The notes beneath the pieces are model-generated. The model searched no databases. It saw only the letters and a program-made list of their open reading frames with translations, and was not told the origin of the DNA. From positions 64,891 through 128,890 of the forward strand of contig JADFXX010000002.1 in the NCBI GenBank assembly GCA_015233335.1: a stretch of 64,000 nucleotides of DNA. The letters are read 5' to 3'. Within the stretch, counting starts at the first letter, position 1; every line of letters begins with the position of its first letter. Source of the DNA: Candidatus Omnitrophota bacterium (GTDB taxonomy: Bacteria > Omnitrophota > Gorgyraeia > Zapsychrales > Fredricksoniimonadaceae). Position numbers and translations under genes: made by a program. Below, in pieces: positions 1-64,000 of the stretch.

Positions 1-40
1 TGGATTTTTTCCCTTTATTCTTAACCATGGAGGTTCAAAG

Positions 41-1366
41 TCACTTGTGCTGGAATTTACGGTCGATTTTAATGCCTTTAATGACATTGACCGCGCTCTG
101 CAACTGGTTATCTTCTTCGTCTTTCTTCTTAATTTCTAGCTGTTTTTTCTCGTCTTTAGACATAGCTTCATTCTTGTCATCTTTATGTTCAACATCAGAA
201 AAAATAGTATCTAAGTCTTTATCAGACGCTTTATTGCTTTTAGTGTCCCCCTTGTGTTTATCTTCCCCGGCTTTAACCTCTTCAACCAGCACATCCGGAG
301 TGATCCCCACACCGTTAATACAAACTCCCGACGGAGTAAAATATCTGGCCGTAGTCAAACGCAAACCGGATCCGTCAGGCATAGGAATAACCGACTGCAC
401 CGAACCTTTTCCAAATGATTTAGTCCCCACCGTCACGGCCCTCTTGTTATCCCTCAAGGCTCCGGCTACGATCTCACTGCCGGAAGCGCTGCCTTGATTG
501 ATCATCACCGCCATCGGCCATTCTAAGAAATCACCATGAGTGTTTTCAGACTTGTCTATGGAATCCTGCGGCGCGTGGCGTCCTTTGGTCGAAACAATAG
601 TCTCTCCCGCAGGCAAGAAATCTTCCGCGATTTTGATGGCCACATCCAGAAGCCCACCGGGGTTATTACGCAGGTCCAACACCAGGCTGTCTGCCCCTTG
701 GGCCTTCAGTTTTTCCAAAGCCGCATGCAATTCTCCGTATGAATTCTCACGAAATTCCGTCAAGCGTACATAGCCGATATGGTCGTCCATGATATGAGGA
801 TCTTTGACATCCTGCACATGAATGATTTCACGGGTAATAGGAAAATCTTTGACCATATCTTCACTTTCCCGCAAAATGGTGATCACCACTCTGGTGCCGG
901 GGTCTCCGCGCAATTTCTTAACCGCATCATCTAAGGTCATGTCCCGAGTCGTATCCTTGCCGATCTTGACTATACGATCCCCCGCTTTAATTCCGACACG
1001 CCAAGCCGGTGTATCTTCGACCGGGGCAATGACCGTCAATAAATTATCCTTGATCGTAATCTCGACGCCAAGTCCGCCGAACTTGCCCTGGGTTTCAGTT
1101 TTTAAATCTTTGTATTCATCAGGATCCATAAACTGGCTGTGCGGGTCAAGCGAAGAGAGCATCCCCTTAAGTGCTCCATAGATCAAATCCTGGGGAGACT
1201 TCTTTTCCACATATTCCGATTGGATGGTGGTCAGAGCATAACTAAAAAGCTCCACTTTCGTGTAGAGATCACTTGCAGCACGAACAGTAACCGGCGCAAT
1301 ACCGATGGTCGTTAAACCAAGCAGAGCAGCAAGGATTATGCCCCAAACGAATTTCTCTTTAGACAT
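41..1366 (-). CDS. ctpA: Carboxy-terminal processing protease (peptidase S41) with PDZ domain
   Basis: 441-aa ORF with an N-terminal signal/TM segment. PDZ-like GLGVEITIKD...AGDRIVKI. S41 catalytic region GSASGSEIVAGAL and SFGKGSVQ. Has a charged Lys/Asp/Glu C-terminal tail of about 85 aa. Confidence 0.88.
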   Translation of the reverse strand: MSKEKFVWGIILAALLGLTTIGIAPVTVRAASDLYTKVELFSYALTTIQSEYVEKKSPQDLIYGALKGMLSSLDPHSQFMDPDEYKDLKTETQGKFGGLGVEITIKDNLLTVIAPVEDTPAWRVGIKAGDRIVKIGKDTTRDMTLDDAVKKLRGDPGTRVVITILRESEDMVKDFPITREIIHVQDVKDPHIMDDHIGYVRLTEFRENSYGELHAALEKLKAQGADSLVLDLRNNPGGLLDVAIKIAEDFLPAGETIVSTKGRHAPQDSIDKSENTHGDFLEWPMAVMINQGSASGSEIVAGALRDNKRAVTVGTKSFGKGSVQSVIPMPDGSGLRLTTARYFTPSGVCINGVGITPDVLVEEVKAGEDKHKGDTKSNKASDKDLDTIFSDVEHKDDKNEAMSKDEKKQLEIKKKDEEDNQLQSAVNVIKGIKIDRKFQHK

Positions 1367-2795
1367 CAGCGATTCTCCTGGTGATCAATTCATTCAGTTT
1401 TTTAGGGTTGGCACGGCCGCCGGATTTCTTCATAGCCTGTCCCACTAAGAATCCAGCGGCTTGAGGCTTGCCTGACTTGATTTGCTCGACTACTGTCGGA
1501 TTTTGCGCGATCACTTCATCGATGATCTCAAACAAAGCGGAATCATCCGAAACTTGAGCTAATCCTTTGTCTTTAATAATCTCATCCGCTGTCTTGCCCC
1601 CATTGAGCATGGCGGTCAAAACATCTTTACCTGCCAAATTGCTAACTAAGCCCTCTTCGACCCGGGCAATTAAAGCCACCAGTCCTTGGGGAGTTATTTT
1701 TAATTCATTAATTGAAATTTTACGGTCATTAAGTTCCATTAGCACAGGACCCGCCATCCAATTAGCTATCTTTTTAGCATGAGGATATTCTTTAACTGCG
1801 GCCTCAAAGAAATCAGCAATGCCGCGGTCAGCGACAAGCATATTGGCATCGTATTCAGAAAGACCGTATTGGCTTAAAAAACGTAAAAATTTATCCTGCG
1901 GAAGTTCCGGCAATTGCTTACGCACTTGCTCGATCACACTTTGATCAATGGCAAAAGGCACCAGATCAGGATCAGGGAAATACCTGTAATCATGCGCCTG
2001 CTCTTTAGAACGCATGGTGATGGTCATAGCTTTCTCGTCATTCCATAACAAAGTTTCCTGAAAGATTTTACCTCCCGAGGTGATCGTCTGTTCGTGGCGT
2101 CTGACCTCATATTCCAAAGCCATCTTGACCGCACGAAATGAGTTCATGTTTTTTAATTCCGTCTTAGTACCCAAAGCACTCTGACCTATCGGACGTATAG
2201 ACACGTTCGCATCACAACGCAAACTTCCTTTTTCCATATCACAATCTGAAACACCCAGATACTGCAATGTTAGCTTTAAAGTATTGAGATAATCATAAGC
2301 TTCCTGGGGTGAACGCAGATCCGGCTCAGTCACAATTTCGATCAAAGGCGTGCCGGTACGGTTATAATCAACCAATGAACATCCAAACATGTTATCATGA
2401 ACCAGCTTCCCTGCATCCTCTTCTAAGTGGGCACGCTTAATGCCGATCCGTTTTTCCTGGCCACCACTTTTAATTTTCAAAAATCCATCTTTCGCAACAG
2501 GATAATCGTACTGAGAAATTTGATAACCTTTAGGAAGATCAGGATAATAATAATTCTTACGGTCAAACTTAATAAAAGGGTTAATCTGGGCATTAAGAGC
2601 CAAACCCGCTGTAATGCCGTAAAGCAGAGCCTGATGATTTAATACCGGCAAGCTGCCGGGCAGGCCCAAACATACCGGGCAGACATTGGTATTAGGGGGA
2701 CAGCCGTATTGATTGGCACAAGAACAAAAAATTTTAGTTTTCGTGCTTAACTGTAAATGAACTTCAAGTCCTATAACGGTCTCAAATTGGCTCAT
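1359..2795 (-). CDS. gatB: Asp/Glu-tRNA amidotransferase subunit B
   Basis: 478 aa. N-terminus MSQFETVIGLEVHLQL...FCSC is typical of GatB, with a GatB/YqeY-like C-terminal domain. Lies directly after gatA. Confidence 0.95.
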   Translation of the reverse strand: MSQFETVIGLEVHLQLSTKTKIFCSCANQYGCPPNTNVCPVCLGLPGSLPVLNHQALLYGITAGLALNAQINPFIKFDRKNYYYPDLPKGYQISQYDYPVAKDGFLKIKSGGQEKRIGIKRAHLEEDAGKLVHDNMFGCSLVDYNRTGTPLIEIVTEPDLRSPQEAYDYLNTLKLTLQYLGVSDCDMEKGSLRCDANVSIRPIGQSALGTKTELKNMNSFRAVKMALEYEVRRHEQTITSGGKIFQETLLWNDEKAMTITMRSKEQAHDYRYFPDPDLVPFAIDQSVIEQVRKQLPELPQDKFLRFLSQYGLSEYDANMLVADRGIADFFEAAVKEYPHAKKIANWMAGPVLMELNDRKISINELKITPQGLVALIARVEEGLVSNLAGKDVLTAMLNGGKTADEIIKDKGLAQVSDDSALFEIIDEVIAQNPTVVEQIKSGKPQAAGFLVGQAMKKSGGRANPKKLNELITRRIADV

Positions 2796-2796
2796 A

Positions 2797-4224
2797 TTAT
2801 AAATTCGGCTTTTTCAAATGCCATTGTGTGTTTTGCTCATAGGTGTACGAAATCCTTAAAAGCATTTCTTCGTCAAAAGCTTTGCCCATCAACTGCAAAC
2901 CAATCGGCAAACCGCTTTTAGAAAATCCGCAAGGAATAGAGATCGACGGAATACCTGCCAAATTGGCTGGAATCGTATAAATATCAGACAAATACATCGA
3001 CAAAGGATCGCTGATCTTCTCCCCGACTTTAAAGGCAACCGTCGGGCAGGTTGGGGTCAGGATCACATCGCACTTTTTGAATACTTCATCCAGATCATTT
3101 TTAATCAGCGTCCTCACCTTCTGAGCGCGCAAATAATAAGCATCATAATAACCGGACGATAACACATAGGTGCCAAGCATAATACGGCGCTTGGCCTCAT
3201 CCCCAAACCCTTTGGCACGGGTTTCTTCGTACATATCAACCAGAGCGTTTTTACGCAGACCGGCAGGCCGAGCTCGCAGGCCATAACGCACCCCGTCGAA
3301 ACGCGCTAAATTAGAACTGGCCTCAGCGGTCGCCACGATATAATAAGTCGCCACAGCATAAGGCGTATGCGGCAGGGACACTTCATGGACCACACCCCCA
3401 AGTTTTTTGAGTAGATCCACGGCATTTTCGAGCGACCGGCGAACTTCGGCATCCAGTCCGTCAGCAAACGCTTCTTTCGGAATGCCGATTTTTAAACCCT
3501 TCACATCATTGACCAGGGCTTTGGTATAATCCGGTACAGGCCGATTGACTGACGTTGAATCACGTTCATCATAGCCCGAAATGATATTCATCAATAAAGC
3601 GCAATCCCTCACATCACGGGTCAAAGGGCCTACTTGATCCAAACTCGATGCAAATGCGATCAGGCCATAACGCGAAACACGGCCATAGGTAGGTTTCAAT
3701 CCAACGATACCGCAAAAAGACGCCGGCTGACGGATAGAACCGCCGGTATCCGAGCCCAATGCCCATGTCGCTTCAAGAGCGGCCACTGCCGCCGCGCTGC
3801 CGCCGCTTGAGCCGCCGGGAACGCAAGCCAAATCCCACGGATTATAGGAAGGCCCATAACAAGAAGATTCACAGGATGAACCAAAGGCAAATTCATCCAT
3901 ATTAGCAATACCTAAAATAGTGCCGCCGCTTTTTTTGATCTTTTCTATAATCCCGGCATCATAGGGGGGATGGAAACCTTTTAAAATATGCGAAGCACAA
4001 GTAATTTCTTCTCCCTTGACACATAAAATATCTTTAACAGCAATAGGTATTTGGAATTCCCCCGAATAATCAGGCTGTTGGCTCACCAAGCGCACATAAG
4101 CTTTGACCTTCGGTTCAACGGCTTTGATACGATTCAATACATCCTCGTAAGCTTCTTTGGGAGAAGCTTTACCGGATTTATATAAATCCATTAAAGCATG
4201 AGCGGTCAATGAGTGTAGGTTCAT
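2797..4224 (-). CDS. gatA: Asp/Glu-tRNA amidotransferase subunit A
   Basis: 475 aa. Amidase signature [12 protein letters not shown]. Overlaps gatC by 4 nt. Confidence 0.95.
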
Positions 4225-4508
4225 TCGATGACTAAAGGCACTTTAAAACAGCCGTCTTTGGCCTCAACGGCAACGGACAGGGCTTGATTGTGGGTTAATG
4301 AAGCTTTAACCACATCCTGACGGAAAACATTCCCTACAGGCACAGCATGACTGGTGGGTTTGACATGCTCTACGTCAAGCTTTTGCAATTGCTCCACGTA
4401 ATGGACAATATCCCCCAAATTCCTGGTAAAGCCCTCGAGCTTATCTTCAGGCACATCCATCCGTGCTAAAGCAGCAACATATTTAACATCTTCCTTGGAA
4501 ATAGACAT
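4221..4508 (-). CDS. gatC: Asp/Glu-tRNA amidotransferase subunit C
   Basis: About 95 aa from the ATG at 4508; the track ORF begins at a TTG at 4544. [17 protein letters not shown]... is typical of GatC, and the gatCAB order fits. Confidence 0.85.
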
Positions 4509-4552
4509 AGGCAAAATACTATCATCAAAGACAATGAAAAACAAGGGTTAGA

Positions 4553-6805
4553 TTAACTACGAAAAAAGTCCCAATCCCAATAAAAAGGAGTGAAATATTT
4601 GGTCGATAAAATCAATAGATCCATCCTTATCACGGAAAGAAGATAGGTATAATCATCTGTCCATGGCCGAATTTTCTTATTTTGAAAACTATCAGGCCTC
4701 ATCTCTATCCAGGCAAGTTTTGAAATAAGCATACCCCTGACATCTTTGTCCCATGTTATAGCCCCCCACAAAGATCTGAGACATCCGTCTTTTTCTTCTT
4801 TATTCTGATTCATTAATGAATACGCCCCGATATAAGAAGCGTTTTTAGATAAAATAGGCGCTAAATCAATGAGTTGATTGGATATATGAAATAAAATAAA
4901 TCCATTTTTCTTAAGACATCTTCTATATTCAAGCATCGCGTCAGTCGTTAAAAGATGAACCGGGACATAATCACCGCTAAAAGCATCAACGATCAATAGA
5001 TCATAAGTCTGATCAGGCACGCCCTTTAGAGAATTTCTTGCGTCTCCGATGACAATATTCGTTTTTGCTTTTGAGTGATCGATGTACGTAAATAAATTTT
5101 TTGCAATCCAATAAACATCCTTATCTATTTCAAAAAAATCAATAACCTCCTGATCCTTACCGTAAGCAGCTATGGTCCCAACCCCTAATCCAATGACGCC
5201 GACATGATCAAAATTGAAATTGCCGCTTCCTAAAACCTTGCCCAGAGGAGTATTTTCATGAAAATACGCCAAGGGAACATTTTGTTTCTCTTTTGAAATA
5301 TACTGCATTCCATGTATCGTAATCCCACTGTCCAATTCAAAAAATTCTTTATTGGCATAAACCCTATAGATGCCGTAATAATTCCTTTGTATAAAGAAAT
5401 TTATGGCTTGGGTTTTCCAGCTGTTATCGACAAAAAAGGCCAAACAAAACACAGCAGCTAAGCATAACGAAATCGAACGTAAATTTGTTTTTAAGTTAGT
5501 AAAAATAAATTTCACCGCAAAAAATAAGAAAAGTATCCCAAAAAAGTTGTACCTTTTAAAAACAAGCGGCCAAAGAAAAATAAGCAGCAAGAGATAAACA
5601 ACTTGACGCATATGATAAAAGCTGATCTTGCCCCTTTCCCCCTGAAAAAGATACACCGCCGATACTATCCACAGCCCAAATAAGTATTCATAGGTAGAAG
5701 GGAACACAACAGGCGCAATCCATGTGACAAAAAAGCTCCCCGCAAAGCCGCCGAATGCAATTAAAAGATAAAAAACAGTCAGCCCTGAATTGTCTTTAGG
5801 CCTGCTCATGTAGAGCTGATACTGGCAATGCATACAAATGGCAAACAAACAAATAAGGTTGGCCGCAATCGTTAAAAGAGGCGGGAAAAAGCCCTTTATC
5901 GTAAAAAAATAAACCAGGACCCCGAAACCAAAAACCAGATAAAACTTATCCTTAATCCATGATGGACACAACGGTCTTTCTCTAAAGGTCAAAACAAAAG
6001 ATATTAAATAAATACACAACGGTATCATCCAAAGCAGCGGGCAAGGCGCGATTTGATAGGTAATAATATTGGTAACTGAAAGAAACGCCATGCAGCCGGC
6101 TGCGGATAAAAGCACCCACATGAGCTTTATGCCAAAAAAATCACTGTGCGCTATTTGATTTACAAATAGACCCGTGAAAGAAAAATAAAATTTTGGCAAC
6201 GCTTTATCGGAACAGGCAATGGATTTAAATGCCAGCAAATAAAACAAAATAAACACGATATAGCAAAACCGCCAAATCAGCAGCTGTTCTTGCAAACCAA
6301 AATGGGCCTCAAAAATAAAAGGATAGGTCAATAAACCTAAAAACGAACCCGCATTGGAAACGGCATAGAGTATATAAGGATTGTCGCGTTCTCGAAGCTC
6401 ACTTGAGGCAAGCCAGCTTTGAGAAATGACACTTATAGTGGAGAGTACAAAAAAAACCAAACCGACACTTGAGATCAACTGGATGAATATATCGGCCACT
6501 AGGGGAATATTATTATGAGCAAAAATAGGAGGCAAATTCCTCCCGGGAAATACAATCAAAGGCAGTAAAATCAAGATCAAATGAAAATAACGGTAGCGAA
6601 AAATTCCGAATATTTGAGCGACAAGATGAGAATACAAATAACTCAAAAGCAGGACGCACTGAAAAAATACGACACAGCCACCCCACACCAAATAGCTGCC
6701 GCCAAATTTAGGAAGAAAGATCTTTGCTGTTATTAGTTCTATCTGGAAAAGTAAAAAAGCTGATAGAAAATTAACAATATAGAGAGTATGAATTTTCTTC
6801 AACAT
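4553..6805 (-). CDS. Polytopic membrane protein fused to a spermidine-synthase-like (class I methyltransferase fold) domain
   Basis: 750 aa. About 480 aa of repeated hydrophobic helices, then VIGLGVGTIAAYG...EIDKDV...LLIVDAFSGDYVPVHLLT, which resembles the aminopropyltransferase/SpeE fold. GLGVG replaces the canonical GGGDG. Confidence 0.65.
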   Translation of the reverse strand: MLKKIHTLYIVNFLSAFLLFQIELITAKIFLPKFGGSYLVWGGCVVFFQCVLLLSYLYSHLVAQIFGIFRYRYFHLILILLPLIVFPGRNLPPIFAHNNIPLVADIFIQLISSVGLVFFVLSTISVISQSWLASSELRERDNPYILYAVSNAGSFLGLLTYPFIFEAHFGLQEQLLIWRFCYIVFILFYLLAFKSIACSDKALPKFYFSFTGLFVNQIAHSDFFGIKLMWVLLSAAGCMAFLSVTNIITYQIAPCPLLWMIPLCIYLISFVLTFRERPLCPSWIKDKFYLVFGFGVLVYFFTIKGFFPPLLTIAANLICLFAICMHCQYQLYMSRPKDNSGLTVFYLLIAFGGFAGSFFVTWIAPVVFPSTYEYLFGLWIVSAVYLFQGERGKISFYHMRQVVYLLLLIFLWPLVFKRYNFFGILFLFFAVKFIFTNLKTNLRSISLCLAAVFCLAFFVDNSWKTQAINFFIQRNYYGIYRVYANKEFFELDSGITIHGMQYISKEKQNVPLAYFHENTPLGKVLGSGNFNFDHVGVIGLGVGTIAAYGKDQEVIDFFEIDKDVYWIAKNLFTYIDHSKAKTNIVIGDARNSLKGVPDQTYDLLIVDAFSGDYVPVHLLTTDAMLEYRRCLKKNGFILFHISNQLIDLAPILSKNASYIGAYSLMNQNKEEKDGCLRSLWGAITWDKDVRGMLISKLAWIEMRPDSFQNKKIRPWTDDYTYLLSVIRMDLLILSTKYFTPFYWDWDFFRS

Positions 6806-7182
6806 GTCAGTTTTTCTCTTAAATCATCCGGAATAGGGGTTGGTCTAAATTCGCCATTTAGACAAACCAAGGAAACCTCCGCCTCAATGATAAGCCTGCC
6901 GTCCTTCTTATCATGGACGGTCTGCTCAAAAATCAATTGTGAAGCTCCGATCTTCTTTAATTTAGCATCACAAATGAGTATATCCCCATAGCGTGCCGGA
7001 GAACGATAGCTCACATTGCATTGACGAACTACAAACACAAATCCGCGCTCATGAAAAAGCTCAACACTCAAACCCCTGTTTTCCAAAAATTCCGTACGCG
7101 CCTCTTCAAGATAACACAAATACTGGCCGTAATAAACAATCCCTCCGGAATCCGTATCATAGTAGAAAACCCGTTTTTCCAT
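6799..7182 (-). CDS. 4HBT/YbgC-family acyl-CoA thioesterase
   Basis: Hotdog-fold N-terminal motif VFYYDTDSGGIVYYGQY. ATG at 7182 is preceded by GGAGG at 5-nt spacing; the track ORF starts at a TTG at 7212. Confidence 0.8.
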   Translation of the reverse strand: MEKRVFYYDTDSGGIVYYGQYLCYLEEARTEFLENRGLSVELFHERGFVFVVRQCNVSYRSPARYGDILICDAKLKKIGASQLIFEQTVHDKKDGRLIIEAEVSLVCLNGEFRPTPIPDDLREKLTC

Positions 7183-7252
7183 TTGAACCTCCAGCTGACC
7201 CTCCCTCCCCAAGAGATCCTATCATCCATAAAGAAGAAGGAATTAAAAAAAA

Positions 7253-8038
7253 TTATAACATAATCCCATTGCAAAGGTTGATGTAATTTGACAAAGTTAA
7301 GTTTTCAGGACGGGCATTTAACGGGATGCCCAAAATCTTAAGAACATCTTCCAACTGTTCACGGTCTACTAATCCTTTAAGAGCATTTACAATTGTTTTA
7401 CGCCGCTGTTGGAAGGCTGTTTGAATGAATTTGAATAAGAATTCATCGTCACGCGCGGGTGTTTGGGGCCAAGGCCTCATCATCAGACGCATAAAGCAGG
7501 AATTGACTTGCGGAACCGGCCTAAAACAGGTGTTCTTGATCTTAAAAAGCATTTTAATATCCGAGCTATACTGTGCAAAACAGCTTAGGGACCCATAGTC
7601 TTTACCGCCCGCACGAGCCGCCAGCCTCTCCCCGAATTCCAGCTGTACCGTCAGAAAAGCCGTGGCGATCTTGGTTTTGTGTTCGATCAATTTTTCAATA
7701 ATAGGGGTCGAAATATAATACGGAATATTACCGATCACTTTGATGCCGTCAGCTAAAGGACTCATGTCCCATTTAAGAAAGTCCGCGTGAATAATTTCCA
7801 CACAAGAAGGCAAGTTTATGCGTAAAGGTTGTATTAGGTCACGGTCAGTCTCCACACAAATAAGCTTTTTAACCCTTGGAGTCATGAGCTTCGTCAAAAC
7901 ACCCTGACCAGGACCAATTTCTACCACCACATCTTCACGATCAAGCTCACAAGCTTCAATGATTTTCTGCTGAATCCGGGTGTCGATCAGAAAGTTTTGG
8001 CCTAATTCTTTTTTAGGATGATGGGATCTTTGAGACAC
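7253..8038 (-). CDS. rsmA: 16S rRNA (adenine1518/1519-N6)-dimethyltransferase
   Basis: 261 aa. Has the KKELGQNFL motif and VVEIGPGQG SAM site. Conserved surA-pdxA-rsmA synteny. Confidence 0.93.
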   Translation of the reverse strand: MSQRSHHPKKELGQNFLIDTRIQQKIIEACELDREDVVVEIGPGQGVLTKLMTPRVKKLICVETDRDLIQPLRINLPSCVEIIHADFLKWDMSPLADGIKVIGNIPYYISTPIIEKLIEHKTKIATAFLTVQLEFGERLAARAGGKDYGSLSCFAQYSSDIKMLFKIKNTCFRPVPQVNSCFMRLMMRPWPQTPARDDEFLFKFIQTAFQQRRKTIVNALKGLVDREQLEDVLKILGIPLNARPENLTLSNYINLCNGIML

Positions 8039-8041
8039 TAT

Positions 8042-8941
8042 TTAACTAAGCTCACAGGCGAGTTTGATGGCGGCCGTCATAGATGATGGGTCAGCCTTAT
8101 TTTTTCCGGCAATATTAAAGGCCGTGCCATGGGCCGGGGATGTCCGAACAAAAGGTAAACCAGCGGTCAAATTTACCAAATCTTTCATGTACACAGCCTT
8201 AAGAGGTGCCAGTCCTTGATCGTGGTACATGGCAATAATACCGTCATAAGGACATGTCTGGAAGGCAAAAAAGGTGTCTGCCGGCAACGGTCCAATGGTG
8301 TTAATACCACAAGCTCTAGCCTTACGGATGGCAGGCAAAATATACTTAATATCTTCACTGCCTAAAAGCCCTCCTTCTCCCGCATGCGGATTTAACCCCA
8401 AAACAGCAATTTTAGGACTTCTGACCCTAAACCTCTTCTTTAATGTTTGGGCCATCAAAATAATAGAATCAAACACCACAGGAACTGAAATTAAATCCGG
8501 TACATTTCTTAAAGGCACATGACGGGTCAAAATTGTTAAACGGACATAGGGGGCAATAAACATCATATCAAAACGTCGGACACCGAAAGCCTGGGCCAAG
8601 TACTCCGTATGCCCCACGAAACCTTTATGGTATAGGCTGACAGCCTCTTTGGAGACAGGCGCTGTCACCAAAGCGTCCACTGTTTTCTCTTTGATCAAAG
8701 CAACAGCTCGGTCCAAAAATTTAAGTGAACCCTCCCCTGCGGTTTCATAAGGCACCTCTAGTACTTGGACTAAAGAAGGGACACGGCCTAAAATCTTTTT
8801 GTTCCCAATAACTATAAAACGACCTTGGCCGAGCAAAGATTTCTTCGACAAGGCACGACGAATCACCTCAGGTCCAATTCCCCTGGGGTCTCCCATGGTG
8901 ATGGCAATAGAAGGAAGGGCTCTCTTATTTGATTTCAACAT
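8042..8941 (-). CDS. pdxA: 4-hydroxythreonine-4-phosphate dehydrogenase
   Basis: Motifs ITMGDPRGIGPEV, GHTEYLA and GLNPHAGEGG. The ATG at 8941 gives a canonical N-terminus; the longer track ORF reaches 9001 and overlaps surA. Confidence 0.9.
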   Translation of the reverse strand: MLKSNKRALPSIAITMGDPRGIGPEVIRRALSKKSLLGQGRFIVIGNKKILGRVPSLVQVLEVPYETAGEGSLKFLDRAVALIKEKTVDALVTAPVSKEAVSLYHKGFVGHTEYLAQAFGVRRFDMMFIAPYVRLTILTRHVPLRNVPDLISVPVVFDSIILMAQTLKKRFRVRSPKIAVLGLNPHAGEGGLLGSEDIKYILPAIRKARACGINTIGPLPADTFFAFQTCPYDGIIAMYHDQGLAPLKAVYMKDLVNLTAGLPFVRTSPAHGTAFNIAGKNKADPSSMTAAIKLACELS

Positions 8942-9884
8942 AGGCCTTCTTACGCAAGAGATCGACCCACTCTTTGAACTTGGACTGAAACTGAGCATCA
9001 AACAGTTTGTTATAAATCTGGTCTTTGACTTCTTTCAAGGTCTGCAGCTTGCCCGGTAAAATCCCAATTGCTTTAAAAACATATATACCATTCTCGACTT
9101 CCACAGGCAAAGAAACTTCTTCGAGCTTCAAATTAAATACGACATTCTCAATGGCATCCACCATCTGCCCTTGTTCAATCTCTCCGACTGATGCGGCATC
9201 GGAATATTCCTTAAAAATTTTAGAAAAATCCTCTCCCGCGATCATGCGCGCTCGTGCCTCATCGGCACGGTTATGGGCCTCTTGCTTATTGTGCTTTTCA
9301 AAAGAAACAAAAACCGACTGCAAATTCATTCGCGTCTTACGTTCAAACTCATTCATGTGCTTATTGTAATACTCAGTAACATTCTGGGGATTAACAAAAA
9401 TCTTATCGCGCACTTGAAAATCCACAATATATTTGACCTTCAACTGGTCGATCAATTTCTTTCTTAAGTCGCTAACAGACAAACCTTCTACGCTGATAGC
9501 CTGTAAAAATTCATCTTCACTGGCGTAACGGTCCTTGATCTCTTTGATGCGCCGATCAACCACTTCTTCGCGTATGATCATCTCCTTTTCGTTAGCCGCA
9601 GCCAGGATCAATTTATCTTCAATGAGCTTATCCAGCCCCTTTTGCTCATAATCCCCCATGATCTCCTTGATCTCTTCAGGAGATTTATTCTCAATCTTCA
9701 ACTGACTATAAATACTGGCTACATATTGGCGCAGATCTTTCAAGGTGATCACATCATCATTGACAATGGCAATAATGCCATCACTGGGAAGATCTCGGGC
9801 GCCCGCAGGAACCGCAAAAGCCAAAAAACAAAAGAGCGTAACGAACAATAACCCCTCAATCCTATTTCGTTTAAGTCGTATCAT
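8925..9884 (-). CDS. surA: SurA-like periplasmic chaperone / parvulin-type peptidyl-prolyl isomerase
   Basis: 319 aa. Signal peptide LFVTLFCFLAFAVPAGA, a SurA_N-like helical region, and one degenerate parvulin domain. Sits upstream of pdxA-rsmA. Confidence 0.75.
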   Translation of the reverse strand: MIRLKRNRIEGLLFVTLFCFLAFAVPAGARDLPSDGIIAIVNDDVITLKDLRQYVASIYSQLKIENKSPEEIKEIMGDYEQKGLDKLIEDKLILAAANEKEMIIREEVVDRRIKEIKDRYASEDEFLQAISVEGLSVSDLRKKLIDQLKVKYIVDFQVRDKIFVNPQNVTEYYNKHMNEFERKTRMNLQSVFVSFEKHNKQEAHNRADEARARMIAGEDFSKIFKEYSDAASVGEIEQGQMVDAIENVVFNLKLEEVSLPVEVENGIYVFKAIGILPGKLQTLKEVKDQIYNKLFDAQFQSKFKEWVDLLRKKAYVEIK

Positions 9885-11793
9885 GTTTTATCTTTACCTC
9901 TTTCTTTAAATGTTCAATAGATTCTTTAAGAAGTCGACAATACAGATCAAACCCTATACTGGTAATAAATCCATGCTGTTGGGCTCCCAATAAATTCCCG
10001 GCACCACGGATCTGCAGGTCCTCAAAAGCGATATGGAAACCCGCCCCCAGATCGCTGTGTTTCTCAATGGCCTTGAGCCTCTGACGAGATATTTCCGACT
10101 GAAGCTCTCTTTTGGGCACAATGAAATATGCAAACGCCTGGATGTCCAAACGGCCGACTCTGCCACGCAACTGGTGCAAATCTGCCAGTCCGAATCTATC
10201 AGCACGATTGACGATCAGCGTATTAGCACAGGGCACGTCAATCCCGGACTCGATAATCGTCGTACAAACCAGAATATCTACTTCATGCTTGAGGAATTTT
10301 AACATAATCTCCTCCAAAGGGCGAGCGCTCATTTGTCCATGAGCTACGGCGAGACGAGCATGAGGAACCAGTTTTCTGACAGATTCAGCGACTTTATCAA
10401 TATTTTCGACACGGTTATGTAAAAAAAATACTTGCCCATCACGCGCCAGCTCATGCTCAAGGGCTTCTTGAATGAGCTTTTCATCAAAATCAATAATCTG
10501 AGTTTTCACAGCCAGACGATTAGTCGGCGGAGTTGAGATCACAGACATGTCCCGAGCTCCAGAAAGAGCCATATACAGTGTGCGCGGAATAGGAGTGGCT
10601 GTCAGGGTCATCACATCCGCAAGCAGGCGAAAATGCTTTAATTTTTCCTTAGATTTCACCCCAAAGCGTTGTTCCTCATCAATGATCACCAAGCCCAGAT
10701 CCTTAAAAGCAACATCACCCGATAAGAGCCGATGCGTTCCGATAATAATATCAACCTTGCCCTCACGGGTCTCCTGAACGATCCGTTTTTGCTCAAGCTT
10801 AGTTCGAAAACGTGAAAGCATCCCCACTTTAACAGGAAATCCGTCCAGTCGCTTGCTGAAGTTATAATAATGCTGTTCAGCTAATATCGTCGTAGGAACC
10901 AAGATTGCAACCTGTTTGTTGTCCATCACCGCTTTAAAGGCCGCGCGCATGGCCACCTCAGTTTTACCATAGCCAACATCACCGCAAATCAACCGGTCCA
11001 TGGGACGCTGCGACTCCATATCACCTTTCGTTTCAAGCGTTGCCCTTAATTGGTCAGGAGTTTCCTTATAAGGAAATTTAGCCTCGAATTCTTTTTGCCA
11101 TTCACTATCAGGTGAAAAGGAAAATCCGGCCAATTGCGCCCGTAAAGCTTGTGTGCGAAGAAGCTCAGCGGCCAACAACCTTAATTTCTTTTCAACAGCC
11201 CGACGGGTAGCCAGCCACTCCTTACTGCCCAATTTATGCAATCGTGCCGGGCGCTTAGAAAAAGAAACATATTTCTGTACCAAATGTATATCGTGTTTGG
11301 GAACAAATAATTTGTCCCCACCCTTATATTCAATAACCAAATGCTCAACGCTTTGGCCGAGAGTTTTGCTCTCAAGCGAATTAGGTCTTTTATCAAATTC
11401 TCTGATACCTACAAAACGCCCTATGCCGTGATGATTATGGACGACATAATCACCCTGTTGGATATCCACAAAACTATTGATAGGAACCTCAGAAGAAAAA
11501 ACAACTTGGGAGGAAGTTTTGTAAGGAACTACCAAGACGATGCGGTGTTCATCAATATTCTTTGCACTAACAGGATCAAAACCATGAATTGAAAGAATGG
11601 TATCATCATTGATATCCAAACGTAACGGAATCTCAAAATGGGCCGGATAAATATCAAGTACTCCTCCGCGCAGGGCAAACTCGCCCTCTTTATAAACTTT
11701 TGTCGCCCGGGAATACCCAAAGGCGACAAGTGTTTGGAGGATCTCCTCGATGTTGACCTTTTGACCGATCAAAAATTCAAGAGACTTAAACAT
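9871..11793 (-). CDS. mfd: Transcription-repair coupling factor, compact form (D2-RID-translocase only)
   Basis: 640 aa. GEFALRGGVLDIYP (UvrB-homology D2). GDYVVHNHHGIGRFVGI (RNAP-interacting domain, RID). Helicase motifs GDVGYGKTEVA, DEEQRFGV, TATPIPRT and QLRGRVGR. TRG motif IRGAGNLLGAQQHG. An in-frame TAA lies immediately 5' of the ATG. Confidence 0.88.
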   Translation of the reverse strand: MFKSLEFLIGQKVNIEEILQTLVAFGYSRATKVYKEGEFALRGGVLDIYPAHFEIPLRLDINDDTILSIHGFDPVSAKNIDEHRIVLVVPYKTSSQVVFSSEVPINSFVDIQQGDYVVHNHHGIGRFVGIREFDKRPNSLESKTLGQSVEHLVIEYKGGDKLFVPKHDIHLVQKYVSFSKRPARLHKLGSKEWLATRRAVEKKLRLLAAELLRTQALRAQLAGFSFSPDSEWQKEFEAKFPYKETPDQLRATLETKGDMESQRPMDRLICGDVGYGKTEVAMRAAFKAVMDNKQVAILVPTTILAEQHYYNFSKRLDGFPVKVGMLSRFRTKLEQKRIVQETREGKVDIIIGTHRLLSGDVAFKDLGLVIIDEEQRFGVKSKEKLKHFRLLADVMTLTATPIPRTLYMALSGARDMSVISTPPTNRLAVKTQIIDFDEKLIQEALEHELARDGQVFFLHNRVENIDKVAESVRKLVPHARLAVAHGQMSARPLEEIMLKFLKHEVDILVCTTIIESGIDVPCANTLIVNRADRFGLADLHQLRGRVGRLDIQAFAYFIVPKRELQSEISRQRLKAIEKHSDLGAGFHIAFEDLQIRGAGNLLGAQQHGFITSIGFDLYCRLLKESIEHLKKEVKIKHDTT

Positions 11794-12303
11794 TTACTTT
11801 TTCACATGTAGATTTATTTCATTTTCTACCCAATGAAAGGCGTCTTCTCCAGAGGCAATGACAGATTGATTGCGATCTACAATAACAAAATAAGGAAAAT
11901 ATTTGACATGCAGAGCTTTGAGGAACTGATCATGAAAGTCTAGATAGACCGGGGGGCTGATCCGGGCTGCCATTTCATTAATAGCTTGCCTTTCACCATT
12001 ACCAACAATGACTTTCAATCCCGGACGATCATCAGCTTTCCAGGAACTCCTATAATCAGTAATGACCGGCAACAATTCTCGACAATGTGGGCACCAAGGG
12101 GCAAGATAAATATAAACACAATATCCCCTGTCAATAGCACATGGCCCCGGGGCGCCCCATAAAAAGGTTCTACTGTCTTGTGAATACGTTACCAGAAAAT
12201 CAAATGCTGTTTTTGATAATTTAGGGTGGTAGAAAGTCTTCCACCCCACAATTGTTATGATCCCAATGACGATAAGAAATTTTCTAATCCTGAGATCTAC
12301 CAT
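11794..12303 (-). CDS. Membrane-anchored thioredoxin-fold thiol-disulfide oxidoreductase (TlpA/ResA-like)
   Basis: 169 aa. N-terminal TM helix and a WCPHC active-site motif. Confidence 0.75.
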   Translation of the reverse strand: MVDLRIRKFLIVIGIITIVGWKTFYHPKLSKTAFDFLVTYSQDSRTFLWGAPGPCAIDRGYCVYIYLAPWCPHCRELLPVITDYRSSWKADDRPGLKVIVGNGERQAINEMAARISPPVYLDFHDQFLKALHVKYFPYFVIVDRNQSVIASGEDAFHWVENEINLHVKK

Positions 12304-14510
12304 TTTTTACTGCCGTGCCACATCAAAAACAGCGGAGAAACAATATACACAGTCGAATATGTTCCAAAGAAAAACCCGAGCATTAGGACTAGGGCGAAGG
12401 TATTTAACACTTCACCGCCGACGAAGTACAAAGCAAAGACTGAAAGCATAGTGACAAACGTGGTTAAAATAGTCCTCCCAAGGGTCTGATTGATGCTGTC
12501 ATTGATAATATCACTCAGCGATTTATTGCGGATCTTCGGCACATTTTCACGAACCCTGTCATAAATGATAATGCTGTCATTGATGGAATAACCGGCAACC
12601 GTCATAAGTGCCGTCACGACTAACAAATCCACCTGCCGGCCCATGAGCACAATCAACCCTAATGTGATCAGGACATCATGAAAAATAGCAAGGACAGCCG
12701 CAGCCGCGAAATCATAGTGCTTGAAACGTATTCCCACGTAGATGAGCATGCCGAAAAGTGCCAGAGCAATGGCCATAACGGCCTTGGTGCGCAGGGTTTG
12801 CCCAACGACCGGACCCACCTTTTCCACCCTTAAAACCTGAAAATGATCATCCGGCATTTTTTGTTTGAAAAGAGCCAACACCTGCTCATGGATGTCTTCA
12901 CTTGTTTCCGGAGTGCGCAAAATAATATTAGTAGGCGCATTGGCAAAATCCTGGATGACCACATGCTCCATCTTGGCCTCTTTAAACATCGCACGCAAAT
13001 GGTCCGCCGATACAGGTTTGTCAAACCTGAATTCCTGGATCTGACCTCCGGCAAAATCAATGCCGTAAACACTGTCTTTTTTCACAACCAGATTGACCAT
13101 GCCCCAGGTCAATAGCGCAACGGAAAAGGCGAAACAAATATACTTTTTGTTTAAAAAATTAAAATTCGGTTTGCTAAAAATATGCATCATGGGCAGTGCT
13201 TTGATCAAACGTCTTTCAGTCAGGAAATTAAAAAACGTACGCGTAATAAAAATAGACGTCAAAAGGCTCGCCAAAAGACCGATGGTAAGCGTCACAGCAA
13301 ACCCTTTGATCGGCCCGGAACCGAATTGAAAGAGCATTGCACCTGCAATCAAAGAAGTCACGTGCGAATCAATGATCGCCGCCATGGCACGAGAGTAGCC
13401 CGTATTAATCGCCGCGGTAAGCGGACGGCCCAGATCTATTTCTTCGCGGATACGCTCATTAATAAGCACGTTGGCATCGACCGCCATACCCAAGGTCAAA
13501 ATAATACCTGCTATGCCGGGTAAAGTTAAAGTCATCTGGGAGTCCGGCATAAGAATATTCAAAAGCCCCATGCCTCCTAAAACCATCAGCAGATTAATGG
13601 TCAAAGCCAAAGAGGCAATAATGCCCCCGAGTAAATAATAACCGGACATAAATAGGACAATTAAAACCCCGCCTAAGATCGTGGCCCTGATACCGGCTTC
13701 AATGGAATCCTTCCCTAATAAGGGCCCAATGGTGCGCTCTTCTTCAATATGCATCGGAACGGGCAGGGCCCCTGTCCGTAAAGCTAAGGCTAAAAGCGAT
13801 GCCTCTTCAAACTTAAACTCTCCGGTGATTTCCGCATTGCCGGTTAAAATGGGCTCGCGGATATTAGGTGCCGAAAGCACCTCACCATCCATGACAATGG
13901 CCAGACGTTCATTGACATGCGCTGTTGTCAGGTCTCCAAAATCCTTGCTTCCCTTATCATTGAACGTCATGGAAATCTTAGGCTGCATCCCGGTACGGTC
14001 AAAATCCACGTGCGCCTCTTTAATGCCCTCTCCGCCTAAAGCCACCTGTTTATAGATCAAAATGGACGAACCGCCTTCTTTTCTCATGACCATCAACAAA
14101 TCACCATCAGGGACATGCCCCGCCAGCGCATCTTTTAATTTACTGTCATCCGGATCAACCAAATGAAATTCCAAATGCGCGACACGTCCGACAATATCAA
14201 GGGCCTTTTCCCTGTCAGTCACACCGGGCAGTTGCACTAAAATCTGATTTTCACCCTGACGCTGGATTAAAGTTTCGCCCACTCCTAAACCGTCAATACG
14301 ATTACGTAAAATTTCCATGGACTTAAGCACCGCATCTTCACGGGCAGCGGCCGAGCGAAGTTGATCGTTCTCGACCTTTAAAATCAAGTGCATACCGCCT
14401 TTAAGATCAAGACCCAGATTGATCCGCTTATTGATAGGGATGATTGAAGCAAAACAGCCCACTATAACGCACAGCACAATGATGAAACGTTTACGTAAAT
14501 CTGCACTCAT
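12297..14510 (-). CDS. secDF: Fused protein-export membrane protein SecD/SecF
   Basis: 737 aa. SecD periplasmic domain plus two 6-TM SecD/SecF modules in a single ORF. ATGA overlap with yajC. Confidence 0.92.
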   Translation of the reverse strand: MSADLRKRFIIVLCVIVGCFASIIPINKRINLGLDLKGGMHLILKVENDQLRSAAAREDAVLKSMEILRNRIDGLGVGETLIQRQGENQILVQLPGVTDREKALDIVGRVAHLEFHLVDPDDSKLKDALAGHVPDGDLLMVMRKEGGSSILIYKQVALGGEGIKEAHVDFDRTGMQPKISMTFNDKGSKDFGDLTTAHVNERLAIVMDGEVLSAPNIREPILTGNAEITGEFKFEEASLLALALRTGALPVPMHIEEERTIGPLLGKDSIEAGIRATILGGVLIVLFMSGYYLLGGIIASLALTINLLMVLGGMGLLNILMPDSQMTLTLPGIAGIILTLGMAVDANVLINERIREEIDLGRPLTAAINTGYSRAMAAIIDSHVTSLIAGAMLFQFGSGPIKGFAVTLTIGLLASLLTSIFITRTFFNFLTERRLIKALPMMHIFSKPNFNFLNKKYICFAFSVALLTWGMVNLVVKKDSVYGIDFAGGQIQEFRFDKPVSADHLRAMFKEAKMEHVVIQDFANAPTNIILRTPETSEDIHEQVLALFKQKMPDDHFQVLRVEKVGPVVGQTLRTKAVMAIALALFGMLIYVGIRFKHYDFAAAAVLAIFHDVLITLGLIVLMGRQVDLLVVTALMTVAGYSINDSIIIYDRVRENVPKIRNKSLSDIINDSINQTLGRTILTTFVTMLSVFALYFVGGEVLNTFALVLMLGFFFGTYSTVYIVSPLFLMWHGSKKW

Positions 14511-14803
14511 TTGACCACCTCGGGCTTTAGTTCACTGTTGACGACAGAGGCAATGGCTTCACGATCAAACTCAATACGGCAACCTTCATCCACGCGCACA
14601 ACCACGGTCTTATCTTTGACAATAACCACCGTACCGTGAATACCTGAAGCGGTGATGACCTCGTCATTTTTTTTAAGATTAGCCAGCATCTCTTGGGTCT
14701 TTTTCTGCTGCTGGCGTTGAGGACGGATGATAAAAAAATAGAATATGAAGAAAATAGGGACATACAAAAAAAGAATCTGTGTTAATCCTGATTGTTGAGG
14801 CAT
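14507..14803 (-). CDS. yajC: Preprotein translocase subunit YajC
   Basis: 98 aa. Single TM helix, RPQRQQQKK, then LKKNDEVITASGIHGTVV, typical of YajC. Upstream of secDF. Confidence 0.88.
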   Translation of the reverse strand: MPQQSGLTQILFLYVPIFFIFYFFIIRPQRQQQKKTQEMLANLKKNDEVITASGIHGTVVIVKDKTVVVRVDEGCRIEFDREAIASVVNSELKPEVVK

Positions 14804-14819
14804 GGATATCCTTTCTGAC

Positions 14820-15059
14820 CTACTTGACTTTTTTCATCAAACTTCTGACCGTATCGCTCATCTGAGCGCCTTTCGCGACCCAAGCGTTGATCTTTTCCTT
14901 ATTAACCGAATAATAGGACTTCTTGGCAGGATCATAATATCCCAAAATGTCCAAAGTACGACCATCCCGGCCTTCTTTGCCCGCCATCGCCACTACGCGG
15001 TAATTATAAGTCTTATTAGAAGATTTACCTGCTTTTTGTAAACGGATTCTTACTTCCAT
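14820..15059 (-). CDS. rpsP: 30S ribosomal protein S16
   Basis: 79 aa. VRIRLQKAGKS...YRVVA...GRDGR..LGYYDP is typical of bS16. Confidence 0.93.
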   Translation of the reverse strand: MEVRIRLQKAGKSSNKTYNYRVVAMAGKEGRDGRTLDILGYYDPAKKSYYSVNKEKINAWVAKGAQMSDTVRSLMKKVK

Positions 15060-15089
15060 GATTTTTAACTTCCTTTCTTAGTGTTGTAC

Positions 15090-16586
15090 TTAATAATGAG
15101 CCAGTTCAATGGCCTTAATCTGCGCCCGGGCTTTGTTCATCGTTTCCGTGTATTCCGTGGCAGGATCGGAATCAGCCACGATACCGGCCCCGGCCTGGAC
15201 ATAAGCCTTGGTCTTATGAACCACTATTGTACGTATAGTTATGCAAGTATCAAGGTTTTTCGAAAAACTAAAATAACCGACAGCCCCCCCGTAAGGTCCC
15301 CGTTTTTGGGTTTCTAAGTCCTCAATGATTTCCATGGCCCGGATCTTAGGCGCGCCGGTCAAAGTGCCGGCTGGAAATGCCGCTTCTAAAACATCCAAAG
15401 CGTCCTTATCGCGGCGCAACTTGCCTTGCACATTACTGACAATATGCATCACATGAGAGTATTTCTCAATGGCCATGAACTCGGAAAGTGACACTGACCC
15501 TTTGACACATACACGCCCCAAATCATTGCGTCCTAGATCAACGAGCATAATATGCTCCGCCTTTTCTTTAGGGTCCGCCAAAAGGTCCTTGATCAGGGCC
15601 TGGTCCTCTGCCTCATTGTTTCCACGAGGACGGGTGCCCGCAATTGGACGGGTTTCAACCAGGCCGTTTTCACAACGCACCAAAAGCTCTGGAGAAGCCC
15701 CCACCAGCTGCAAACCGTTGAAATTCAAAAAAAACATATACGGTGAAGGGTTAAGCACACGCAGGGATCGATAAATTTCAAAAGCATCAACGCTGATATT
15801 CACTTTATAACGCTGGGATAGGACGATCTGAAAAATATCCCCGGCTTTAATATGCGATTTGCCTTTGAGCACCATTTGTTCGTATTGTTTCTGCGTGCAG
15901 TTTGAGCTAACGGCTATCTTTTTTTTAGATCCTTTTCGAAGATCAGGCACTGATAAGGGTTTTTGCAAATCCGCGATCAGAGTATCAATGGCCTTGAGGG
16001 CTGCATTATATTTCTTAATCTTTTGTCCGAGGCTGTCCTGATTCTCCAAATGAACACAACTCACAACTTTTATGGTGTGATGACGATGATCAAAAATTAC
16101 TAAATTTTTAGTCATTGCCAAACAAACATCCGGAAGTTTCAAGTCATCTTCGGTCTTATCCGGCAGACGTTCAAAAAAACGGACACAATCATAACCCAAG
16201 TACCCTACCATCCCGCCATAAAAACGGGGCAGGCCTGCCACGTCCACAGCACGGTAATCTTTCATCAGCTGACGCACCATTGCCAACGGAGATGTGTTAA
16301 TCATCAATGTCTGGGATTCAAGCTGCCCCTTAACACGGCGCAAGATCTGGGCCTCATGACCTTTAACGATAAAGATCAACTGAGGATCACGGGCGATAAA
16401 AGAATATCTGGCAATTTTTTCTTCGCCTTCAACCGATTCCAATAAAAACGAATAAAAACGCCCTGAGGCCAGTTTATAATATGCCGACACCGGCGTTTCC
16501 AGATCTCCCGGAGTTTCCCTGAAAACCGGGATCAAATTTCCCTGACGGCTTAATTTTAAGAATTCTTCCTTAGATAAATAGTTCAT
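15090..16586 (-). CDS. trpE: Anthranilate synthase component I
   Basis: 498 aa. LLESVEG feedback-site motif, chorismate-binding domain GTLTGAPKIRAMEII and GAGIVADSDP. Confidence 0.82.
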   Translation of the reverse strand: MNYLSKEEFLKLSRQGNLIPVFRETPGDLETPVSAYYKLASGRFYSFLLESVEGEEKIARYSFIARDPQLIFIVKGHEAQILRRVKGQLESQTLMINTSPLAMVRQLMKDYRAVDVAGLPRFYGGMVGYLGYDCVRFFERLPDKTEDDLKLPDVCLAMTKNLVIFDHRHHTIKVVSCVHLENQDSLGQKIKKYNAALKAIDTLIADLQKPLSVPDLRKGSKKKIAVSSNCTQKQYEQMVLKGKSHIKAGDIFQIVLSQRYKVNISVDAFEIYRSLRVLNPSPYMFFLNFNGLQLVGASPELLVRCENGLVETRPIAGTRPRGNNEAEDQALIKDLLADPKEKAEHIMLVDLGRNDLGRVCVKGSVSLSEFMAIEKYSHVMHIVSNVQGKLRRDKDALDVLEAAFPAGTLTGAPKIRAMEIIEDLETQKRGPYGGAVGYFSFSKNLDTCITIRTIVVHKTKAYVQAGAGIVADSDPATEYTETMNKARAQIKAIELAHY

Positions 16587-16594
16587 ATTTGCAA

Positions 16595-16954
16595 TTATTT
16601 GATTTTCCTATAAAAACAACTGCGTTGATTTGTATGACAGGCAGCCCCCACCTGATCAACCTTCATTAAAAGGACATCACAGTCACAGTCATAATAAATT
16701 TCTTTCACATGTTGAAAGTGCCCCGATGTCTCCCCTTTGACCCAATAGGCCTTGCGCGACCGCGACCAATAAGAAGCTTTGCCATTTTTCAATGTGTCGC
16801 GCAATGAATCTATGTTCATCCAAGCCATCATCAAAACTTCATTGTTCAGATAATCCTGGGCAATGGCTGGGATCAAACCATCTGAATTGAATTTCAATTT
16901 ATCAAGATTGTCCTTTGTGATTTGGATTGTTTCTTCTTCAGGATTTGCGCTCAT
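16595..16954 (-). CDS. hisI: Phosphoribosyl-AMP cyclohydrolase (monofunctional)
   Basis: 119 aa. Motifs [13 protein letters not shown]...WVKGETSG and CDCD. No HisE domain. Confidence 0.9.
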
Positions 16955-17703
16955 CGCACACTCACTTTCTTTTGTTTTAAATATTCCTTAACTTGAAAAA
17001 CTGGAATGGTGCCGTAATGAAAAACCGAAGCTGCAAGGGCCGCGTCAGCTGTTGTATCATTAAAGAGCTGATAAAAATGCTCCAGGGCACCTGCTCCGCC
17101 GGAAGCAATCACCGGAATGCTCACGGCTTGGGCAACAGCCCCGGTCAAGGAGAGGTCATAACCGTTTTGTGTGCCGTCCGCGTCCATGCTAGTCAGTAAA
17201 ATTTCTCCCGCACCGTGAATTTGGGCCTCACGGGCCCAGTCAATCGCATCGCGCCCGGTAGGGGTGCGGCCTCCATGCGTATAGACTTCCCAACGGTTGC
17301 CCGTACGTTTGGCATCGATGGCCACCACAATGCATTGGGATCCGAACATATTGGCTGCCCGTGCGATCAACCCCGGCTCATTAACGGCTGATGTATTTAT
17401 GGAAACCTTATCCGCGCCGGCATTAAGCAAGTTGCGTATATCACTGACATTACTGATACCTCCGCCTACCGTCAAAGGCATAAATACACATTCAGCGCAT
17501 CTTTGCACCACATCCAAGAAAATTTTCCGGTTTTCATGACTTGCGGTAATATCAAGAAAGACCAGTTCATCCGCAAGCGCGTCATCGTAAGCTTTGGCGC
17601 AGTCAACAGGGTCACCGGCATCTTTGAGGGAAACAAAATTTACCCCCTTGACGACCCTTCCGTCTTTGACATCCAAACATGGAATAATACGTTTATTGAG
17701 CAT
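16951..17703 (-). CDS. hisF: Imidazole glycerol phosphate synthase cyclase subunit
   Basis: 250 aa. [16 protein letters not shown] and GADKVSINT are typical of HisF. Confidence 0.95.
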
Positions 17704-18418
17704 TCAACAGATTGACAGCTTCTTTAAAATCCAAATTACCTTCATAAATTGCCTTTCCCGTAATAGCTGCGGCAAGACCTTTCATAGAGGCTAACTTGCG
17801 TACGTCTTCAAGCGTGGCAATGCCTCCGGAAGCAATGACGTTAACTCTTTTAACGGTATTGAGGATCGTTTGCAATTGGTCAAAATTAGGACCGCTAAGC
17901 GCGCCGTCACGAGCAATATCGGTATAAACCAACCATCGTAAACCCATCGCTTCTAATTCAGGTACTAAATCAGTGGCTTTAATATTGGTGAGCGAAACCC
18001 AACCGCTGTGTGTCACAAAACCGTTAGAACAATCAAGGCTGACACAAATTTTATCCCCGTAAAGAGCCAGCATATTTCTTAAAAATGGACGGTCTTCAAT
18101 GGCCTTCGTGCCTAAGATCACCCGCTTGACACCGGCCTTAATTAAATCTTCGACTGTTTTCCCGTCGCGGATCCCTCCCCCCACCTCAACAGGAATATCG
18201 ACCTTTTGAGTGACATCAATAATGTGGTCTTTATTCCCCATTGTCCCGTTTTTAGCCCCATCCAAATCAACCAGATGAAGCCATTGGGCACCCATTTGAC
18301 ACCATCGTTTGGCCGCCTTTAAAGGATCAGAATCGTAGTCCGTCTGTTTGCTAAAGTCACCCTGGAACAAGCGCACGACCAAACCATTTTTGATGTCGAC
18401 CGCAGGAATAAGGATCAT
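17693..18418 (-). CDS. hisA: ProFAR isomerase
   Basis: 241 aa. [12 protein letters not shown]...LHLVDLDGA...GGGIR is typical of HisA. Confidence 0.93.
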
Positions 18419-19014
18419 AGCTCAATAAAATTCTGTAATATTTTTAAACCGACTTTTTGGCTTTTCTCCGGATGAAACTGTACGCCCCAGATATTATCAC
18501 GTTTCACTGCAGAGACAAAATTAACCCCGTAATGAGTGGTGGCAGCCGCAATAGCGTCATCTTTGGGCACAACAAAATAAGAATGACAAAAGTACACATT
18601 CTCATCTGACCCAAGGCCCGCAAAGAGTTTGCTGTTAGGCGCTTTAATCTGAATTTGATTCCATCCCATATGAGGGACTTTAAGCGCACTAAAACGCTCA
18701 ACACTGCCTTCGAGGATACGAAGTCCTTCGGAAAACCCGCCTTCTGAGCTTTTTTCAAACAACAGTTGCAAACCCAAACAAATCCCTAAAAAGGGTTTGC
18801 CGTCTTTGATGACTTGACGGATGGGCCCGATCAAGCCCAATTCCTGCAATTTCTGCCGGGCAGGCCCCATGGCCCCCACCCCAGGCAAAACCACCTTATC
18901 TGCTTTTAAAATATCCTCAACACTAGAAGTCACCCGTGCCTGTGCTCCCACATGCTCCAAAGCCTTATGTACACTGCGCAAATTCCCCATGCCATAATCA
19001 ATAATCGCAATCAT
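18415..19014 (-). CDS. hisH: Imidazole glycerol phosphate synthase glutaminase subunit
   Basis: 199 aa. Class I glutamine amidotransferase with GICLGLQ, HSY and FHPEKS. Confidence 0.93.
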   Translation of the reverse strand: MIAIIDYGMGNLRSVHKALEHVGAQARVTSSVEDILKADKVVLPGVGAMGPARQKLQELGLIGPIRQVIKDGKPFLGICLGLQLLFEKSSEGGFSEGLRILEGSVERFSALKVPHMGWNQIQIKAPNSKLFAGLGSDENVYFCHSYFVVPKDDAIAAATTHYGVNFVSAVKRDNIWGVQFHPEKSQKVGLKILQNFIEL

Positions 19015-19031
19015 ACGATCTTCCCAATCAA

Positions 19032-19640
19032 CTAATCAATGATCCCTTTTGTCGATGGCACATGGCCCAAACGGCGAGGATCAATAGTGGTAGCCTGGTC
19101 CAAGGCTAACCCCAAAGATTTAAACATGGTCTCCAAATTAGTATGCAGATCGTCACTGGGATTTTGAAGGGTCATAACCAAATTGGCCCCTAAATTGTGG
19201 GCAAAGCTCTCCATAAAATGTTCGAAATGGGAAAATTCATAACCATCCGTTCCCTTTTGAGAGGGCATCGGGCTTTCAGAATTAAATCTAAAAAAACCCC
19301 GACCGGAAATATCAATAACACAACGTCCCACGGTGGCCTCCATCGGCGCGAAAGCATACCCAAAACGCCTGATCCCTGCTTTCTGTTCACCCAAAGCTTT
19401 TTTAAATGCTTTTCCCAATACAATACCAATATCCTCATTAGTATGATGAATGTCAATGTGCGTATCCCCCGATACCGATAGATCCAGATCAAAAAATCCG
19501 TGAAAAATAAAAAGTTCAAGCATATGGTCCAAAAAACCTATCGGCGTCTTGATCTTTGTTTGACCGCTGCCGTCGATATTCAACGATGCCTTAATCTGGG
19601 TTTCTTTGCTTTTGCGCTCCATTTCCGCTCGACGTTGCAT
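19032..19640 (-). CDS. hisB: Imidazoleglycerol-phosphate dehydratase
   Basis: 202 aa. Motifs GFLDHML and DIHHTNEDIG. Monofunctional IGPD. Confidence 0.93.
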   Translation of the reverse strand: MQRRAEMERKSKETQIKASLNIDGSGQTKIKTPIGFLDHMLELFIFHGFFDLDLSVSGDTHIDIHHTNEDIGIVLGKAFKKALGEQKAGIRRFGYAFAPMEATVGRCVIDISGRGFFRFNSESPMPSQKGTDGYEFSHFEHFMESFAHNLGANLVMTLQNPSDDLHTNLETMFKSLGLALDQATTIDPRRLGHVPSTKGIID

Positions 19641-19653
19641 ATTTTATCCTTTT

Positions 19654-20877
19654 TTATTTAAACCTGACATTCACGGCGTCCGCATGTTTGACCATGCTTT
19701 CTAAATTAGCTACTTTTTGCAAAGGTTCGCGCACTTTCTCCAATGCTTTCTTGGAATAAAAAATCACATGGCTCTTCTTGGTAAAGCTTGACAGGGACAG
19801 CCCCGAAAAAAACCGCGCTGTCCCCATGGTGGGCAGCACATGGCTCGGACCCGCCGCATAATCACCCAAAGCTGTCGGACTGTACGGCCCTAAGAAAATA
19901 GCGCCCGCATGCCTGATCTGTCGGGCAATGCTCACCGCATTATTGGTGACGATTTGCAAATGCTCAGGGGCAATTTTATTGGCGATCTCAACGGCCTCAT
20001 CCGTGTTCTTGCAATAAATACAAAACCCGTTGGCAACGCGCTTGCGTACCTCTTTGATCAATTGCTTTGAGGTACTCAATAAAATCGACAAACCGCCAAC
20101 ATGCTCCATCTGCGCTTCCAGATCCGCCACCACAAAGTCCGTATTACTGTAGCGATTGGCAATTACCACCAGTTCCGTCGGCCCAGCCAGCATGTCAATA
20201 CCCACATAGCCAAATAATTGACGTTTAGCCTCTGTGACATACATATTCCCGGGACCTATAATTTTATCCACTTTAGGGATGGTCTTGGTTCCGAACGCTA
20301 AAGCCGCTATGGCTTGCGCCCCGCCGACCTTATAAATTTCACGTACTTTCAATAGATTGGCTACCGCTAAAATATAAGGATTAACACGCCCCTCTTTATT
20401 TGGAGGAGTGACAATAACTACTCTTTGGACACCAGCGATAATAGCCGGAGTTGCCGTCATATAAACAGACGAAACTAAAGGAGCTGTTCCCGCCGGGATA
20501 TAAATACCTACGGAATCCAAAGGCCACACCTCTTCTTTTAGCAAAACACCATCGTGACCATGGACCTTACAGGGGCCCTTGAGCTGCTTTCTATAGTAGG
20601 TGGAAACATTGTTGATAATTGTTTTTAAGTGTCCTACGAATTCCGGGGTAATGCTCTGATAAGCCGCGGTAATCTCACTTTCAGCCACACGCAGCTGGCG
20701 GGGAATCAATCTCACCCCGTCAAAACGGCGGGTAAATTTAACCAAGGCATCATCCCCGTTTAAACGCACATCATCAATAATGACACGCACTTTTTCCTCA
20801 ACATGTTTTTTATGGGCAACCCTGCTGCGGTTATAAAGATTTTCAATGCTCTGTCCTGCTTGTTTGATAAGTTTCAT
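19654..20877 (-). CDS. hisD: Histidinol dehydrogenase
   Basis: 407 aa. GGAQAIAALA, IIGPGNMYVTEAK and the PEHL region. Overlaps alaS by 4 nt. Confidence 0.93.
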   Translation of the reverse strand: MKLIKQAGQSIENLYNRSRVAHKKHVEEKVRVIIDDVRLNGDDALVKFTRRFDGVRLIPRQLRVAESEITAAYQSITPEFVGHLKTIINNVSTYYRKQLKGPCKVHGHDGVLLKEEVWPLDSVGIYIPAGTAPLVSSVYMTATPAIIAGVQRVVIVTPPNKEGRVNPYILAVANLLKVREIYKVGGAQAIAALAFGTKTIPKVDKIIGPGNMYVTEAKRQLFGYVGIDMLAGPTELVVIANRYSNTDFVVADLEAQMEHVGGLSILLSTSKQLIKEVRKRVANGFCIYCKNTDEAVEIANKIAPEHLQIVTNNAVSIARQIRHAGAIFLGPYSPTALGDYAAGPSHVLPTMGTARFFSGLSLSSFTKKSHVIFYSKKALEKVREPLQKVANLESMVKHADAVNVRFK

Positions 20878-23468
20878 AATATTGAAGCTCCAATAATTTC
20901 CTTTGCTTTCAATAAAGCCCCATCTAATTTTTGAGGCTGTTTACTGCCTGCCTGGGCCAAATTGGCTCTGCCTCCTCCGCTTCCATCCAGCAAAGGAGCG
21001 ATTCTTTGCATCAATTCATTAGCTTTGATTCCACGGGCCACCAAATCATCTGTTAATGAAAGGACCACACAAGCATCCTGAGGCCCCTTTGAACTCAAAA
21101 CAAAAATGCCGGATTTAGCTTTTTGCTTAAGCAGATCAGAAAGTTTGCGCAACAGCGCAACATCCATTTCCTGAAACGTGCGCAGGACAACCTTGACCCC
21201 TTTAATATTTTCTGCAGAAGCGATGATCTCATCCACACTGGATCTGACCTGATCAAAATAAATATCCTGTTTTTCCTTTTCCAACTGCTTAGCGTGCCAT
21301 GCCTGCTTAACAGCCGCTGTTTCCTCTTCTTGACTTTTAAGATAATGATCAACCGCAATTGTCCCGGTCAGAGCTTCCATGCGGCGTATCCCCTGGGCAA
21401 CAGAGCCCTCTGATACGATCAAAACCGCCTCGATCTGGCCGGTCGAGGATACATGAGTCCCCCCACAAAATTCCTTGGAATAATCACCGATAGAAATCAC
21501 TCGTACTGTCTCTCCATACTTTTCCGCAAAAAAAGCCAGTGCTCCTTTTTTCTTGGCTTCCTCTAATGTTAAAACCTCGGTCGCGACTTTATCGTTTTGT
21601 CGAATAAACTGGTCAAGCTTATGTTGTATTTTCTGCAGTTGTTGGGGCCCGACACTTGAAGGATGCGTAAAATCAAACCGCAAACGGCTATCCTCAACCA
21701 GAGAACCCTGCTGTTTGACATGAGAACCTAAAACTTCGCGTAAGGCAGCCTGCAATAAATGAGTCGCCGTGTGATTACGCATGATCGAGCCTCTGCGGGA
21801 CTCATCGATTTGTGCCCCAACATTCTCCCCGGTCCTGATCGTGCCCCGCTCGACAATGCCGCTATGGATATATATATCATTGGCCTTGCAGGTATCCGTC
21901 ACACGCACCTTGCATTGCGCTGTTGACAGATACCCGGTATCTCCTATTTGCCCTCCGGCTTGGGCATAAAAAGGAGTACAATTTAAAATAATTTTGACCT
22001 TCTCTCCTTGATTGGCCTGAAATATTTCTCCCTCGTCATTTAAAATCTTCAGCACTTGCGCATTGATCCTTGTTTGCGCATAACCGGCGAATTCAGTCTT
22101 AGGCAGATTGAGAGCAAAATTCTGATCCGCAAAAACATCGCCGATCATTTTACTAGACTTGCGGGAGCGGTTTTTCTGTTCTTCCATCTTAGCTTCAAAA
22201 ATCTTACACGCATCATTCAACAAAGAAACGGAAATGCCCGTTTCCTGTGCCGCTAACATCATGGTTGATAATGTCAACCCGTGGGTGTCTCGATACAAGA
22301 ACAAGATCTCCCCTAACATATTTGCGTTCTCTTTATTTTCTAAGAGACGATCCTTAAGCTCAGGAACGCGCTGACGACGCACTTTAATAAACGCTTCTTC
22401 AATCCGCTTAATAAATTCTTTAGTCTCATCAGCATGGCTTTTGAGTTCCGGGTAGGGCTCTTTTAAACGCTCGATCACAATATCCACAAAGGTATAGATG
22501 ACAGGAGTCTCTATCCCTGCTCGGATCGCCAAATCGCTCATATCCACAATGAGTTTTTTCATCACATAGCCGCGGCCTTCATTGGAAGGGACGACTCCGT
22601 CGCTAATTCCGATAACGACCGCACGCATGTGATCCGCTATGATCCTGAATTCACTTTCAGAGGCATGAATCTTGTGAAATTCAAAGGTGTCTTTAATGAT
22701 CTTAAGGATCGCACTAAAATTATCAGTCTCATAATTGCTCTTTTTGCCCTGCACTACCGCAGCCAATCGCTCCAAACCCATGCCTGTATCGATATTCTTG
22801 GCCGGCAGAGGCTCTAAAATCCCGCCATCCTTGCGGTTAAATTGAGTAAAGACTAAATTCCAAACTTCGGAAAATCGTCCGCAGGAACAATCAGGGTCAC
22901 AATCATCTCCTTTAGGACAATTCATGTTTGTCCCATAATCATAAAAAATTTCTGAACAAGGACCGCAGGGGCCGTTGGGACCGCTCTGCCGTGCATTGGA
23001 CGGCCAAAAATTGCTTTTATCTCCCAACTTAACAATGCGATCTACTGGGACTTTGATCTTGTCGGCCCAAATGGCATGCGCCTCATCATCATCCTGATAA
23101 ACCGAGACCCATAACCTTTCAGGAGGTAATCTTAATTCATGTGTCAGAAATTCCCAAGCCCAAAGAATGGCTTCTTTCTTAAAATAGCCACCGAAAGAAA
23201 AATTTCCCAGCATCTCAAAAAAAGTATGGTGAAAATCTGTTTTTCCAACCACGTCAAGATCGTCCGTACGCAAACATTTCTGGCAGGTGGCGGCCCGGCT
23301 GAAACCGTCCAAATGCCCCAAGAATTGGGGCTTGAATTGCTGCATACCTGCGGTCGTAAAAAGCACCGTCGGATCATCCTTGGGCACCAGAGAATCGCTT
23401 GGAATAATACTATGATGCTTGGATTTAAAAAAATTTAAAAATTTTGTTCTGATATCATTAGTCGTCAT
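20874..23468 (-). CDS. alaS: Alanine--tRNA ligase
   Basis: 864 aa. FTTAGMQQFKP, class II core, HTATHLL editing domain and a C-terminal DHHA1-like region. Confidence 0.96.
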   Translation of the reverse strand: MTTNDIRTKFLNFFKSKHHSIIPSDSLVPKDDPTVLFTTAGMQQFKPQFLGHLDGFSRAATCQKCLRTDDLDVVGKTDFHHTFFEMLGNFSFGGYFKKEAILWAWEFLTHELRLPPERLWVSVYQDDDEAHAIWADKIKVPVDRIVKLGDKSNFWPSNARQSGPNGPCGPCSEIFYDYGTNMNCPKGDDCDPDCSCGRFSEVWNLVFTQFNRKDGGILEPLPAKNIDTGMGLERLAAVVQGKKSNYETDNFSAILKIIKDTFEFHKIHASESEFRIIADHMRAVVIGISDGVVPSNEGRGYVMKKLIVDMSDLAIRAGIETPVIYTFVDIVIERLKEPYPELKSHADETKEFIKRIEEAFIKVRRQRVPELKDRLLENKENANMLGEILFLYRDTHGLTLSTMMLAAQETGISVSLLNDACKIFEAKMEEQKNRSRKSSKMIGDVFADQNFALNLPKTEFAGYAQTRINAQVLKILNDEGEIFQANQGEKVKIILNCTPFYAQAGGQIGDTGYLSTAQCKVRVTDTCKANDIYIHSGIVERGTIRTGENVGAQIDESRRGSIMRNHTATHLLQAALREVLGSHVKQQGSLVEDSRLRFDFTHPSSVGPQQLQKIQHKLDQFIRQNDKVATEVLTLEEAKKKGALAFFAEKYGETVRVISIGDYSKEFCGGTHVSSTGQIEAVLIVSEGSVAQGIRRMEALTGTIAVDHYLKSQEEETAAVKQAWHAKQLEKEKQDIYFDQVRSSVDEIIASAENIKGVKVVLRTFQEMDVALLRKLSDLLKQKAKSGIFVLSSKGPQDACVVLSLTDDLVARGIKANELMQRIAPLLDGSGGGRANLAQAGSKQPQKLDGALLKAKEIIGASIL

Positions 23469-23914
23469 AATTTCTTTATCACCCGAATTGCTACATCTGC
23501 CTCAAATCCTCGACGCAGTAAAAAATCTAAAACCCTTTTTTTCTTCTTTAACGGATCAATGGCCGGCAATCTTTGCCAGCGCCTGCGGGCCAACTCCAGT
23601 GCCGTTTTGTCCGCATTATAGCTGTCTTTAATTTCAGCGACAGCCTGTTCAATGGTCAGGGGATCAATACCCTTCGATTTTAATTCTTGAATGATCCTTC
23701 TAAAACCAAACGGCCGGGCTAAACGATAATTAATCCAACTTTTCGTAAAAGCCCGGTCGTCTAATAATCCCGACGCCGTCAATTCCAGCACGGCTGTTTC
23801 AATGTCCGTCATGGAAAAACCCTTGAGCTTAAGTTTTTCCCTTAATTCAGCAATGCTCTGCGGCCTGATCTTCAAAAACCGTAAAGCCGCGGATTTAACG
23901 CTTAGAACCATCAC
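23465..23914 (-). CDS. recX: RecA regulator RecX
   Basis: 149-aa helical-repeat protein. Overlaps recA by 4 nt. recA-recX-alaS order as in E. coli. Confidence 0.85.
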
Positions 23915-24972
23915 ACCTTAGGTTTAGATTTAAGCTTTTCAATAACCTGCTTTTTGATCTTACCCGCTACCTTTGGATTGTCCTTGAGATATTTACGGGT
24001 GCTTTCACGCCCTTGGCCGATTTTTTCATTCTCAAAGGAAAACCATGCTCCGCTTTTTTGCACGATCTCATGGGTTGTCGCCAAATCTAATATATCAGCG
24101 GCTTCAGAAATACCTTCTTGAAAATAAATCTCGAATTCCGCTTCTTTAAAGGGAGAGGCAACCTTATTCTTGACGACCTTGGCTTTAACACGATTGCCGA
24201 TAATATCTTCCCCTGACTTGATCGATTCAATTTTTCTTAGATCAATACGGACCGAAGCATAAAATTTCAAGGCCCTGCCGCCTGTCGTTGTTTCGGGATT
24301 ACCAAACATAACACCGATCTTCATGCGTATTTGGTTGATAAAGATCACACAGCAATGCGATTTGCTGATGGCTGCCGTCAGCTTACGCAAAGCCTGGCTC
24401 ATCAGGCGTGCCTGCAGACCCATGTGGGCATCGCCCATCTCACCCTCGATCTCAGCGCGCGGAGTTAAGGCCGCTACCGAGTCGATCACGACTAAATCCA
24501 CAGCGTTGGAACGCACCAAGGTTTCAGCGATTTCTAAAGCCTGCTCACCGGTATCCGGCTGAGAGACTAAAAGATCATCTAATTTTACCCCTAATGTTCT
24601 GGCATAATTAGCGTCAAAAGCGTGCTCTGCATCAATGAAGGCCGCCACCCCGCCTGAAGACTGCAGTTGCTTAATAACGCTTAAGGTCAAAGTTGTTTTG
24701 CCGGACGATTCCGGTCCAAAAATTTCGACTACCCGTCCGCGAGGAATACCCCACACCCCTAAAGCTAAATCCAAAGTTAATGAACCGGTGGGAATGACAG
24801 GAATATCCGACGATACATTGCTGTCCATGCGCATGATCGAACCTTTACCGAACTGCTTTTCGATTTGCGCCAAAGCCAGATCTAACGCTTTCAGACGGTT
24901 ATCACGCAAGGTATCCGCCGCTTTATCCCCTGTTTTTTCAATTTTTTCTGCAACTGTTTTATCCTGAGCCAT
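23911..24972 (-). CDS. recA: Recombinase RecA
   Basis: 353 aa. Walker [10 protein letters not shown], then IDAEHAFD and [17 protein letters not shown] lies upstream of the ATG. Confidence 0.97.
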
Positions 24973-25005
24973 GAGCCCTCCTAAATTTTACTAAAGAAGT
25001 TAAAA

Positions 25006-25035
25006 ATTATACATCCTCGAGGGTTATATTGTCAA
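25006..25035 (-). promoter_or_regulatory. Sigma70-type promoter for recA (TTGACA-18 nt-TATAAT)
   Basis: The minus strand reads ggaaTTGACAatataaccctcgaggatgTATAATtttta. Both hexamers match consensus perfectly. It lies about 30 nt upstream of the recA SD. Confidence 0.6.
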
Positions 25036-25110
25036 TTCCAAAGGGATTGGTCCTCTTGACCGGAACACTCAGAGCACCTCGGAAATTTTCGTTGTAGTAT
25101 ACATGGAAAT

Positions 25111-25845
25111 TTAGTTTCTGTATAGAAATTTGACTAAGGCAACAGCAGCTATGGCGGCAGTTTCCACCTTTAAAACCGAATCTCCCAATGACACGGCAAG
25201 ACAGCCATGTTTAATGGCTAAATCGACCTCATCAGGCGTAAAATCCCCTTCCGGACCTATGAATAAAGTGACCGGTTTGCGCTGATTTGTATCAACAAGC
25301 ACATCACAAATATGTCTGGGATGATTGTGCAATGAAGGGAATAAATGTAAGGCCTTTGGATCCAGGTTCTGCAAAACATCGGGTAAAGATGTCATGGTAT
25401 GAATGTAGGGGACCTTAGTCCTTTTAGACTGTTTGGCCGCATTTATTGCCACCGTCTCAAAACGGCTAAGTTTACTTTTCATTTTATCTTCTTTAAAAAA
25501 AACCTCCGAACGCTTGGTTTTCAAAGGAATGATCTCATCAACACCTAATTCCGTACATTTTTCAATAATCCATTCAAATTTACCTTTTTTGGGCGGCGCA
25601 CAAGCCAGGATAATTCTGGTTTTTTTCTGAACCTCCTGCCTGACCGCATCTACGCGTACCAGAATGGCATCCAGACGGACTTCTTCAATGGTTACATTCG
25701 CTTCCTGGGAGTGTTCATTAAAAATTTGTATCACTGACCCTTTTGTAAGACGAAGGACATCTTTGATATGATGAATCTCGTTGGCCTCAGTAATGACGAT
25801 AGACGGTTTATTAAAATCAGCTTCGGCACAATAAAAACGATACAT
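25111..25845 (-). CDS. rsmE: 16S rRNA (uracil1498-N3)-methyltransferase
   Basis: 244 aa. PUA-like N-terminus MYRFY...H.KDVLR and a SPOUT C-terminal region with FIGPEGDFTPDE. Confidence 0.88.
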   Translation of the reverse strand: MYRFYCAEADFNKPSIVITEANEIHHIKDVLRLTKGSVIQIFNEHSQEANVTIEEVRLDAILVRVDAVRQEVQKKTRIILACAPPKKGKFEWIIEKCTELGVDEIIPLKTKRSEVFFKEDKMKSKLSRFETVAINAAKQSKRTKVPYIHTMTSLPDVLQNLDPKALHLFPSLHNHPRHICDVLVDTNQRKPVTLFIGPEGDFTPDEVDLAIKHGCLAVSLGDSVLKVETAAIAAVALVKFLYRN

Positions 25846-25878
25846 ATCATTTGACCTTTAAGGGGGGATTAAATCAAA

Positions 25879-25952
25879 TGGATCGGGCGGGGATCGAACC
25901 CGCGGCCTTATCATTGCGAACGATACGCTCTCCCAAACTGAGCTACCGACCC
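25879..25952 (-). tRNA. tRNA-Ala (anticodon CGC)
   Basis: Hand-folded 74-nt cloverleaf: GGGTCGG/TA/GCTC-AGTTTGGGA-GAGC/G/TATCG-TTCGCAA-TGATA/AGGCC/GCGGG-TTCGATC-CCCGC/CCGATCC/A. The G3:U70 alanine identity pair is present. CCA is not encoded. Confidence 0.9.
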
Positions 25953-25995
25953 GAAGCGGTTATCCTATCAAAAGGTTTAGGGTTTGACAAGTTTT

Positions 25996-26736
25996 CTATT
26001 GCCGAATTGTCCAAAAATCGTCGGCTAATGTTTCAAAATAGGCATACGGCATTGTGAAGTAGCCCGCCTGGCCCCACTCTTCTCCCCAGGAGTTACGAAC
26101 GATAAAACGCTTCTGTTTTTGATCATACCCTGCGGCCATAACTGCATGGCCTCCTAAAACTCTTTCAGACTTTTTGGGCATGGGCACAATACCGGTTTGG
26201 GCCACCTTCAGGCTTTCAAAACTTTCATAAACAGTGAAACCAAAAACAAACGGAAATCCGTCGGCCAGACAGTTGAGCATCTCATCAAGCGTCTGCAAGC
26301 GGTGATAGGATACAATACGATGCCTTAAGGCTTGCTTATAACAGACGGCTGTAGGCTTGAGGGTGAAACGGGTAATATCATAAGGCCACGTCAACTCCGG
26401 ACAGACACCGTATTGAGCCAGTGCTTTTATACCGTCACGAAGCATTGCTCCTGAGTCAAAGCCCACCTTGCCCTCTAAAGCACGTTCATTATAATAAATG
26501 AAGAGCCGGCTGACGTCCTTATAAGTTTGACCGGTAACTTTTTCTAAAAACTGCAGATTCCCGGCCAAGGCATTAGCCGTGCAAGAACCCAACCGGCCCT
26601 GATTCTCAACCGCTGAACATTCGCTTCGAAGATCAATCTTTGAAGGAAGCTTGAGGCGAGGGGCAATGGTCCTGTAAAGATAATCTCTGTGGTCCGGAGT
26701 ATCCGGGATCCATCCGTACGATTGACCGCGTTTCAT
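25996..26736 (-). CDS. Papain-like (C1 family) cysteine peptidase
   Basis: Catalytic Cys in QGRLGSCTANA, His in GGHAVMAAGYD, and Asn-Ser-Trp in VRNSWGEEWG. ATG at 26736 has a GGAGAGAGG SD; the track ORF starts at a TTG at 26796. No signal peptide is visible. Confidence 0.8.
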   Translation of the reverse strand: MKRGQSYGWIPDTPDHRDYLYRTIAPRLKLPSKIDLRSECSAVENQGRLGSCTANALAGNLQFLEKVTGQTYKDVSRLFIYYNERALEGKVGFDSGAMLRDGIKALAQYGVCPELTWPYDITRFTLKPTAVCYKQALRHRIVSYHRLQTLDEMLNCLADGFPFVFGFTVYESFESLKVAQTGIVPMPKKSERVLGGHAVMAAGYDQKQKRFIVRNSWGEEWGQAGYFTMPYAYFETLADDFWTIRQ

Positions 26737-26767
26737 AGGGCCTCTCTCCTGGTTGGGATGTGTAGAC

Positions 26768-27442
26768 TTAACTGTTGCCTTGTTGTAAGCAGGCAATGCT
26801 TCCGATTTTAGTTATCTCCGGATTATTGACCTGGTCTGTTGAAATTCCGGAAGCTTGACAGCTTGCCGCAGAGTTGTTGAGACAATTTTGGATGGTAATG
26901 GAAAACACCGAATTATTATATTGAGGAGCAATGCTAAAAGCTGTTCCAACAAAATGCCAAGCCCCAAACCCCGGCGGAGCAACGCACAATTGTGTTGTCC
27001 CCCGATTTGGGTCGTTAGGGAGATACGGTTTCTGGCACGTATAGAGAGAGTAAAAAGGAGCAAAACCTGCCGGAGGTAATTCTAAGACGTAACATAACCA
27101 TATGTCATCATTTAAATTAGTCGGAGTGCTATTCGGGTCCTGATGGATACAGAAACTGTTGCCCGGAGCTGCCGGGGGGCCGATCATGATGCCTTGATCC
27201 TGCTGGCCTGAGCCGCCCACCTTAGTACCGCTGCCGACGGATAAAGCAGCATCATTCAAAATATGATCTAAGGTGGCTTGCGTTTGGGAATTAAGCAGAA
27301 GTCTCTGCCCATACCCTTGGGTATTATTGCTCAGCACAGTACTGACAGAAAATAGCCCCATCAAAACGACACTAACGAGCATGGTTGCGATTATCATTTC
27401 AATCAGGGTCAAAGCAGTCTTTTTAGCAATCATATTTCTCAT
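26768..27442 (-). CDS. Minor type IV pilin / pseudopilin (largest, 224 aa)
   Basis: Prepilin-type N-terminus MRNMIAKKTA|LTLIEMIIATMLV with Glu at +5. ATGA overlap with the upstream pilin gene. Confidence 0.8.
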   Translation of the reverse strand: MRNMIAKKTALTLIEMIIATMLVSVVLMGLFSVSTVLSNNTQGYGQRLLLNSQTQATLDHILNDAALSVGSGTKVGGSGQQDQGIMIGPPAAPGNSFCIHQDPNSTPTNLNDDIWLCYVLELPPAGFAPFYSLYTCQKPYLPNDPNRGTTQLCVAPPGFGAWHFVGTAFSIAPQYNNSVFSITIQNCLNNSAASCQASGISTDQVNNPEITKIGSIACLQQGNS

Positions 27443-27858
27443 GTCGCGTCCGGAAGAAAGGTAACAGTTAAGGAAACTTTGCGCGGGGTATCCGCCGTGT
27501 TACAGCCATTGGCACTACCATCGGCGCAGGTGACTGTATAACTAAATGTATAGGTCACTCCCTGAATGATCTGGGATACCGGAATGCCCGGCGGAAAGGT
27601 GGCTGCCGTATTGTGCAGCCCTAAAGCCAGCGGCCACGTCCCTGATGTCAACTGGCTCGCGTCTACCTGAGTACGCAAACTTTCAAGCAATTGCTGGCCT
27701 AAAATAGCAGCTGTCAGGGATCTCTGCTTTTGAACGACCGGCTGACGCACGGCGTTTAATGTCGCAAAGATACCTGCCACAGAAATGACAAAAATAATGG
27801 CCGATAATAATATCTCCAACAATGTAAAAGCCGATTTATTTATTTTATTTATCCTCAT
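27439..27858 (-). CDS. Minor type IV pilin / pseudopilin
   Basis: MRINKINKSA|FTLLEILLSAIIFV with Glu at +5. Likely ATG at 27858; the track ORF reaches 27888. Confidence 0.78.
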   Translation of the reverse strand: MRINKINKSAFTLLEILLSAIIFVISVAGIFATLNAVRQPVVQKQRSLTAAILGQQLLESLRTQVDASQLTSGTWPLALGLHNTAATFPPGIPVSQIIQGVTYTFSYTVTCADGSANGCNTADTPRKVSLTVTFLPDAT

Positions 27859-27863
27859 AAGCT

Positions 27864-28331
27864 TTATATACAATAGCTTCCCGTACAATTCGGATTAACG
27901 TTGCCCGACAATACGATCGGATTGTTAGTGACGGTCCATAAGGTATTGCCCCCTGTATTGATACACGAACCGATCGTACAGGCCTTACATAAGAACCCCG
28001 ACGCGTCATTGATACAAGTATACGTAGTATAAACACTATCAGAAATATTCAAGTTTAAATTACAATTAAGTGCCGCCATAGTCCCTCCGCACTGGGCACT
28101 GACCCCAGCACAAGCCGGTTGCGCGGCTGTAGTTGATATACAATAAGCACCATGGTCATTATTATAATGCATCTGTGCGGGGAAAATAGCCAACAAATTG
28201 CTTTTTGCATTCTGGGAATAAGGATATTGACTGTTTCTAAAAAAATTGGGGAAGAAAAAGGCGGCGACAATGCCAACAATAATTAAAACAACAATCATTT
28301 CCATTAAGGTCATCCCTTGTCTGCAGGACAT
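27864..28331 (-). CDS. Type IV pilin-like protein
   Basis: MSCRQG|MTLMEMIVVLIIVGIV with Glu at +5. C-terminal Cys pair NPNCTGSYCI. AGGAGG lies 7 nt upstream of the ATG at 28331; the track starts at a GTG at 28337. Confidence 0.8.
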   Translation of the reverse strand: MSCRQGMTLMEMIVVLIIVGIVAAFFFPNFFRNSQYPYSQNAKSNLLAIFPAQMHYNNDHGAYCISTTAAQPACAGVSAQCGGTMAALNCNLNLNISDSVYTTYTCINDASGFLCKACTIGSCINTGGNTLWTVTNNPIVLSGNVNPNCTGSYCI

Positions 28332-28397
28332 CGTCACACCTCCTCTATTTAATTTATAACATATAAAGTAAAGGAGGTCAAATAAGGGACTCTTTAT

Positions 28398-28820
28398 TTA
28401 GGATGGGCAGCCGTTGCCGCCGCTTGTACAGGTTACGACAGAACCTGATGTTGTAAGAGTAACCCCATTATCGGTTGCGGTACACAGAAACGGGGCTGCC
28501 GCGGTAGTACAGACATAAGTAAAAGGGTCATTAACCGGAGAAATGCTCACGTGCAGGTTAGTATTAATATCATTTTTATTATCCGCGCACAGGGCAGTAA
28601 GTCCTGTCGGGTTGGCTCCTGTGCTGATACAATAGGAATTATAATCTTCATAAAATTTTGACTGGGCGGCAGCAATCGCCAATAAATTATTTTTGGCCGC
28701 CTGGGCCTTTGTCTGCTCCGCATAATTAGTAAGAAAAGGGATCGCAATGGCCGCAAGGACCCCAACAATAATTGCCGCCACTAATATCTCTATTAAAGTA
28801 AATCCTTTTTGAGCAGCCAT
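28398..28820 (-). CDS. Type IV pilin-like protein
   Basis: MAAQKG|FTLIEILVAAIIVGVLAAIAIP with Glu at +5. C-terminal Cys pair CTSGGNGC. AAGGAGG lies 9 nt upstream of the ATG at 28820. Confidence 0.82.
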   Translation of the reverse strand: MAAQKGFTLIEILVAAIIVGVLAAIAIPFLTNYAEQTKAQAAKNNLLAIAAAQSKFYEDYNSYCISTGANPTGLTALCADNKNDINTNLHVSISPVNDPFTYVCTTAAAPFLCTATDNGVTLTTSGSVVTCTSGGNGCPS

Positions 28821-28878
28821 GACGCAACGCCTCCTTACATAATATATACCATGTCGCTTGAAGAAGGTCAAACAATGA

Positions 28879-28911
28879 CAAAAAAAGGCAGCATCAAAAT
28901 TCGATGCTGCC
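28879..28911 (-). terminator. Rho-independent terminator after the major pilin gene
   Basis: The minus strand reads GGCAGCATC-gaatttt-GATGCTGCC followed by TTTTTTTG. It starts about 28 nt after the pilin stop codon. Confidence 0.8.
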
Positions 28912-28938
28912 TGTGAAAATTCAGTTGATTACGAACTG

Positions 28939-29364
28939 CTAACAAGCCCCCACATACTGAGCACTTGGTGTACATGTGAAAGTACCATTTGCAGCTCTTG
29001 CTAGTGCAACAGTGTTACCGCCAATATCTGTAGCAGTTATGGTATATGTCAAGGAGCCTTTTGCAATACTTCCAGCGGTACTCGATATTTGATACCCAAA
29101 ATTATTTCCCACAGCTGCGCCCGGTAAACCAGCAGGTGTAAGAACGAGTGCAGTTGTTGGCGGAGTATTCGAGTTCAAAACACACCATTGTTCTACACCT
29201 GTTTTAACACCATCCATAGCTGCTATTGCTGCGGAAGCTCTGCTTTTTTGAACGTTTTGGAAAAGGTTAGGTAAGGCAATCGCGGCTAATACGCCAATGA
29301 TGATCATAACAACGATGATTTCTATCAAGGTAAAACCACTTTTATTGTTCATCTGTGTTTTCAT
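28939..29364 (-). CDS. Major type IV pilin (candidate)
   Basis: MKTQMNNKSG|FTLIEIIVVMIIIGVLAAIALPN with Glu at +5. C-terminal disulfide-loop cysteines CTPSAQYVGAC. Has its own strong promoter, SD and terminator. Confidence 0.85.
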   Translation of the reverse strand: MKTQMNNKSGFTLIEIIVVMIIIGVLAAIALPNLFQNVQKSRASAAIAAMDGVKTGVEQWCVLNSNTPPTTALVLTPAGLPGAAVGNNFGYQISSTAGSIAKGSLTYTITATDIGGNTVALARAANGTFTCTPSAQYVGAC

Positions 29365-29415
29365 AACAGGCTCCTTTTTTTACTTTATTTATAATAAAAC
29401 TGCATTCCTGCGTTA

Positions 29416-29443
29416 AGTATAACACGCCATCAAATGTTGTCAA
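29416..29443 (-). promoter_or_regulatory. Sigma70-type promoter with extended -10 for the major pilin gene
   Basis: The minus strand reads atatTTGACAacatttgatggcgTGtTATACTtaacg, with a 16-nt spacer. A 5'UTR of about 45 nt ends in AAAGGAG before the ATG. Confidence 0.6.
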
Positions 29444-29462
29444 ATATTAGAGAAAATTTCTT

Positions 29463-30704
29463 TTAGTGCCCGGCACCCTGACCCAGCTTGAATAAAGGCA
29501 TAAAAATAGCCACTACAATGGTCCCTATGATACCTGCCATGAAAACCAAGATGAACGGCTCGATCAAGGAGCTGATACGCTTCATAAAGGCCTCCACATT
29601 GCTCTGATAAAAATCAGCCACATGATGAAGCATTTTGCCCAAGTCCCCTGTCTCCTCCCCCACCTTGATCATCTGCACGCACATGATAGGGAAAAAACTC
29701 TCTTCCATCAAGGCATCCGCCATACCTGTCCCTTCGCGCACCCTCTCACGCACCTGTGCTATCACCAAAGCACAATTCTTGTTATCCACCATCTTTTCTG
29801 AAATTTCCAAAGAGTATAAAAGAGGCACCCCGCTTTCGATCAGGATCGCCATCTGGCCTGTAAATCGTTCAACAACTATCAGTTTGGTAATTTCCCCCAC
29901 TACCGGAAGTGAAAATAAGAAATTTTCATAGTTCAAACGGCCGAAAGGAGTTGAAATATAATATCTTATAATAAAGACTATTCCAACTACTCCGCCAACA
30001 AGAAAAAAGAAATATTGTTTGATAAAATCAAAAGTATTCAAAAGGCATCGGGTCAACAAAGGCAGTTGGACGTGCATGGATTCAAAAATCGCCTGAAATC
30101 TCGGCCCCACGACCAGAGCAAAAAATATGATGGCCCCGATACAGACCACGCAAAGGATGGCCGGATAAACCATCGCCGAAACAATGGCGGAACGAAAAGC
30201 AGCGTCTTTTTCCACATGATCAGCCAGTTTGTTGAGCACTCTTGGCATAGTACCGGAAGCTTCCCCCACTTCAGACAAGCTGACCCAAAACTGATTAAAT
30301 ATTTGAGGGTGCTTGTTAAGCGCCACGCTTAACGAGGCCCCATGCTCAATATCATCATGGACATCCTTAGCGGCCAGATATAACCGCCTGCTCTGAATTT
30401 GGGAAATAATGATGTTTAAACTTCTCAACATCGTAACCCCGGCTTCAAGCATGGTTGCCATTTGGCGGGAAAAAACCAGAAGATCTTCCAGTTTCACATT
30501 ATCATGGTCAAATCGGGTTTCTCTTTCTTTTTTTTCACCTTTGGAAGAAACTTTCTGGACAGCCAAACGAACATCAAGAACAAAAAGTCCGTCTTTTTGT
30601 AATTTATCAACCAAAACCTGCTCATTGAGGGACTCAATCATCCCCGTTTTGGTCTTTCCTGTATTATCTTTAGCTGTATAAGAAAACATCGGCATAGGAA
30701 TCAA
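29463..30704 (-). CDS. pilC: Type IV pilus / T2SS inner-membrane platform protein (GspF/PilC family)
   Basis: 413 aa. Two T2SSF-type repeats and three or more TM helices. Overlaps the ATPase gene by 4 nt. Confidence 0.9.
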   Translation of the reverse strand: MIPMPMFSYTAKDNTGKTKTGMIESLNEQVLVDKLQKDGLFVLDVRLAVQKVSSKGEKKERETRFDHDNVKLEDLLVFSRQMATMLEAGVTMLRSLNIIISQIQSRRLYLAAKDVHDDIEHGASLSVALNKHPQIFNQFWVSLSEVGEASGTMPRVLNKLADHVEKDAAFRSAIVSAMVYPAILCVVCIGAIIFFALVVGPRFQAIFESMHVQLPLLTRCLLNTFDFIKQYFFFLVGGVVGIVFIIRYYISTPFGRLNYENFLFSLPVVGEITKLIVVERFTGQMAILIESGVPLLYSLEISEKMVDNKNCALVIAQVRERVREGTGMADALMEESFFPIMCVQMIKVGEETGDLGKMLHHVADFYQSNVEAFMKRISSLIEPFILVFMAGIIGTIVVAIFMPLFKLGQGAGH

Positions 30705-32446
30705 CCCTCCACTGTTGTCACACCCAATACCTCGTCAACACTGACCATCCCGGTCTCCACTTTCTTCATGCCCGACTCAAAAAGTGTGTCCATGCCATTG
30801 CGTCTTGCCGCATCCCTGATCTCGCCATAGTTGGCGCTTTGTGTAATCAAATTACGGATCTCATCATTGATCGCCATGACCTCAGACACAACCACACGGC
30901 CTTTAAAACCGGTATGGTTGCACTCATCACAGCCTTTGGCGCGATAGATCAAATCGCTTTTGATCTTGTAACCTCCCACCACTTGGCCCTGAGCTTCATA
31001 AGGTTCTTTGCATTTAGGGCAAAGCTTCCGGGCCAAGCGTTGAGCAACCACCATCACCAAAGACGGTGTTATCATATAGTGAGGCACTCCAATATCGATC
31101 AAACGCGATAGCGCAGAAGGGGCATCATTGGTATGCAGTGTAGATAAAACAAGATGGCCCGTCAAAGCCGCCCGTATACAAATCTGGGCAGTTTCAAGAT
31201 CGCGAACTTCACCCACCATGATAATGTCCGGATCCTGACGTAAAAAAGCGCGCAGGGCCGTCGCAAAAGTGAGTCCAATATCCGTACGCACAGCAACCTG
31301 ATTGACCCCATCAAGTTTAAATTCTACCGGATCTTCACAGGTCATGACGTTGAGGCTCGGATCAAACACCTCATTCAAACAGGAATATAAAGTCGTTGAT
31401 TTACCGCTTCCGGTCGGACCTGTGACAAAAAATAAACCAAACGAACTGTCAAGGGCCTTGCGGATGGCCTCAAGCTGTTTGGGCTCATAACCCAAATTGG
31501 CCAACTCTAGCTTGACCGAGCCCTTATCCAAAAGACGCATGACGACCTTTTCTCCCCACACCGTCGGTATAGTGGACACACGTAAATCCACCACACGGTC
31601 CTCCAGTTTGGCAGAAATCGCTCCATCCTGCGGTAGACGCTTTTCCGCGATATCCATTTTAGAAAGAATCTTGATGCGAGAAACAATAGGAAGATGCAAA
31701 TGCGCCGCCGGAGGAGGTATTTGATATAAAACCCCGTCAATACGGTAACGGATCTCCAGCCTGTCTTTAAAAGGCTCTATATGGATATCACTGGCCCTCT
31801 CATCAATGGCCTGACGGATAACCAGATCAACAAGCTTGACAACAGGCGCTTCCTCGGCCTTGGCAATTAAGCGGTCTATGCTTAATTCCGAATCAGCAGT
31901 CACTCCTTTGTCTTCCACTTTAGGACCAAGGTTCCCGTCTGCATAACTTTTCTGCAAGGCCTGGTCCAAAAGTGTGCCGCCTTCCCTTTCTGCGGCGTTA
32001 AGACCTGTCACATAAAACTCAGTAATCGCCTTAAGCAGATCTGTTTTTGTGGCAAGGATCAGGTTTAAATCGCATCCCGTTAAAATTTTTAAATTATCAA
32101 AAACAAAAAAATCCAGAGGATCAAATATGGCGCAAGTTAAGGAGTGATGATTTTTAGATAGCGGAAGGACTAAATTCTTTTTGGCAAATTCATAATCTAC
32201 TAATTTTTCTAAGCTCTGGTCTGTTTTAGGATTAAGGAGGCCTGAGGCGTAGGACGCATAAGGGATCGACAGCTGGGAACCTAAAGCAATGGAAAAATCC
32301 GCTTCAGTGACCATTCCTTTTTCAATTAAAATTTCACCGATACGTTTTCCCTTTTGCTGCTTTTGAAGATTGATCGCTTCTTGTAATTGACTCTCACTAA
32401 TGAGTCCCTGCTTGATTAAAATTTCACCGATTCTGACACGTGCCAT
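30701..32446 (-). CDS. pilB: Type IV pilus assembly / T2SS ATPase (GspE/PilB family) with N-terminal MshEN-like domain
   Basis: 581 aa. Walker A GPTGSGKST, Asp/His boxes and a tetracysteine CPKC...CDEC. N-terminal tandem RIGEILIxxG...Q motifs. Confidence 0.92.
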   Translation of the reverse strand: MARVRIGEILIKQGLISESQLQEAINLQKQQKGKRIGEILIEKGMVTEADFSIALGSQLSIPYASYASGLLNPKTDQSLEKLVDYEFAKKNLVLPLSKNHHSLTCAIFDPLDFFVFDNLKILTGCDLNLILATKTDLLKAITEFYVTGLNAAEREGGTLLDQALQKSYADGNLGPKVEDKGVTADSELSIDRLIAKAEEAPVVKLVDLVIRQAIDERASDIHIEPFKDRLEIRYRIDGVLYQIPPPAAHLHLPIVSRIKILSKMDIAEKRLPQDGAISAKLEDRVVDLRVSTIPTVWGEKVVMRLLDKGSVKLELANLGYEPKQLEAIRKALDSSFGLFFVTGPTGSGKSTTLYSCLNEVFDPSLNVMTCEDPVEFKLDGVNQVAVRTDIGLTFATALRAFLRQDPDIIMVGEVRDLETAQICIRAALTGHLVLSTLHTNDAPSALSRLIDIGVPHYMITPSLVMVVAQRLARKLCPKCKEPYEAQGQVVGGYKIKSDLIYRAKGCDECNHTGFKGRVVVSEVMAINDEIRNLITQSANYGEIRDAARRNGMDTLFESGMKKVETGMVSVDEVLGVTTVEG

Positions 32447-32449
32447 AGG

Positions 32450-34123
32450 TCAATGTCTTTTCAATTCATAAGAATTCAAGGTTTGATCCACCTCTTCAAT
32501 GCGCCCGACGGTGTCTGTCATGCTAAGGGGAGCCTCTTGCTTTAAATTGTCCGCTTTCAGAATATCCTGATTGTGGTCACTGAGAATATGAGGAGTAATA
32601 AAAATAATCAGTTCTCGTTCATTTTTTGTGCTGTTCTTATTACGGAACGCCGTCCCGACTATAGGCAAATCTCCTAAAAAAGGGACCTTTGTTATGGTCT
32701 TGGTATCCTGAACCCGCAATAATCCTCCCATCACCATGGTCTGGCCATCTTTAAGCTTCAATATGGAAAGAGAACCGCGCTCCTCCGGGTCATAGATCTG
32801 TGTTCCAGCCCCGGTCGTGGCTCCGGTTGCCGGCGGCTGGACCAAAGACAAGCCTACATCAACGATCTTAGGATAAACAGCCATAGTTATTTCCTCTGTC
32901 GAAAGATTGGCCTGAGGAGTAACGGTTAAAACCACGCCTGTTTGATACCGTTCCGGGGCATAGGTTGTTGTAGTTATGCCATTTGCTGTCGATGAAGTCA
33001 CATCAACGCTGATGGCCTGTTGAGTAGCTATTTCAATTTGCGCCGTCTCGTTATTTAAAGTCAAAAGTCTTGGACGCGCCAAATTGTGTGTATCGCTTTG
33101 GGTCCTTAAAAATTGTAGTTGCGCTGTCATCCCCGCAGCGCTGATAACGCCAGGGAGATACTCAGCAGTCGCTGTGCTGGAACCGCCGGAACTGCTGGAG
33201 CTACTACTACTGCTAGAGCTAGAAGAACTTGATGAGGGTAAATCTAATGGATTGGCCTTACTTAAAGGGTAAAGGGTATTTTTCGAGGCGCCCGTAAAAG
33301 TCAAAGGTGTACTGCCAAACTTTATCCCCAACTGATCCGCGGTAGTCTTAGAAATATCAAGCATTTCCACCTCAATAAGAATTTGCGGCACAGGCACATC
33401 AAGCTTGGCGATTGTATTTTCAATGATCTCAAATTGCTGGGGCACATCCGTTATGATCAAACTGTTCGTACGGGGATCCTCCATCAGTTTGCCCTGTTTG
33501 GATAAAGAATCTGTGACCGCATCCTCCAGCCCCCCCGAAGATGGCGTTGAAGCACCTCCGGTCGATGAACCCGACGCTGAACCTGCTGAGCCTGACGAAC
33601 CTGATGATCCTGACGAGCCTGATGATCCTGACGAACCCGAACCCGATGATGATTGGGTCGCAATAGAAAAAGTGGACTTTAATTTTGAGGAAGAAACAGT
33701 CGCGTATTTAAGCTGATAAACTCTTGTGATTCTATAAACCTCTCCCTCTTTAGTTTTAGCCTTGACCACAAAAACATTGCTGTCCTTCTGCATTTCATAA
33801 GTCAGGTCGTTAGCATCCAATATCTCTTTTAGAGCTTCATTGACCGGAACACTGTTAAGAAAAAGAGTGACCTTGCGGTCCGCAACGTCCGAGGACGCTA
33901 GAAAATTCAAGGACGCTTGCTTGGAAAAAACTTTTAAGACGTTGGTCAATGAAGCTTCCTTAAAATCCATGGAAATAAGCTTGTCAGAATATTCAGGAGA
34001 AATAAAATGATCTTCAATGTTCTGGCCGGACCAAGCCCCCATGTTCACTAAGAAAAAAAGGGCCCCACAAATCCCTATTGTCCTCAAAAGTTTAAACATG
34101 CTTGTCTCCATTAATCGTCGCAT
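32450..34123 (-). CDS. pilQ: Secretin (PilQ/GspD family) with Ser/Gly low-complexity linkers
   Basis: 557 aa. C-terminal secretin signature VPFLGDLPIVGTAFRNK...RELIIFITPHIL and N0/STN-like ISMDFKEASLTNVLKVF. The likely start is the ATG at 34099 (GGAGA SD), which gives signal peptide MFKLLRTIGICGALFF. Confidence 0.88.
   Translation of the reverse strand: MRRLMETSMFKLLRTIGICGALFFLVNMGAWSGQNIEDHFISPEYSDKLISMDFKEASLTNVLKVFSKQASLNFLASSDVADRKVTLFLNSVPVNEALKEILDANDLTYEMQKDSNVFVVKAKTKEGEVYRITRVYQLKYATVSSSKLKSTFSIATQSSSGSGSSGSSGSSGSSGSSGSAGSASGSSTGGASTPSSGGLEDAVTDSLSKQGKLMEDPRTNSLIITDVPQQFEIIENTIAKLDVPVPQILIEVEMLDISKTTADQLGIKFGSTPLTFTGASKNTLYPLSKANPLDLPSSSSSSSSSSSSSSSSGGSSTATAEYLPGVISAAGMTAQLQFLRTQSDTHNLARPRLLTLNNETAQIEIATQQAISVDVTSSTANGITTTTYAPERYQTGVVLTVTPQANLSTEEITMAVYPKIVDVGLSLVQPPATGATTGAGTQIYDPEERGSLSILKLKDGQTMVMGGLLRVQDTKTITKVPFLGDLPIVGTAFRNKNSTKNERELIIFITPHILSDHNQDILKADNLKQEAPLSMTDTVGRIEEVDQTLNSYELKRH
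33176..33235 (-). repeat. Poly-serine tract (16 Ser, then GGSS) inside the secretin gene
   Basis: Encodes PSSSSSSSSSSSSSSSSGGSS using mixed AGC/AGT/TCT/TCA codons. Confidence 0.85.
33530..33652 (-). repeat. In-frame (Ser-Ser-Gly)n-type tandem repeat inside the secretin gene
   Basis: Encodes SSSGSGSSGSSGSSGSSGSSGSAGSASGSSTGGASTPSSGG. The plus-strand DNA shows reiterated cctga(c/t)ga(a/g)cc units. Confidence 0.85.
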
Positions 34124-34142
34124 ATGAACCGGGCTTAAAAAT

Positions 34143-34568
34143 CTACTCTGTTTTTAAGAAAAACTTTTTCCCCTTAAAAAGGAGTCCGACTCCTTCTTTA
34201 GAAACGGAAACAACTCGGGCCCCCTTGATCGTCCCTTGCAGAGGGACTAGCTGATCATCAATAATCGCCTGGCCCATTTCTTCCCCCACAACGACACCCT
34301 GCAGCTTGAGATCAGGAAGGGTTATAATCTCCTCTTCCGGTTGAACCGCAACGGGTTCGGCTACCGGCTGGGGCACCTCTTGAGACGGCTCAGGCGGTTT
34401 TACAACCGGTTGAGCAGGTGCCGGGGGCTTGGGCAAATCAGCCACAAACGGATTTTTTAGCTGATCCAATGCCGTATTAAACTCCCCATCGCTTAAAGCG
34501 GTCTCTTGGGCCTTTATAGAAACTATACCTACAAAAAATAAAATAATCAAAAAAAATATTTTTTTCAT
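34143..34568 (-). CDS. PilP-like pilus assembly protein (secreted, Pro-rich linker)
   Basis: 141 aa. Signal peptide, a PKPPAPAQPVVKPPEP linker, and a C-terminal beta domain LKLQGVVVGE..AIIDDQLV..G..I.GARVVSV resembling PilP/GspC-HR. Overlaps pilO-like by 4 nt. Confidence 0.6.
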   Translation of the reverse strand: MKKIFFLIILFFVGIVSIKAQETALSDGEFNTALDQLKNPFVADLPKPPAPAQPVVKPPEPSQEVPQPVAEPVAVQPEEEIITLPDLKLQGVVVGEEMGQAIIDDQLVPLQGTIKGARVVSVSKEGVGLLFKGKKFFLKTE

Positions 34569-35122
34569 GAATGAAGATGAGCCACGCTAATTTTCATCGA
34601 AAAGCTTAATTCTGTATCCCCTTGGGCCGAACATGAATTTACCCTAAAAAGATAGGGGGATTTTTCTATATCTCTTATAAAAAGGACCAACGCTTTATAG
34701 TCGGGCGCTGTACCCTTAAAATCGACATTAATAACATCATACAACCCCATGTCCTGGGTGTCTGTCGGAGAAAAAGAACTGATAGACAAATTATGCGCTG
34801 TCGCATAAACCGTGATTTGGGTAATAATTTTATCTTCATCAATACCTTTGGGAAAAGAAGCCTTAAAATCCTCCAGCTCCTTCGTTATCTTCTGCTGGGC
34901 GGTAATAGCATCAAGCTTCTGTTGCATTTGAGAGATCCGGGAGCGTAAACCCTGCTCCTTGGAATGGTTATCGTTAAACATAATTCCCGCAACAACCAGT
35001 GCGACGACAATCACGGCTGACTTTAAAACGACATGAAGATTCTCAGTCAGGGCCTGGATAATCTGATCAGTGTCCATGCTTTTAAGATCAGCCGGTAAAT
35101 TTGACTTCTTAGGATCGCTCAT
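34565..35122 (-). CDS. PilO-like bitopic pilus assembly protein
   Basis: 185 aa. Single TM helix (AVIVVALVVAGIMF), a coiled-coil segment, then a small alpha/beta domain. Sits between pilM/N and pilP-like. Confidence 0.6.
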   Translation of the reverse strand: MSDPKKSNLPADLKSMDTDQIIQALTENLHVVLKSAVIVVALVVAGIMFNDNHSKEQGLRSRISQMQQKLDAITAQQKITKELEDFKASFPKGIDEDKIITQITVYATAHNLSISSFSPTDTQDMGLYDVINVDFKGTAPDYKALVLFIRDIEKSPYLFRVNSCSAQGDTELSFSMKISVAHLHS

Positions 35123-35126
35123 AATC

Positions 35127-36656
35127 TCATGAACCGTTGATAATAAATGAAGTTACGTCCCGATCGTTAACCTTATTGCGCGTTAAAGGGCCAAGCTTCA
35201 CATTGCTAAAAATCCCTGACAACACTTTGTCACTCTTAAAGCTCGACACTATGCCGTAGACTGCTGTTATTTGCTCACTGATATCATCCTTAAAAACGTA
35301 CCCTTCTAGGTCGATGGTCGCATGAATGCTTTTTAAATCACTTCCTTCATATTTTATTTCTACATTCCTCAACCATGCGCCTTGCGGCAAAAGGGAAGCG
35401 GCTTTGAGCAAAATAAGAGCCGCATCACTTTTGACTGGGATACTCTTATAATTTGAAAGTTTATCCGTATAGTCCTGGGTTTGAGATTGTATGGTATCCA
35501 CGGGAGTCCCCAAAAATATCCCCTGCTGGTGAGCCAATCCATCATATTTCTTCTGCATATTGTTTAATTCTGTCTGAAAGTAAAAAAATACGCCGACTAA
35601 GAAAATCGCACTAACGAACAATGTCAATAAAATGTCCTTATATTCGTTAACCACTAAATCGAAAATCTTCTTAATCTCCGAATCAGATGATTTTTCTGCA
35701 AGAAAATTAAAGGCGGAAAGAGAATGAGCAGGCACATCAACCCCCGCACCAAGGGCATAAACGGCATCAATATGATTGATCTGATCTGTCCCGACTGTAG
35801 TGACTAAAGGAGAAAATTTCTTGATCTTCACCTTAAACTCCCCTGCCATCGTATCCAATAATTCCTGTAAATCAAAGAAAGATGAAACAATCATCTGCTC
35901 CATTCTTTCCCCGTTAAATTGCCTGGCATAAAAATCAAAAGAAATCCCAACTTCGTTGAGGATCTTCGCATTTAAAGATTCAATGCTATCGTTCGTCTGC
36001 CCGGAAGCCCCGGAGGTTGTGATCTGAAACTCACGGACAAACTGAGGGATCCCTCGATCTACAAAACAAATGTAACTTGAGCTCTTGTCCAAATATAAAA
36101 ATACAAAACGATCGGTCAGCTTGATCTCTTTCTTATACAACAAAGCACGGACCAGGCTCACCTGGCAGGGACCGCAGAAAAGGACCTTCACATTCTGCTG
36201 CTGAAAAATTCTTTCATAGCGCGCCAAAACCTCTTTGCGAACGGCAAAAAAGATGACCCGGATACGCTTGACTTGATTTTCCGTGAAAGGAAAGGTAGAA
36301 GTAACAAAAGAAATGTCCTGAATTTCAAAAGGCACATATTTTTTAGCTTCAAATTTGATCACGTTTTGAAGTTCACGGGGATTAACCCAGGGAATGCTAA
36401 AAGAACGTAAAATGATGTCCTTCATGGGCAAAGAAACACAAAAATCAGAACTTTTTATCCCATAATCCTTTAATATTTTTTGAAGAAGTGCGGTTATTTG
36501 TATTTCTTCGGTCAGACCGGAACTAAATGGGGAATTGGTATCGCCTTTTGCGCCTAATAACGCAGAAACAACTTGAACAGACGTATTCTTTTCTAACTCA
36601 ATGATTGTTAACTTTTCTTCACCACAATAAAAACCTATTTTTTTTGACTGGGACAT
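35127..36656 (-). CDS. pilM: Fused PilM (actin-like ATPase fold) / PilN-like assembly protein
   Basis: 509 aa. A cytoplasmic PilM-like region of about 330 aa, TM helix ILLTLFVSAIFLVGVFFYF, then a periplasmic region of about 150 aa. First gene after the 103-nt promoter gap. Confidence 0.7.
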   Translation of the reverse strand: MSQSKKIGFYCGEEKLTIIELEKNTSVQVVSALLGAKGDTNSPFSSGLTEEIQITALLQKILKDYGIKSSDFCVSLPMKDIILRSFSIPWVNPRELQNVIKFEAKKYVPFEIQDISFVTSTFPFTENQVKRIRVIFFAVRKEVLARYERIFQQQNVKVLFCGPCQVSLVRALLYKKEIKLTDRFVFLYLDKSSSYICFVDRGIPQFVREFQITTSGASGQTNDSIESLNAKILNEVGISFDFYARQFNGERMEQMIVSSFFDLQELLDTMAGEFKVKIKKFSPLVTTVGTDQINHIDAVYALGAGVDVPAHSLSAFNFLAEKSSDSEIKKIFDLVVNEYKDILLTLFVSAIFLVGVFFYFQTELNNMQKKYDGLAHQQGIFLGTPVDTIQSQTQDYTDKLSNYKSIPVKSDAALILLKAASLLPQGAWLRNVEIKYEGSDLKSIHATIDLEGYVFKDDISEQITAVYGIVSSFKSDKVLSGIFSNVKLGPLTRNKVNDRDVTSFIINGS

Positions 36657-36715
36657 AAATAGCTGTTCTTATGAAAGAGTACGCTTTAAATGATATAATT
36701 TAATAAAGTATTTTT

Positions 36716-36744
36716 ATTAGACAACACAGATGGAGGATTGTCAA
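36716..36744 (-). promoter_or_regulatory. Candidate sigma70 promoter for pilM/N-O-P-Q-B-C
   Basis: The minus strand reads cgTTGACAatcctccatctgtgttgTCTAATaaaaa, with a 17-nt spacer. It lies in the only sizeable gap (36657-36759) of this region. Confidence 0.45.
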
Positions 36745-36759
36745 CGTGTTTTAAAGAAA

Positions 36760-37095
36760 TTACTGGAAAGAATCGTAGGTTGAGGTCATCGTATAAAGAT
36801 GACCTGCAGGAACGGCACCGCCTTGGGCCACCGCTGCCTGATAGGTCCGAAACTGCTCGGTTTGACTGATAGCGGCAGCCTGCAAACCAGCCGTAGAAGA
36901 ATATCCGTTCCAAAACATACCATCAGCCAGCTCTTGGGAGGAAATTTCATCGATCTGCTGCTGTGCAAAATTGATCTCATTCATGCTTTGGGACAAAATA
37001 CTGGCACTGATGATCATAATGATAATAGAAGTCATTAGTACAGTAAAAAGCACCACACCGGATTCATTATTGAGTTTCTTTAATGGTCGGAACAT
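36760..37095 (-). CDS. PilX_N/GspK-like pseudopilin lacking Glu5
   Basis: 111 aa. N-terminus KKLNNESG|VVLFTVLMTSIIIMIISASIL resembles a prepilin hydrophobic helix but has Thr at +5. Confidence 0.5.
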   Translation of the reverse strand: MFRPLKKLNNESGVVLFTVLMTSIIIMIISASILSQSMNEINFAQQQIDEISSQELADGMFWNGYSSTAGLQAAAISQTEQFRTYQAAVAQGGAVPAGHLYTMTSTYDSFQ

Positions 37096-37109
37096 AGTGC
37101 TCCTTTAGC

Positions 37110-37331
37110 TCAATTCTGGTAACTGCCACAGCGCGGACAGCAACACGGCGTCTTTTTAAAATAATCAAAATACAACAGTCCGCAAAAAGCACATTGCCTG
37201 AAGGATTCCCGGCTGCTTGGAGTCCCCTCCTGGCCTCTGTTCATAGTATAAAACATCCAGGCCCCAATCACAAGCCCTAGACTTAAAGATATTCCAAATG
37301 CCACAATGACATTAAAATCCCAAATAATCAT
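37110..37331 (-). CDS. Small membrane protein with C-terminal zinc-ribbon-like CxxC...CPRC
   Basis: 73 aa. One TM helix (VIVAFGISLSLGLVIGAWMF), then CAFC-x13-CCCPRC. Gaps to neighbours are 4 and 14 nt. Confidence 0.5.
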   Translation of the reverse strand: MIIWDFNVIVAFGISLSLGLVIGAWMFYTMNRGQEGTPSSRESFRQCAFCGLLYFDYFKKTPCCCPRCGSYQN

Positions 37332-37335
37332 AACA

Positions 37336-37608
37336 TTATGATTTTGAAGGGTTTCTTAACTCAATCCAGCGGTTAAAATAAGAGGCCTCAAAGTGATCAA
37401 ATAAAACCTGATCCAAAGTCTTTAAATCTTCTCCCACACTGGAGATACCATTGTTGCTGCCTTGGGATAGGGGAAGTGCCCCCTCATAAATAAATGTCGC
37501 AGCACTTCTCGCTTGAGGCACAGGAAACCCAACCCAAATGACACTTAATAACCCAAAGTGTACCAATATTACGGCTATAAATATCCTAACCCCTAATTTT
37601 ACATTCAT
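37336..37608 (-). CDS. Small N-terminally anchored membrane protein (possible TonB/TolA-anchor analogue without a C-terminal domain)
   Basis: 90 aa. TM helix IFIAVILVHFGLLSVIWVGF. Lies 6 nt after exbD, in the position where tonB/tolA normally sits. Confidence 0.45.
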   Translation of the reverse strand: MNVKLGVRIFIAVILVHFGLLSVIWVGFPVPQARSAATFIYEGALPLSQGSNNGISSVGEDLKTLDQVLFDHFEASYFNRWIELRNPSKS

Positions 37609-37614
37609 AATAAA

Positions 37615-38013
37615 TTAAAGAATCGTGCTGACATGGACTGTTGCGTTCGAAATTCCCTTACATAAATCAAGAATATCCGCTAATCGTCCCATAGAAGAAT
37701 GGCGGTCCGCTTTGACCATTATTGCATGGGACCTCAAATCCCTACGGGCTAAAAAACGCCTGAGTTCGTTTAAGGTCACGACCTTGCCGTCAATATAAAG
37801 AACATTCTCACTGGTAATAACAATTTCGACCTGCTGTCCAGATGGGCTCGTGTCTTCTCTAAAAGTTGGAAAATTGATCGCAACGCCGGAAGGGACAGCA
37901 AAAACCGTTGTTGACATAACTAAAACCACGATCATTAAAATAAAATTGATAAAGCTGATCGCTAATAGCGGATGGATAATATTTTTCTTAAGCTCAAAAC
38001 GTTCAAGACTCAT
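37615..38013 (-). CDS. exbD: Biopolymer transport protein ExbD/TolR
   Basis: 132 aa. N-terminal TM helix and a periplasmic domain V.I....LYIDGK.V.L.EL...L typical of ExbD/TolR. Overlaps exbB by 4 nt. Confidence 0.85.
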   Translation of the reverse strand: MSLERFELKKNIIHPLLAISFINFILMIVVLVMSTTVFAVPSGVAINFPTFREDTSPSGQQVEIVITSENVLYIDGKVVTLNELRRFLARRDLRSHAIMVKADRHSSMGRLADILDLCKGISNATVHVSTIL

Positions 38014-38654
38014 GAAGAGCCCCTCCCCTGCAACAGTTCTGCTGACTCACCGATCGTTTGCTCAAAAGCCGATACTATATCGTTTATCCGGCTGGCTGTA
38101 AAACTGTAGATGGCATAGCCAATGATCCCTACTGAAAGGCCCGCCGAAGTTGTTAATAAAGCCTGCCAAATGCCCGAAGACATATCCCCCAGGCTCAAAG
38201 GATTGAGAGCATTGGAACGCATCAATACCGCATGAAATACCACACATAAAGCATTGCTCGTACCCAACAATCCCAGTAACACAGCCGCATTGGGAATAAA
38301 AGCCAATAAGTTCAAACGTCTCTTCAAAGCGTGGATCTCAAAGCCGGCAGCCTGTTCCATAGAGACTTTGATGAGATCTGCAGTAGCTCCATATTTCATA
38401 AGCCCCGCCTTACAAATACGGCCCAGAGCATCAGAATTTTCTTCACAGGCAATCAGAGCATCTTTCATGCGATTTTCCTGTATGGCTTTAAAAAAAACCG
38501 GTTTTAATTTTTTCATATTCTGTTCAACCGCACTAAACAACATCAACTTTTCAATACCTACCGCAATCGTTGCTACCGACAGTAAAAGTATCGGCCACAT
38601 CATGGGACCGCCCTTAAGCAATATCCCCCAAGCATTAATAAAAGAAATGGTCAT
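38010..38654 (-). CDS. exbB: MotA/TolQ/ExbB proton channel protein
   Basis: About 214 aa. Three TM helices and the LLGLLGT motif. The ATG at 38654 forms an ATGA overlap with the TPR gene stop; the track ORF extends to 38672. Confidence 0.85.
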   Translation of the reverse strand: MTISFINAWGILLKGGPMMWPILLLSVATIAVGIEKLMLFSAVEQNMKKLKPVFFKAIQENRMKDALIACEENSDALGRICKAGLMKYGATADLIKVSMEQAAGFEIHALKRRLNLLAFIPNAAVLLGLLGTSNALCVVFHAVLMRSNALNPLSLGDMSSGIWQALLTTSAGLSVGIIGYAIYSFTASRINDIVSAFEQTIGESAELLQGRGSS

Positions 38655-41101
38655 AATTTCCTCATCTTCCAAGCGTTGTTTTTAATCCAGTCCAGCCTTT
38701 CCTGCGCATAAGCGGCCTCTGGTGTTTTTAACTGGATGATTTTTTGGTAAGTGACCTTAGAACCCTGCCAGTCTTGACCTTCCTCATAAATTTTGGCCAC
38801 ACGCAAATAAGCTTTAACCGCCCATACTTGTTCGTTGGTATACAAAACGGGTATTTTCAAATATTCCGCTATGGCATCCTCTGTACGGCTCATCAACTCT
38901 AAGGTATCAGCCAGATTAAACTGCAGCTGGGCACGATTGACGGAACCCTTAGTCATCGAAAGAGCTCTTTGATAAACATCCATTTCTTTCTCATAGTTCT
39001 GCGCATTACGGTAAAGCTGCCCCAGCTTTAAATAAGCCTCACCGGCATATTCAGGACTTGTCTTAATGATGCTCTCATAGGCCGCAATGGCCATATGGGG
39101 ATCCAATTCCTTCGATAAAACCCCGGCGATGGCCAGCCTTGTTTTTGCTGTAAGATGTTCATCTTTGGATGAAATCGCTTTATACTCCTCAAGGGCTTTT
39201 TCCAAAAGCCCCTGGATCTCATAAGCCTGACCTAATTCATAATGGATCTGGTCAATCTGCGGAGAATCGGGGAATTCTTCAATAATAGATCTATAAAAAT
39301 CGGTAGCGGCATCCACATCAGCATTTTTCAAATAAAATTGGGCCAGCCACAATAGAGCCTCAAGCGCCACATCGGTTTTAGGATATTTGTACACAACCAG
39401 CTTGAAGCGCTTAACCGCCTCTTTATACTGCCCGAGTTGGGACTGACACTTGGCGATCCCGATGTCGGCATTTTGGGCAATTTTGGTTTCATTCGGATAA
39501 AGCCTGAGGATCTTTTGAAAGACCTTGAGGGCCTCTTCCGGCTCCTTAAGATTTAAACGAGATAAAGCTAGGATATAGCTAGCCTCAGGCGTAAACTCGC
39601 TTGGATGTGTCAATTTTTTAAGAAAACGATCCATAGTCAAAGCACTCTGCTTCCAATCATTTTTCTTAAAACTGATGATCCCCCTATAGTAATCCATGTC
39701 CTGCAAATACTGACTATCGGGAAAATCAGTCTCCAAGTCCTTAAAGTTTCTGAGGCTGGCATCAATTTTACCAAGCTTGAGAAAAACAATGGCCTGACGA
39801 TATAGGACATAGTCCATCATGCCGTTATTAGAAAAATCTTTTTCCACTTTTTGATACAACTGTGCGGCGTTTGACCAATCACCGCTTTCCTGATAAACAT
39901 CTGCCATTTGAATAAGGGCGCTCACACGAATATCCGCCTGCGTACTCTTATCATAAACTTCCTGAAAATGGCTGACGGATTCCTGCAAGTGGCCCATCTT
40001 AAGCTCACACCATCCCATGCCAAAGCGCACCTTTTGAAAAATTTCTGGATCTGTTTGATTTAATAAATGACGGTAATCCCCCAGAGCTTCATCATATCGT
40101 CTTAATAGATAATAAACATTCGCCCGTCCTAAATAGCCCTGCACCCAGTGCCCGTTTTGCGGATAACTTTTAATAAAATCCGAAAAAAGAGTTAACGCAT
40201 TAGCATAAAAACCACGTTCAAAAGCAAGATTGGCACGGGCCAGGACCACCTCCTGGAGGGATAACCCGCGAGTTTTACAAAACTCTTCCGCTGTTTTTAA
40301 TATATCGCCTGATTCATCAAAACTTTTTAACTTAATGTAACTCCACCCTTCCCCCATATAAGCCGAAAGTTTTAAAGCATCCTCACAGGAAGAATCCAGG
40401 ATTTTTTGATAAAAGCTGACTGCTGAATCGAATTGTTCCAAATAATAAAGACTTTCCGCGGAGTAAAAATTAATTTCACATAAATGGGAAGATTTTGGAA
40501 AACGATCTGCTAAAAGTTTAAAATCTGATAAAGCTTCCTTCAAATGACCGGAATTATAATCACATTCGGCAATCTTTAAAGCCGCGTCTTCACTAAATTG
40601 ATTGGACGGAAACTGCTCCGTCAAACGGGAAAAAACGGCTTTCGCTTCAGTGAATCTCTTCTCTTCAAAAAAAGACCATCCTAAAGAATAATAGGCTTGA
40701 GGCACAAAAGAAGAATCCGGAAAATCATGGATCACGGCATTATAATCATTTTGGGCTTCTCTGAGGCGGTTCTGCTTTAAGTAGGTCTCTGCCCGCCAAA
40801 AAAGGACTTCATCCTTTTTATCCGGCTTTTGGCTTAACTCTTCAAACAAGTCCAAGGCTTGAGGATATAGTCCACGCAGAAAATCACACTGACCCAGCAA
40901 TAATTTGGCTGTATCAAGCTTAAGGCTTTGGGGATAATTTTGTAAAAATTCCTCAAGATAACGCGAGGCCACATCGCTAAAGCCGTCATTAAAAGCCTGC
41001 TCGGCCGCAGACAAAAGCTCCGTTTCCGTAGTCTGAGCAAACGCAATGTGACAAGAACATATTAAAACAACCAACAAAAAAACTCTGGCAAATGGCTTCA
41101 T
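38651..41101 (-). CDS. Large secreted tetratricopeptide-repeat protein
   Basis: 816 aa. Signal peptide ending AFA|Q, then TPR-like A..Y..G..Y...g.Y..A...F repeats along the whole length, in the style of YbgF/CpoB. Confidence 0.8.
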   Translation of the reverse strand: MKPFARVFLLVVLICSCHIAFAQTTETELLSAAEQAFNDGFSDVASRYLEEFLQNYPQSLKLDTAKLLLGQCDFLRGLYPQALDLFEELSQKPDKKDEVLFWRAETYLKQNRLREAQNDYNAVIHDFPDSSFVPQAYYSLGWSFFEEKRFTEAKAVFSRLTEQFPSNQFSEDAALKIAECDYNSGHLKEALSDFKLLADRFPKSSHLCEINFYSAESLYYLEQFDSAVSFYQKILDSSCEDALKLSAYMGEGWSYIKLKSFDESGDILKTAEEFCKTRGLSLQEVVLARANLAFERGFYANALTLFSDFIKSYPQNGHWVQGYLGRANVYYLLRRYDEALGDYRHLLNQTDPEIFQKVRFGMGWCELKMGHLQESVSHFQEVYDKSTQADIRVSALIQMADVYQESGDWSNAAQLYQKVEKDFSNNGMMDYVLYRQAIVFLKLGKIDASLRNFKDLETDFPDSQYLQDMDYYRGIISFKKNDWKQSALTMDRFLKKLTHPSEFTPEASYILALSRLNLKEPEEALKVFQKILRLYPNETKIAQNADIGIAKCQSQLGQYKEAVKRFKLVVYKYPKTDVALEALLWLAQFYLKNADVDAATDFYRSIIEEFPDSPQIDQIHYELGQAYEIQGLLEKALEEYKAISSKDEHLTAKTRLAIAGVLSKELDPHMAIAAYESIIKTSPEYAGEAYLKLGQLYRNAQNYEKEMDVYQRALSMTKGSVNRAQLQFNLADTLELMSRTEDAIAEYLKIPVLYTNEQVWAVKAYLRVAKIYEEGQDWQGSKVTYQKIIQLKTPEAAYAQERLDWIKNNAWKMRKL

Positions 41102-41138
41102 AACTTCCTTTACTGTTAATTAAAAAGAATCTTGAAAT

Positions 41139-41167
41139 ATTATACCAAGGTTATCTGACTTTGTTTA
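41139..41167 (-). promoter_or_regulatory. Candidate extended -10 promoter for the TPR-exbBD operon
   Basis: The minus strand reads cTAAACAaagtcagataaccTTGgTATAATatttc (TGnTATAAT, 17-nt spacer). The -35 falls in the last codons of uvrA. AAAGGAAG SD precedes the ATG at 41101. Confidence 0.45.
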
Positions 41168-43976
41168 AGAAATGTTTCAGGTATTGACCGGTGTACGAGG
41201 TGGGATGACGCACCAGGTCCTGAGGCGATCCTGCAAAAACAACCTCTCCTCCTTTGTCACCTCCGTCGGGCCCAAGATCAATGATATAATCCGCAGTCTT
41301 GACCACATCCAAATTGTGCTCGATAACGAGCACCGTATTACCTCTGTCGACCAAACGCTGCAGGACTCCCAATAGTTTATCCACATCGGCAAAATGCAAG
41401 CCGGTTGTAGGTTCATCCAAAATATAAAAAGTACGCCCCGTGGCCGCTTTGCACAATTCACTGGCCAATTTGACCCTCTGCGCTTCACCGCCGGACAAGG
41501 TCGTGGCCGCCTGTCCCAGACGAATATATCCTAAACCCACGTCATTTAAAGTTCGCAATATATTCTGGACTCTTGGGATATTTTCAAATATTTCAAGGGC
41601 TTGAGACACTGACAGGTTGAGCACATCCGCAATGTTCTTGCCTTTAAATTGCACCTCCAAGGTCTGGTCCGTAAAACGCCGCCCGTGGCATATGGCGCAC
41701 TCAACATAGACATCCGGCAAAAAATGCATTTCAATTTTCTTGATCCCATCCCCTCCACAGGATTCGCAACGCCCGCCTTTAACGTTAAAACTGAAACGCC
41801 CCGGCTTATATCCCCGTATTTTGGATTCAGGCAACAGTGCGAATAGATCGCGAATGGGGGCAAAAACACCCGTATAGGTGGCCGGATTAGAGCGCGGCGT
41901 ACGGCCAATAGGTGATTGGTCTACCACAATGACTTTATCAATATGCTGTATGCCTTCGATTTTCTTATACCTGCCCGGTTTCTCCCTGCTGCCATAAATT
42001 TTATGAACCAAGGCTTTATATAAAATGTCCGTAACAAGGGTCGATTTACCCGAACCCGAAACACCCGTCACACAAATAAATGCCCCTAAGGGAAGGCTGA
42101 TGTTAATATCTTTTAAATTATGCTCTGCGGCACCGATGATTTTCAGAAAATCAGTTGCAATAATGTCTCTGTGTTTATCCGGACGTTTGATTTGATACTC
42201 TCCCGTGAGATACCGTCCGGTCAAAGAATCCGGACATTGGGTCAACCCCTTGACTCCTCCGGCATAAATCACACGTCCGCCCTGCTCGCCGGCGCCGGGA
42301 CCTAGATCGATCACATAATCTGCTCTTCGAATGGTATCTTCATCATGCTCAACAACGATCAGGGTATTGCCTAGATCTCGCAGCGCATGAAGGGTAGATA
42401 AAAGACGGTCATTGTCCTTTTGATGAAGTCCGATGCTGGGTTCGTCTAATACATAAATAACACCCACCAACCCGGAACCGACCTGAGTCGCCAGGCGTAT
42501 GCGTTCTGCCTCACCGCCGGAAAGGCTGCTGCTGCGTCTGTCTAACTGCAAGTACTCAAGGCCCACATTAATACAAAAATCCAACCGGCGGTTAATCTCT
42601 TTGATAATCTCTTCACTGATGATTTTCTTATCTTGAGGAAGCTTTAGCTGACTGAAAAATTGTTTGGCCTCTTTGATAGAAAACGCTGTCAGCTGGGTAA
42701 TATCCCGATCGGCGACTTTGACTGCTAGTGATTCCTTTTTAAGACGCCGTCCCTGACATTCAGGACAAGGGGACTCATACATAAAGGAAGCGATCTCTTC
42801 TTTAAGCCAATCGCTGTCCGTTTCCCTAAATAATCGCTGCAGATATTTGACCACCCCTTCAAAAGTCCTTCCCCAAATTTCAACCTCCGAGCCATAAAAA
42901 ACCATATGTTTGAATTTCTTATCGAGGTCTTTAAACGGCTTATGCGGGTCTATCCTATACATGCGGGCGATTTCCCTCAATACGGCTCGGTAATACATCA
43001 TGTACCCACGCTGGCCGCGCTTCCAGGGAGCGATGGCGGATATCCACGGCTTAGCATCGTCCGGCACCAAAGCCTGCGGATCAATTTCCATCTTGGTCCC
43101 CAGCCCATTGCAATCGGAACAGGCGCCATATGGCAAATTAAAAGAAAAAATACGCGGCTCAATCTCACTTAAAGAAATGCCGCAGTCCCCACAGGCATAT
43201 TTTTCACTGAAGATCTGCTGAGGTTTTACATTATTAAAATCAAGAATCATCCCCCCTTCGCCTGTCTTTAATGCTGTTTCAACAGAGTCGGACAAACGCT
43301 TACGCAGCCCCTCGCGGATAGTCAGACGGTCAACCACCACTTCAATGTGGTGGATTTTATATTTATCGAGTTTAAAAGAATCCCCCGTTTCATAGATTTT
43401 CCCGTCAATACGCATACGGGCGAAACCGGACTGAGCGACCTGCTTTCCAATATTACGATACTCGCCTTTACGTCCGCGTACCAAAGGACTTAAAATATTA
43501 ATTTGAGTCCCCAGGGGTAGCTCTAAAACAATATCTACGATCTGCTGAGCACTTTGCATTTCAATTTTCTTGCCACAGGAGGGACAATGGGGAGTTCCGA
43601 CACGTGCAAACAAAAGACGCAAATAATCATAAATTTCTGTCTGGGTTGCAACGGTAGAGCGCGGATTGCGGCTGACTGTTTTTTGTTCGATTGAAATCGT
43701 CGGGGAAAGCCCTTCGATATGGTCCACCGCCGGCTTTTGCAGCTGATCTAAAAACTGGCGGGCATAGGCCGAAAGACTTTCCACGTAACGACGCTGGCCT
43801 TCGGCATAAATGGTATCAAAAGCCAAAGACGACTTGCCGCATCCGCTGACACCTGTGATCACCACAAATTGATTGCGGGGAATGATCAAATCAATGTTTT
43901 TAAGATTATGTTCACGGGCCCCGCGGATCATGATAGAGCTCATCGGGGACACCCCTTGATCTTCATCTATTTTCAT
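41151..43976 (-). CDS. uvrA: Excinuclease ABC subunit A
   Basis: 941 aa. IRGAREHNLKNI, two ABC modules (GVSGCGKSS, GVSGSGKST, LSGGEAQR) and zinc-finger cysteines. An alternative ATG start lies at 43943. Confidence 0.96.
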   Translation of the reverse strand: MKIDEDQGVSPMSSIMIRGAREHNLKNIDLIIPRNQFVVITGVSGCGKSSLAFDTIYAEGQRRYVESLSAYARQFLDQLQKPAVDHIEGLSPTISIEQKTVSRNPRSTVATQTEIYDYLRLLFARVGTPHCPSCGKKIEMQSAQQIVDIVLELPLGTQINILSPLVRGRKGEYRNIGKQVAQSGFARMRIDGKIYETGDSFKLDKYKIHHIEVVVDRLTIREGLRKRLSDSVETALKTGEGGMILDFNNVKPQQIFSEKYACGDCGISLSEIEPRIFSFNLPYGACSDCNGLGTKMEIDPQALVPDDAKPWISAIAPWKRGQRGYMMYYRAVLREIARMYRIDPHKPFKDLDKKFKHMVFYGSEVEIWGRTFEGVVKYLQRLFRETDSDWLKEEIASFMYESPCPECQGRRLKKESLAVKVADRDITQLTAFSIKEAKQFFSQLKLPQDKKIISEEIIKEINRRLDFCINVGLEYLQLDRRSSSLSGGEAERIRLATQVGSGLVGVIYVLDEPSIGLHQKDNDRLLSTLHALRDLGNTLIVVEHDEDTIRRADYVIDLGPGAGEQGGRVIYAGGVKGLTQCPDSLTGRYLTGEYQIKRPDKHRDIIATDFLKIIGAAEHNLKDINISLPLGAFICVTGVSGSGKSTLVTDILYKALVHKIYGSREKPGRYKKIEGIQHIDKVIVVDQSPIGRTPRSNPATYTGVFAPIRDLFALLPESKIRGYKPGRFSFNVKGGRCESCGGDGIKKIEMHFLPDVYVECAICHGRRFTDQTLEVQFKGKNIADVLNLSVSQALEIFENIPRVQNILRTLNDVGLGYIRLGQAATTLSGGEAQRVKLASELCKAATGRTFYILDEPTTGLHFADVDKLLGVLQRLVDRGNTVLVIEHNLDVVKTADYIIDLGPDGGDKGGEVVFAGSPQDLVRHPTSYTGQYLKHFLNKVR

Positions 43977-43993
43977 AAAAATTGTCCAAACCT

Positions 43994-45586
43994 TTACTTA
44001 ATACTGGCATTGCTTTTTTGAAGCATCCATTTATGCCAGCACTTAATGACGCCCCATTTAACCAGAAGATAACCGAATTGCCCCATCAAGCCCGGAAAAT
44101 ATGAAAACTCTAAGAATCTTAAATGATTAAATCCTCTTTTAAATAAATAAATAGATCTGACAATAAATAATATCCCCGGAAATTCATGCTGCTTTTCTCC
44201 ATATGGTTTGGCGTGCTTTAGAAAAAAATCAAAAATAGCTCTTGGCGGTTTAAATATGTCCATTATAAAAACCGCAATATTCGCCAAGGAAGGTTTAACC
44301 AGTGTATAATTTTTATCATTTATGGCGGGATGGCTGATATTCATCTGCTTAAAATTTCTTTCCAGCTCGGTGTTAGGCATGACTCTTAAGGAAAAAATAT
44401 TTAAAGTAAAAGGGCGAGGCATATGGTAAATAAATTCTAACGTATCTATAACATCTTGCCGCGTTTCAATAGGATTATCCAGAATAATATCGTAAGTCGG
44501 CGGAATCATATAGGGAACGAATTCATTGATAGTCACAATCGCCTGTCTTGTCATTTCTGCTGTTGCAGGACGCTTGTAAAATTTGAGGATTCGATCGCTT
44601 CCGCTTTGAATACCCATCTTTATACGGTACATGCCGGCTTTGACTAGCAATTTTAACTTTTCTTTTTTAACTAAACTCGGCAAAGCCCCGACAACACTAA
44701 AACTTATATTAATCTCTTTTTTCCATTTTTCCGAAAATTCTTCTAAAACGGACATAGGAAGACCAATAAAACTGTCATCGTGAAATGTCACTGAAGAAAT
44801 AAAGGGGTATTTCCTTTGCACCTCTTTGATCTCACTAATTATACGATTGACTGATGTATAACGGACTTTTCGATAGTTTCCGTCATTATCAATAAACTTT
44901 GAATTACTGCAATACGCACAATTATACGGGCATCCGATAGACCAGACCGTATGGTAAGAAACACCGTTCAATTTTAGATATTCACGAGCATCCAATAGGA
45001 CAAAACCAATATTTCTTTTATAAATAAATTCGAAATCACCAGCATGGACCGGCAACGGTAACTGATCCATATCTTCTTGGGTCTGAAGGGAAGAAAAATC
45101 ATTCTTAATAATCCTTCCCTCCTGATTAAACCAAAAATTCTTTGTCCTGGTATAATCAGCCTCCTGTTGATATAAGCTGAAAAACTCTTTAAATGCCAGC
45201 TCTCCTTCCCCTACACAAATAGCATCCACATAATTAATAGCATCATCGGGATTAACAATAGGATGGATCCCGCCCCAAACTAAATACACATAAGGATTGA
45301 TTGCTTTAATTCTGTTAACGATCACTTTCGTTAAATCGGCATATGGAGTCATTGAAGAAAAACAAACCAAATCAGCTGTTGCCAAATGACGAGAAATGCG
45401 GTCTAAGTCATCTTGCGCGATATCTGAAGTACATCGACCTAGTAATAAAGATGCGATCGACATATGGTTTGTCGGAACAATATAATAGACTCCGGTGTCT
45501 GGATGAATAGACCGGGCCAAGGAGCACATTTTCCTAAAACCACAAGCTATAATGCCTCCATCAATTGACACAAAATTCATTTTCAT
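43994..45586 (-). CDS. B12-binding-domain radical SAM enzyme (class B type), function unknown
   Basis: 530 aa. N-terminal Rossmann-like B12-binding-type domain ending CVGEGE. Radical SAM cluster motif GCPYNCAYC. Confidence 0.78.
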   Translation of the reverse strand: MKMNFVSIDGGIIACGFRKMCSLARSIHPDTGVYYIVPTNHMSIASLLLGRCTSDIAQDDLDRISRHLATADLVCFSSMTPYADLTKVIVNRIKAINPYVYLVWGGIHPIVNPDDAINYVDAICVGEGELAFKEFFSLYQQEADYTRTKNFWFNQEGRIIKNDFSSLQTQEDMDQLPLPVHAGDFEFIYKRNIGFVLLDAREYLKLNGVSYHTVWSIGCPYNCAYCSNSKFIDNDGNYRKVRYTSVNRIISEIKEVQRKYPFISSVTFHDDSFIGLPMSVLEEFSEKWKKEINISFSVVGALPSLVKKEKLKLLVKAGMYRIKMGIQSGSDRILKFYKRPATAEMTRQAIVTINEFVPYMIPPTYDIILDNPIETRQDVIDTLEFIYHMPRPFTLNIFSLRVMPNTELERNFKQMNISHPAINDKNYTLVKPSLANIAVFIMDIFKPPRAIFDFFLKHAKPYGEKQHEFPGILFIVRSIYLFKRGFNHLRFLEFSYFPGLMGQFGYLLVKWGVIKCWHKWMLQKSNASIK

Positions 45587-45597
45587 AAAATCGATTG

Positions 45598-47046
45598 TTA
45601 CCCGATATCCTGATAGTTCGCTTTATCAATGTAAAAAACTTTCTTCAACAAACTAAAAAAACCAACAACACTGATTCCAAAGGGAAAGACCCTCCAGTTG
45701 CAGTAGTTACGCACACAAAAACCCATCAAATCAAACAAAATATTGGGCTTTTGATAAATCCAATGACGGGTAATCAAACGGCGCATCCAAGGGAACAAAT
45801 TAGCGATCGGTGCTAATATAAGTATGTTTCTATGGATCTGACGCTCGCGATCGGTCACCGTGTTAAGAACAGAACCTGCCTGCATGCTAACAGGGATTGT
45901 TTTTAACATCGTATCGGATAGGTTCATATAACCCTTTTGGCTAACATAATCCCCCAGCGAAGTGCCAGCAAAAGGAGTAAAAACAGTAAACCCCGAATAA
46001 GCCGGCCGACAATCCAAAGTAAATTCCAGTGACTCAAGATCATCTTGAAGTGTCGTTTCCGGTAAGGCAAGAATAGTGTTACTAAAGACCCGAATATCAA
46101 GTTCATGAAAAATTTTAAAAGCCTTTTTAATAGACTGGTCCGACACTGGACGCTCAAGTACCCGTCTACGGATCGTTTCATCTCCTGATTCGATACCCAT
46201 CATCACTGAATAACAGCCGGCTGTCTTTAACGCCTTAATAAGTTTTTCCTCCACAAGGTTAGGATTAATAAGACAATAAAACGGGACCCCAATCCGTGAA
46301 CGATATTTTTCTACGAACTCTTCGACCCAAGCATCATATTTAATCACAAAAGTATCATCACCAAAACGCATGAAATCCGGACGGTATTGGGCCTTGACCC
46401 GGCCTAACTCTGTCACAAGATTCTCAACAGAACGCCGGCGAAGGATATCCCCCTTACCTTTATGCATGAGATTAAAAGCGCTGTTAAAACAATAAGAACA
46501 GCTATAGGGGCATCCGCGTGTGGCAAAAAAAGTTTTCATTGGAATATAGTTAAACGGTTCTTTATGCGCGACTAATTCCCGGTCCGCAAACGGCAGAGAA
46601 TCTAGATCGGCGACCAAATCACCTTGTGGATTTTTAAATTCCTTAGTATGTACATTCATAAGCATCCGAACACTCTTCCTTTGTATCAATCCCTCCAACA
46701 AAGGCACAATAATCATATCTCCCTCACCCACGACCACGGCATCTAAGGCCCATGTATCGACAATTTGCGGATAATAGGTTGGGTGAGGACCTCCCGCTAT
46801 AATGACTGTATATGGAAAAAGTTGGCGGGCTTTTTCCACAAATAATCTAAATCTTTCTGCTTCTGTCGTCATAAAAGAGCAGGCAATGACCTGGGGGCCA
46901 TACGTCTTAATCATATCTATGGTCTTGCCCTCTTGGAGGGCACAAATATCGGTTTCATGGCCATGAGCTTTCAATATTGCGGAAAGCTGCATAGCCCCCA
47001 TCGGCTCGATAATTGAAAATAGATCTGTAACGAAAATAACGCGCAT
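45598..47046 (-). CDS. B12-binding-domain radical SAM enzyme (class B type), function unknown
   Basis: 482 aa. N-terminal domain ending VVVGEGD. Radical SAM motif GCPYSCSYC. Paralogous architecture to the downstream gene. Confidence 0.78.
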   Translation of the reverse strand: MRVIFVTDLFSIIEPMGAMQLSAILKAHGHETDICALQEGKTIDMIKTYGPQVIACSFMTTEAERFRLFVEKARQLFPYTVIIAGGPHPTYYPQIVDTWALDAVVVGEGDMIIVPLLEGLIQRKSVRMLMNVHTKEFKNPQGDLVADLDSLPFADRELVAHKEPFNYIPMKTFFATRGCPYSCSYCFNSAFNLMHKGKGDILRRRSVENLVTELGRVKAQYRPDFMRFGDDTFVIKYDAWVEEFVEKYRSRIGVPFYCLINPNLVEEKLIKALKTAGCYSVMMGIESGDETIRRRVLERPVSDQSIKKAFKIFHELDIRVFSNTILALPETTLQDDLESLEFTLDCRPAYSGFTVFTPFAGTSLGDYVSQKGYMNLSDTMLKTIPVSMQAGSVLNTVTDRERQIHRNILILAPIANLFPWMRRLITRHWIYQKPNILFDLMGFCVRNYCNWRVFPFGISVVGFFSLLKKVFYIDKANYQDIG

Positions 47047-47103
47047 ATTGACACTATGGGTTGATTATCATGGATGTCCTACAGGGACAGTGATTGGCCA
47101 ACA

Positions 47104-47955
47104 TCAGGGATCAATTTTGACCTTATGCCATTGATCCCCCACTTTACGCATAGCCCAAAAACCACAGTAGCTGGAAATATCCGTCCCAAAAAACTCCGAG
47201 ACCGCCAGACACACGCCCGGATGATAAGTCTGCTTCGTCTTTGGGTCGACCACCATATTGACTTCTTTGTGTTCTTCGGCATAGTCCCTGTCGATATTTA
47301 CAAGTGAGCCATCAAAATCATCACCGGCTATGATGCCACCTTCGCCTATAAGCTTTGCGGCATTATATAAATCTTTTTTTATTCCTGAGTAACTGTGGTC
47401 CCCATCAATATAAACCATATTAAAAATTCCCCTCCTCAATAAAGGCAACACACGTTCACTGTATCCCTTGAGAGGACAAATCACATCTGAATGATGGGAT
47501 GTCTGAATGTTATGTAAGAATAGCTTGAAAACACTGCCCCTTTTTAAAGCCTTGTTCATAATAATCGTTGCTGAATTTACTTTTTCCTGCTGTTCATCAA
47601 TGTAGGGTTCCCATGGATCAACACATAAAACCATCCCTTTTTTCCCGGCGAATTTGATAGTATCCGCCCATAGCACCGCAGAATCACCTGCCCAGGACCC
47701 AATTTCTAGTAAATAAAAATATTCCTTGTCCTTAATCTCCTTTTGGAGAAGCCGTCTCATATACGGCTTTCTTTCTTCCCATGTTTGACCAGCCAATGCC
47801 ACGGTTCCAAAATAAGGCTTTTGGCTCATTAAGCAATATATGTACCGGACACGATCTAATTCAGAGACTATTTCTGCCAACCAAGGCGATCTGACGACCC
47901 AAGCAAACAGCCCAGGAAAATTCTTTTTAAAAAAAACAACAGTTTTCTTATCCAT
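47104..47955 (-). CDS. Class I SAM-dependent methyltransferase (Methyltransf_24/CmcI-like)
   Basis: 283 aa. LLEIGSWAGDSAVLWA (motif I) and VYIDGDHSYSGIKKDL are typical of this O-/C-methyltransferase group. Confidence 0.65.
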   Translation of the reverse strand: MDKKTVVFFKKNFPGLFAWVVRSPWLAEIVSELDRVRYIYCLMSQKPYFGTVALAGQTWEERKPYMRRLLQKEIKDKEYFYLLEIGSWAGDSAVLWADTIKFAGKKGMVLCVDPWEPYIDEQQEKVNSATIIMNKALKRGSVFKLFLHNIQTSHHSDVICPLKGYSERVLPLLRRGIFNMVYIDGDHSYSGIKKDLYNAAKLIGEGGIIAGDDFDGSLVNIDRDYAEEHKEVNMVVDPKTKQTYHPGVCLAVSEFFGTDISSYCGFWAMRKVGDQWHKVKIDP

Positions 47956-49606
47956 TGCTCTTTAATTTCCCTAAAAGATTCTTTGCCGCTTCAAAATTTG
48001 GGTTTAATTCCAATGCCTTTTCTAACGCTTCTTTTGCCTTCATATTATTGTTCTGAGAATGATATATCTGCCCTAAATCAAAATAGGGCTCATCATAATA
48101 AGGAAAATTTAGAATAATCTGCCCTAGCAGTGCTTGAGCTCTTTTAATTTCCCCAAGTCTAATATAACACTCTGCCAAAAACAAGAGTTCTCTGGGTAGA
48201 TGATCCCCTAATAGCACGCTTTTTTCAAAATTACTTTCGGCCTCTTTTAAAAGCCCTGCATTAAAATAAACGCTTCCTAACAAAGCATACCCTTGACCAA
48301 ATGCCGGATAGTCCCTGACCCATGCCGAGCCCACATCATAATCACTTCTGAAGTCATTGTTTAAAAACAGTGTCCTCGTGATACAAATCAAGATTACCCC
48401 GCCATGAAGAATGTTTGATAAAGACCGAGAATATGCCCTGAACAAGTGATTCTGAAATGTTTCATGTAAAAAAAACGCTAAAACGATCAACAATCCGATC
48501 GATGGCAAATACATGAAACGATACGCCATAGGATTCGCTATGGGAATCAAATTGGATACAGGAAGATAAAAAACAACATGCCATAATAGAAAAAAAAAGC
48601 ACTTTTTATAATTACTCCACAGCCGATACATGCCTATTATAAATACAATCAATACGATCCCCATACCTGCCGTTGCCAGACTTAAGACCTGGGGGATTGG
48701 CGGCTTATATTGTCCCGGGATCGTTTTCACGGTCCAAGGCATTAATACATTAATTAAATAGCTGTACCAAATATACCCTATTTCAAGGCAGTGATTGATC
48801 CAAGATCCTCCGATCCAATGAAAAGAAACAAGGGGACTGGGAAAGACAAAAAGGTATAGATACAAATAAAAGAAAAGGATCAAAATAAAGCCGGTATAAA
48901 CCATTGCTCTCTTCTTTAGCTCCAAGACCGGTCCACGTAGAAGTCGGTCAGACATCAAAATCACAAACGGTAAGATAAAAGCTGATTCCTTACTAAATAA
49001 TGCAAAGAAACACATGACCAGAGACCCCACATAATGCTTCTTACTGACATATCCCCCTTGTTTAAATTTTATCCAGAAATAGAAAGAACTTAAAACAAGC
49101 ATCGCTGTAAAAATGTCCGCTCGATAACTCATGACAGCAACCGCTTCTGATTGAATTGGATGTAAAGAAAAAAGGAGAGCTGCAAACAGCCCTAAAATCG
49201 AGGACAGAAAAATTCGATTCACAACCAAGAAAACTAAGATAGAATTGACGCAATGAATCAAAATGTTGATAAGATGAGAGCCGTATGGTTTTGCTTGGAA
49301 CAAATAATAATCGAGAAAATAGGTCAAATTTGAAATCGGTCTATACGTATTTCTCCCAGGCCCCAAATCAGCTGGAGAGTCAAAATGAAGCTCCATTTCC
49401 CTAATATTAGAAATATAGTCCTTCCCAAATAGCCGCGGAATATTCTTCCATGTATGATAAAAAGTATTTCTCTCAAAAACAGACTGATCATCTCCAATGT
49501 ACTGATTAAAAAGCACCGGGCTATATATTAAAAAAGTTACAAAGAAAACTAAAAACGCCGGTCTTTTTTTAAAAAAATTAAATATAAAGAGCATTTTTTC
49601 AGTCAT
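47948..49606 (-). CDS. Polytopic GT-C-type (PMT/ArnT/TMTC-like) glycosyltransferase with C-terminal TPR domain
   Basis: 552 aa. About 11-12 TM helices, an acidic YIGDDQ in the first extracytoplasmic loop, and C-terminal TPRs (AESNFEKSVLL...AKEALEKALELNPNFEAA). Confidence 0.6.
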   Translation of the reverse strand: MTEKMLFIFNFFKKRPAFLVFFVTFLIYSPVLFNQYIGDDQSVFERNTFYHTWKNIPRLFGKDYISNIREMELHFDSPADLGPGRNTYRPISNLTYFLDYYLFQAKPYGSHLINILIHCVNSILVFLVVNRIFLSSILGLFAALLFSLHPIQSEAVAVMSYRADIFTAMLVLSSFYFWIKFKQGGYVSKKHYVGSLVMCFFALFSKESAFILPFVILMSDRLLRGPVLELKKRAMVYTGFILILFFYLYLYLFVFPSPLVSFHWIGGSWINHCLEIGYIWYSYLINVLMPWTVKTIPGQYKPPIPQVLSLATAGMGIVLIVFIIGMYRLWSNYKKCFFFLLWHVVFYLPVSNLIPIANPMAYRFMYLPSIGLLIVLAFFLHETFQNHLFRAYSRSLSNILHGGVILICITRTLFLNNDFRSDYDVGSAWVRDYPAFGQGYALLGSVYFNAGLLKEAESNFEKSVLLGDHLPRELLFLAECYIRLGEIKRAQALLGQIILNFPYYDEPYFDLGQIYHSQNNNMKAKEALEKALELNPNFEAAKNLLGKLKSNG

Positions 49607-49616
49607 TGGAGTTTTA

Positions 49617-50723
49617 TCACCATTTAAAAGCTATGCCGGTACGCTGGCATTGCTTACAAATAGACATGCTTCTTCGTCCTTTGGTCTTCATCAATTCTCT
49701 TGTAGCCTGTGCAGCAGGACCATTCCAAATATCTTTTAGCTGAGAAGCTCCTGTCTTCCAAACAGCATAAGGCTTACAACCGCTCCAGATCACGCCTTCA
49801 CAACACTGTAAAACTTCACCGTCAAAATTAACCTGCATGCCCTTCCATAACCAATCACAGGACATAGGCAATGTTTCTGTCGGGAGGGGCGTTTCCTTGT
49901 CTTCCAAACCGCCCCGGGGATTCCCCTGTCGAAAACTAAGCATAAGGCCACATTCACGGCAAAACTGACGAATCAATGGAATTTGATGGCGATTATAATT
50001 ATAGGTTATCCAATCAATCAGAATGACCGTGTGTGATTTTAGTTCTTTTTTTAAACGCGCCAACATACGTATATTATTCTTAAGTTTTTCCACATCACCA
50101 TAGCGAATTTGAACACTGTAAACGTCCTGGGTCATGCCTCCTAATTGTATCTTGATTAAATCAATACCCGCATTGAGAAAAGCACGCGTATTATCCTCCG
50201 TTAACAAAAGACCGTTGGTCGAAATCATGGTCATTACTTTATGTTCTGTTGAAAACCTGACCAACTCAGTCAGGCCCTTATACAAGAGCGGCTCTCCATT
50301 CGTATATAGCACCGCAATAAGAACATCGTCTTTCAACTGTCCTATGATATCTAGGGCCATATCGACAGGCATTCTCCCCTTAGAAATGCTATCAATATAA
50401 GGATGCTGGGGGTTAATGTTATAAATTCTTCCCTTAGCATCCCGACAAAAAAGGCAGCCCGCATTACATTCATTCCCAAGTTCTAAACTAAGAACCAGCG
50501 GAGAGGTTGCCGAAATCTTTGTTTTAAAAAAATACGCCCAAGAACATACGAACACATTCCATAGTTTGCGGACATTGATCTTTCCGCAAGAGACAGCGGT
50601 TAAAAAAAGTTTAATCTTCAAAAAAATATAACGATTATGCTTGGGAGGAGGGGGAACTTTGTTCATCATCAAACCCATAGATTGAATCAATAATATAGCT
50701 TGGACGCATTTTAGTCTGTTCAT
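49617..50723 (-). CDS. Radical SAM enzyme with SPASM/twitch-like C-terminal cysteine motif
   Basis: CX3CX2C motif in ELGNECNAGCLFC. C-terminal CDWLWKGMQVNFDGEVLQC (CX12GX4C) and ICKQC. The true start is probably internal (MGLMMNK, about 50678), because the long ORF overlaps the GT2 gene. Confidence 0.75.
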   Translation of the reverse strand: MNRLKCVQAILLIQSMGLMMNKVPPPPKHNRYIFLKIKLFLTAVSCGKINVRKLWNVFVCSWAYFFKTKISATSPLVLSLELGNECNAGCLFCRDAKGRIYNINPQHPYIDSISKGRMPVDMALDIIGQLKDDVLIAVLYTNGEPLLYKGLTELVRFSTEHKVMTMISTNGLLLTEDNTRAFLNAGIDLIKIQLGGMTQDVYSVQIRYGDVEKLKNNIRMLARLKKELKSHTVILIDWITYNYNRHQIPLIRQFCRECGLMLSFRQGNPRGGLEDKETPLPTETLPMSCDWLWKGMQVNFDGEVLQCCEGVIWSGCKPYAVWKTGASQLKDIWNGPAAQATRELMKTKGRRSMSICKQCQRTGIAFKW

Positions 50724-51654
50724 GAGCTGAATTCAAATACAACCCGATCATTCCCAGACAAAATAATTGTACTCCACCAATAAAGAGAATCACCACCATC
50801 AATACTGTCCCCTCTGAAATGGTGTGACCCAACCACTTCTGATAAAGAATATAGAGAACAAAAAGAAAATCTCCTAATATGGAACACAAACCGCAATACG
50901 ATGCAATCTGTAAAGGGACAGATGAAAAATTAATGACAGCCGCATTTAAAAAATTACTTATTACCTTTCTGCCTAAAACAAAGAATTTGCTTTTGCCGGC
51001 AAAACGGGCATCGCGATTATAAGAAATAAAGCTTTGTTTAAAGCCCACCCAAGCAACTATCCCGCGCATGAAAGGATTGATCTCTTTAAACTGCAAAATG
51101 TAATCCACAGCCCTGCGGGAAAGCAATTTAAAATCACCCGCCTCGGATGGGATTGGCACACTGGAATAGCGGTTAAGTATGTAGTAACCAATCTTTGTAA
51201 TAAATAATTTAAATGCTGATTCGCCCTTGCGACTCGTCCGTACGGTATGTACAACATCAATCTGAGGATTGTTCAGGTAATTTTCTAACATTTTTATGAT
51301 AAGTTCTGGAGGATCCTGCAGGTCAGCATCCATATAAACAATAGCGTCGCCTCGAGCATGCGCCAAGCCTGCCATCACACAGGGAGCAACTCCAAAAACA
51401 CGGGACATATTGATGATACAAATATCCTTATAACCGGCAGATAGCCTGAGCAATACAGGCAATGAGTCATCACTGGAGGCATCATTAACAAAAATCATTT
51501 GATAACCGCTAATAAGATGTTTCAAAGCGGCCTCATTCATAACTGTACGGGTACGCTGGACCAATTCTGAAAGAACGTCCGCCTCGTTTCTAAAAGAAAA
51601 CACAATGGAGAGGAAAACCGAAGGTCTTTGTTGAGGATTTATCGAATATGACAT
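50635..51654 (-). CDS. GT2 polyprenyl-phosphate glycosyltransferase (GtrB/ArnC/DPM1-like)
   Basis: 339 aa. VFLSIVFSFRNE, FVNDASSDDS and YMDADLQDPPE motifs. Two C-terminal TM helices as in GtrB/ArnC. Confidence 0.82.
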   Translation of the reverse strand: MSYSINPQQRPSVFLSIVFSFRNEADVLSELVQRTRTVMNEAALKHLISGYQMIFVNDASSDDSLPVLLRLSAGYKDICIINMSRVFGVAPCVMAGLAHARGDAIVYMDADLQDPPELIIKMLENYLNNPQIDVVHTVRTSRKGESAFKLFITKIGYYILNRYSSVPIPSEAGDFKLLSRRAVDYILQFKEINPFMRGIVAWVGFKQSFISYNRDARFAGKSKFFVLGRKVISNFLNAAVINFSSVPLQIASYCGLCSILGDFLFVLYILYQKWLGHTISEGTVLMVVILFIGGVQLFCLGMIGLYLNSAHEQTKMRPSYIIDSIYGFDDEQSSPSSQA

Positions 51655-51660
51655 TCTAAA

Positions 51661-51669
51661 ATTATATCA
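51661..51669 (-). promoter_or_regulatory. Extended -10 element (TGaTATAAT) 6 nt upstream of the GT2 start codon
   Basis: The minus strand reads cgacaTGaTATAATtttagaATG. There is no SD between the -10 element and the ATG. Confidence 0.4.
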
Positions 51670-51734
51670 TGTCGATAATAATTTCACATAATTCATTTCA
51701 TTTTCGTTCATAATTAGATCGACCCATAAAAAAC

Positions 51735-51809
51735 AAGAAAAGTAGGGATAGATACTACTTTCTGTAAATACCTTTTATACAGAAACTAGTATCTATCCCT
51801 ACTTTTCTT
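51735..51809 (-). terminator. Very long hairpin (32-bp stem, 1 mismatch, 11-nt loop) followed by a T-run: intrinsic terminator
   Basis: Arms aagaaaagtagggatagatactactttctgta (51735-51766) and tacagaaactagtatctatccctacttttctt (51778-51809). On the minus strand the hairpin is followed by GTTTTTTATGG. It starts 30 nt after the stop of the 90-aa gene. Confidence 0.75.
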
Positions 51810-51839
51810 ATAAGAACAGCAACCTAAAAAAACAAGGCC

Positions 51840-52112
51840 TTATTTGCGTTTCTTGGTGGTCTTCTTAGCAGTTTTTTTCTTCTTTGTTCCGCCGCGGACC
51901 ATTTTAGCGCAGGAAATATCACCTTGCTTATCGATAAAATAAAGATACCCGACTTCTCTTTTGATGCCTACCTTCGCCACTTTCTTAGGGGCGCCGCCTT
52001 TTTTGTCTCCGCGAGCCATCTTGGCCGAAGAAATGTCCCCTTGTTTGTCAACGAAATAAAGGAACCCCTTTTCTTTCTTGACACCTACCTTAGCAACTTT
52101 TTTAGTAGCCAT
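51840..52112 (-). CDS. Small, highly basic protein made of two tandem ~39-aa repeats plus a Lys-rich tail (uncharacterized; possible nucleic-acid binder)
   Basis: 90 aa. Repeats are KKVAKVGVKKEKGFLYFVDKQGDISSAKMARG and KKVAKVGIKREVGYLYFIDKQGDISCAKMVRG. The tail is TKKKKTAKKTTKKRK. Strong SD AAGGAGG lies 7 nt upstream of the ATG, and a dedicated terminator follows. Confidence 0.75.
   Translation of the reverse strand: MATKKVAKVGVKKEKGFLYFVDKQGDISSAKMARGDKKGGAPKKVAKVGIKREVGYLYFIDKQGDISCAKMVRGGTKKKKTAKKTTKKRK
51891..52103 (-). repeat. Intragenic tandem duplication (two 96-nt units, period 117 nt / 39 aa)
   Basis: Units 52008-52103 and 51891-51986 encode 32-aa blocks with 26/32 identical residues. 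The DNA is clearly more diverged than the protein. Confidence 0.8.
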
Positions 52113-52148
52113 GCTTTTTCCTCCTTGGTTGTGGATTGATTTGAAATT

Positions 52149-52994
52149 TCAGGTCCCGATTTTAACTCCCTGAAAATATTCTTTTAAAGTGCGTACCGCC
52201 GATAAAACAGCCAAAAAACTCGTTTTAGGGTTGTCCGGACAGACCACGTTCTCAGTTTTTGTCACCAGACGTCCGAATGTGCCGACCACCTCGATCTCAT
52301 GTGAGTTAACTTTAAATTCAGGGGAGGTGGCAATACGGATGCGCAACTTATCTTTTGAGTTAGACGCCAGGGCAATCGTCGCAGCCACATTAATATTCTG
52401 GGGAAAACACTTGACCGCTTCTCGGACATTACCTTCAAATAGGATGGTTTCCTTTTTTATCGCAGATAAATTGATCCGATGCTCCTGCACATAGGCATTA
52501 TCTGCAAAACCGTAAGTCGGCTTGCGCGTTGTTAAGCGAATCGAATCGATTCGCTGCAAGGCCGCAGCCTTAATAGCATCAATTCCGGCAATAGCGCCCG
52601 AAGGAATAAGGACCCTTACTCCCTGTTTTTGGGCCAATTTAAAAACAGACTCTCCCTCGATAAATTTGCCAACACTCATAATCAAAACATCCTTACGCGC
52701 CAATAAAGCCTGACGAACCAGGTGATGTGTGTCCGGGGCATTAACGGCTTCAACCACCAGGTCGCAATCAGCTAAAAGATCGAAATAGGATTTTTTTACG
52801 ATATTTTTGTAAGGAATGTGCTTGTACAAATTAAGGGATTTTGAAGGATTAATGTCAAAGAGTGCCGAAACCACCGCTTCATCTGCGCATTCAGTCTTGA
52901 TGCTCCGTGCAATACGAGAGCCGATGGCACCGCAGCCTAAAACACCTACTTTGATTTTAGAACTTCCCTTGGTTCTTGATGGAGACAATGACAT
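52149..52994 (-). CDS. nadX: L-aspartate dehydrogenase
   Basis: KVGVLGCGAIGSRIA NAD site. PSGAIAGIDAIKAA, FPQNINVAATIAL and DNPKTS match Thermotoga-type NadX. ATG at 52994; the track ORF reaches 53027. Confidence 0.8.
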   Translation of the reverse strand: MSLSPSRTKGSSKIKVGVLGCGAIGSRIARSIKTECADEAVVSALFDINPSKSLNLYKHIPYKNIVKKSYFDLLADCDLVVEAVNAPDTHHLVRQALLARKDVLIMSVGKFIEGESVFKLAQKQGVRVLIPSGAIAGIDAIKAAALQRIDSIRLTTRKPTYGFADNAYVQEHRINLSAIKKETILFEGNVREAVKCFPQNINVAATIALASNSKDKLRIRIATSPEFKVNSHEIEVVGTFGRLVTKTENVVCPDNPKTSFLAVLSAVRTLKEYFQGVKIGT

Positions 52995-53820
52995 TATCAA
53001 TAAGCCGTATTTTGCCGAATAAAACACTCAAGGCAATTAAAACTTGACCTTTGAGCGTCTTTAAAGGCTTTAATGTACCTGCATCCACACATGCGACGTA
53101 CTGAATATTTCCGTCTGAATATTGTCTGATCATCCGACTAATCAAACCGTTCAAATAAGAAGCCCGTCGTTCCCCTGCTTTAATATGATTAGCGGCACTC
53201 TTAAGAGCCCGGTATAATACAGGAGCCTGAGCACGTTGGTCTTTTGACAAATAAACGTTGCGAGAACTGGCGGCCAATCCGTCTTTTTCGCGCACTGTCG
53301 GCAAAACATGAACACAAACAGAAAAATTTAAATCCAGGGCCATTTGCTTAAGGATAACCGCCTGCTGCGCGTCTTTTTGCCCAAGGTACATAACATCCGG
53401 AAGAACTATATTCAGAAGCTTAGCTACGATCGTCGCAACACCCCTGAAATGCCCGGGCCTATATTTTCCGCAAAGCAAATCCGAAATTTTTTCTACGTCG
53501 ATGTATGTCAAATAGCCATTAGGATAGATGACATTATCCGACGGAATAAAAAGAATGTCAACATTTTCTTTTTCAATCATCGTCGCATCGTGTTTAATGT
53601 CCCGTGGATACCGACTTAAATCTTCACGGACCCCAAACTGTTTGGGGTTGACATATATGCTCACTACACACACGCTGCACTCTTTAACAGCACGCCGTAT
53701 CAACGACAAATGCCCCTCATGCAAATAGCCCATCGTCGGAACAAAGCCGATCTTCTGCCCTTTACGGCGAGGCTCTCTTAACAATTGACGTAAATGTTCT
53801 ATGGTTCTAACAATGCGCAT
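52957..53820 (-). CDS. panC: Pantoate--beta-alanine ligase
   Basis: 287 aa. VPTMGYLHEGHLSL HIGH-type motif and the conserved core of the family. Confidence 0.93.
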   Translation of the reverse strand: MRIVRTIEHLRQLLREPRRKGQKIGFVPTMGYLHEGHLSLIRRAVKECSVCVVSIYVNPKQFGVREDLSRYPRDIKHDATMIEKENVDILFIPSDNVIYPNGYLTYIDVEKISDLLCGKYRPGHFRGVATIVAKLLNIVLPDVMYLGQKDAQQAVILKQMALDLNFSVCVHVLPTVREKDGLAASSRNVYLSKDQRAQAPVLYRALKSAANHIKAGERRASYLNGLISRMIRQYSDGNIQYVACVDAGTLKPLKTLKGQVLIALSVLFGKIRLIDNVIVSIKNQGKF

Positions 53821-54221
53821 AAAGCAGGATTTATTTCCTTTAAAGGCCCCATCACAAAGGAACGTTCCAGCATCTTTGGATGAGGGATCAATAGTTTGGG
53901 AGTGATTAATTTAACATCATCATACAATAAAATATCAATATCAATGACCCTCGGCCCATGGACAACCTTCTTAATACGCCCAAGTTGGCGCTCAATGGCT
54001 TGGGTCATCACCAGGAGATCTTCAGGAGAATAAACAGTTCTAGCCTTGAGAACCGCATTAAGATATTTGTCACCGGCAAAAGGACCTACAGGATCGGTTT
54101 CTATAACGGAAGAAACTTTTAAGATTGTCAAACCGCAAGCTTTAAGCTCTTGGATAGCCTTTTGAATATATTGAAGGCGATTACCTAAATTAGAACCTAA
54201 TGCTAAATATACAATAGACAT
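53799..54221 (-). CDS. folK: 2-amino-4-hydroxy-6-hydroxymethyldihydropteridine pyrophosphokinase
   Basis: 140 aa. VYLALGSNLGNR, RIIDIDILLY and IPHP motifs. Confidence 0.9.
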   Translation of the reverse strand: MSIVYLALGSNLGNRLQYIQKAIQELKACGLTILKVSSVIETDPVGPFAGDKYLNAVLKARTVYSPEDLLVMTQAIERQLGRIKKVVHGPRVIDIDILLYDDVKLITPKLLIPHPKMLERSFVMGPLKEINPALCALLEP

Positions 54222-54293
54222 AGAATGCTTTAAAATTTATATTGCGGACGGGTGACTTAAAATTGATGTTAAAGAGCGGACAGTGACTGCTTG

Positions 54294-55472
54294 CTATAGA
54301 ATTTTAGCCAACCGCCCAACAGCTTCGTGAATGCGCTCCGTAGACAGGGTCAGAGCCATACGTACATAGCCCTCTCCGGCACGACCAAAACCAATCCCCG
54401 GCGTCACAACAATGTCTGCCTCATCTAAGAATGCTTTTGCACAGCTCATCGAATCAGTAAACTTTGAAGGCAGTTTAGCCCAAACATAGAACGCACCTTT
54501 AGGAGGCTCGATCTTCCAGCCGATGGAACGCAACCCATTGATCAAGGCGTCCCTGCGGGTCTGATATTCAGCACGCATATCATCAATTTCACGCGGATCC
54601 ATATTTAAAGCAGCTATCCCTGCGTACTGAATGGCATTAAATACCCCGGAATCACAATTGGATTTAACACGGGCCAAAGCAGATACCAGCGTCGGATTAC
54701 CGCAAGCCCATCCTAAGCGCCATCCGGTCATATAGTAGGTCTTAGAAAAAGAATGAAATTCAATCGCAATTTCACGGGCCCCATCCACTTCTAAAATACT
54801 AGGCGGCTTAATGCCATCATAATAAACTTCTGAATAAGCAAGGTCGGAAACAATGATAATCCCTTTTGATTTGCATACCGCCACAAGATCCTGATAGAAC
54901 TTCTTATCTGCAATGGCCGCTGTGGGATTATTGGGATAGCAGATAAAAATGGCTTTAGCTTTTTTGATATTTTCAATATCTTCGATTTTAGGTAAAAAAT
55001 CATGCGAAGCTTTAAGCGGCAAATACTGGATTTTTCCGCCGGCAAAAGTCACAGCCGCCTGATAAGCCGGATAAGCTGGCTCGGTTAAAACCACCTTATC
55101 TCCGGGATTAATAATCCCCAATGGGAGGTGGGCGATGCCTTCTTTAGAGCCAATTAAGGGATAAATCTCTGTTTGGGGTTCTAAGGGGACCCCGAAGCGA
55201 TTATTGAACCATTTAGCGATCTCTAGACGCAACTGCGGCACCCCTGCATCAAAAGGATAATGATGATTACCGACATCATCGACAGCACTTTTAAGGGCAT
55301 CGATAATCACCTGATGCGTGCGTTGATCTGGGTCACCAACGCCTAAATTAATGACGTCACGGCCTGCTGCTATGGCCGCTCGGCGGGCACGGTCGATTTC
55401 AACAAAAAGGTATGGCGGCAATGATTGCAATCGTTCGGAAAATTCGATCTTAAACTCACCATCGGTCGACAT
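54294..55472 (-). CDS. dapL: LL-diaminopimelate aminotransferase (class I/II aminotransferase)
   Basis: 392 aa. LPPYLFVEIDR...INLGVGDPD N-terminus is typical of the direct DAP aminotransferase group. PLP-Lys region SFSKTY. Sits in a dapB-dapA-dapF-lysA context with no dapD/C/E. Confidence 0.7.
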   Translation of the reverse strand: MSTDGEFKIEFSERLQSLPPYLFVEIDRARRAAIAAGRDVINLGVGDPDQRTHQVIIDALKSAVDDVGNHHYPFDAGVPQLRLEIAKWFNNRFGVPLEPQTEIYPLIGSKEGIAHLPLGIINPGDKVVLTEPAYPAYQAAVTFAGGKIQYLPLKASHDFLPKIEDIENIKKAKAIFICYPNNPTAAIADKKFYQDLVAVCKSKGIIIVSDLAYSEVYYDGIKPPSILEVDGAREIAIEFHSFSKTYYMTGWRLGWACGNPTLVSALARVKSNCDSGVFNAIQYAGIAALNMDPREIDDMRAEYQTRRDALINGLRSIGWKIEPPKGAFYVWAKLPSKFTDSMSCAKAFLDEADIVVTPGIGFGRAGEGYVRMALTLSTERIHEAVGRLAKIL

Positions 55473-55502
55473 AATTTTAAGCTCCCTTGATCCGTTATAT
55501 TT

Positions 55503-56222
55503 TTATTTAAGTCCCAATACATCCTGCATATCGAACAGGCCCTTTTTCTTTTTGGACAAAAATTTTGCCGCAACCAAAGACCCTTCGGCAAAAATGTCGC
55601 GGGTCTTGGCATGGTGATGGATAGAAATCAAATCGACGGGACTTTCAAAAGAAATGGTGTGGTCTCCGACGACTTCTCCTTCCCGAATAGAAGCGATATC
55701 ATGAACCTTATTTTTGGAATAAACTTGCGCTATCTGGGCCATAGTCTTGGCAGTCCCCGAAGGAGCATCTTTCTTATGCACATGATGCGTCTCGCTTAAA
55801 GAAATTAAATAATCTTTTCCGGTAACTTGTGCGGCTTGACGGATCAGGCCAAATACCAGATTGACCCCGACAGACATATTAGAAGAAAATACAACAGCAA
55901 TTTTGGCAGATGCTTTTTTAATAAGCCCTATTTGGGACTGTGTCAATCCTGTTGTGCCGATGACCATATTTACACCATACTTCTGACAAGATTTTAAATG
56001 GGCTATCGTAGCCTCAGGAGTTGTGAATTCAATAAGCACATCAGTTCCCTTTAAAGCAGCATCTTCAAAATTGACCGGAATATTAAAAGACAGCAAAGGA
56101 ACACCAGGCCGGTTCTTGCTCTCTAAAAGCGCTGAAATCTTAAAAGCTCTATCCATAAGGGCTAATGCAGTTATGCGCTGGCCCATCCTGCCCTGACAAC
56201 CGGAAATAGCAAGTTTAATCAT
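55503..56222 (-). CDS. dapB: 4-hydroxy-tetrahydrodipicolinate reductase
   Basis: 239 aa. GCQGRMG NAD(P) site and ETHHVHKKDAPSGTA motif. Confidence 0.92.
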   Translation of the reverse strand: MIKLAISGCQGRMGQRITALALMDRAFKISALLESKNRPGVPLLSFNIPVNFEDAALKGTDVLIEFTTPEATIAHLKSCQKYGVNMVIGTTGLTQSQIGLIKKASAKIAVVFSSNMSVGVNLVFGLIRQAAQVTGKDYLISLSETHHVHKKDAPSGTAKTMAQIAQVYSKNKVHDIASIREGEVVGDHTISFESPVDLISIHHHAKTRDIFAEGSLVAAKFLSKKKKGLFDMQDVLGLK

Positions 56223-56229
56223 TTGATTT

Positions 56230-57111
56230 TCACCCTTTAATCAAGCCATAATTCCTTAAGGCTTCTCTGAGTTTAGCTAAATTGGCTTCTTCCATATCAC
56301 ACATAGGAAGACGTAAAACCCCATTACATAATCCCATCATCTCACATGCTTTTTTTACAGGAATAGGATTTGTCTCAATAAATAAGGCTCTAACCAAAGG
56401 CAGAAGTTTCAAATTGATCTCCTGTGCTTTCTTTATATCTCCTTGATTAAAAGCACTGATCAGTAACGCCACATCACGGGGGGCAATATTGGCCGCCACA
56501 GAAACCACTCCCACCCCACCGATGGCCAAAATAGGCAGGGTCAAAGCATCATCTCCTGATGTGATGAAAAAATCTTTGGGACAAAGCTCTTTAATACGCA
56601 ACATCTGATCCAAAGAGCCGGACGCTTCCTTGACCCCGACAATATTCTTAAAATCAGAAGCTAGGCGGGCCATCAAATCAGGCTCAATGTTCCTTCCTGT
56701 CCTCCCGGCAATATTATAAAGAATAATAGGAATCTGCGCTGATTCACTGACAGCCTTATAATGCAAATAAATACCTTTATTGGTCGGCCTATTATAGTAA
56801 GGAGTGACTACCAGAACCGCGTCGGCACCTACCCTGGCGGCATGCTTGGTCATATGGACCGCCTCTAACGTAGAATTAGAACCGGTACCGGCGATAACAG
56901 GTATTCTTTTAGCTACAGTTTGGACGCACAAGCCTATGACATCTTCCTGTTCTCTCTCGGACAGTGTCGGGGCCTCTCCTGTTGTCCCGCAGGGAACAAT
57001 GCCGCGGGTGCCTTCCTGGATCTGCCAATCGATCATTTTTTTGAATACAGCTTCATCAACACGATCGCCTTTAAAAGGTGTCACCAACGCCACGATAGAA
57101 CCGTTAAACAT
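56230..57111 (-). CDS. dapA: 4-hydroxy-tetrahydrodipicolinate synthase
   Basis: 293 aa. GTTGEAPTLS and YNRP motifs, Schiff-base Lys region VGVKEASG. Confidence 0.94.
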   Translation of the reverse strand: MFNGSIVALVTPFKGDRVDEAVFKKMIDWQIQEGTRGIVPCGTTGEAPTLSEREQEDVIGLCVQTVAKRIPVIAGTGSNSTLEAVHMTKHAARVGADAVLVVTPYYNRPTNKGIYLHYKAVSESAQIPIILYNIAGRTGRNIEPDLMARLASDFKNIVGVKEASGSLDQMLRIKELCPKDFFITSGDDALTLPILAIGGVGVVSVAANIAPRDVALLISAFNQGDIKKAQEINLKLLPLVRALFIETNPIPVKKACEMMGLCNGVLRLPMCDMEEANLAKLREALRNYGLIKG

Positions 57112-57931
57112 AAAAATATTCTCCTTTAGCGATCAGCTTCGCTGAGCCCTTAAGCCACACATTATCAATTTTACAGCCTTCATCCAAATCAAAAGTAATT
57201 TCCAAAATTTCTTTTCCGGCTGTTGACACCTTCATGGAAGCTCCCTTTTGTTTTTTAAGATTAGGATGAGCATGAAGGTAAGCAATCAAAGCCGAGGCAA
57301 CAGCCCCAGTACCGCAGGCCAATGTTTCTTTTTCTACCCCACGCTCGAAGGTGCGTACCGATACCATGCCTTCACGGGTATGTTCAACAAAGTTAACATT
57401 GGTGCCCCTTGGCGCAAACCGGGGATGATGACGGATCAATGCCCCCAGGCTGTTAGCATCCACCTCCTGCAATCCATCAACAAAAACCACTGTATGGGGG
57501 ACACCCGTATCGATATAATGCACTTCCAATTTTTGATTGGCTACGGTGATATTCAAATGCGGCCTGTAGTCTTTAGGGTTGGATAAACGAACTCGAGCCA
57601 CCTCCCCATGGGCCTGTGCCAAAATTTCACCAGCCATGGTTTCCATTCCAAATAAGGATTTAGCCGGTTTTAAATTAGCTGCGATATAGGCGGCCATGCA
57701 CCGGGCCCCATTGCCGCACATCTCCGCTTCCGTACCATCGGCATTGATTATGCGCATCCGGTAATCTGAGGTCGCAGATCTATCCAGCACTAAAACTCCG
57801 TCTGCTCCAATGCCGGTTTGACGGGCACAAACTGCAACGGCAAACTCTGCATAATCAAAGTTTCGCCTGGATGCAATTATAATAAAATCATTACCTGCGC
57901 CAGCCATTTTTACAAAAGGAATGCTTACCAT
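57104..57931 (-). CDS. dapF: Diaminopimelate epimerase
   Basis: 275 aa. Motifs GAGNDFII, MCGNGARC and ACGTGAVA with both catalytic Cys. Confidence 0.94.
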   Translation of the reverse strand: MVSIPFVKMAGAGNDFIIIASRRNFDYAEFAVAVCARQTGIGADGVLVLDRSATSDYRMRIINADGTEAEMCGNGARCMAAYIAANLKPAKSLFGMETMAGEILAQAHGEVARVRLSNPKDYRPHLNITVANQKLEVHYIDTGVPHTVVFVDGLQEVDANSLGALIRHHPRFAPRGTNVNFVEHTREGMVSVRTFERGVEKETLACGTGAVASALIAYLHAHPNLKKQKGASMKVSTAGKEILEITFDLDEGCKIDNVWLKGSAKLIAKGEYFYV

Positions 57932-59175
57932 CTGACGACGATCTCCCCTCGCATTAAATCTTCAAATGTTTCCCGTTGTTTAACGATCTTAAATTTATTA
58001 CCCTTGACCATAACCTCAGCTACACGCGGCCGGACATTGTAGTTACTGGACATCGCAAACCCATAGGCACCGGCACTCATCACCGCCAGCAAATCGCCGC
58101 GATTGACTACAGGCAAAGGTCGGTCTAGTGCAAAAAAATCCCCGCTTTCGCAAATAGGCCCCACCACATCGACCTTGTTCCTAGCAACTCTGCTTTTTTT
58201 AATAGGCACAATCTCATGATACGCATCATAAAGCATCGGACGGATCAAATCGTTCATGCCTCCGTCTACAATCACAAACTTCTTGTAACCGTTGTCCTTA
58301 ACGTAAAGAACCTTTGTAACGAAAATCCCTGCATTCCCTACGATAAAACGCCCCGGCTCCATAATAATCTTCAAACCCGTCTTCTCTAATATGGGCAACA
58401 CACGATCGGCAAAGTTTTGTGCTGTTTGCGGAACCTCATTCTTATAAATAATACCCAAACCTCCGCCGATATCCAAATATTCGATATGCACGCCAAAAGA
58501 ACGCAATTCATCAATGAAGGAAACCACTTTCTTAATGGCCCCGACAAAAGGCATTCCCGAAATAATTTGAGAGCCGATATGAATATGGACACCGTTAATA
58601 TTCACATGACCATATTTTTTCCGGTTCATAAAAATTTGACGGGTGGTTCTTAAATCAATACCGAATTTCTTCTTTAAAGACCCGGTAGTAATATATTCAT
58701 GCGTCGGAGCCGGGACATCCGGATTGATACGGATGGCCGCCTGCACCTGCCTGCCCATTTGACCTGCGATACGGTTAATTTCCTTTAACTCCGGCTCAGA
58801 CTCAACATTAAATAAAAGGATACCTGTTTTAATGGCAAAAGCAATTTCTTCCTGTGTTTTTCCAACAGAGGCAAACACTATTTTCTTGGGGTCAGCCTGG
58901 GCCAATAAAGCTTTACGTAATTCCCCAACCGATACAACATCTATACCTGCGCCTAAATCTACCAGACTTTTGATCAAACTTAAATTTCCGTTAGACTTCA
59001 TGGCAAAACAAATAAGTGGGTTGACCCGAGCAAAAGCCTTCTGGATCTTTAAAAAGTGATCTGTGAGCGTCTTGTAGCTGTAAAGATAAAAGGGCGTTCC
59101 CACCCGGCCTGCTATTGCGGACACTTTAACATTCTCACAAAAAAGCTCTCCGGCTTTAAAACGAAAATCATGCAT
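57925..59175 (-). CDS. lysA: Diaminopimelate decarboxylase
   Basis: 416 aa. PLP-Lys FAMKSN, GGGLGI and ICESGD motifs. Confidence 0.94.
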   Translation of the reverse strand: MHDFRFKAGELFCENVKVSAIAGRVGTPFYLYSYKTLTDHFLKIQKAFARVNPLICFAMKSNGNLSLIKSLVDLGAGIDVVSVGELRKALLAQADPKKIVFASVGKTQEEIAFAIKTGILLFNVESEPELKEINRIAGQMGRQVQAAIRINPDVPAPTHEYITTGSLKKKFGIDLRTTRQIFMNRKKYGHVNINGVHIHIGSQIISGMPFVGAIKKVVSFIDELRSFGVHIEYLDIGGGLGIIYKNEVPQTAQNFADRVLPILEKTGLKIIMEPGRFIVGNAGIFVTKVLYVKDNGYKKFVIVDGGMNDLIRPMLYDAYHEIVPIKKSRVARNKVDVVGPICESGDFFALDRPLPVVNRGDLLAVMSAGAYGFAMSSNYNVRPRVAEVMVKGNKFKIVKQRETFEDLMRGEIVVRW

Positions 59176-59179
59176 ATTT

Positions 59180-60556
59180 TTATTGTCCCAATGCCTTAGC
59201 CCATAGGTCTAACTGTTTGTGCACCAAATCGGGATTCGTTGAACCTAAAGAAGCCTTCATTTTAACAGACATCAAAGGATTAAGAAGTTTTTTGACGCTC
59301 CCATCCAAAGCCGGCGAATATTGCTTTAACTGCCCCAAGCTCAAGGAGGATAAGGCCCGTCCCCTCTTAAGGCAGTCAGAAACCATCTTCCCCAAGATGT
59401 CATGCGCATCCCTGTAAGAAACACCCTTCTTGACTAAATGATCCATCACATCAACGGTGAAAAAACTTTCGTCTTTGACTCGTTGAGCGGCATTGGCCGT
59501 CTTAACTTTCAATGATGCAAATATTTTAGTCATTACCAAAAGCATGTTTTTTGTTGTATCGACACTATCAAATAAAGCCGGTTTGTCTAGTTGCAAGTCC
59601 CGATTATATGTCAAAGGCAGCCCTTTTAACAGAACATGGATCTGGGTCAAATACCCCACGACTTTTGCACTGCTACCCCGAATCAATTCCAAGACATCGG
59701 GATTTTTCTTGTGAGGCATGATCGATGACCCCGTACAGAAACTCTCATCAATATCTATCAGATCAAACTCTTGAGTTACCCAAAAGATCAGGTCTTCTGC
59801 CATCCGTGACAGATGGATCGTAGCCAAAGCGCAAGTGCTGATCAGTTCAACGATAAAATCCCTGTCTGATACAGCATCCATGCTATTAGCCGCAACTTTT
59901 GAAAAACCCAAAAGTTTAGCGATGTAAAGCCGGTCAATTTTCAGCGAAGTGCCTGATAAAGCACAGCTGCCTAAAGGCATAAAGTCCCCTCGCTTCGCAC
60001 AATCAAATAACCGCGTTTTATCACGCTCCAACATTTGGACATAAGCCAACATATGGTGTGCCAATAACACCACTTGGGCTGCCTGCATGTGAGTGTATGC
60101 CGGAATAATGACATCCGCGTTCTTCTTGGAAAAAACAACGATGGCCTTTTGCAAACCAATAACAGCGGCAGTAAGTTGTGCAATTTCATCACGACAATAA
60201 AGTTTCATGTCCAGAACAATCTGGTCATTGCGTGAGCGGGCGGTATGCAATTTATCTGCAGGTTTGCCGATCAAACTCTTCAGACGACTTTGGATATCCG
60301 TATGAATGTCCTCTGCTTTAGGATCATACTTAAATTTGCCCTTCTCGATAGACCCCAAAATTTTTTTTAGTCCCGTAACAATTTTGACGGCATCAGATTT
60401 AGGGATAATCCCCTGTTTGCCTAACATTTGAGCATGAGCTATCGACCCCACAACATCATATTTAGCCAAACGATGGTCATAGCTAATGCTGAAGGTAAAT
60501 AAATCAGCCAGCGGGTCAGATTTTTTGCTAAATCGCGCTCCCCAGAGTTTAGACAT
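59180..60556 (-). CDS. argH: Argininosuccinate lyase
   Basis: MSKLWGARF N-terminus from the ATG at 60556; the track ORF reaches 60589. Fumarate-lyase signature GSSIMPHKKNP. Confidence 0.94.
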   Translation of the reverse strand: MSKLWGARFSKKSDPLADLFTFSISYDHRLAKYDVVGSIAHAQMLGKQGIIPKSDAVKIVTGLKKILGSIEKGKFKYDPKAEDIHTDIQSRLKSLIGKPADKLHTARSRNDQIVLDMKLYCRDEIAQLTAAVIGLQKAIVVFSKKNADVIIPAYTHMQAAQVVLLAHHMLAYVQMLERDKTRLFDCAKRGDFMPLGSCALSGTSLKIDRLYIAKLLGFSKVAANSMDAVSDRDFIVELISTCALATIHLSRMAEDLIFWVTQEFDLIDIDESFCTGSSIMPHKKNPDVLELIRGSSAKVVGYLTQIHVLLKGLPLTYNRDLQLDKPALFDSVDTTKNMLLVMTKIFASLKVKTANAAQRVKDESFFTVDVMDHLVKKGVSYRDAHDILGKMVSDCLKRGRALSSLSLGQLKQYSPALDGSVKKLLNPLMSVKMKASLGSTNPDLVHKQLDLWAKALGQ

Positions 60557-60570
60557 AGATTTTCCTAAGG

Positions 60571-61734
60571 TTAATAAGGCATCCCCCAAATCCGAATAAA
60601 GCCCTCGGAGAGTTTGGGATCAAAAATATCTTTGGCTCCGTAAGTCGCCAGTTCTTCCTTATAACGGGAATACGGTGATTTACGCCCGGCTACCTGACAA
60701 CTCCCCTTATATAGTTTCAATTTCACAACCCCGCTGACACGTTCCTGGGTCTTATTGATGAACGCATCTAATTGAAACTTAAGCGGTGTCTCCCACAAAC
60801 CATAATAGGCCAGTTCGGCATAACGCAAAGAGATCAATTCTTTATAATGCAACGTTTCACGATCCAACACCAAAGCCTCCAGCTCTTTATGAGCTGTGAT
60901 CAAAATACTGCCTGCGGGATTTTCATAGATCTCGCGGGACTTAATCCCCACTAGACGATTTTCCACCATATCAACGCGCCCCACCCCATTACGTCCTCCG
61001 ATCTCATTGAGCTTGATGATAAGCTCAACAGGGCCATACGCCTTGCCATTGACCCTGACCGGCACCCCACGTATGAACTCCACCTCGACATATTCTGGCC
61101 GATTGGAACACTTTAAAGGATTTTTGGTCATCGTATAAATTTCTTCGGGAGGCTCAATCCAAGGATCTTCGAGCACTCCACATTCAATGGAACGTCCATA
61201 AAGATTTATATCCGTCGAGTAGGGACTCTTTTTAGTCACATCGATGGGGATCTTATACTTATGAGCGTATTCTATCTCCTGCTCGCGTGTTTTAAATTCC
61301 CAAGTACGCAAAGGCGCCAAGAGTTCCAAATGGGGCGCTAAAATCTTCGCCGTGACTTCAAACCGGACCTGATCATTACCCTTGCCTGTACAACCATGGG
61401 CGATCGCTTGGGCCTTTTCTTTTTTAGCCACAAGCACCTGATGTTTTGCGATCAAAGGGCGCGAAAGGGCGGTCGCCAAGAAATACTTTCCCTCATAGAC
61501 AGCATTGGCACGAATCGCCGGAAACACATAATCTTTGACGAACTCTTGTTTTAGATCCAAAATATAAACCTTAGATGCGCCTGTCGCCAAAGCGCGTTTT
61601 TCTATAGCTTTAAAATCACTGCCCTGCCCCACATCCGCCATAAAAGCAATGACCTCAAAACCTTTATCTTTCAGCCAACGGATAAGACAGCTGGTATCTA
61701 AACCGCCAGAATAAGCTAAAATCACTTTTTTCAT
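60571..61734 (-). CDS. argG: Argininosuccinate synthase
   Basis: 387 aa. AYSGGLDTS ATP site and HGCTGKGNDQVRFE. Confidence 0.95.
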   Translation of the reverse strand: MKKVILAYSGGLDTSCLIRWLKDKGFEVIAFMADVGQGSDFKAIEKRALATGASKVYILDLKQEFVKDYVFPAIRANAVYEGKYFLATALSRPLIAKHQVLVAKKEKAQAIAHGCTGKGNDQVRFEVTAKILAPHLELLAPLRTWEFKTREQEIEYAHKYKIPIDVTKKSPYSTDINLYGRSIECGVLEDPWIEPPEEIYTMTKNPLKCSNRPEYVEVEFIRGVPVRVNGKAYGPVELIIKLNEIGGRNGVGRVDMVENRLVGIKSREIYENPAGSILITAHKELEALVLDRETLHYKELISLRYAELAYYGLWETPLKFQLDAFINKTQERVSGVVKLKLYKGSCQVAGRKSPYSRYKEELATYGAKDIFDPKLSEGFIRIWGMPY

Positions 61735-61735
61735 A

Positions 61736-62659
61736 CTAACCTTTCTTTGAGAGCAACTTTAAAAGAACCGCCTTCTGCGCGTGCAAACGATTTTCGGCCT
61801 GATCAAAGATCACGGAATGATCTCCGTCAATAATATCTGCCGTTACTTCCATGCCGCGATGCGCGGGCAGGCAGTGCATAAAAATATAGTTACGATCGGC
61901 CAATTTTACCAAGTCCTTATTGATTTGATAACCTTTAAATTCCCGAATACGTTTGGCTGTCTCTTTTTCTTGTCCCATGCTGACCCAAACATCGGAATAG
62001 ACCACATTCGCACCTTTGACAGCTTCCTTTGGATTCTTTCCAAATTCAATTTTGCAGCCATTCCCCCTAGCAATATCCTTCGCAGCATTGACAATCTTAA
62101 TGTCAGGGCCATAGCCTTTGGGCCCGGCAAACCGCACATTGATCCCGACCTTGACACATGCCATCATGAGCGAATGGAACACATTGTTGCCGTCTCCCAC
62201 ATAAGCCAAGGTCAAAGCCTTAAAACCCTTGAATTGCTCGCGAATTGTTTGAATGTCCGCCAGTGCCTGACAGGGATGATAAAGATCACACAACGCATTG
62301 ATGACCGGGACATCTGCATATTGGGCAAGTTCGGCAATATCCTTATGATGGTACACCCGGGCGACAATACAATGAACATAACGCGACAATGTCTTGGCCA
62401 CATCATATGTCGACTCTCGTTTACCTAAGTTTATTTCCTCCGGTCCTAAATAAAGACAGTTCCCACCTAATTCATAAACCCCTACTTCAAAAGACACACG
62501 CGTTCGGTTGGATGGTTTTTGAAATACCAAAGCGACCGTCTTACCCTTTAGGTCAGAACGCAGCATTCCTTTCTGTTTTTTTAACATGTCAGCCGAACCT
62601 ATCAAACTCAAAATTTCTGCGCTTGTATAATCAAGCAACCTGATCAAATCACGTTTCAT
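61736..62659 (-). CDS. argF: Ornithine carbamoyltransferase
   Basis: 307 aa. Motifs SNRTRVSFE, DVWVSMG and HCLPAHRG. Confidence 0.93.
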   Translation of the reverse strand: MKRDLIRLLDYTSAEILSLIGSADMLKKQKGMLRSDLKGKTVALVFQKPSNRTRVSFEVGVYELGGNCLYLGPEEINLGKRESTYDVAKTLSRYVHCIVARVYHHKDIAELAQYADVPVINALCDLYHPCQALADIQTIREQFKGFKALTLAYVGDGNNVFHSLMMACVKVGINVRFAGPKGYGPDIKIVNAAKDIARGNGCKIEFGKNPKEAVKGANVVYSDVWVSMGQEKETAKRIREFKGYQINKDLVKLADRNYIFMHCLPAHRGMEVTADIIDGDHSVIFDQAENRLHAQKAVLLKLLSKKG

Positions 62660-63861
62660 AAGTCTACTTTCTGTGTCTGACCCACACTCGATGTCAAGGC
62701 CCCATCTAAAAGGTGAACAGCCTTGTTAATTTGACGACGAGTTACATTAAGAGCCGGCATGATACGAAGCACATTTCCCTGAGTGCAATTAATAATTAAC
62801 CCTCGATTAAAACATTCTTTAAAAATGAGGGCGCCATCTATAGTTAATTCTACCCCGATCATAAGTCCTAGTCCGCGCACTTCCTTAATAATGTCATATT
62901 TAGATTTTAGTTCTTCCAGCAATCCCATCAAATACTGGCCTTGAACCTTGACATTCTTCAATATCTTATCGGCGTAGATGGCTTTGATCACTCCTAAGGC
63001 AGCCTTACATACCAAAGGACTGCCGGCAAAAGTAGATCCATGCATGCCGGGTTTAAACACACCCGCTAACTCTTTTTTAACGATCATGGCCCCGATCGGC
63101 AAACCTCCTCCGAGAGCCTTGGCTATACACATAATATCCGGTGTAATACCATAATGCTTATAGGCAAAAATTTCGCCGCAACGCGCCATGCCGGTCTGCA
63201 CTTCATCAAGGACTAGCAAAATCTTTTTTTCATCACAAATCTGACGAATCGCACGCACATACTCCTGACTGGCTACGTGAATCCCCCCTTCACCTTGGAC
63301 CAACTCGATCATGATAGCAGCAGTCCTGTCGCTGACCGCGGCTTGCAGGGATGTAATATCATTAAAGGGCACATACTTAAACCCTCCTAAAATAGGAGCA
63401 AAACCCTTTTGATGTTTTTCCTGGCCTGTGGCGGCTAAAGCACCCATAGTACGGCCATGAAAAGAATTAATGGTCGTTACAATCTCGTATTTCCTGCCCT
63501 CACCCCAGGCCCTAGAAAATTTAATAGCCGCCTCAACGGATTCGGCACCGCTGTTACAAAAAAAGATTTTTCCGTCGAAGGCAATACGGATCAGTTCACG
63601 GGCAAGCTTAGCCTGATGAGGGTTGTATAAATTATTAGGCACATGGATCAATTTTCCGATTTGTTCCCGAACCGCCCCCATGACCTTAGGATGACAATGA
63701 CCTAAATTGCTGACTCCCCAGCCGGGGAAAAAATCTAAATATTTTTTGCCATGAATATCTGTCAGCACAGAGCCCTTGCCCTTGACAAAAATCGCGGATG
63801 TCCGCGTATATGTCGAAAGGACACAATCATCATAGGCTTTGAAAATTTCGTCAGCTTTCAT
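62656..63861 (-). CDS. argD: Acetylornithine aminotransferase
   Basis: 401 aa. Class III aminotransferase with [16 protein letters not shown] and the PLP-Lys region CIAKALGGG. Confidence 0.92.
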
Positions 63862-64000
63862 TTTTTTATAATCTGGGTCCCAACCCCTTGATCCGTAAAA
63901 AACTCCAACAGTAAAGCGTGCGGCAGGCGAGCATCAACGATGTGAGTTTTATTCACACCCCCGCCCTTTAAGGCTTCAACACAGGAATTAACTTTAGGTA
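63858..64000 (-). CDS. argB: Acetylglutamate kinase, C-terminal fragment (runs off the window)
   Basis: Hand translation gives [46 protein letters not shown]. The TGA forms an ATGA overlap with the argD start. Confidence 0.8.

Follow-up and report, generated by a model that had tools for sequence, protein, structure and literature searches.

A short Mfd with a bare D2 and without the D1-D3 and D7 domains in a clade of Omnitrophota

In a lineage of Omnitrophota, the mfd gene has probably been cut down by domain loss to an orthologue of 640 residues, in which D2, a short linker, the RID, the relay helix and the translocase lobes D5 and D6 follow one another and which would work by a clamp-free mechanism. 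Its most likely function would be that of an Mfd without clamp autoinhibition, still binding RNA polymerase (RNAP) and probably UvrA. More tentatively, a deep clade of Omnitrophota may rely, both for rescuing RNAP and for transcription-coupled repair, on an Mfd without the autoinhibitory clamp and without the D1-D3 module. The clade includes Candidatus Velamenicoccus archaeovorus, an archaeon predator that is cultured in enrichment. No description of a natural D7-less or otherwise short Mfd was found in the literature, and Mfd is not mentioned in two Omnitrophota genome papers; the routine label "transcription-repair coupling factor" hides the difference between the short and the full-length forms.

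Gene and domain architecture

In the 64-kb stretch of DNA that was analysed, here called the window, the short mfd is a complete, single ORF with an ATG start and a TAA stop (positions 9871..11793, minus strand), encoding 640 aa. Its product passes the TIGR00580 mfd equivalog model with a score of 864 bits (cut-off 800), and an identical protein (P0001) from an NCBI Omnitrophica MAG bears the name transcription-repair coupling factor. The boundaries given in the preliminary description were recovered on both sides. The TAA of the upstream thioredoxin-like ORF (169 aa, 11794..12303, minus strand, with weak Thioredoxin_8 and Thioredoxin matches) abuts the mfd ATG, the junction reading AAAAAG TAA ATG TTT AAG. 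At the other end, the overlap of 14 nt with surA is present: this gene for a SurA-like periplasmic chaperone (319 aa, 8925..9884, minus strand; Pfam SurA_N and Rotamase), which served as a synteny marker, starts within the last mfd codons.

The protein had been described as a D2 module fused to the RID and the translocase, with D1a, D1b, D3 and D7 gone, and both Pfam and alignment to PDB structures bear this out. Pfam matches are UvrB_inter at residues 7-91, CarD_TRCF_RID at 112-176, DEAD at 265-406 and Helicase_C at 444-549, and no Pfam match to the TRCF domain (PF03461) occurs in the 640-aa protein. In phmmer alignments against the PDB, residues 9-90 correspond to D2 of E. coli Mfd (132-213), and 97-631 align with 463-988 (597 bits), which covers the last part of the D3-D4 linker and everything up to and including D6; the core identity is ~50%. 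By the extents of these alignments, D1a (~1-126 in E. coli), D1b and D3 (214-462) and D7 (after ~997) have no counterpart. Compared with the canonical Mfd (E. coli, PDB 2EYQ), the short form thus lacks ~520 residues in total, while D2, the RID, the relay helix, the SF2 lobes D5 and D6, the TRG motif and the hook helices are present and colinear.

All segments of the gene lie on the minus strand. D2 (UvrB_inter, aa 1-91 from the start codon, 11521..11793; PF17757 at 7-91) is modelled with a pLDDT of 73-91. The D2-RID linker (aa 92-110, 11464..11520) stands in place of D1b and D3, an insert with a median of 237 aa in 142 full-length relatives; its pLDDT is below 50 at 93-108 in both AF2 models, and its C-terminal part aligns with E. 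coli 463-472, at the end of the D3-D4 linker. D4, the RID (aa 111-176, 11266..11463; PF02559 at 112-176, 62.9 bits), aligns with E. coli 473-547 and holds a variable loop insertion at 134-146, of which residues 137-146 have a pLDDT below 50. It is followed by the RID-D5 connector with the relay helix (11119..11265; AF2 helix 192-219), where W193 corresponds to E. coli W550, and by D5, lobe 1 of the translocase (aa 226-425, 10519..11118), which contains the DEAD match, the Walker A motif GDVGYGKT and the motif II DEEQ. D6, lobe 2 (aa 426-640, 9874..10518), comprises the Helicase_C match, motif VI, the TRG motif and the hook helices, and its alignment ends at about E. coli 988-997. The earlier statement that the protein ends ~25 residues past the TRG motif calls for one refinement: the end does not come just after the TRG hairpin. 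Both hook helices are kept (604-613 and 615-639 in the AF2 model), and the chain stops where the D6-D7 linker would lie. The model used (pLDDT 82.6, pTM 0.73) was computed from an alignment deepened with sequences at 54-59% identity, and its best fold matches are Mfd structures (TMq 0.60-0.72). A first model, from a shallow alignment (68-100% identity; pLDDT 67.5, pTM 0.37), was discarded.

The features by which an Mfd is recognized are present in part. The RID lies upstream of the motor, and the SF2 motifs I-VI, the equivalents of H842 and W550, the TRG arginines and the hook helices are all found. Of the UvrB homology module (D1a-D2-D1b) D2 alone is present, the D7 clamp is missing, the protein ending at about E. 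coli 997, and the score against PRK10689, a model of the E. coli type of Mfd, is 663 and below the cut-off of 1329. RecG shares a homologous motor with TRG motif and a similar size (1GM5, 274 bits; RecG models, 378-404 bits), but identity with RecG was rejected: TIGR00643 gives 378 against a cut-off of 659.4 and the best RecG model 404 against 718, the model matches are confined to the motor (residues 140-610 at most), and the wedge domain is absent, the N-terminus consisting of D2 and the RID instead. Among PDB chains, D2 scores best against chain A of 4DFC, which is an Mfd D2 (E = 2.2e-11). Domain 2 of UvrB and the UB2H domain of PBP1b (PF14814) show that the D2 fold can stand outside the D1a/D1b frame, and the D2 studied here also gives weak UB2H matches; it is nevertheless nearest to the D2 of Mfd (47 bits, versus 28 or less for UvrB/UB2H) and is fused to an Mfd motor.

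Occurrence and origin of the short form

A survey of Mfd length in related genomes, which the preliminary description had proposed, shows that the short form is common to a large Omnitrophota clade. All 240 homologue clusters (120 + 120) among the matches listed have the short architecture, with 588-667 aa and no TRCF. It is shared by 13 GTDB species representatives, whose ORFs are complete and have 619-643 aa; one of these is Candidatus Velamenicoccus archaeovorus LiM, which has a closed genome. Among the best 150 representatives at 50% identity, three are short and 147 have 975-1283 aa. An apparent ORF of 630 aa at locus L080 was left out as a wrong-frame artefact in a GC-rich genome. The accessions of the closed genomes with a short Mfd are NZ_CP019384.1 and CAZNDZ010000001.1.

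In two neighbour-joining trees, the short forms cluster together among the full-length Mfds, with bootstrap values of 63 and 67 of 100; support for a single origin of the short forms is therefore only moderate (63-67%). The gene order secDF-mfd-surA-pdxA-rsmA is found through the short clade, and the short mfd occurs in two different genomic contexts. The mfd-surA adjacency of the short clade is also seen at full-length loci (L007-9, L079 and L083), Verrucomicrobia and a lineage labelled Omnitrophica having the arrangement mfd-surA(-pdxA) with a full-length mfd, and related PVC bacteria carry a full-length mfd-surA in the matching slot. The thioredoxin-like ORF is a lineage-specific insertion between secDF and mfd; a thioredoxin-like match is absent at loci L001, L002 and L010, where secDF leads straight to mfd. 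Since the short forms group together and occupy the mfd-surA slot of their full-length relatives, the short form is most likely an Mfd orthologue reduced by domain loss.

The missing domains were sought with HMMs for D1a, D1b+D3 and D7, built from 142 full-length relatives, which detected 145-147 of 147 positive controls (147/147 for D7). They gave no match in the 640-aa protein or in the six frames of the 64-kb window (best E at least 0.7), nor in 249 kb around 18 loci of the short clade (best E at least 0.26), and no relics or split genes of the lost domains were found in the window or at the 18 related loci. A D7-profile search of a set of 5.8 billion proteins returned, among the best 120 of 639 matches, short TRCF-bearing proteins alone, most of them on very short contigs. 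None of these best 120 of 639 is labelled Omnitrophota, and none lies on a contig whose length coincides with that of a short-Mfd contig (contigs of 83,746 and 83,751 bp belong to different assemblies), the latter being a weak test with 120 of 639 matches covered. Two candidates for a stand-alone D7 on long contigs turned out on inspection to be frameshift-split full-length mfd genes of other organisms.

Residues of the motor, the RID and D2

The RID position equivalent to E. coli L499, which we take to be RNAP-binding, is I, V or F in short forms versus L, I or M in full-length Mfds, and it adjoins the variable, poorly modelled RID loop. In 80 sequences of the short clade, the motor residues K277 (E. 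coli K634) and D372/E373 (D729/E730) are kept in 100%, and H485 (H842), the motif VI arginines R545 and R548 (R902 and R905), R572 (R929) and R596 (R953) in 99-100%. W193 (W550) of the relay helix is invariant in 80/80; regulation is known to act at the relay-hook interface (PMC3488230).

The full-length uvrA reported for the same window is confirmed (41151..43976, minus strand; PRK00349, 1446 bits), and its product, the presumed partner of D2, has UvrA_inter (PF17760) at residues 141-246 (122.7 bits) and UvrA_DNA-bind at 299-396. The UvrA_inter domain binds UvrB and the D2 of Mfd. The equivalent of E. coli R181, R58, is kept in 100% of short-clade sequences, and R42 (R165) in 85-99%, depending on the sequence set, with its loss in 12 of 80. 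At the position of E. coli F185, which contacts D7, ~90-99% of the short forms have D, E or N. Four further positions, R193, Q200, R201 and S202, are conserved in 97, 100, 78 and 89% of 143 full-length Mfds, and their equivalents are all replaced in the short forms, Q200 by G, A or S in 100%. Compared with the canonical Mfd, therefore, F185, R193, Q200, R201 and S202 are replaced throughout the short clade. The roles of single interface residues are those given in PMC3488230 and PMC7385628: UvrA binding depends critically on R165 and R181 (PMC7385628), and F185 is one of the three D2AAA residues (PMC3488230).

The replaced positions appear to be specific to Mfd and not shared with UvrB, and are therefore more likely to have served intramolecular contacts, which became free after the loss of D7 and D1b. 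D2 matches the RID in its degree of conservation, with a mean pairwise identity of 0.50 versus 0.57 for the RID. Its pN is 0.10-0.23 with pS saturated, and its dN/dS is 0.07-0.10 in the three comparisons with estimable dS, values that are bounds only, because synonymous sites are saturated in most comparisons. On these sequence measures, purifying selection acts on D2 no less strongly than on the RID. Because its surface has changed in the short clade, UvrA binding by the short-form D2 is plausible but not assured, and the affinity could be altered or lost.

Discussion

As the D2-D7 clamp and the D1-D3 module are absent, neither autoinhibition of the clamp type nor the "unmasking" steps that D1-D3 undergoes in E. 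coli Mfd can operate in the short form. In the mechanism proposed here, the RID would bind a stalled RNA polymerase at its beta protrusion. As in canonical Mfd, D5 and D6 would move along the duplex DNA upstream and dislodge the polymerase. The N-terminal D2, on a flexible tether of ~20 residues, would keep its surface unmasked at all times for the UvrA_inter domain of the UvrA encoded 30 kb away, in keeping with the earlier suggestion that without D7 the UvrA-binding surface would be constitutively exposed. The control that remains would reside in the conserved interface of relay helix and hook and in the need to bind RNAP.

The short form may alternatively be a minimal Mfd without repair coupling, a translocase that only releases RNAP or counters backtracking, for example at transcription-replication conflicts or roadblocks, its D2 being kept as a fold-stabilising cap, for contact with DNA or RNAP, or for another partner. 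Five D2 positions that hardly vary among full-length Mfds, F185 of the D2AAA triad included, are replaced across the clade, and R42 is missing in 12/80 sequences; both observations speak for such a role, and Mfd functions independent of excision repair are well documented (PMC13453472). This reading is unlikely, though it deserves serious consideration: both UvrA-critical arginines are largely retained (R58 in 100%, R42 in 85-99%), purifying selection on D2 is on a par with that on the RID, the top-scoring PDB chain for D2 is the Mfd D2 in 4DFC, UvrA still has its UvrA_inter domain, and the replaced positions more likely reflect freed intramolecular contacts. The missing regulation might also be supplied in trans, by a separate D7-like or D1/D3-like protein or by an unrelated partner that clamps D2 or the motor. 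In E. coli, autoinhibition is seen as functionally important and blocks premature UvrA recruitment (eLife 2021), and the searches reached the window, 249 kb of flanks and the D7 matches listed. Such a partner is improbable, given that no signal of D1a, D1b/D3 or D7 was present in the 64-kb window or in the 249 kb around 18 loci and that the D7 search gave no Omnitrophota-labelled match in the best 120 of 639; since the short mfd has other gene neighbours in one of its two contexts than in the other, there is also no conserved neighbouring partner.

Two other explanations concern the identity of the gene itself. Full-length Mfds do occur under the Omnitrophota label (P0123, 1112 aa; L077, 973 aa), as would suit a paralogue whose genomes also encode a canonical full-length Mfd. 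Such a paralogue is very improbable all the same, as the short gene sits in the ancestral mfd-surA(-pdxA) slot, its product passes the TIGR00580 equivalog cut-off, the short forms make up one clan among the full-length Mfds and not an old duplicate lineage that mirrors them, and no contig with a short Mfd was seen to carry a full-length one; a canonical mfd elsewhere in the genome is made unlikely by the same positional orthology, grouping and TIGR00580 score. That the short ORF is a pseudogene fragment or arose from errors of assembly or annotation has a practically negligible probability. The start and stop agree within a few residues across hundreds of independent assemblies, the closed genome included, the stop of the upstream gene adjoins the start codon, and every domain is under purifying selection. 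The surveys of homologue clusters and GTDB species already refute an artefact, and truncation by error, judged unlikely beforehand, is now excluded by the same architecture in the listed clusters, the GTDB representatives, a closed genome and two genomic contexts.

Current models of transcription-coupled repair assign central roles to D7, which masks D2 and restrains the motor, and to D1-D3, whose large movements time the recruitment of UvrA. Should the orthologous, clamp-free Mfd proposed here couple transcription to repair, handover to UvrA would need no more than a bare D2 on a flexible tether, and the multi-step loading and unmasking of the E. coli enzyme would be a lineage-specific regulatory add-on and not the core mechanism. 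The universality of Mfd regulation is under debate (2026 paper on T. thermophilus Mfd). Every domain that holds the E. coli enzyme off is missing from the short Mfd, which therefore offers a natural test of the need for self-inhibition and raises the question of how the cell tolerates an unregulated Mfd. It is likewise a ready-made minimal system for the requirements of RNAP displacement and UvrA recruitment, and with 640 aa a compact construct for structural work, with a defined source organism whose genome is closed.

The absence of the clamp and the D1-D3 module implies that the short form should behave like the hyperactive E. coli derivatives from which D7 or the UvrB homology module was deleted. 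Deletion of either relieves autoinhibition (PMC3488230), and MfdDeltaD7 has a more than 5-fold higher ATPase and translocates without RNAP, stalled complexes still being displaced (Smith et al. 2007, PMC1874598). In each of these engineered derivatives either D7 or the N-terminal clamp is gone, and the short form is without both; the derivatives still displace RNAP, with derepressed ATPase and translocation, and by analogy the same behaviour is predicted here. In contrast to them, the short form combines both deletions, retains D2 and has evolved under selection across a clade. A natural counterpart is the Mfd of T. thermophilus, which is derepressed, with a DNA-stimulated ATPase and robust translocation without RNAP (PMC13453472). 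Both are natural Mfds without an effective clamp autoinhibition, yet the T. thermophilus protein has D1a-D2-D1b, D3 and D7 with a clamp that is open and dynamic, whereas in the short Mfd of the Omnitrophota the parts of the clamp are physically absent.

Domain organization and predicted structure

The short mfd gene (9871..11793, minus strand) is a single unbroken ORF with an ATG start, coding for 640 aa. The thioredoxin-like ORF upstream (11794..12303, minus strand; 169 aa, with a hydrophobic N-terminus) ends in a TAA that abuts the mfd ATG, and the SurA-like ORF downstream (8925..9884, minus strand), which carries SurA_N and PPIase domains behind a hydrophobic N-terminus, starts 14 nt ahead of the mfd stop. 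A Pfam search of the protein returned UvrB_inter (the UvrA-binding D2; residues 7-91), CarD_TRCF_RID (the RNAP-interacting domain, RID; 112-176), DEAD (265-406) and Helicase_C (444-549), and found no TRCF domain (D7). Against PDB sequences, residues 9-90 pair with E. coli Mfd 132-213, which is D2, and residues 97-631 match, with no large gap, E. coli Mfd 463-988, a span that opens at the end of the D3-D4 linker and closes with D6 (597 bits). The first 99 residues, searched alone, have the Mfd D2 chain of PDB 4DFC as their top match (E = 2e-11), with domain 2 of UvrB scoring far lower. The architecture proposed in the preliminary description, namely D2, RID and translocase with D1a, D1b, D3 and D7 missing, is thus accurate by both Pfam and PDB alignment; its account of the C-terminus needed mending, as the TRG hairpin is still followed by both hook helices and the chain stops where the D6-D7 linker would begin.

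An AlphaFold2 model from a diversified alignment reached a mean pLDDT of 82.6 and a pTM of 0.73. In D2 (1-90) the pLDDT is 73-91, and it exceeds 70 over most of D5, D6, the TRG and hook helices and the remaining RID; two stretches, the linker (93-108) and an RID loop (137-146), stay under 50. The top Foldseek matches are Mfd structures of M. smegmatis, M. tuberculosis and E. coli, including the DNA-bound 6XEO (TMq 0.60-0.72), with RecG far behind. Relative to E. coli Mfd, the RID loop (aa 134-146, pLDDT <50; window 11356-11394, minus strand) is an insertion of about 9 residues, varying in length and sequence across the clade. It adjoins the position aligned with E. coli L499, which we take to be RNAP-binding.

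Distribution of the short form

An identical protein, encoded on a 197,836-bp contig of a Candidatus Omnitrophica MAG, is recorded in NCBI as "transcription-repair coupling factor". The best 120 clusters listed, at 68-100% identity to the window Mfd, are all 598-665 aa long with the same Pfam set, and a second search, seeded with the Mfd of Ca. Velamenicoccus archaeovorus, added 120 clusters to the list, 59-97% identical to the seed and all of 588-667 aa without TRCF. Among the GTDB species representatives scanned, 13 genomes carry complete ORFs of 619-643 aa at 49-86% identity, including Ca. Kappaea frigidicola and the closed chromosome of V. archaeovorus LiM (NZ_CP019384.1; 631 aa). Across 54 sequences the N-termini agree within 0-15 residues and the C-termini within 0-6. 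The gene neighbourhood is secDF-mfd-surA in most genomes and an unrelated one, rlu-like-mfd-clpB, in GCA_053991395.1. Uniform length and termini, the closed genome and the two neighbourhoods refute an artefact; the earlier judgement that truncation by sequencing error was unlikely is borne out by the same short form in the listed clusters, the 13 GTDB genomes and the closed chromosome. In a 50%-identity library, the best 150 representatives include just three short ones (P0121, P0124 and the fragment P0244); the other 147 measure 975-1283 aa and are about 50-56% identical over the core.

Locus L001 (ERZ25039480 contig_16581, 1.29 Mb; 3690-5207 and 5564-7064) contains many fragmented genes: His_biosynth is broken into five parts, and trpE, secDF and gatB into at least two apiece. 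Such splitting is typical of uncorrected long-read assemblies, and the short mfd of this contig is intact at 629 aa despite it. Several MAGs (L012, L013, L016, L021 and P0442) encode a short Mfd yet are labelled Planctomycetales, Planctomycetia or Deltaproteobacteria. The Mfds of the first four share 57-64% identity with the window protein, L013 and L016 also have the secDF-mfd-surA-pdxA synteny, and these labels are probably wrong or outdated.

Search for the missing domains

HMMs for D1a, D1b+D3 and D7 were built from 142 full-length relatives, in which these regions have median lengths of 137, 237 and 148 aa, respectively; together, the medians account for the size gap between short and full-length Mfd. 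The HMMs recover 145-147 of the 147 positive controls, but neither the 64-kb window, translated in six frames, nor the 249 kb surrounding 18 short-mfd loci gave a match (best E at least 0.7 and at least 0.26, respectively). In a large protein set, the best 120 of 639 matches to the D7 profile were all short proteins with a TRCF domain, most of them encoded on very short contigs, and none of these contigs agrees in length with one that carries a short Mfd. Stand-alone TRCF proteins on the two long contigs inspected (L005, 3542-6648; L006, 2932-6453) proved to be pieces of full-length mfd genes of other organisms, which frameshifts have split into 3 to 7 ORFs. The split genes are assembly errors or pseudogenes, and short D7 matches in metagenome catalogues need a context check before they are read as split genes.

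Conserved and altered residues

In 80 short-clade sequences, the Walker A lysine, DEEQ and the motif VI arginines are kept at 99-100%, as are the equivalents of E. coli H842 (the family-specific histidine), R929 and R953 of the TRG motif and W550 of the relay helix. D2 matches the RID and the relay region in conservation, with a mean pairwise identity of 0.50 against 0.57 and 0.51. Between close pairs, D2 shows a pN of 0.10-0.23 with synonymous sites saturated, and the three comparisons with estimable dS give a dN/dS of 0.07-0.10; these low values indicate that D2 is not decaying.

Of the two E. coli residues described as critical for UvrA binding, R165 and R181 (PMC7385628), R181 has an invariant equivalent (R58) in the short forms, and the R165 equivalent persists in 85-99% of them. 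Both residues, together with F185, make up the derepressing triple mutant D2AAA, which disrupts the D2-D7 interface (PMC3488230); at the F185 position the short clade has Asp, Glu or Asn. R193, Q200, R201 and S202, conserved at 97, 100, 78 and 89% in 143 full-length Mfds, are all replaced in the short clade, Q200 by G, A or S in every sequence. We infer that the replaced positions may be intramolecular contacts, to D7 and/or D1b, freed once their partners were lost; the replacements could conceivably also affect UvrA binding.

Origin and gene context

The named neighbours of the short forms include a full-length Omnitrophica-labelled Mfd, P0123 (1112 aa), NPL-UPA2, Auribacterota and Verrucomicrobia. 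In NJ trees of about 525 core columns, all short forms make up one clan (bootstrap 63/100 and 67/100). Distances inside this group reach 0.80, more than the mean of 0.61 that separates it from the nearest full-length sequences, so that the reduced architecture is old and stable. An intermediate in the domain-loss series may be the 973-aa Mfd at locus L077 (5723-8668 of QNCF01000006.1, Omnitrophota isolate B48_G9), with D1a-D2-D1b, a short D3 and the canonical D2 residues R193, Q200 and S202. Only the first half of its D7 remains, about 60 residues spanning positions 2-56 of the 95 in the TRCF profile, and this hints at stepwise reduction. Omnitrophota genomes are small (0.86-3.2 Mb) and the cells mostly ultra-small and possibly host-dependent (PMC10066038), a biology which the loss of Mfd domains fits.

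The window shares the order secDF-mfd-surA-pdxA-rsmA with even the most divergent members of the clade (L017, L027, L028), and surA or surA-pdxA likewise follows full-length mfd in Omnitrophica-labelled loci (L007-9) and in two Verrucomicrobia (L079, L083). The downstream surA-pdxA-rsmA(ksgA) string (window 7253-9884, minus strand), conserved from the window to V. archaeovorus, recurs, wholly or partly, at L001, L002, L010-L017, L027, L028 and L083, and part of it, mfd-surA-pdxA, lies beside full-length mfd in a Chthoniobacterales MAG; the trio is that of the E. coli surA-pdxA-ksgA operon. In L001, L002 and L010, secDF overlaps or abuts mfd; the thioredoxin-like ORF stands between them in the window genome only, and is a recent insertion into the conserved string.

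All credible genes of the window (1-64000) lie on the minus strand: of its 60 ORFs of at least 120 aa, four are on the plus strand, every one overlapping minus-strand ORFs. GC skew is negative in 32 of 32 two-kb bins, and the related loci L001 and L002 point one way just as strictly. With genes so strongly co-oriented, head-on conflicts between transcription and replication, one context of Mfd action, would be kept to a minimum. A 750-aa minus-strand ORF (4553-6805) has only a weak match to NF037959, a fused MFS/spermidine-synthase family (50 bits, residues 552-645), and its long N-terminal portion carries no family assignment.

Alternative explanations

The short protein might be a paralogue beside a canonical Mfd; synteny and the tree grouping speak against this, and its TIGR00580 equivalog score of 864 lies above the cut-off of 800. 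Positional orthology and this score argue that it is its lineage's own Mfd and no RecG-like paralogue. A partner supplied in trans might stand in for D7, D1 or D3, but the window, the 249 kb around the 18 loci and the D7-profile search gave no evidence of one. The altered D2 surface would suit a protein in which repair coupling has been given up and D2 serves another role; the invariance of R58, the selection on D2 and the intact UvrA_inter domain of the window's UvrA (41151..43976) weigh against it.

Proposed mechanism and comparison with known systems

The anatomy and distribution of the short Mfd are solid. No natural Mfd lacking D7 and D1/D3 was found described in the literature, two Omnitrophota genome papers leave Mfd unmentioned, and databases name the short forms plainly "transcription-repair coupling factor". 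The finding is directly testable and moderately interesting.

The observed architecture and residue conservation can be read against the E. coli literature, from which the following mechanism is drawn. The RID would dock on a stalled polymerase and the D5/D6 motor would push it off the DNA, while D2, on its flexible N-terminal linker, would offer an always-exposed surface to the UvrA_inter domain. E. coli Mfd without D7 has its ATPase raised more than 5-fold, translocates independently of RNAP and keeps RNAP displacement (PMC1874598); removal of D7, or else of the UvrB homology module, relieves autoinhibition (PMC3488230), and a cryo-EM pathway ascribes the timing of UvrA recruitment to movements of D1-D3 and D7 (PMC7864632). 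Because this machinery is absent from it, the short Mfd should be constitutively derepressed, and the conserved relay-hook node would be the seat of any remaining control. A 2026 study of T. thermophilus Mfd argues that autoinhibition is not universal (PMC13453472), and the short-Mfd clade would be a more radical case of its absence.

Follow-up and report, generated by a model that had tools for sequence, protein, structure and literature searches.

A degenerate Ton-like operon conserved beside a type IV filament locus in Omnitrophota suggests repurposing as a pilus accessory

Six co-directional genes on the minus strand (36760-41101) of an Omnitrophota genome window, by which we mean the whole 64,000-nucleotide stretch analyzed, lie upstream of pilMN-O-P-secretin-pilB-pilC-pilins and encode a TPR protein, ExbB-like and ExbD-like proteins and the small proteins p90, p73 and p111. 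Since this operon has neither the motor carboxylates nor the C-terminal half of TonB and stays intact beside pilus genes together with a pilin-like gene, our findings suggest that a degenerate Ton motor operon has been repurposed as a pilus accessory. We tentatively favor the reading that these genes, hereafter unit 1, form a Poc-like (PocAB-TonB3-like) inner-membrane/periplasmic accessory of the type IV filament machine, by analogy with Pseudomonas. The elements of unit 1 and its flanks are:

41139..41167, minus strand: P1, candidate promoter of the Ton-like unit (consensus scan and recurrence in relatives)
38651-41101, minus strand: TPR gene, 816 aa
38010-38654, minus strand: ExbB-like gene, ATG start giving 214 aa, ATGA overlap with the TPR stop
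37615-38013, minus strand: ExbD-like gene, 132 aa, 4-nt overlap with the ExbB-like gene
37336-37608, minus strand: p90 (90-aa protein), 6-nt gap after the ExbD-like gene
37110-37331, minus strand: p73 (73-aa protein), 4-nt gap after p90
36760-37095, minus strand: p111 (111-aa protein), 14-nt gap after p73
36716..36744, minus strand: P2, sigma-70-type promoter-like element before pilMN (conserved across the clade)

The ORF coordinates reproduce the six frames and junctions of the first-pass annotation, and a 103-nt gap lies between p111 and the pilM/N fusion (35127-36656). The tight junctions within unit 1 are not special, because the whole window is tightly packed on a single strand. The minus strand encodes all 60 retained ORFs that reach 100 aa or more, together with the 73- and 90-aa genes; the gap has a median of 1 nt and is 20 nt or less at 46 of 59 junctions. 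P1 was read by the consensus scan as TAAACA-17-TGgTATAAT (41167-41139), with a -35-like TAAACA (41167-41162) within the end of uvrA and an extended -10, TTGGTATAAT (41148-41139), right after the uvrA stop (41151-41153). The scan gave 24 hits against 14.8 +/- 3.6 expected, and one lone hit means little, but the TTGnTATAAT element recurs in the same place, directly after the uvrA stop, in 12 related loci, in keeping with the TGnTATAAT promoter proposed earlier at the head of the unit. P2 consists of TTGACA (36744-36739), 17 nt and TCTAAT (36721-36716); in its conserved form, TTGACAA-N16-TCTAAT, which is present in 23 loci, TTGACAA and TTGTCTAATAAA are invariant across the clade while the flanks vary, and in distant loci the motif lies upstream of an HTH_17 gene that itself precedes pilMN. 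In the 41 loci with both genes detected, p73 and p111 are spaced by -47 to +70 nt, with a median near 10, whereas p111 and pilMN are always separated, either by a gap of 55-530 nt or by the HTH_17 gene. We read the region as two conserved, putative transcription units, unit 1 from P1 through TPR, exbB-like, exbD-like, p90, p73 and p111, and unit 2 from P2 through pilMN-O-P-secretin-pilB-pilC and the pilins. Since the conserved motifs lie after uvrA and before pilMN, the pseudopilin-like p111 is assigned to the Ton-like unit, and the operon layout given in the first-pass annotation is thus bracketed by promoter-like elements.

To place this arrangement among relatives, we compared about 55 related Omnitrophota loci (16 close, plus 39 and 3 more distant). 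The full series of genes persists in loci with PilMN identity as low as 23-30%; in the more distant loci, identities are 62-88% for uvrA, 27-80% for ExbD and 23-62% for PilMN. The Ton-like unit adjoins pilMNOPQ in about 35 loci, so the adjacency noted earlier is not unique to this genome. A functional link between unit 1 and the filament is plausible rather than proven, since uvrA and the upstream aminotransferase-HPPK-panC-aspartate dehydrogenase block show the same degree of synteny in these loci. This shared synteny, like the almost uniformly tight junctions, would also fit a reading that we consider less likely, in which unit 1 derives from Tol/Ton, serves envelope maintenance or cell division independently of the filament, and comprises a CpoB-like TPR protein, TolQ-like and TolR-like proteins and a short TolA/TonB-like anchor. 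Its gene order would then be inherited in small, slowly rearranging genomes, with p111 merely upstream of the pilMN promoter. Rearrangements do occur, however: in the window, 8 kb has been inserted between uvrA and aspartate dehydrogenase, and in one relative (L020) an IS element lies within unit 1. Despite these, none of the compared loci shows a break between unit 1 and unit 2, which argues against mere co-inheritance.

The relatives also differ in the state of the Ton module. L054 carries a module with a full TonB_C domain, the Asp/Glu pair and a TBDT-like barrel but has no filament locus, and therefore the module is not intrinsically part of a pilus, a point in favor of a filament-independent envelope role. 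L051 has a divergent TonB C-terminal domain and adjoins filament genes, in a larger group of loci the TonB-like proteins measure 130-160 aa and lack the C-terminal domain, and the window's clade has only the 90-aa anchor, with ExbD Asp replaced by Asn and ExbB Glu by Gln. Judged by these sequences, the ancestor of unit 1 was a real Ton system with the order TPR-ExbB-ExbD-TonB-p73, and the relatives show successive states of it. [quoted passage not shown] Its periplasmic part, only about 60 residues, is probably too short to span the periplasm alone.

The motor proteins themselves belong to the expected families, the ExbB-like protein to MotA_ExbB (PF01618, 61.8 bits) and the ExbD-like protein to ExbD (PF02472, 52.4 bits). 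Aligned to TolQ (8odt_A), the former retains the transmembrane Thr but has Gln at the carboxylate position (TolQ E173 / ExbB E176), and the latter has Asn23, invariant in 14 orthologs, where the transmembrane Asp is expected and where the profile alignment places D25 of E. coli ExbD (6tyi_Y). ExbD Asn and ExbB Gln covary across 50 loci, N/Q pairs standing against D/E pairs, with two or more independent origins. Among database representatives, a large ExbD clade has N, S, G, H or T at the site in place of Asp. In E. coli, 18 of 19 substitutions of ExbD Asp25 give no activity, with only Glu tolerated, the Asp cannot be relocated within the helix, and D25N is inactive and unresponsive to the proton gradient while still assembling with ExbB (10.1101/2022.09.26.509584). 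Since both the ExbD Asp and the ExbB Glu are missing, a canonical proton-driven stator is unlikely in this lineage, a loss of proton coupling that we infer from the E. coli mutants, and the label of proton-motive motor in the first-pass annotation does not suit this genome.

The filament genes downstream, identified by Pfam and NCBIfam, form unit 2:

26768..36656, minus strand: type IV filament unit
35127-36656, minus strand: pilM/N fusion
34565-35122, minus strand: pilO
34143-34568, minus strand: pilP-like
32450-34123, minus strand: secretin, with STN/N0 domain
30701-32446, minus strand: pilB
29463-30704, minus strand: pilC
28939-29364, 28398-28871 and 27864-28337, minus strand: three pilins
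27439-27888 and 26768-27442, minus strand: two more N_methyl proteins

HMM scores of the filament proteins fall between T4aP and T2SS (PilB 608 versus GspE 578 bits; GspF 359 versus PilC 299). Scanning the window ORFs, all but a few small ones, we found no prepilin peptidase and, in agreement with the earlier observation for this locus, no PilT-type ATPase. The missing PilT and the gene neighborhood would suit an active stator, in which proton-driven ExbB-ExbD energizes or gates the secretin, or retracts the filament in place of PilT, acting via the anchor or the TPR protein. The secretin also has an STN/N0 domain, and in Pseudomonas TonB3 has been proposed to contact the N0 domain of PilQ (PMC5285504). 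We nevertheless regard such a stator as improbable here, given the Asn and Gln substitutions in this genome and its whole clade, the effects of Asp25 substitution and relocation in E. coli, and a TonB remnant probably too short to cross the periplasm; a pilT gene may also be present in another part of the genome, the source contig being 198 kb. Deeper-branching relatives retain Asp and Glu beside the same filament locus, and the model could therefore hold for those relatives.

The pilin-like gene at the end of unit 1 bears on the Poc-like accessory reading. p111, for which 29 homologs were found, begins ..NNESG|VVLFTVLM.. and has no Glu5. Its AF2 model (pLDDT 78) consists of a helix at 6-66 and a 3-strand sheet, and its highest-probability Foldseek matches are GspI-type pseudopilins (XcpV 9a1f_R, probability 0.93, TMq 0.57), at E >0.3. 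We predict a pilin-like fold and a minor-pseudopilin-like protein; the earlier PilX_N/GspK label draws only on weak, sub-threshold HMM matches of the N-terminus to GspK, ComGG and PilX_N, and no Pfam family was found for p111, p90 or p73. Like GspI, GspK and PilX minor pilins, p111 is small with a hydrophobic N-terminal helix after Gly, sharing the absence of Glu5 with GspK and the helix-plus-sheet fold with GspI. On the other hand, it falls under every HMM threshold for these families, and its gene closes the Ton-like operon instead of lying with the remaining pilin genes. Glu5 is normally present in GspI, and GspK is about three times larger. Against a filament-independent module, all 41 loci in which p111 was detected, among them most of those with a filament locus, carry it within unit 1, and it is absent from L054, the sole locus without one; L005 has a filament locus and a Ton module and lacks p111. 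Adjacency alone is weak evidence for an accessory. The packing of the whole window on one strand, and L054 and L005 as exceptions, also count against it.

The remaining two proteins of unit 1 are widely retained. p73, conserved in all loci including L054, is a single-pass membrane protein with a near-invariant Asp5 at the helix start; its C-terminal CxxC...CPxC zinc ribbon is predicted to lie in the cytoplasm. Its AF2 model (pLDDT 78) shows a helix at 6-35 and a small beta ribbon, PDB matches are generic zinc ribbons only, and its family of 715 proteins contains none with a Pfam domain, in line with the earlier remark that it has no nameable family. The TPR protein, which heads the unit in every locus extending that far, is periplasmic, with a signal peptide ending AFA|Q and about nine YbgF/CpoB-type modules (Pfam TPR_6, TPR_2, TPR_16 and YfiO; NCBIfam tol_pal_ybgF, 229.6 bits in 9 stretches). 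These tol_pal_ybgF stretches, together with an ExbB-like protein that scores best against TolQ, favor the Tol/Ton-derived envelope alternative, and TolB and Pal, like TonB_C, were not found in the same scan of all but a few small window ORFs, which counts against it. A CpoB-like TPR protein and a TolQ-best ExbB would fit a Tol-like envelope role too. Compared with Tol-Pal (TolQ-TolR-TolA-TolB-Pal-CpoB), the window shares these two features and a TolA/TonB-like anchor with a transmembrane His, but lacks TolB and Pal, has Asn at the equivalent of TolR Asp23, and encodes its long TPR protein first rather than last.

The nearest functional precedent for unit 1 is PocAB-TonB3 of Pseudomonas. In P. 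aeruginosa, PocA-PocB-TonB3 ('polar organelle coordinator') is required for T4aP assembly and localization, pocB and tonB3 mutants having no pili and pocA mutants few, non-polar ones (PMC5285504), and loss of tonB2 in Acinetobacter baumannii lowers natural transformation about 100-fold (PMC8811193). These are likewise ExbB, ExbD and TonB homologs, serving type IVa pili rather than nutrient uptake. However, no pseudopilin, TPR or zinc-ribbon partner is described for PocAB-TonB3, which is likened to the window by role, and the window's TonB lacks a C-terminal domain and its ExbB/ExbD carboxylates are gone. The Poc genes are not known to lie within the pilus locus. The E. coli TonB-ExbB-ExbD complex (PDB 6tyi, 7ajq) shares with the window the ExbB/ExbD Pfam families, a three-helix ExbB with a Thr ring, the ExbD periplasmic domain, the exbB-exbD-tonB order and a His-bearing TonB-type anchor, while the window has Asn for ExbD Asp25 and Gln for ExbB Glu176, no Pro-rich spacer or TonB C-terminal domain, no TonB-dependent receptor nearby, and extra partners in p73, the multi-TPR protein and the pseudopilin. 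Consistent with an envelope module, one short TonB-like protein is known to have a function in peptidoglycan: Anabaena SjdR (formerly TonB1), described in PMC8597729 as exceptionally short and acting in septal peptidoglycan structuring. By description, it resembles p90 as a TonB-family protein that is too short for the outer membrane and whose role is not siderophore transport, and it is not linked to pili there. As a Poc-like accessory, the complex in this lineage would no longer be a canonical proton-driven TonB energizer of outer-membrane receptors; the TonB anchor would sit with p73 on an ExbB5-ExbD2-type assembly, the long CpoB-like TPR protein would extend into the periplasm, and the module might aid filament assembly, positioning or priming via the co-expressed minor pseudopilin, as a static or non-canonically driven scaffold rather than a retraction motor.

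Stepwise loss of the TBDT-like gene, the TonB C-terminal domain and the carboxylates could also point to a decaying relic, a Ton system pseudogenizing after loss of TonB-dependent receptors and now without function, and in the window the ancestral p90 start leads into a stop. Against this, all six frames are intact in the window, as they are in related loci bar frameshift-like breaks on some contigs (e.g. ExbB in L003), and unit-1 proteins have hundreds of database relatives. Across 15 lineages, with synonymous sites near saturation, dN/dS is 0.10-0.25 for all six genes (about 0.10 for the ExbB-like protein, 0.17 for the ExbD-like protein, 0.18 for p73 and 0.25 for p90), similar to pilMNOP. 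By this sequence-based measure, which together with the alignments across loci confirms that the small ORFs are conserved, all unit-1 genes remain under purifying selection, and the selection analysis brings the relic reading close to refuted.

The ORF coordinates bear out the six genes that the first-pass annotation had placed between uvrA and a type IV filament locus. Within this Ton-like unit, Pfam backs the TPR, MotA_ExbB and ExbD assignments, and the three small proteins of 90, 73 and 111 aa (p90, p73 and p111) match no Pfam family. The p111 gene carries the NCBI tag HQL14_01500, on a 198-kb contig of a Candidatus Omnitrophica metagenome-assembled genome. The unit and its neighbours are as follows.

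41151-43976, minus strand: uvrA, the 5' neighbour of the Ton-like unit
38651-41101, minus strand: 816-aa TPR protein with a signal peptide
38010-38654, minus strand: ExbB-like protein, ATGA overlap
37615-38013, minus strand: ExbD-like protein, 4-nt overlap
37336-37608, minus strand: p90
37110-37331, minus strand: p73
36760-37095, minus strand: p111
past a 103-nt gap: pilM/N fusion, pilO, pilP-like gene, secretin, pilB, pilC, three pilins and two further N_methyl proteins

The ExbB-like protein scored 61.8 bits against PF01618 (MotA/TolQ/ExbB; cut-off 22.9) and the ExbD-like protein 52.4 bits against PF02472 (ExbD/TolR; cut-off 25.4). A PDB search with the single ExbD sequence returned noise only, and a clade profile was needed to match the ExbD chains 7ajq_F and 6tyi_Y. 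In an alignment to TolQ (8odt_A), both pore-ring Thr residues (TolQ T145/T178, ExbB T148/T181) are retained by the ExbB-like protein, and they are conserved across loci. The essential transmembrane Asp of ExbD (D25; D23 in TolR, D32 in MotB) is absent, and a clade-invariant Asn23 aligns with E. coli D25. The TM3 carboxylate of ExbB (E176; TolQ E173) is absent as well, being Gln in the window and in every locus of this Asn/Gln type, and Glu in the Asp/Glu relatives that keep the carboxylates. We found that the two positions covary across 50 loci: the Asn-Gln pair occurs in the window's clade and L017-L029 and, separately, in L052/L053, and the Asp-Glu pair in most deeper-branching loci; Ala occurs in a few loci. 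Asn stands in 76 of 182 related ExbD sequences and S, G, H or T in a further 12, while among the best 150 representatives of 1.84 billion proteins the counts are 56 and 12. A rough neighbour-joining tree places the Asp-less ExbDs in one large clade plus several separate changes, seven at the minimum.

In E. coli, the ExbD D25N protein shows neither activity nor a response to the proton gradient, with ExbB assembly retained, and D25E is the sole D25 substitution that keeps activity (5-10%); in ExbB, non-protonatable substitutions of potentially PMF-responsive transmembrane residues were reported to be active (10.1101/2022.09.26.509584). Since Asn23 replaces D25, a change that inactivates the E. 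coli protein, and Gln replaces the ExbB Glu, the active proton-driven motor proposed by the first-pass annotation is improbable in this genome, and it may hold in the relatives that keep Asp and Glu. The reading of the Ton-like unit as a decaying relic is nearly excluded by low dN/dS in all of ExbB, ExbD, p90, p73 and p111 (medians 0.10, 0.17, 0.25, 0.18 and 0.22, against 0.22-0.29 for pilMN, pilO and pilP), values that are approximate with synonymous sites near saturation and on which a pseudogene reading was rejected. An anti-phage defence system of the Zorya/MotAB-like kind was also considered and rejected; PADLOC returned no ZorA/ZorB or other model match for ExbB, ExbD, p90, p73 or p111, and generic TPR matches only for the TPR protein.

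The first-pass annotation described a 90-aa, anchor-only protein in the position of tonB/tolA, and this description holds. p90 has a TonB-type N-terminal anchor with a conserved His (His17 in 15 of 16 orthologues), which is invariant in the longer syntenic forms, and it lacks TonB_C (PF03544). Its syntenic relatives are TonB-like and form a size series at the same gene position: 217 aa in L054, the sole locus with a clear TonB_C (42.7 bits, cut-off 24.6); 208 aa in L051, which ends in a divergent TonB_C-like sequence (BLASTP against L054, E 7e-6); 130-160 aa in many loci, with the His-bearing anchor and without the C-terminal domain; and 84-99 aa in the window's clade. Profile-profile comparison of p90 with the long forms gave a probability of 80% (hhalign, E 1.4e-5), and the p90 profile retrieved nothing meaningful from the PDB. 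Because of the same-position series and the profile match, p90 is tentatively read, on sequence grounds, as a TonB minus its C-terminal domain.

The 5' end of p90 differs between the window and most relatives, in which translation starts at an ATG 20 nt inside the 3' end of exbD (MSARFFK...). The corresponding ATG of the window (37634-37632) meets a stop after 9 codons, and p90 starts in another frame at 37608 with the N-terminus MNVKLGVR... (region 37605-37634); the difference stems from an indel or from an error of assembly. L054 also encodes a TonB-dependent-receptor-like barrel of 512 aa between its TPR gene and exbB, at a sub-threshold score (23.5 bits, cut-off 27), and a DUF2582 winged-helix gene after p73 (its notable features, the TonB_C protein included, are at 7576-9114, 10373-11026 and 11589-11792). 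The 9 kb downstream contain no filament locus and no p111. A DUF2582 gene is present in L051, too.

In a single-chain model, p73 is predicted to have a membrane helix at residues 6-35 and, C-terminal to it, a zinc ribbon with four Cys; its PDB matches are generic zinc ribbons only. Its near-invariant Asp5 (codon 37317-37319, alignment A8) lies at the outer edge of the membrane helix, and residue 5 is acidic in the Asp/Glu lineages as well as in the Asn/Gln ones. This position recalls Glu5 of pilins, which may be coincidence. The first-pass annotation could name no family for the protein, in line with a family of 715 proteins among which none has a Pfam domain. The gene was left uncalled in L001-L004 (the ENA/JGI loci inspected first), yet its family has more than 700 members, which exposes an annotation gap; it is called in L056-L058. 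As to whether the small ORFs are conserved, a point on which the earlier reading could have failed, the p73 ORF is conserved in all compared loci, and dN/dS is 0.18-0.25 across p90, p73 and p111.

The PilX_N/GspK-like pilin proposed for p111 stands as a predicted fold and falls short as a family assignment, with no HMM above threshold. Neither p111 nor 23 aligned homologues match the prepilin methylation HMM (N_methyl/TIGR02532), and Pfam assigns no pilin family to the 24 homologues. Sub-threshold matches at the N-terminus are to GspK (E 0.012), ComGG (E 0.034) and, in an orthologue, PilX_N (E 0.0045). Glu5 is absent, with Thr at +5 (ESG|VVLFT); GspK-type pseudopilins likewise lack Glu5. In a single-chain AF2 model (pLDDT 78), helix 6-66 packs on a three-strand sheet, and the highest-probability structural matches are GspI-type minor pseudopilins, at non-significant E-values above 0.3.

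The adjacency to pilMNOPQ, which the first-pass annotation saw in one genome, recurs in the same order in the contexts compared, namely those of three p111 homologues, 12 GTDB species representatives found with the p73 profile, 39 metagenome loci retrieved with distant ExbD sequences and three extra p73 contexts. All relatives are metagenomic, and taxonomy is given for the GTDB and NCBI records only. The common order is uvrA, TPR, ExbB, ExbD, TonB-like, p73, pilin-like, (HTH), pilMN, pilO, pilP, secretin, pilB, pilC and pilins, and it holds down to identities of 62-72% for uvrA, 27-33% for ExbD and 23-30% for PilMN. Since uvrA and the upstream aminotransferase-HPPK-panC-aspartate dehydrogenase block are likewise syntenic, gene order alone is weak evidence of a functional link. 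p111 has 29 homologues among 5.8 billion proteins, and those with a named source are Omnitrophica or metagenomic. The homologues listed for ExbB are all close relatives (identity of 62% or higher); other lineages were reached through the ExbD representative search and a metagenome scan that started from distant ExbDs of the Asn type. An exact look-up gave no record of the window's ExbD sequence.

Rearrangement does occur nearby, as an 8-kb insertion separates aspartate dehydrogenase from uvrA in the window (43994-51654), the two being neighbours in L003 and L056-L058. This stretch encodes two B12-binding radical SAM enzymes, a methyltransferase, a TPR protein, a radical SAM/SPASM enzyme and a GT2 glycosyltransferase, and looks like an inserted modification cluster. 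In L020 (7480-9250), an IS1595-type transposase and a P63C-domain gene lie between the TPR gene and exbB, with the remaining cluster intact. In L034 (9900-11000), p73 is followed by fragmented pilin-like, HTH and pilMN genes, and pilB starts about 750 nt past p73; either the stretch from pilMN to the secretin has been deleted or the contig is misassembled.

Operons were not called from spacing alone, because nearly all junctions in the window are tight: the retained ORFs of at least 100 aa all lie on the minus strand (60 of 60) with a median gap of 1 nt, and the gap does not exceed 20 nt at 46 of 59 junctions. Two candidate promoters are conserved instead. P1 (TTGnTATAAT) lies directly 3' of the uvrA stop (window 41148-41139) and is present in 12 loci, and P2 (TTGACAA-N16-TCTAAT; window 36744-36716), located 3' of the pilin-like gene and 5' of pilMN, recurs amid variable flanks in 23 loci. 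The P2 motif of distant relatives is upstream of an HTH_17 gene that itself precedes pilMN. Where both genes were detected, the p73-p111 gap is -47 to +70 nt (median about 10), and p111 and pilMN are always set apart, by 55-530 nt or by the HTH gene. A terminator between exbD and the small genes would have split the proposed operon, and none that is convincing was found within the six-gene stretch; terminator-like matches at 37277 and 37718 lie inside coding sequence and are no commoner than in shuffles. Together, the conserved motifs, the gap pattern and the lack of a convincing terminator point to two predicted transcription units, TPR-exbB-exbD-p90-p73-p111 and (HTH-)pilMN through the pilins, and we read p111 as part of the Ton-like one.

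A close relative without the p111 gene (L005:4151-4345) retains the P2 motif and the filament locus. The HTH_17 (excisionase-like) gene encodes 61-65 aa, lies downstream of the P2 motif in L030, L033 (11527-11712), L039, L049-L052 and L056-L058, and is missing from the window's clade; its product may be a regulator of the filament operon.

The TPR protein contains nine repeated modules of the CpoB/YbgF type (TIGR02795, 229.6 bits, cut-off 90.1), and the ExbB-like protein scores best against TolQ, both of which would suit a Tol-like module independent of the filament. We consider this reading, the main rival to a filament-serving role, rather unlikely. The scanned ORFs of the 64-kb window contain no TolB, PD40, OmpA or Pal domain. 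These ORFs also include no PilT-type ATPase, which extends what had been noted for the filament locus, and no prepilin peptidase, TonB_C or TonB-dependent receptor.

Altogether, these findings indicate that an ancestral TPR-ExbB-ExbD-TonB-p73 Ton system became fixed beside the filament locus in this part of Omnitrophota and then lost the TonB C-terminal domain, and that the window's lineage also lost both membrane carboxylates. The unit has been under selection throughout, co-arranged with a pilin-fold gene. One transmembrane Asp is regarded as a universal need of Ton, Tol, Mot and Poc stator units. The locus presents a natural experiment, in which a large selected clade has replaced this Asp and the partner carboxylate of ExbB in a correlated way, and it raises the question of what role is left without a proton relay.

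We tentatively favor, at little less than an even chance, that the unit no longer energizes outer-membrane receptors canonically and serves the filament machine in the manner of PocAB-TonB3. These ExbB/ExbD/TonB homologues are genetically required for type IVa pilus assembly or localization in P. aeruginosa (PMC5285504), and an observation related to the Poc-pilus link comes from A. baumannii (PMC8811193). The Poc complex is defined by function (PMC5285504). The organism of the window is uncultured. Less probable is the specific mechanism in which the Ton system would have turned into a dedicated part of the filament machine and given up the canonical proton relay. A complex of carboxylate-free ExbB-ExbD, C-terminally truncated TonB and a transmembrane zinc-ribbon subunit would then act as a scaffold, coupled to the filament through the co-transcribed minor pseudopilin and the periplasm-spanning, CpoB-like TPR protein; alternatively, it might use another ion path, for example via the near-invariant Asp5 of p73. 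If true, no earlier natural 5:2 stator-type complex would be known to act as a scaffold, and the finding would offer a mechanistic handle on the Poc-pilus link. The need for PocAB-TonB3 in type IVa pili of P. aeruginosa has been unexplained since 2004-2013, and the present locus joins a Ton-derived module, a pilin-fold protein and pilus genes, with p73, the C-terminal motif of p90 and the TPR protein as candidate partners.

The component families and the Ton-pilus link in Pseudomonas are already known. Type IVa pili have been proposed for host attachment in the mostly uncultured, host-dependent Omnitrophota (PMC10066038). Two surveys of the phylum treat these pili and their neighborhood, one of them reporting co-location with unusual F-type ATPases, and neither mentions an ExbBD/TonB-like module (PMC10066038; 10.64898/2026.06.07.730766). 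Within the limits of the collection searched, literature text searches retrieved no account of such an arrangement, nor of natural ExbD clades that lack the Asp.

GC skew is negative across the window (1-64000), and a 750-aa ORF at 4553-6805 matches no Pfam family at E ≤1e-4, with faint methyltransferase matches only. The filament locus is flanked by uvrA upstream (41151-43976) and recA-recX downstream (23465-24972), and the pilins of L056-L058 show weak ComP_DUS matches; a link between the filament locus and DNA uptake is conceivable. Scores of the ATPase, the platform protein and the pilins are intermediate between T4aP and T2SS models. PilB (30701-32446) has an N-terminal MshE-type cyclic-di-GMP-binding motif (NF053729, 60.7 bits, cut-off 38). 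The N-terminal domains of the secretin (32450-34123) are joined by two long low-complexity linkers rich in Ser/Gly and poly-Ser (about 33500-33620 and 33190-33260), at which gene callers split the secretin in several related contigs. A papain-family cysteine protease gene (25996-26796) shares 29 nt with the 3' end of the last N_methyl (pilin-like) gene.

Follow-up and report, generated by a model that had tools for sequence, protein, structure and literature searches.

What does a very basic protein of 90 residues, made of two tandem repeats and encoded directly behind nadX in an Omnitrophota genome, bind in the cell? We followed this question in a stretch of 64,000 nucleotides (the window), in which a first-pass annotation had pointed to a stand-alone gene for an abundant nucleic-acid-binding protein. 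The features of the locus are as follows.

51840..52112, minus strand: coding sequence of the 90-aa basic two-repeat protein, from the ORF list and translation, stop codon included
52008..52109, minus strand: repeat 1 (residues 2-35), a strand, a basic loop and then the beta-hairpin GFLYFVDKQGDISSAKMARG
51891..51992, minus strand: repeat 2 (residues 41-74), a strand, a basic loop and then the beta-hairpin GYLYFIDKQGDISCAKMVRG
51843..51890, minus strand: Lys-rich tail GTKKKKTAKKTTKKRK (residues 75-90), with a drop in pLDDT and with variation among relatives
52120..52126, minus strand: Shine-Dalgarno sequence AAGGAGG, read from the sequence, 7 nt before the ATG
52159..52188, minus strand: weak, putative promoter-like TTTAAA-18-TAAAAT inside the last codons of nadX, scoring 9/12 in a consensus scan
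51733..51811, minus strand: AT-rich, near-perfect hairpin of 79 nt, with 25+8 = 33 pairs and an 11-nt loop
51725..51732, minus strand: U-tract GUUUUUUA, directly after the hairpin (GUUUUUU)

The ORF list and the translation give ATG as the start codon, and the product contains 29 K+R versus 7 D+E, for a net charge of about +22. Describing the gene as stand-alone overstated its isolation: it follows nadX by 36 nt in the same orientation and closes a conserved array of genes that share this strand. The two tandem repeats themselves were confirmed by a BLASTP comparison of the two halves, with 26 of 34 residues identical (E 8e-19; 26 of 32 in the earlier count). Over a 33-codon register, 25 of 33 residues and 70 of 99 nucleotides are identical, and the codons differ at 14 of the 25 identical residues, hence the DNA of the repeats is more diverged than the protein, as had been noticed. 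Comparison of the gene with its orthologues gave dN values of 0.04-0.2 and pS values of 0.43-0.96, with synonymous sites near saturation, and both repeats are kept in hundreds of species, in agreement with the proposal that selection acts on the two copies. The gene is thus real, widespread and under strong purifying selection.

Predicted fold and family

A confident AlphaFold model, built with 54 diverse relatives (35 close relatives gave a pLDDT of 43), has a pLDDT of 87.5 and a pTM of 0.68, and is devoid of helices. Its six strands form two sets of three that match each other, at residues 4-7, 17-21 and 27-31 in repeat 1 and 43-46, 56-60 and 66-70 in repeat 2, so that each repeat forms the three-strand beta unit anticipated from the sequence. 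The pLDDT is 89-96 in the core, linker included, and falls to 63-66 in the Lys-rich tail, which is predicted to be disordered and differs in length and sequence between relatives, as suits the histone-H1-like tail first described. According to this model both repeats, of 34-39 residues each, would fold jointly into one compact domain with approximate two-fold symmetry.

We found 3,767 homologues of the protein at E<=1e-3, with E-values down to 1e-59 in a profile search. Clustering of the family gave at least 3,700 groups at 90% identity and 957 at 50%. The earlier annotation had proposed surveying the phyletic distribution of the motif; the family occurs in at least 562 species genomes, all seen as MAGs, of both bacteria and archaea (Omnitrophota, Elusimicrobiota/Endomicrobia, Woesearchaeota and others, with Dependentiae and DPANN also carrying it), and in phages too. 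Alignments A1, A3 and A5 share one pattern, in which two tandem units of ~34-39 aa, each reading K-x-G-[IV]-[KR]-[KR]-E-x-G and then [YFW]-L-Y-[FY]-[IVL]-D-K-x-G-[DN]-[IV], are usually followed by a basic tail; tails range from about 5 to more than 60 residues, and some resemble (KKKAV)n. The protein is conserved above its neighbours (95% identity versus 85% for nadX in the same relative), and bacterial and archaeal copies are ~72-79% identical, which suggests a ligand common to both domains.

Relatives were also present on 18 predicted viral contigs, and among them is a true single-repeat form of 45 aa, a version whose existence in other genomes the earlier annotation had proposed to look for. 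Such a form would have to dimerise, and the two-repeat domain may represent the covalently linked equivalent of that dimer. Other apparent single-repeat proteins, starting with MARG, are no evidence for such forms, since the one checked (P0193) is truncated at the contig end.

The first-pass annotation could not place the protein in any family, and our searches lead to the same point for curated families and solved structures. Scans of the protein against Pfam, NCBIfam and PADLOC gave no significant match, and those against PHROGs gave weak matches, none of them significant. The PDB sequences yielded no match to the single sequence, to the two-repeat profile or to the single-repeat profile; Foldseek comparison of the model found nothing significant in the PDB (best E 0.4, TM <= 0.31) or among viral models. 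In the literature, the family has no description retrievable either by motif or by topic.

The Pfam families listed for the 54 relatives were sub-threshold beta-hairpin look-alikes (DUF5050, WW and choline-binding repeats). WW domains, choline/cell-wall-binding repeats, DUF5050 blades and the A8 hairpin have in common with the family a local aromatic-x-aromatic-x-D-x-x-G pattern, which accounts for these weak matches; they lie far below the cut-offs and cover the hairpin alone, and we regard them as local resemblance rather than kinship. The match to BaiB, an acyl-CoA ligase, was treated as chance for the same coverage of only the A8 hairpin, a well known element of these ligases. Finally, a YcgL/UPF0745 label from JGI is carried by two relatives alone (P0339 and P0352); for the window protein there is no Pfam match at E<=10 and no PDB sequence match at E<=10, and YcgL is absent among the Pfam families listed for the 54 relatives (25 of 40).

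Genomic contexts and candidate ligands

The module is found joined to other domains. P0184, located in an integrase/recombinase element, combines two repeats with an HNH endonuclease (PF01844, E 1.3e-13, above cut-off), and P0180 combines repeats with a domain matching the candidate defence family PDC-S18 (E 2e-12) that also shows a weak match to the NucS nuclease core (E 0.012). Further fusions carry zinc ribbons or possible HTH regions. On viral contigs the relative is flanked by primase and helicase in L092, follows helicase, DNA methylase and a resolvase-like nuclease in L100 and L096, and precedes ParB/methylase genes in L103. Among chromosomal loci, uvrA adjoins the family gene in 47 of 85, with the fixed order nadX-gene-uvrA in nearly all Omnitrophota loci examined; this link is one of synteny only, since terminators lie between the gene and uvrA. 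In addition, recA is adjacent in one Endomicrobia locus (identified by eye from its N-terminal sequence), and the origin-associated oapB/oapC are adjacent in 4 of 7 loci of the Woesearchaeota group.

The HNH fusion, the phage replication and modification modules and the neighbours uvrA, recA and oap lend indirect support to the earlier guess of a nucleic-acid binder and favour DNA over RNA; the binding itself, DNA as the ligand, its mode and a high abundance of the protein are inferred. Our leading reading, which we hold to be about equally likely to be right or wrong, is that the 90-aa protein is a sequence-non-specific DNA-binding, nucleoid-associated architectural protein of Omnitrophota and several other uncultured lineages. 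In size and composition (90 aa, 29 K+R versus 7 D+E) it is small and basic, as nucleoid-associated proteins are. Contacts with DNA would come from the basic loops (K-x-G-[IV]-[KR]-[KR]-E-x-G) and from the aromatic beta-hairpins, which are conserved (G[YFW]LY[FY][IV]DKxGD), and the disordered Lys/Ala/Thr-rich tail may neutralise phosphate charge and favour compaction or bridging, by analogy with the H1-like tails of Hc1/Hc2 and mycobacterial HupB, to which these roles belong.

Neighbours vary by phylum and include non-DNA genes (nadX, panC, aspS and glmU-prs-L25, the last identified by eye), a variation that tells against DNA as the ligand. Some neighbours are related to translation, namely aspS, L25/Ctc (by eye) and a GTPase with a 50S-binding GTPase domain, and they fit an RNA- or ribosome-associated role, as an RNA chaperone, ribosome accessory or hibernation factor that would bind structured or single-stranded RNA via aromatics exposed on its beta-strands and via its basic tail. 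The protein is very basic, with conserved aromatics on its beta-strands; its KGYLYF motif is reminiscent of RNP1 in cold-shock domains (KGFGFI), and its conservation is at the level of ribosomal proteins. It is retained, moreover, in Endomicrobia endosymbionts, Dependentiae and DPANN, lineages with reduced genomes, and the fusions that end in a C-terminal membrane anchor bring to mind YqjD/ElaB, which bind ribosomes. However, where a fusion partner is clearly an enzyme acting on nucleic acid, it is a DNA nuclease, the phage copies belong to modules for DNA replication and methylation and do not adjoin translation genes, and in Pfam/NCBIfam scans the protein resembled neither a ribosomal protein nor an RNA-binding family. 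We consider a role on RNA or the ribosome unlikely.

Many other fusions involve membrane proteins, such as DoxX (P0238), OmpA-type (P0192) and the multi-span proteins P0189, P0226, P0163, P0140 and P0121, where the module is often on the cytoplasmic end; HEAT repeats and GAF + RING domains are further partners. The membrane-protein fusions would suit any cytoplasmic polyanion or membrane equally well, and in this respect count against the DNA reading. Together with the HEAT and GAF + RING fusions they could indicate a general adaptor for acidic inner-leaflet phospholipids, polyphosphate or a conserved protein partner, with the free 90-aa form acting as a soluble regulator or scaffold, and a basic, aromatic-rich surface is typical of peripheral membrane binders. 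Such an adaptor would nevertheless leave the nuclease fusions and the phage replication-module context unexplained, and variable-length H1-like tails are typical of DNA condensers. A protein partner confined to one lineage fits poorly with copies so highly identical in bacteria and archaea, and the membrane lipids of the two domains differ; we judge the adaptor improbable. The conserved C-terminal domain of another set of fusions (P0146, P0160, P0188, P0196 and P0197) had no match in Pfam, NCBIfam or PDB and no homologues in a word-indexed search.

Returning to DNA as the ligand, a bolder version would make the family a new structural class among chromatin proteins, with tandem beta-meanders forming a pseudo-dimer and with a tail like that of H1, serving as major nucleoid organiser of several uncultured, mostly small-celled Bacteria (Omnitrophota, Elusimicrobiota) and Archaea (Woesearchaeota), exchanged between domains and co-opted for DNA binding by phages and mobile nucleases, which would have borrowed it as a module. 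We put this forward tentatively, as it is rather more likely to fail than to hold.

Comparison with known architectural proteins

If the DNA-binding reading is right, the closest functional analogy would be with Sul7d (Sso7d/Sac7d) and Cren7 of Crenarchaeota, single-gene architectural proteins whose beta-sheet surface binds DNA. Like the 90-aa protein they are small (60-90 aa), very basic and all-beta; unlike it, they are single SH3-like five-strand barrels with neither internal repeat nor Lys-rich tail, and their phyletic range is quite different from that of the two-repeat family. No Pfam match to them, the families listed for the 54 relatives included, and no Foldseek match was obtained.

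A low-complexity Lys/Ala/Thr-rich tail of variable length is common to the two-repeat family and to Hc1/Hc2, linker histone H1 and HupB; here it is represented by GTKKKKTAKKTTKKRK, and relatives have longer K/A/V tails. The folded domain, on the other hand, is all-beta, with no winged helix as in H1, no Hc1 domain and no HU fold, and without a Pfam match. HU/IHF and AbrB/MazE-type proteins resemble the predicted domain in their two-fold (pseudo)symmetric beta-hairpins with basic loops, and the single-repeat form would have to dimerise as these (pseudo)dimers do. However, the helical body of HU is absent from the model and the swapped-hairpin barrel was unmatched, both with profiles against PDB sequences and with Foldseek. 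The HU/IHF family (Bac_DNA_binding, Pfam PF00216), whose helical dimer body carries beta-arms, gave no Pfam/NCBIfam match, and its motif R-x-G-x-N-P-x-T occurs nowhere in the window. Cold-shock proteins, with a five-strand OB barrel and RNP1/RNP2, likewise gave neither a Pfam CSD match nor a Foldseek match. That no known DNA-binding fold resembles the protein, in sequence or by Foldseek, speaks against the DNA reading.

Should that reading be true, the few proteins that package prokaryotic chromosomes (HU/IHF, H-NS, Fis, Alba, histones, Sul7d, Cren7 and MC1) would be joined by one with a new fold, the first of them tied mainly to uncultured phyla. Whatever the ligand, the family is unusual for its ~75% identity between bacteria and archaea, its presence in phages, the reuse of the module for targeting on nucleases and its retention in lineages with reduced genomes. 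It is a large family (957 clusters at 50% identity) lacking a curated model, and a Pfam/NCBIfam entry could be built from the present alignments; the protein itself, being small, should lend itself readily to production and assay.

Expression signals, the hairpin and the neighbouring insertion

Of the expression signals described at first, the strong Shine-Dalgarno sequence holds: AAGGAGG is exactly 7 nt upstream of the ATG, and the relatives L001, L004 and L106 have GGAGG-type sites at the equivalent position. The promoter-like TTTAAA-18-TAAAAT match is at chance level, with 2 such matches found versus 2.7 expected from shuffles. The hairpin, described as an exceptionally long terminator, is present with its 33-bp stem and the U-tract that follows, and has a free energy of -53.6 kcal/mol (z = -10 versus shuffles); it is genome-specific and not a feature of the family, being absent from relatives, where short, GC-rich ordinary terminators are found instead. 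A consensus terminator scan did not report it, because its 33-bp AT-rich stem and 11-nt loop fall outside the usual terminator form. In this genome the hairpin likely acts as a terminator.

Rfam matches of the hairpin were sub-threshold and of the generic long-hairpin (miRNA precursor) type. It is the sole long inverted repeat in the 64-kb window, and further copies were found neither there nor in metagenome contigs; there is thus no evidence for a repeated mobile element.

The 90-aa gene could itself be a mobile, phage-derived accessory gene without a housekeeping role, coding for instance for a DNA mimic or DNA binder linked to defence or anti-defence. The relatives on the 18 predicted viral contigs and the two fusions that lie in an integrative element (P0184) or match a candidate defence family (P0180) point in that direction, and horizontal transfer is implied by how highly identical the bacterial and archaeal copies are. 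We regard this as very improbable, given the fixed nadX-gene-uvrA position in nearly all Omnitrophota loci examined, the strong purifying selection and the lack of a PADLOC model match for the window protein. The mobile-looking DNA in the window is a neighbouring insertion of 7.7 kb and not the 90-aa gene; the insertion is found only in this genome, and the hairpin lies at its edge.

The small gene and its family

The small gene is a real, strongly constrained member of a large unnamed family.

51840..52112, minus strand: small-gene ORF with ATG start; encoded protein MATKKVAKVGVKKEKGFLYFVDKQGDISSAKMARGDKKGGAPKKVAKVGIKREVGYLYFIDKQGDISCAKMVRGGTKKKKTAKKTTKKRK

The encoded protein contains 29 Lys plus Arg and 7 Asp plus Glu. 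The two near-identical repeats described in the first-pass annotation were recovered, residues 2-35 matching residues 41-74 at 26/34 positions (E 8e-19), and the claim that their DNA is more diverged than the protein also held: in a 33-codon register 25/33 residues and 70/99 bases are the same, with differing codons at 14 of the 25 residues identical between both repeats. The strong SD was likewise found, AAGGAGG lying 7 nt upstream of the ATG. The proposed promoter TTTAAA-18-TAAAAT is present upstream of the gene, at 52188..52159, but such matches are equally frequent in shuffled sequence. The gene does not stand alone as had been stated; it lies 36 nt behind nadX on the same strand and closes the array dapF-dapA-dapB-aminotransferase-folK-panC-nadX.

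A search of a 5.8-billion-protein collection gave 3,767 homologues, all unnamed or hypothetical and none with a precomputed Pfam domain, and a profile search against 1.84 billion cluster representatives found family members in 957 clusters at E<=0.001 and 312 at E<=1e-10. Scans of the window protein with Pfam, NCBIfam and PADLOC were without match, PHROGs matches were weak (best E 0.0038), its relatives gave only sub-threshold matches to beta-hairpin look-alikes, and neither motif nor family is mentioned in the literature searched. Compared with its orthologues, the protein has a dN of 0.04-0.2, the proportion of synonymous differences being 0.43-0.96 and mostly saturated. It is better conserved than the products of neighbouring genes, with 95% identity to relative L006, against 91% for the aminotransferase and 85% for nadX.

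The phyletic survey suggested in the first-pass annotation placed relatives in at least 562 genomes (scan of one genome per species), including Omnitrophota, Elusimicrobiota and Woesearchaeota. The best matches are from Candidatus Omnitrophota genomes; contigs that carry the label 'uncultured Planctomycetales' have the same gene order as Omnitrophota and probably belong to that phylum. Further carriers are Elusimicrobiota, Endomicrobia among them, as well as single genomes labelled Nitrospirae, Myxococcota, Dependentiae (Babeliaceae) and Auribacterota. Copies from Woesearchaeota (Archaea), on contigs which look genuine, are ~72-79% identical to the bacterial protein, and relatives on 18 predicted viral contigs are 33-53% identical. 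All named matches are metagenome-assembled genomes, no cultured organism being seen among them. Many genes are broken on the contig of the closest relative (L106; ENA contig_33322, 404 kb), among them nadX, uvrA, dapA and, in its tail, the small-protein gene; these breaks are probably long-read indel errors, and the 105-aa length of the relative P0001 would therefore be an artefact.

Predicted fold and domain architectures

AlphaFold reached a pLDDT of 43 with 35 close relatives and of 87.5 (pTM 0.68) with 54 diverse relatives. In the latter model the core, including the inter-repeat linker, scored 89-96 and the tail 63-66, and the predicted strands fall in two matching threes (4-7, 17-21 and 27-31; 43-46, 56-60 and 66-70), in agreement with the three-strand beta unit per repeat proposed earlier. 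From these strands and the pLDDT profile, both repeats are predicted to pack into a single compact all-beta domain whose halves match, with a flexible tail behind it. Foldseek, a check named in the first-pass annotation, gave nothing significant in the PDB (best E 0.4, TM <=0.31) or among viral models, and sequence and profile searches of PDB chains came back empty. The closest functional analogues are the small beta-sheet chromatin proteins Sul7d and Cren7 and the H1-tailed bacterial proteins Hc1/Hc2 and HupB; membership in each was rejected after its defining fold or profile was looked for and not found. We rate the protein as a new family doing a known type of job, possibly with a new fold as well.

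A typical member has 66-110 aa, its two repeats being followed by a basic tail whose length varies; long tails with (KKKAV)n-like runs occur in Woesearchaeota and Endomicrobia. Single-repeat versions, whose existence had been raised as a question, do occur elsewhere:

L102:1852-1989 (IMG/VR contig): complete 45-aa single-repeat ORF with its own GGAGG site
L103:4001-4138 (IMG/VR contig): the same

The ORF is identical between both viral contigs, matches the single-repeat profile with 99% probability, and has no second repeat in any frame; given this complete form, the two-repeat protein would by implication be a fused dimer. Its neighbours are HTH, ParB/methylase and C5-methylase genes. Apparent single-repeat proteins starting with MARG were rejected as such evidence, the one checked ending at the contig end.

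Roughly one in three of the best 150 representatives exceeds 130 aa. The module occurs in multi-repeat proteins and is combined with HEAT repeats, zinc ribbons or GAF plus RING; it is also attached to membrane proteins (DoxX, OmpA-type, several multi-span) at the end predicted to be cytoplasmic. These many membrane fusions suggest a general adaptor for another polyanion, the membrane or a protein partner, a role that we consider improbable. Two other fusions are informative on family function and could represent novel nucleases of a defence or homing type: P0184, two repeats with an HNH endonuclease (PF01844, E 1.3e-13), and P0180, two repeats with a domain assigned to the candidate defence family PDC-S18 (E 2e-12) and weakly matching the NucS nuclease core.

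L107:1054-1659: P0184 gene
L108:3803-4408: P0184 gene

The P0184 element also holds integrase, serine recombinase and SIR2-like genes. Five proteins of 171-176 aa (P0146, P0160, P0188, P0196 and P0197) join two repeats to a conserved ~95-aa C-terminal domain carrying KPxVKYLVY...VNxVPKKY, a second unnamed domain without match in Pfam, NCBIfam or PDB sequences.

Genomic context and proposed function

The order nadX-gene-uvrA is kept almost throughout Omnitrophota (nadX neighbour in 58 and uvrA in 47 of 85 loci), with terminators between the homologue and uvrA. Elusimicrobiota have an HTH_17 gene upstream in 7/15 loci and DUF520/YajQ downstream in three.

L039, L050, L053, L056, L060, L074, L084 (Elusimicrobiota): small HTH_17 (excisionase/MerR-like) gene just upstream
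L021, L046, L061, L083 (Woesearchaeota contigs): GTPase, OapB (PF09846) and OapC (PF09845) beside the archaeal homologue

P0207, a fusion protein, carries a possible HTH region behind its repeats, and together with the HTH_17 neighbour this may reflect a functional link; in one Endomicrobia locus recA, read by eye, lies nearby. The archaeal arrangement, seen in 4/7 loci, involves OapB and OapC, which we take to be origin-associated genes of Archaea, and suggests that the homologue sits near a replication origin and that the gene was transferred between Bacteria and Archaea. On phage contigs the homologue is flanked by primase and helicase (L092), follows helicase, DNA methylase and resolvase-like nuclease (L100, L096) or precedes ParB/methylase and C5-methylase genes (L103). 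A mobile accessory protein, related to phages or defence, is a very improbable role for the window protein.

We favour, at roughly even chances, a non-specific DNA-binding architectural protein, every step from DNA binding onward being inferred. This reading draws on the very basic composition and H1-like tail of variable length, the (pseudo)dimeric beta domain, whose basic loops and aromatic hairpins are conserved, the reuse of the module on nucleases and within the DNA-metabolism modules of phages, the DNA-repair and origin-associated neighbours, and the high bacterial-archaeal identity, which points to a universal ligand. Binding to RNA or the ribosome instead is unlikely.

The long hairpin and the apparent 7.7-kb insertion

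51733..51811, downstream of the small gene: long hairpin; 33-bp stem, 11-nt loop, then GUUUUUU
43994..51654, minus strand: six genes between the small gene and uvrA (7.7-kb block)
41151..43976: uvrA

The hairpin (-53.6 kcal/mol, z = -10) is as exceptional as had been claimed and probably terminates transcription; the 64-kb window contains no other long inverted repeat, and no further copy of the hairpin was found there or in metagenome contigs. The hairpin is not conserved along with the small gene: relatives, including the 96%-identical L106, have short ordinary terminators, with uvrA following within a few hundred bases.

Judged by gene content, the 7.7-kb block looks like a strain-specific insertion. 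In 47 related loci uvrA directly follows the small gene; four of the six insertion genes lack a counterpart anywhere among these and the other related loci (85 in all), and the other two have weak matches (23-32% identity) in one or two. Pfam scanning of three of the six identified them as a 552-aa TPR protein, a GT2 glycosyltransferase and a radical SAM/SPASM protein, the remaining ORFs having 530, 482 and 283 aa; the insertion perhaps serves glycan or peptide modification. The hairpin lies at the junction of small gene and insertion, and the insertion history is a likelier source of its unusual length than any requirement of the gene. Ahead of the GT2 gene (start 51654), within 51655..51700 on the minus strand, no SD was seen and a TATAAT ends ~6 nt before the ATG; to judge from these bases, the GT2 transcript may be leaderless, starting just past the long hairpin.
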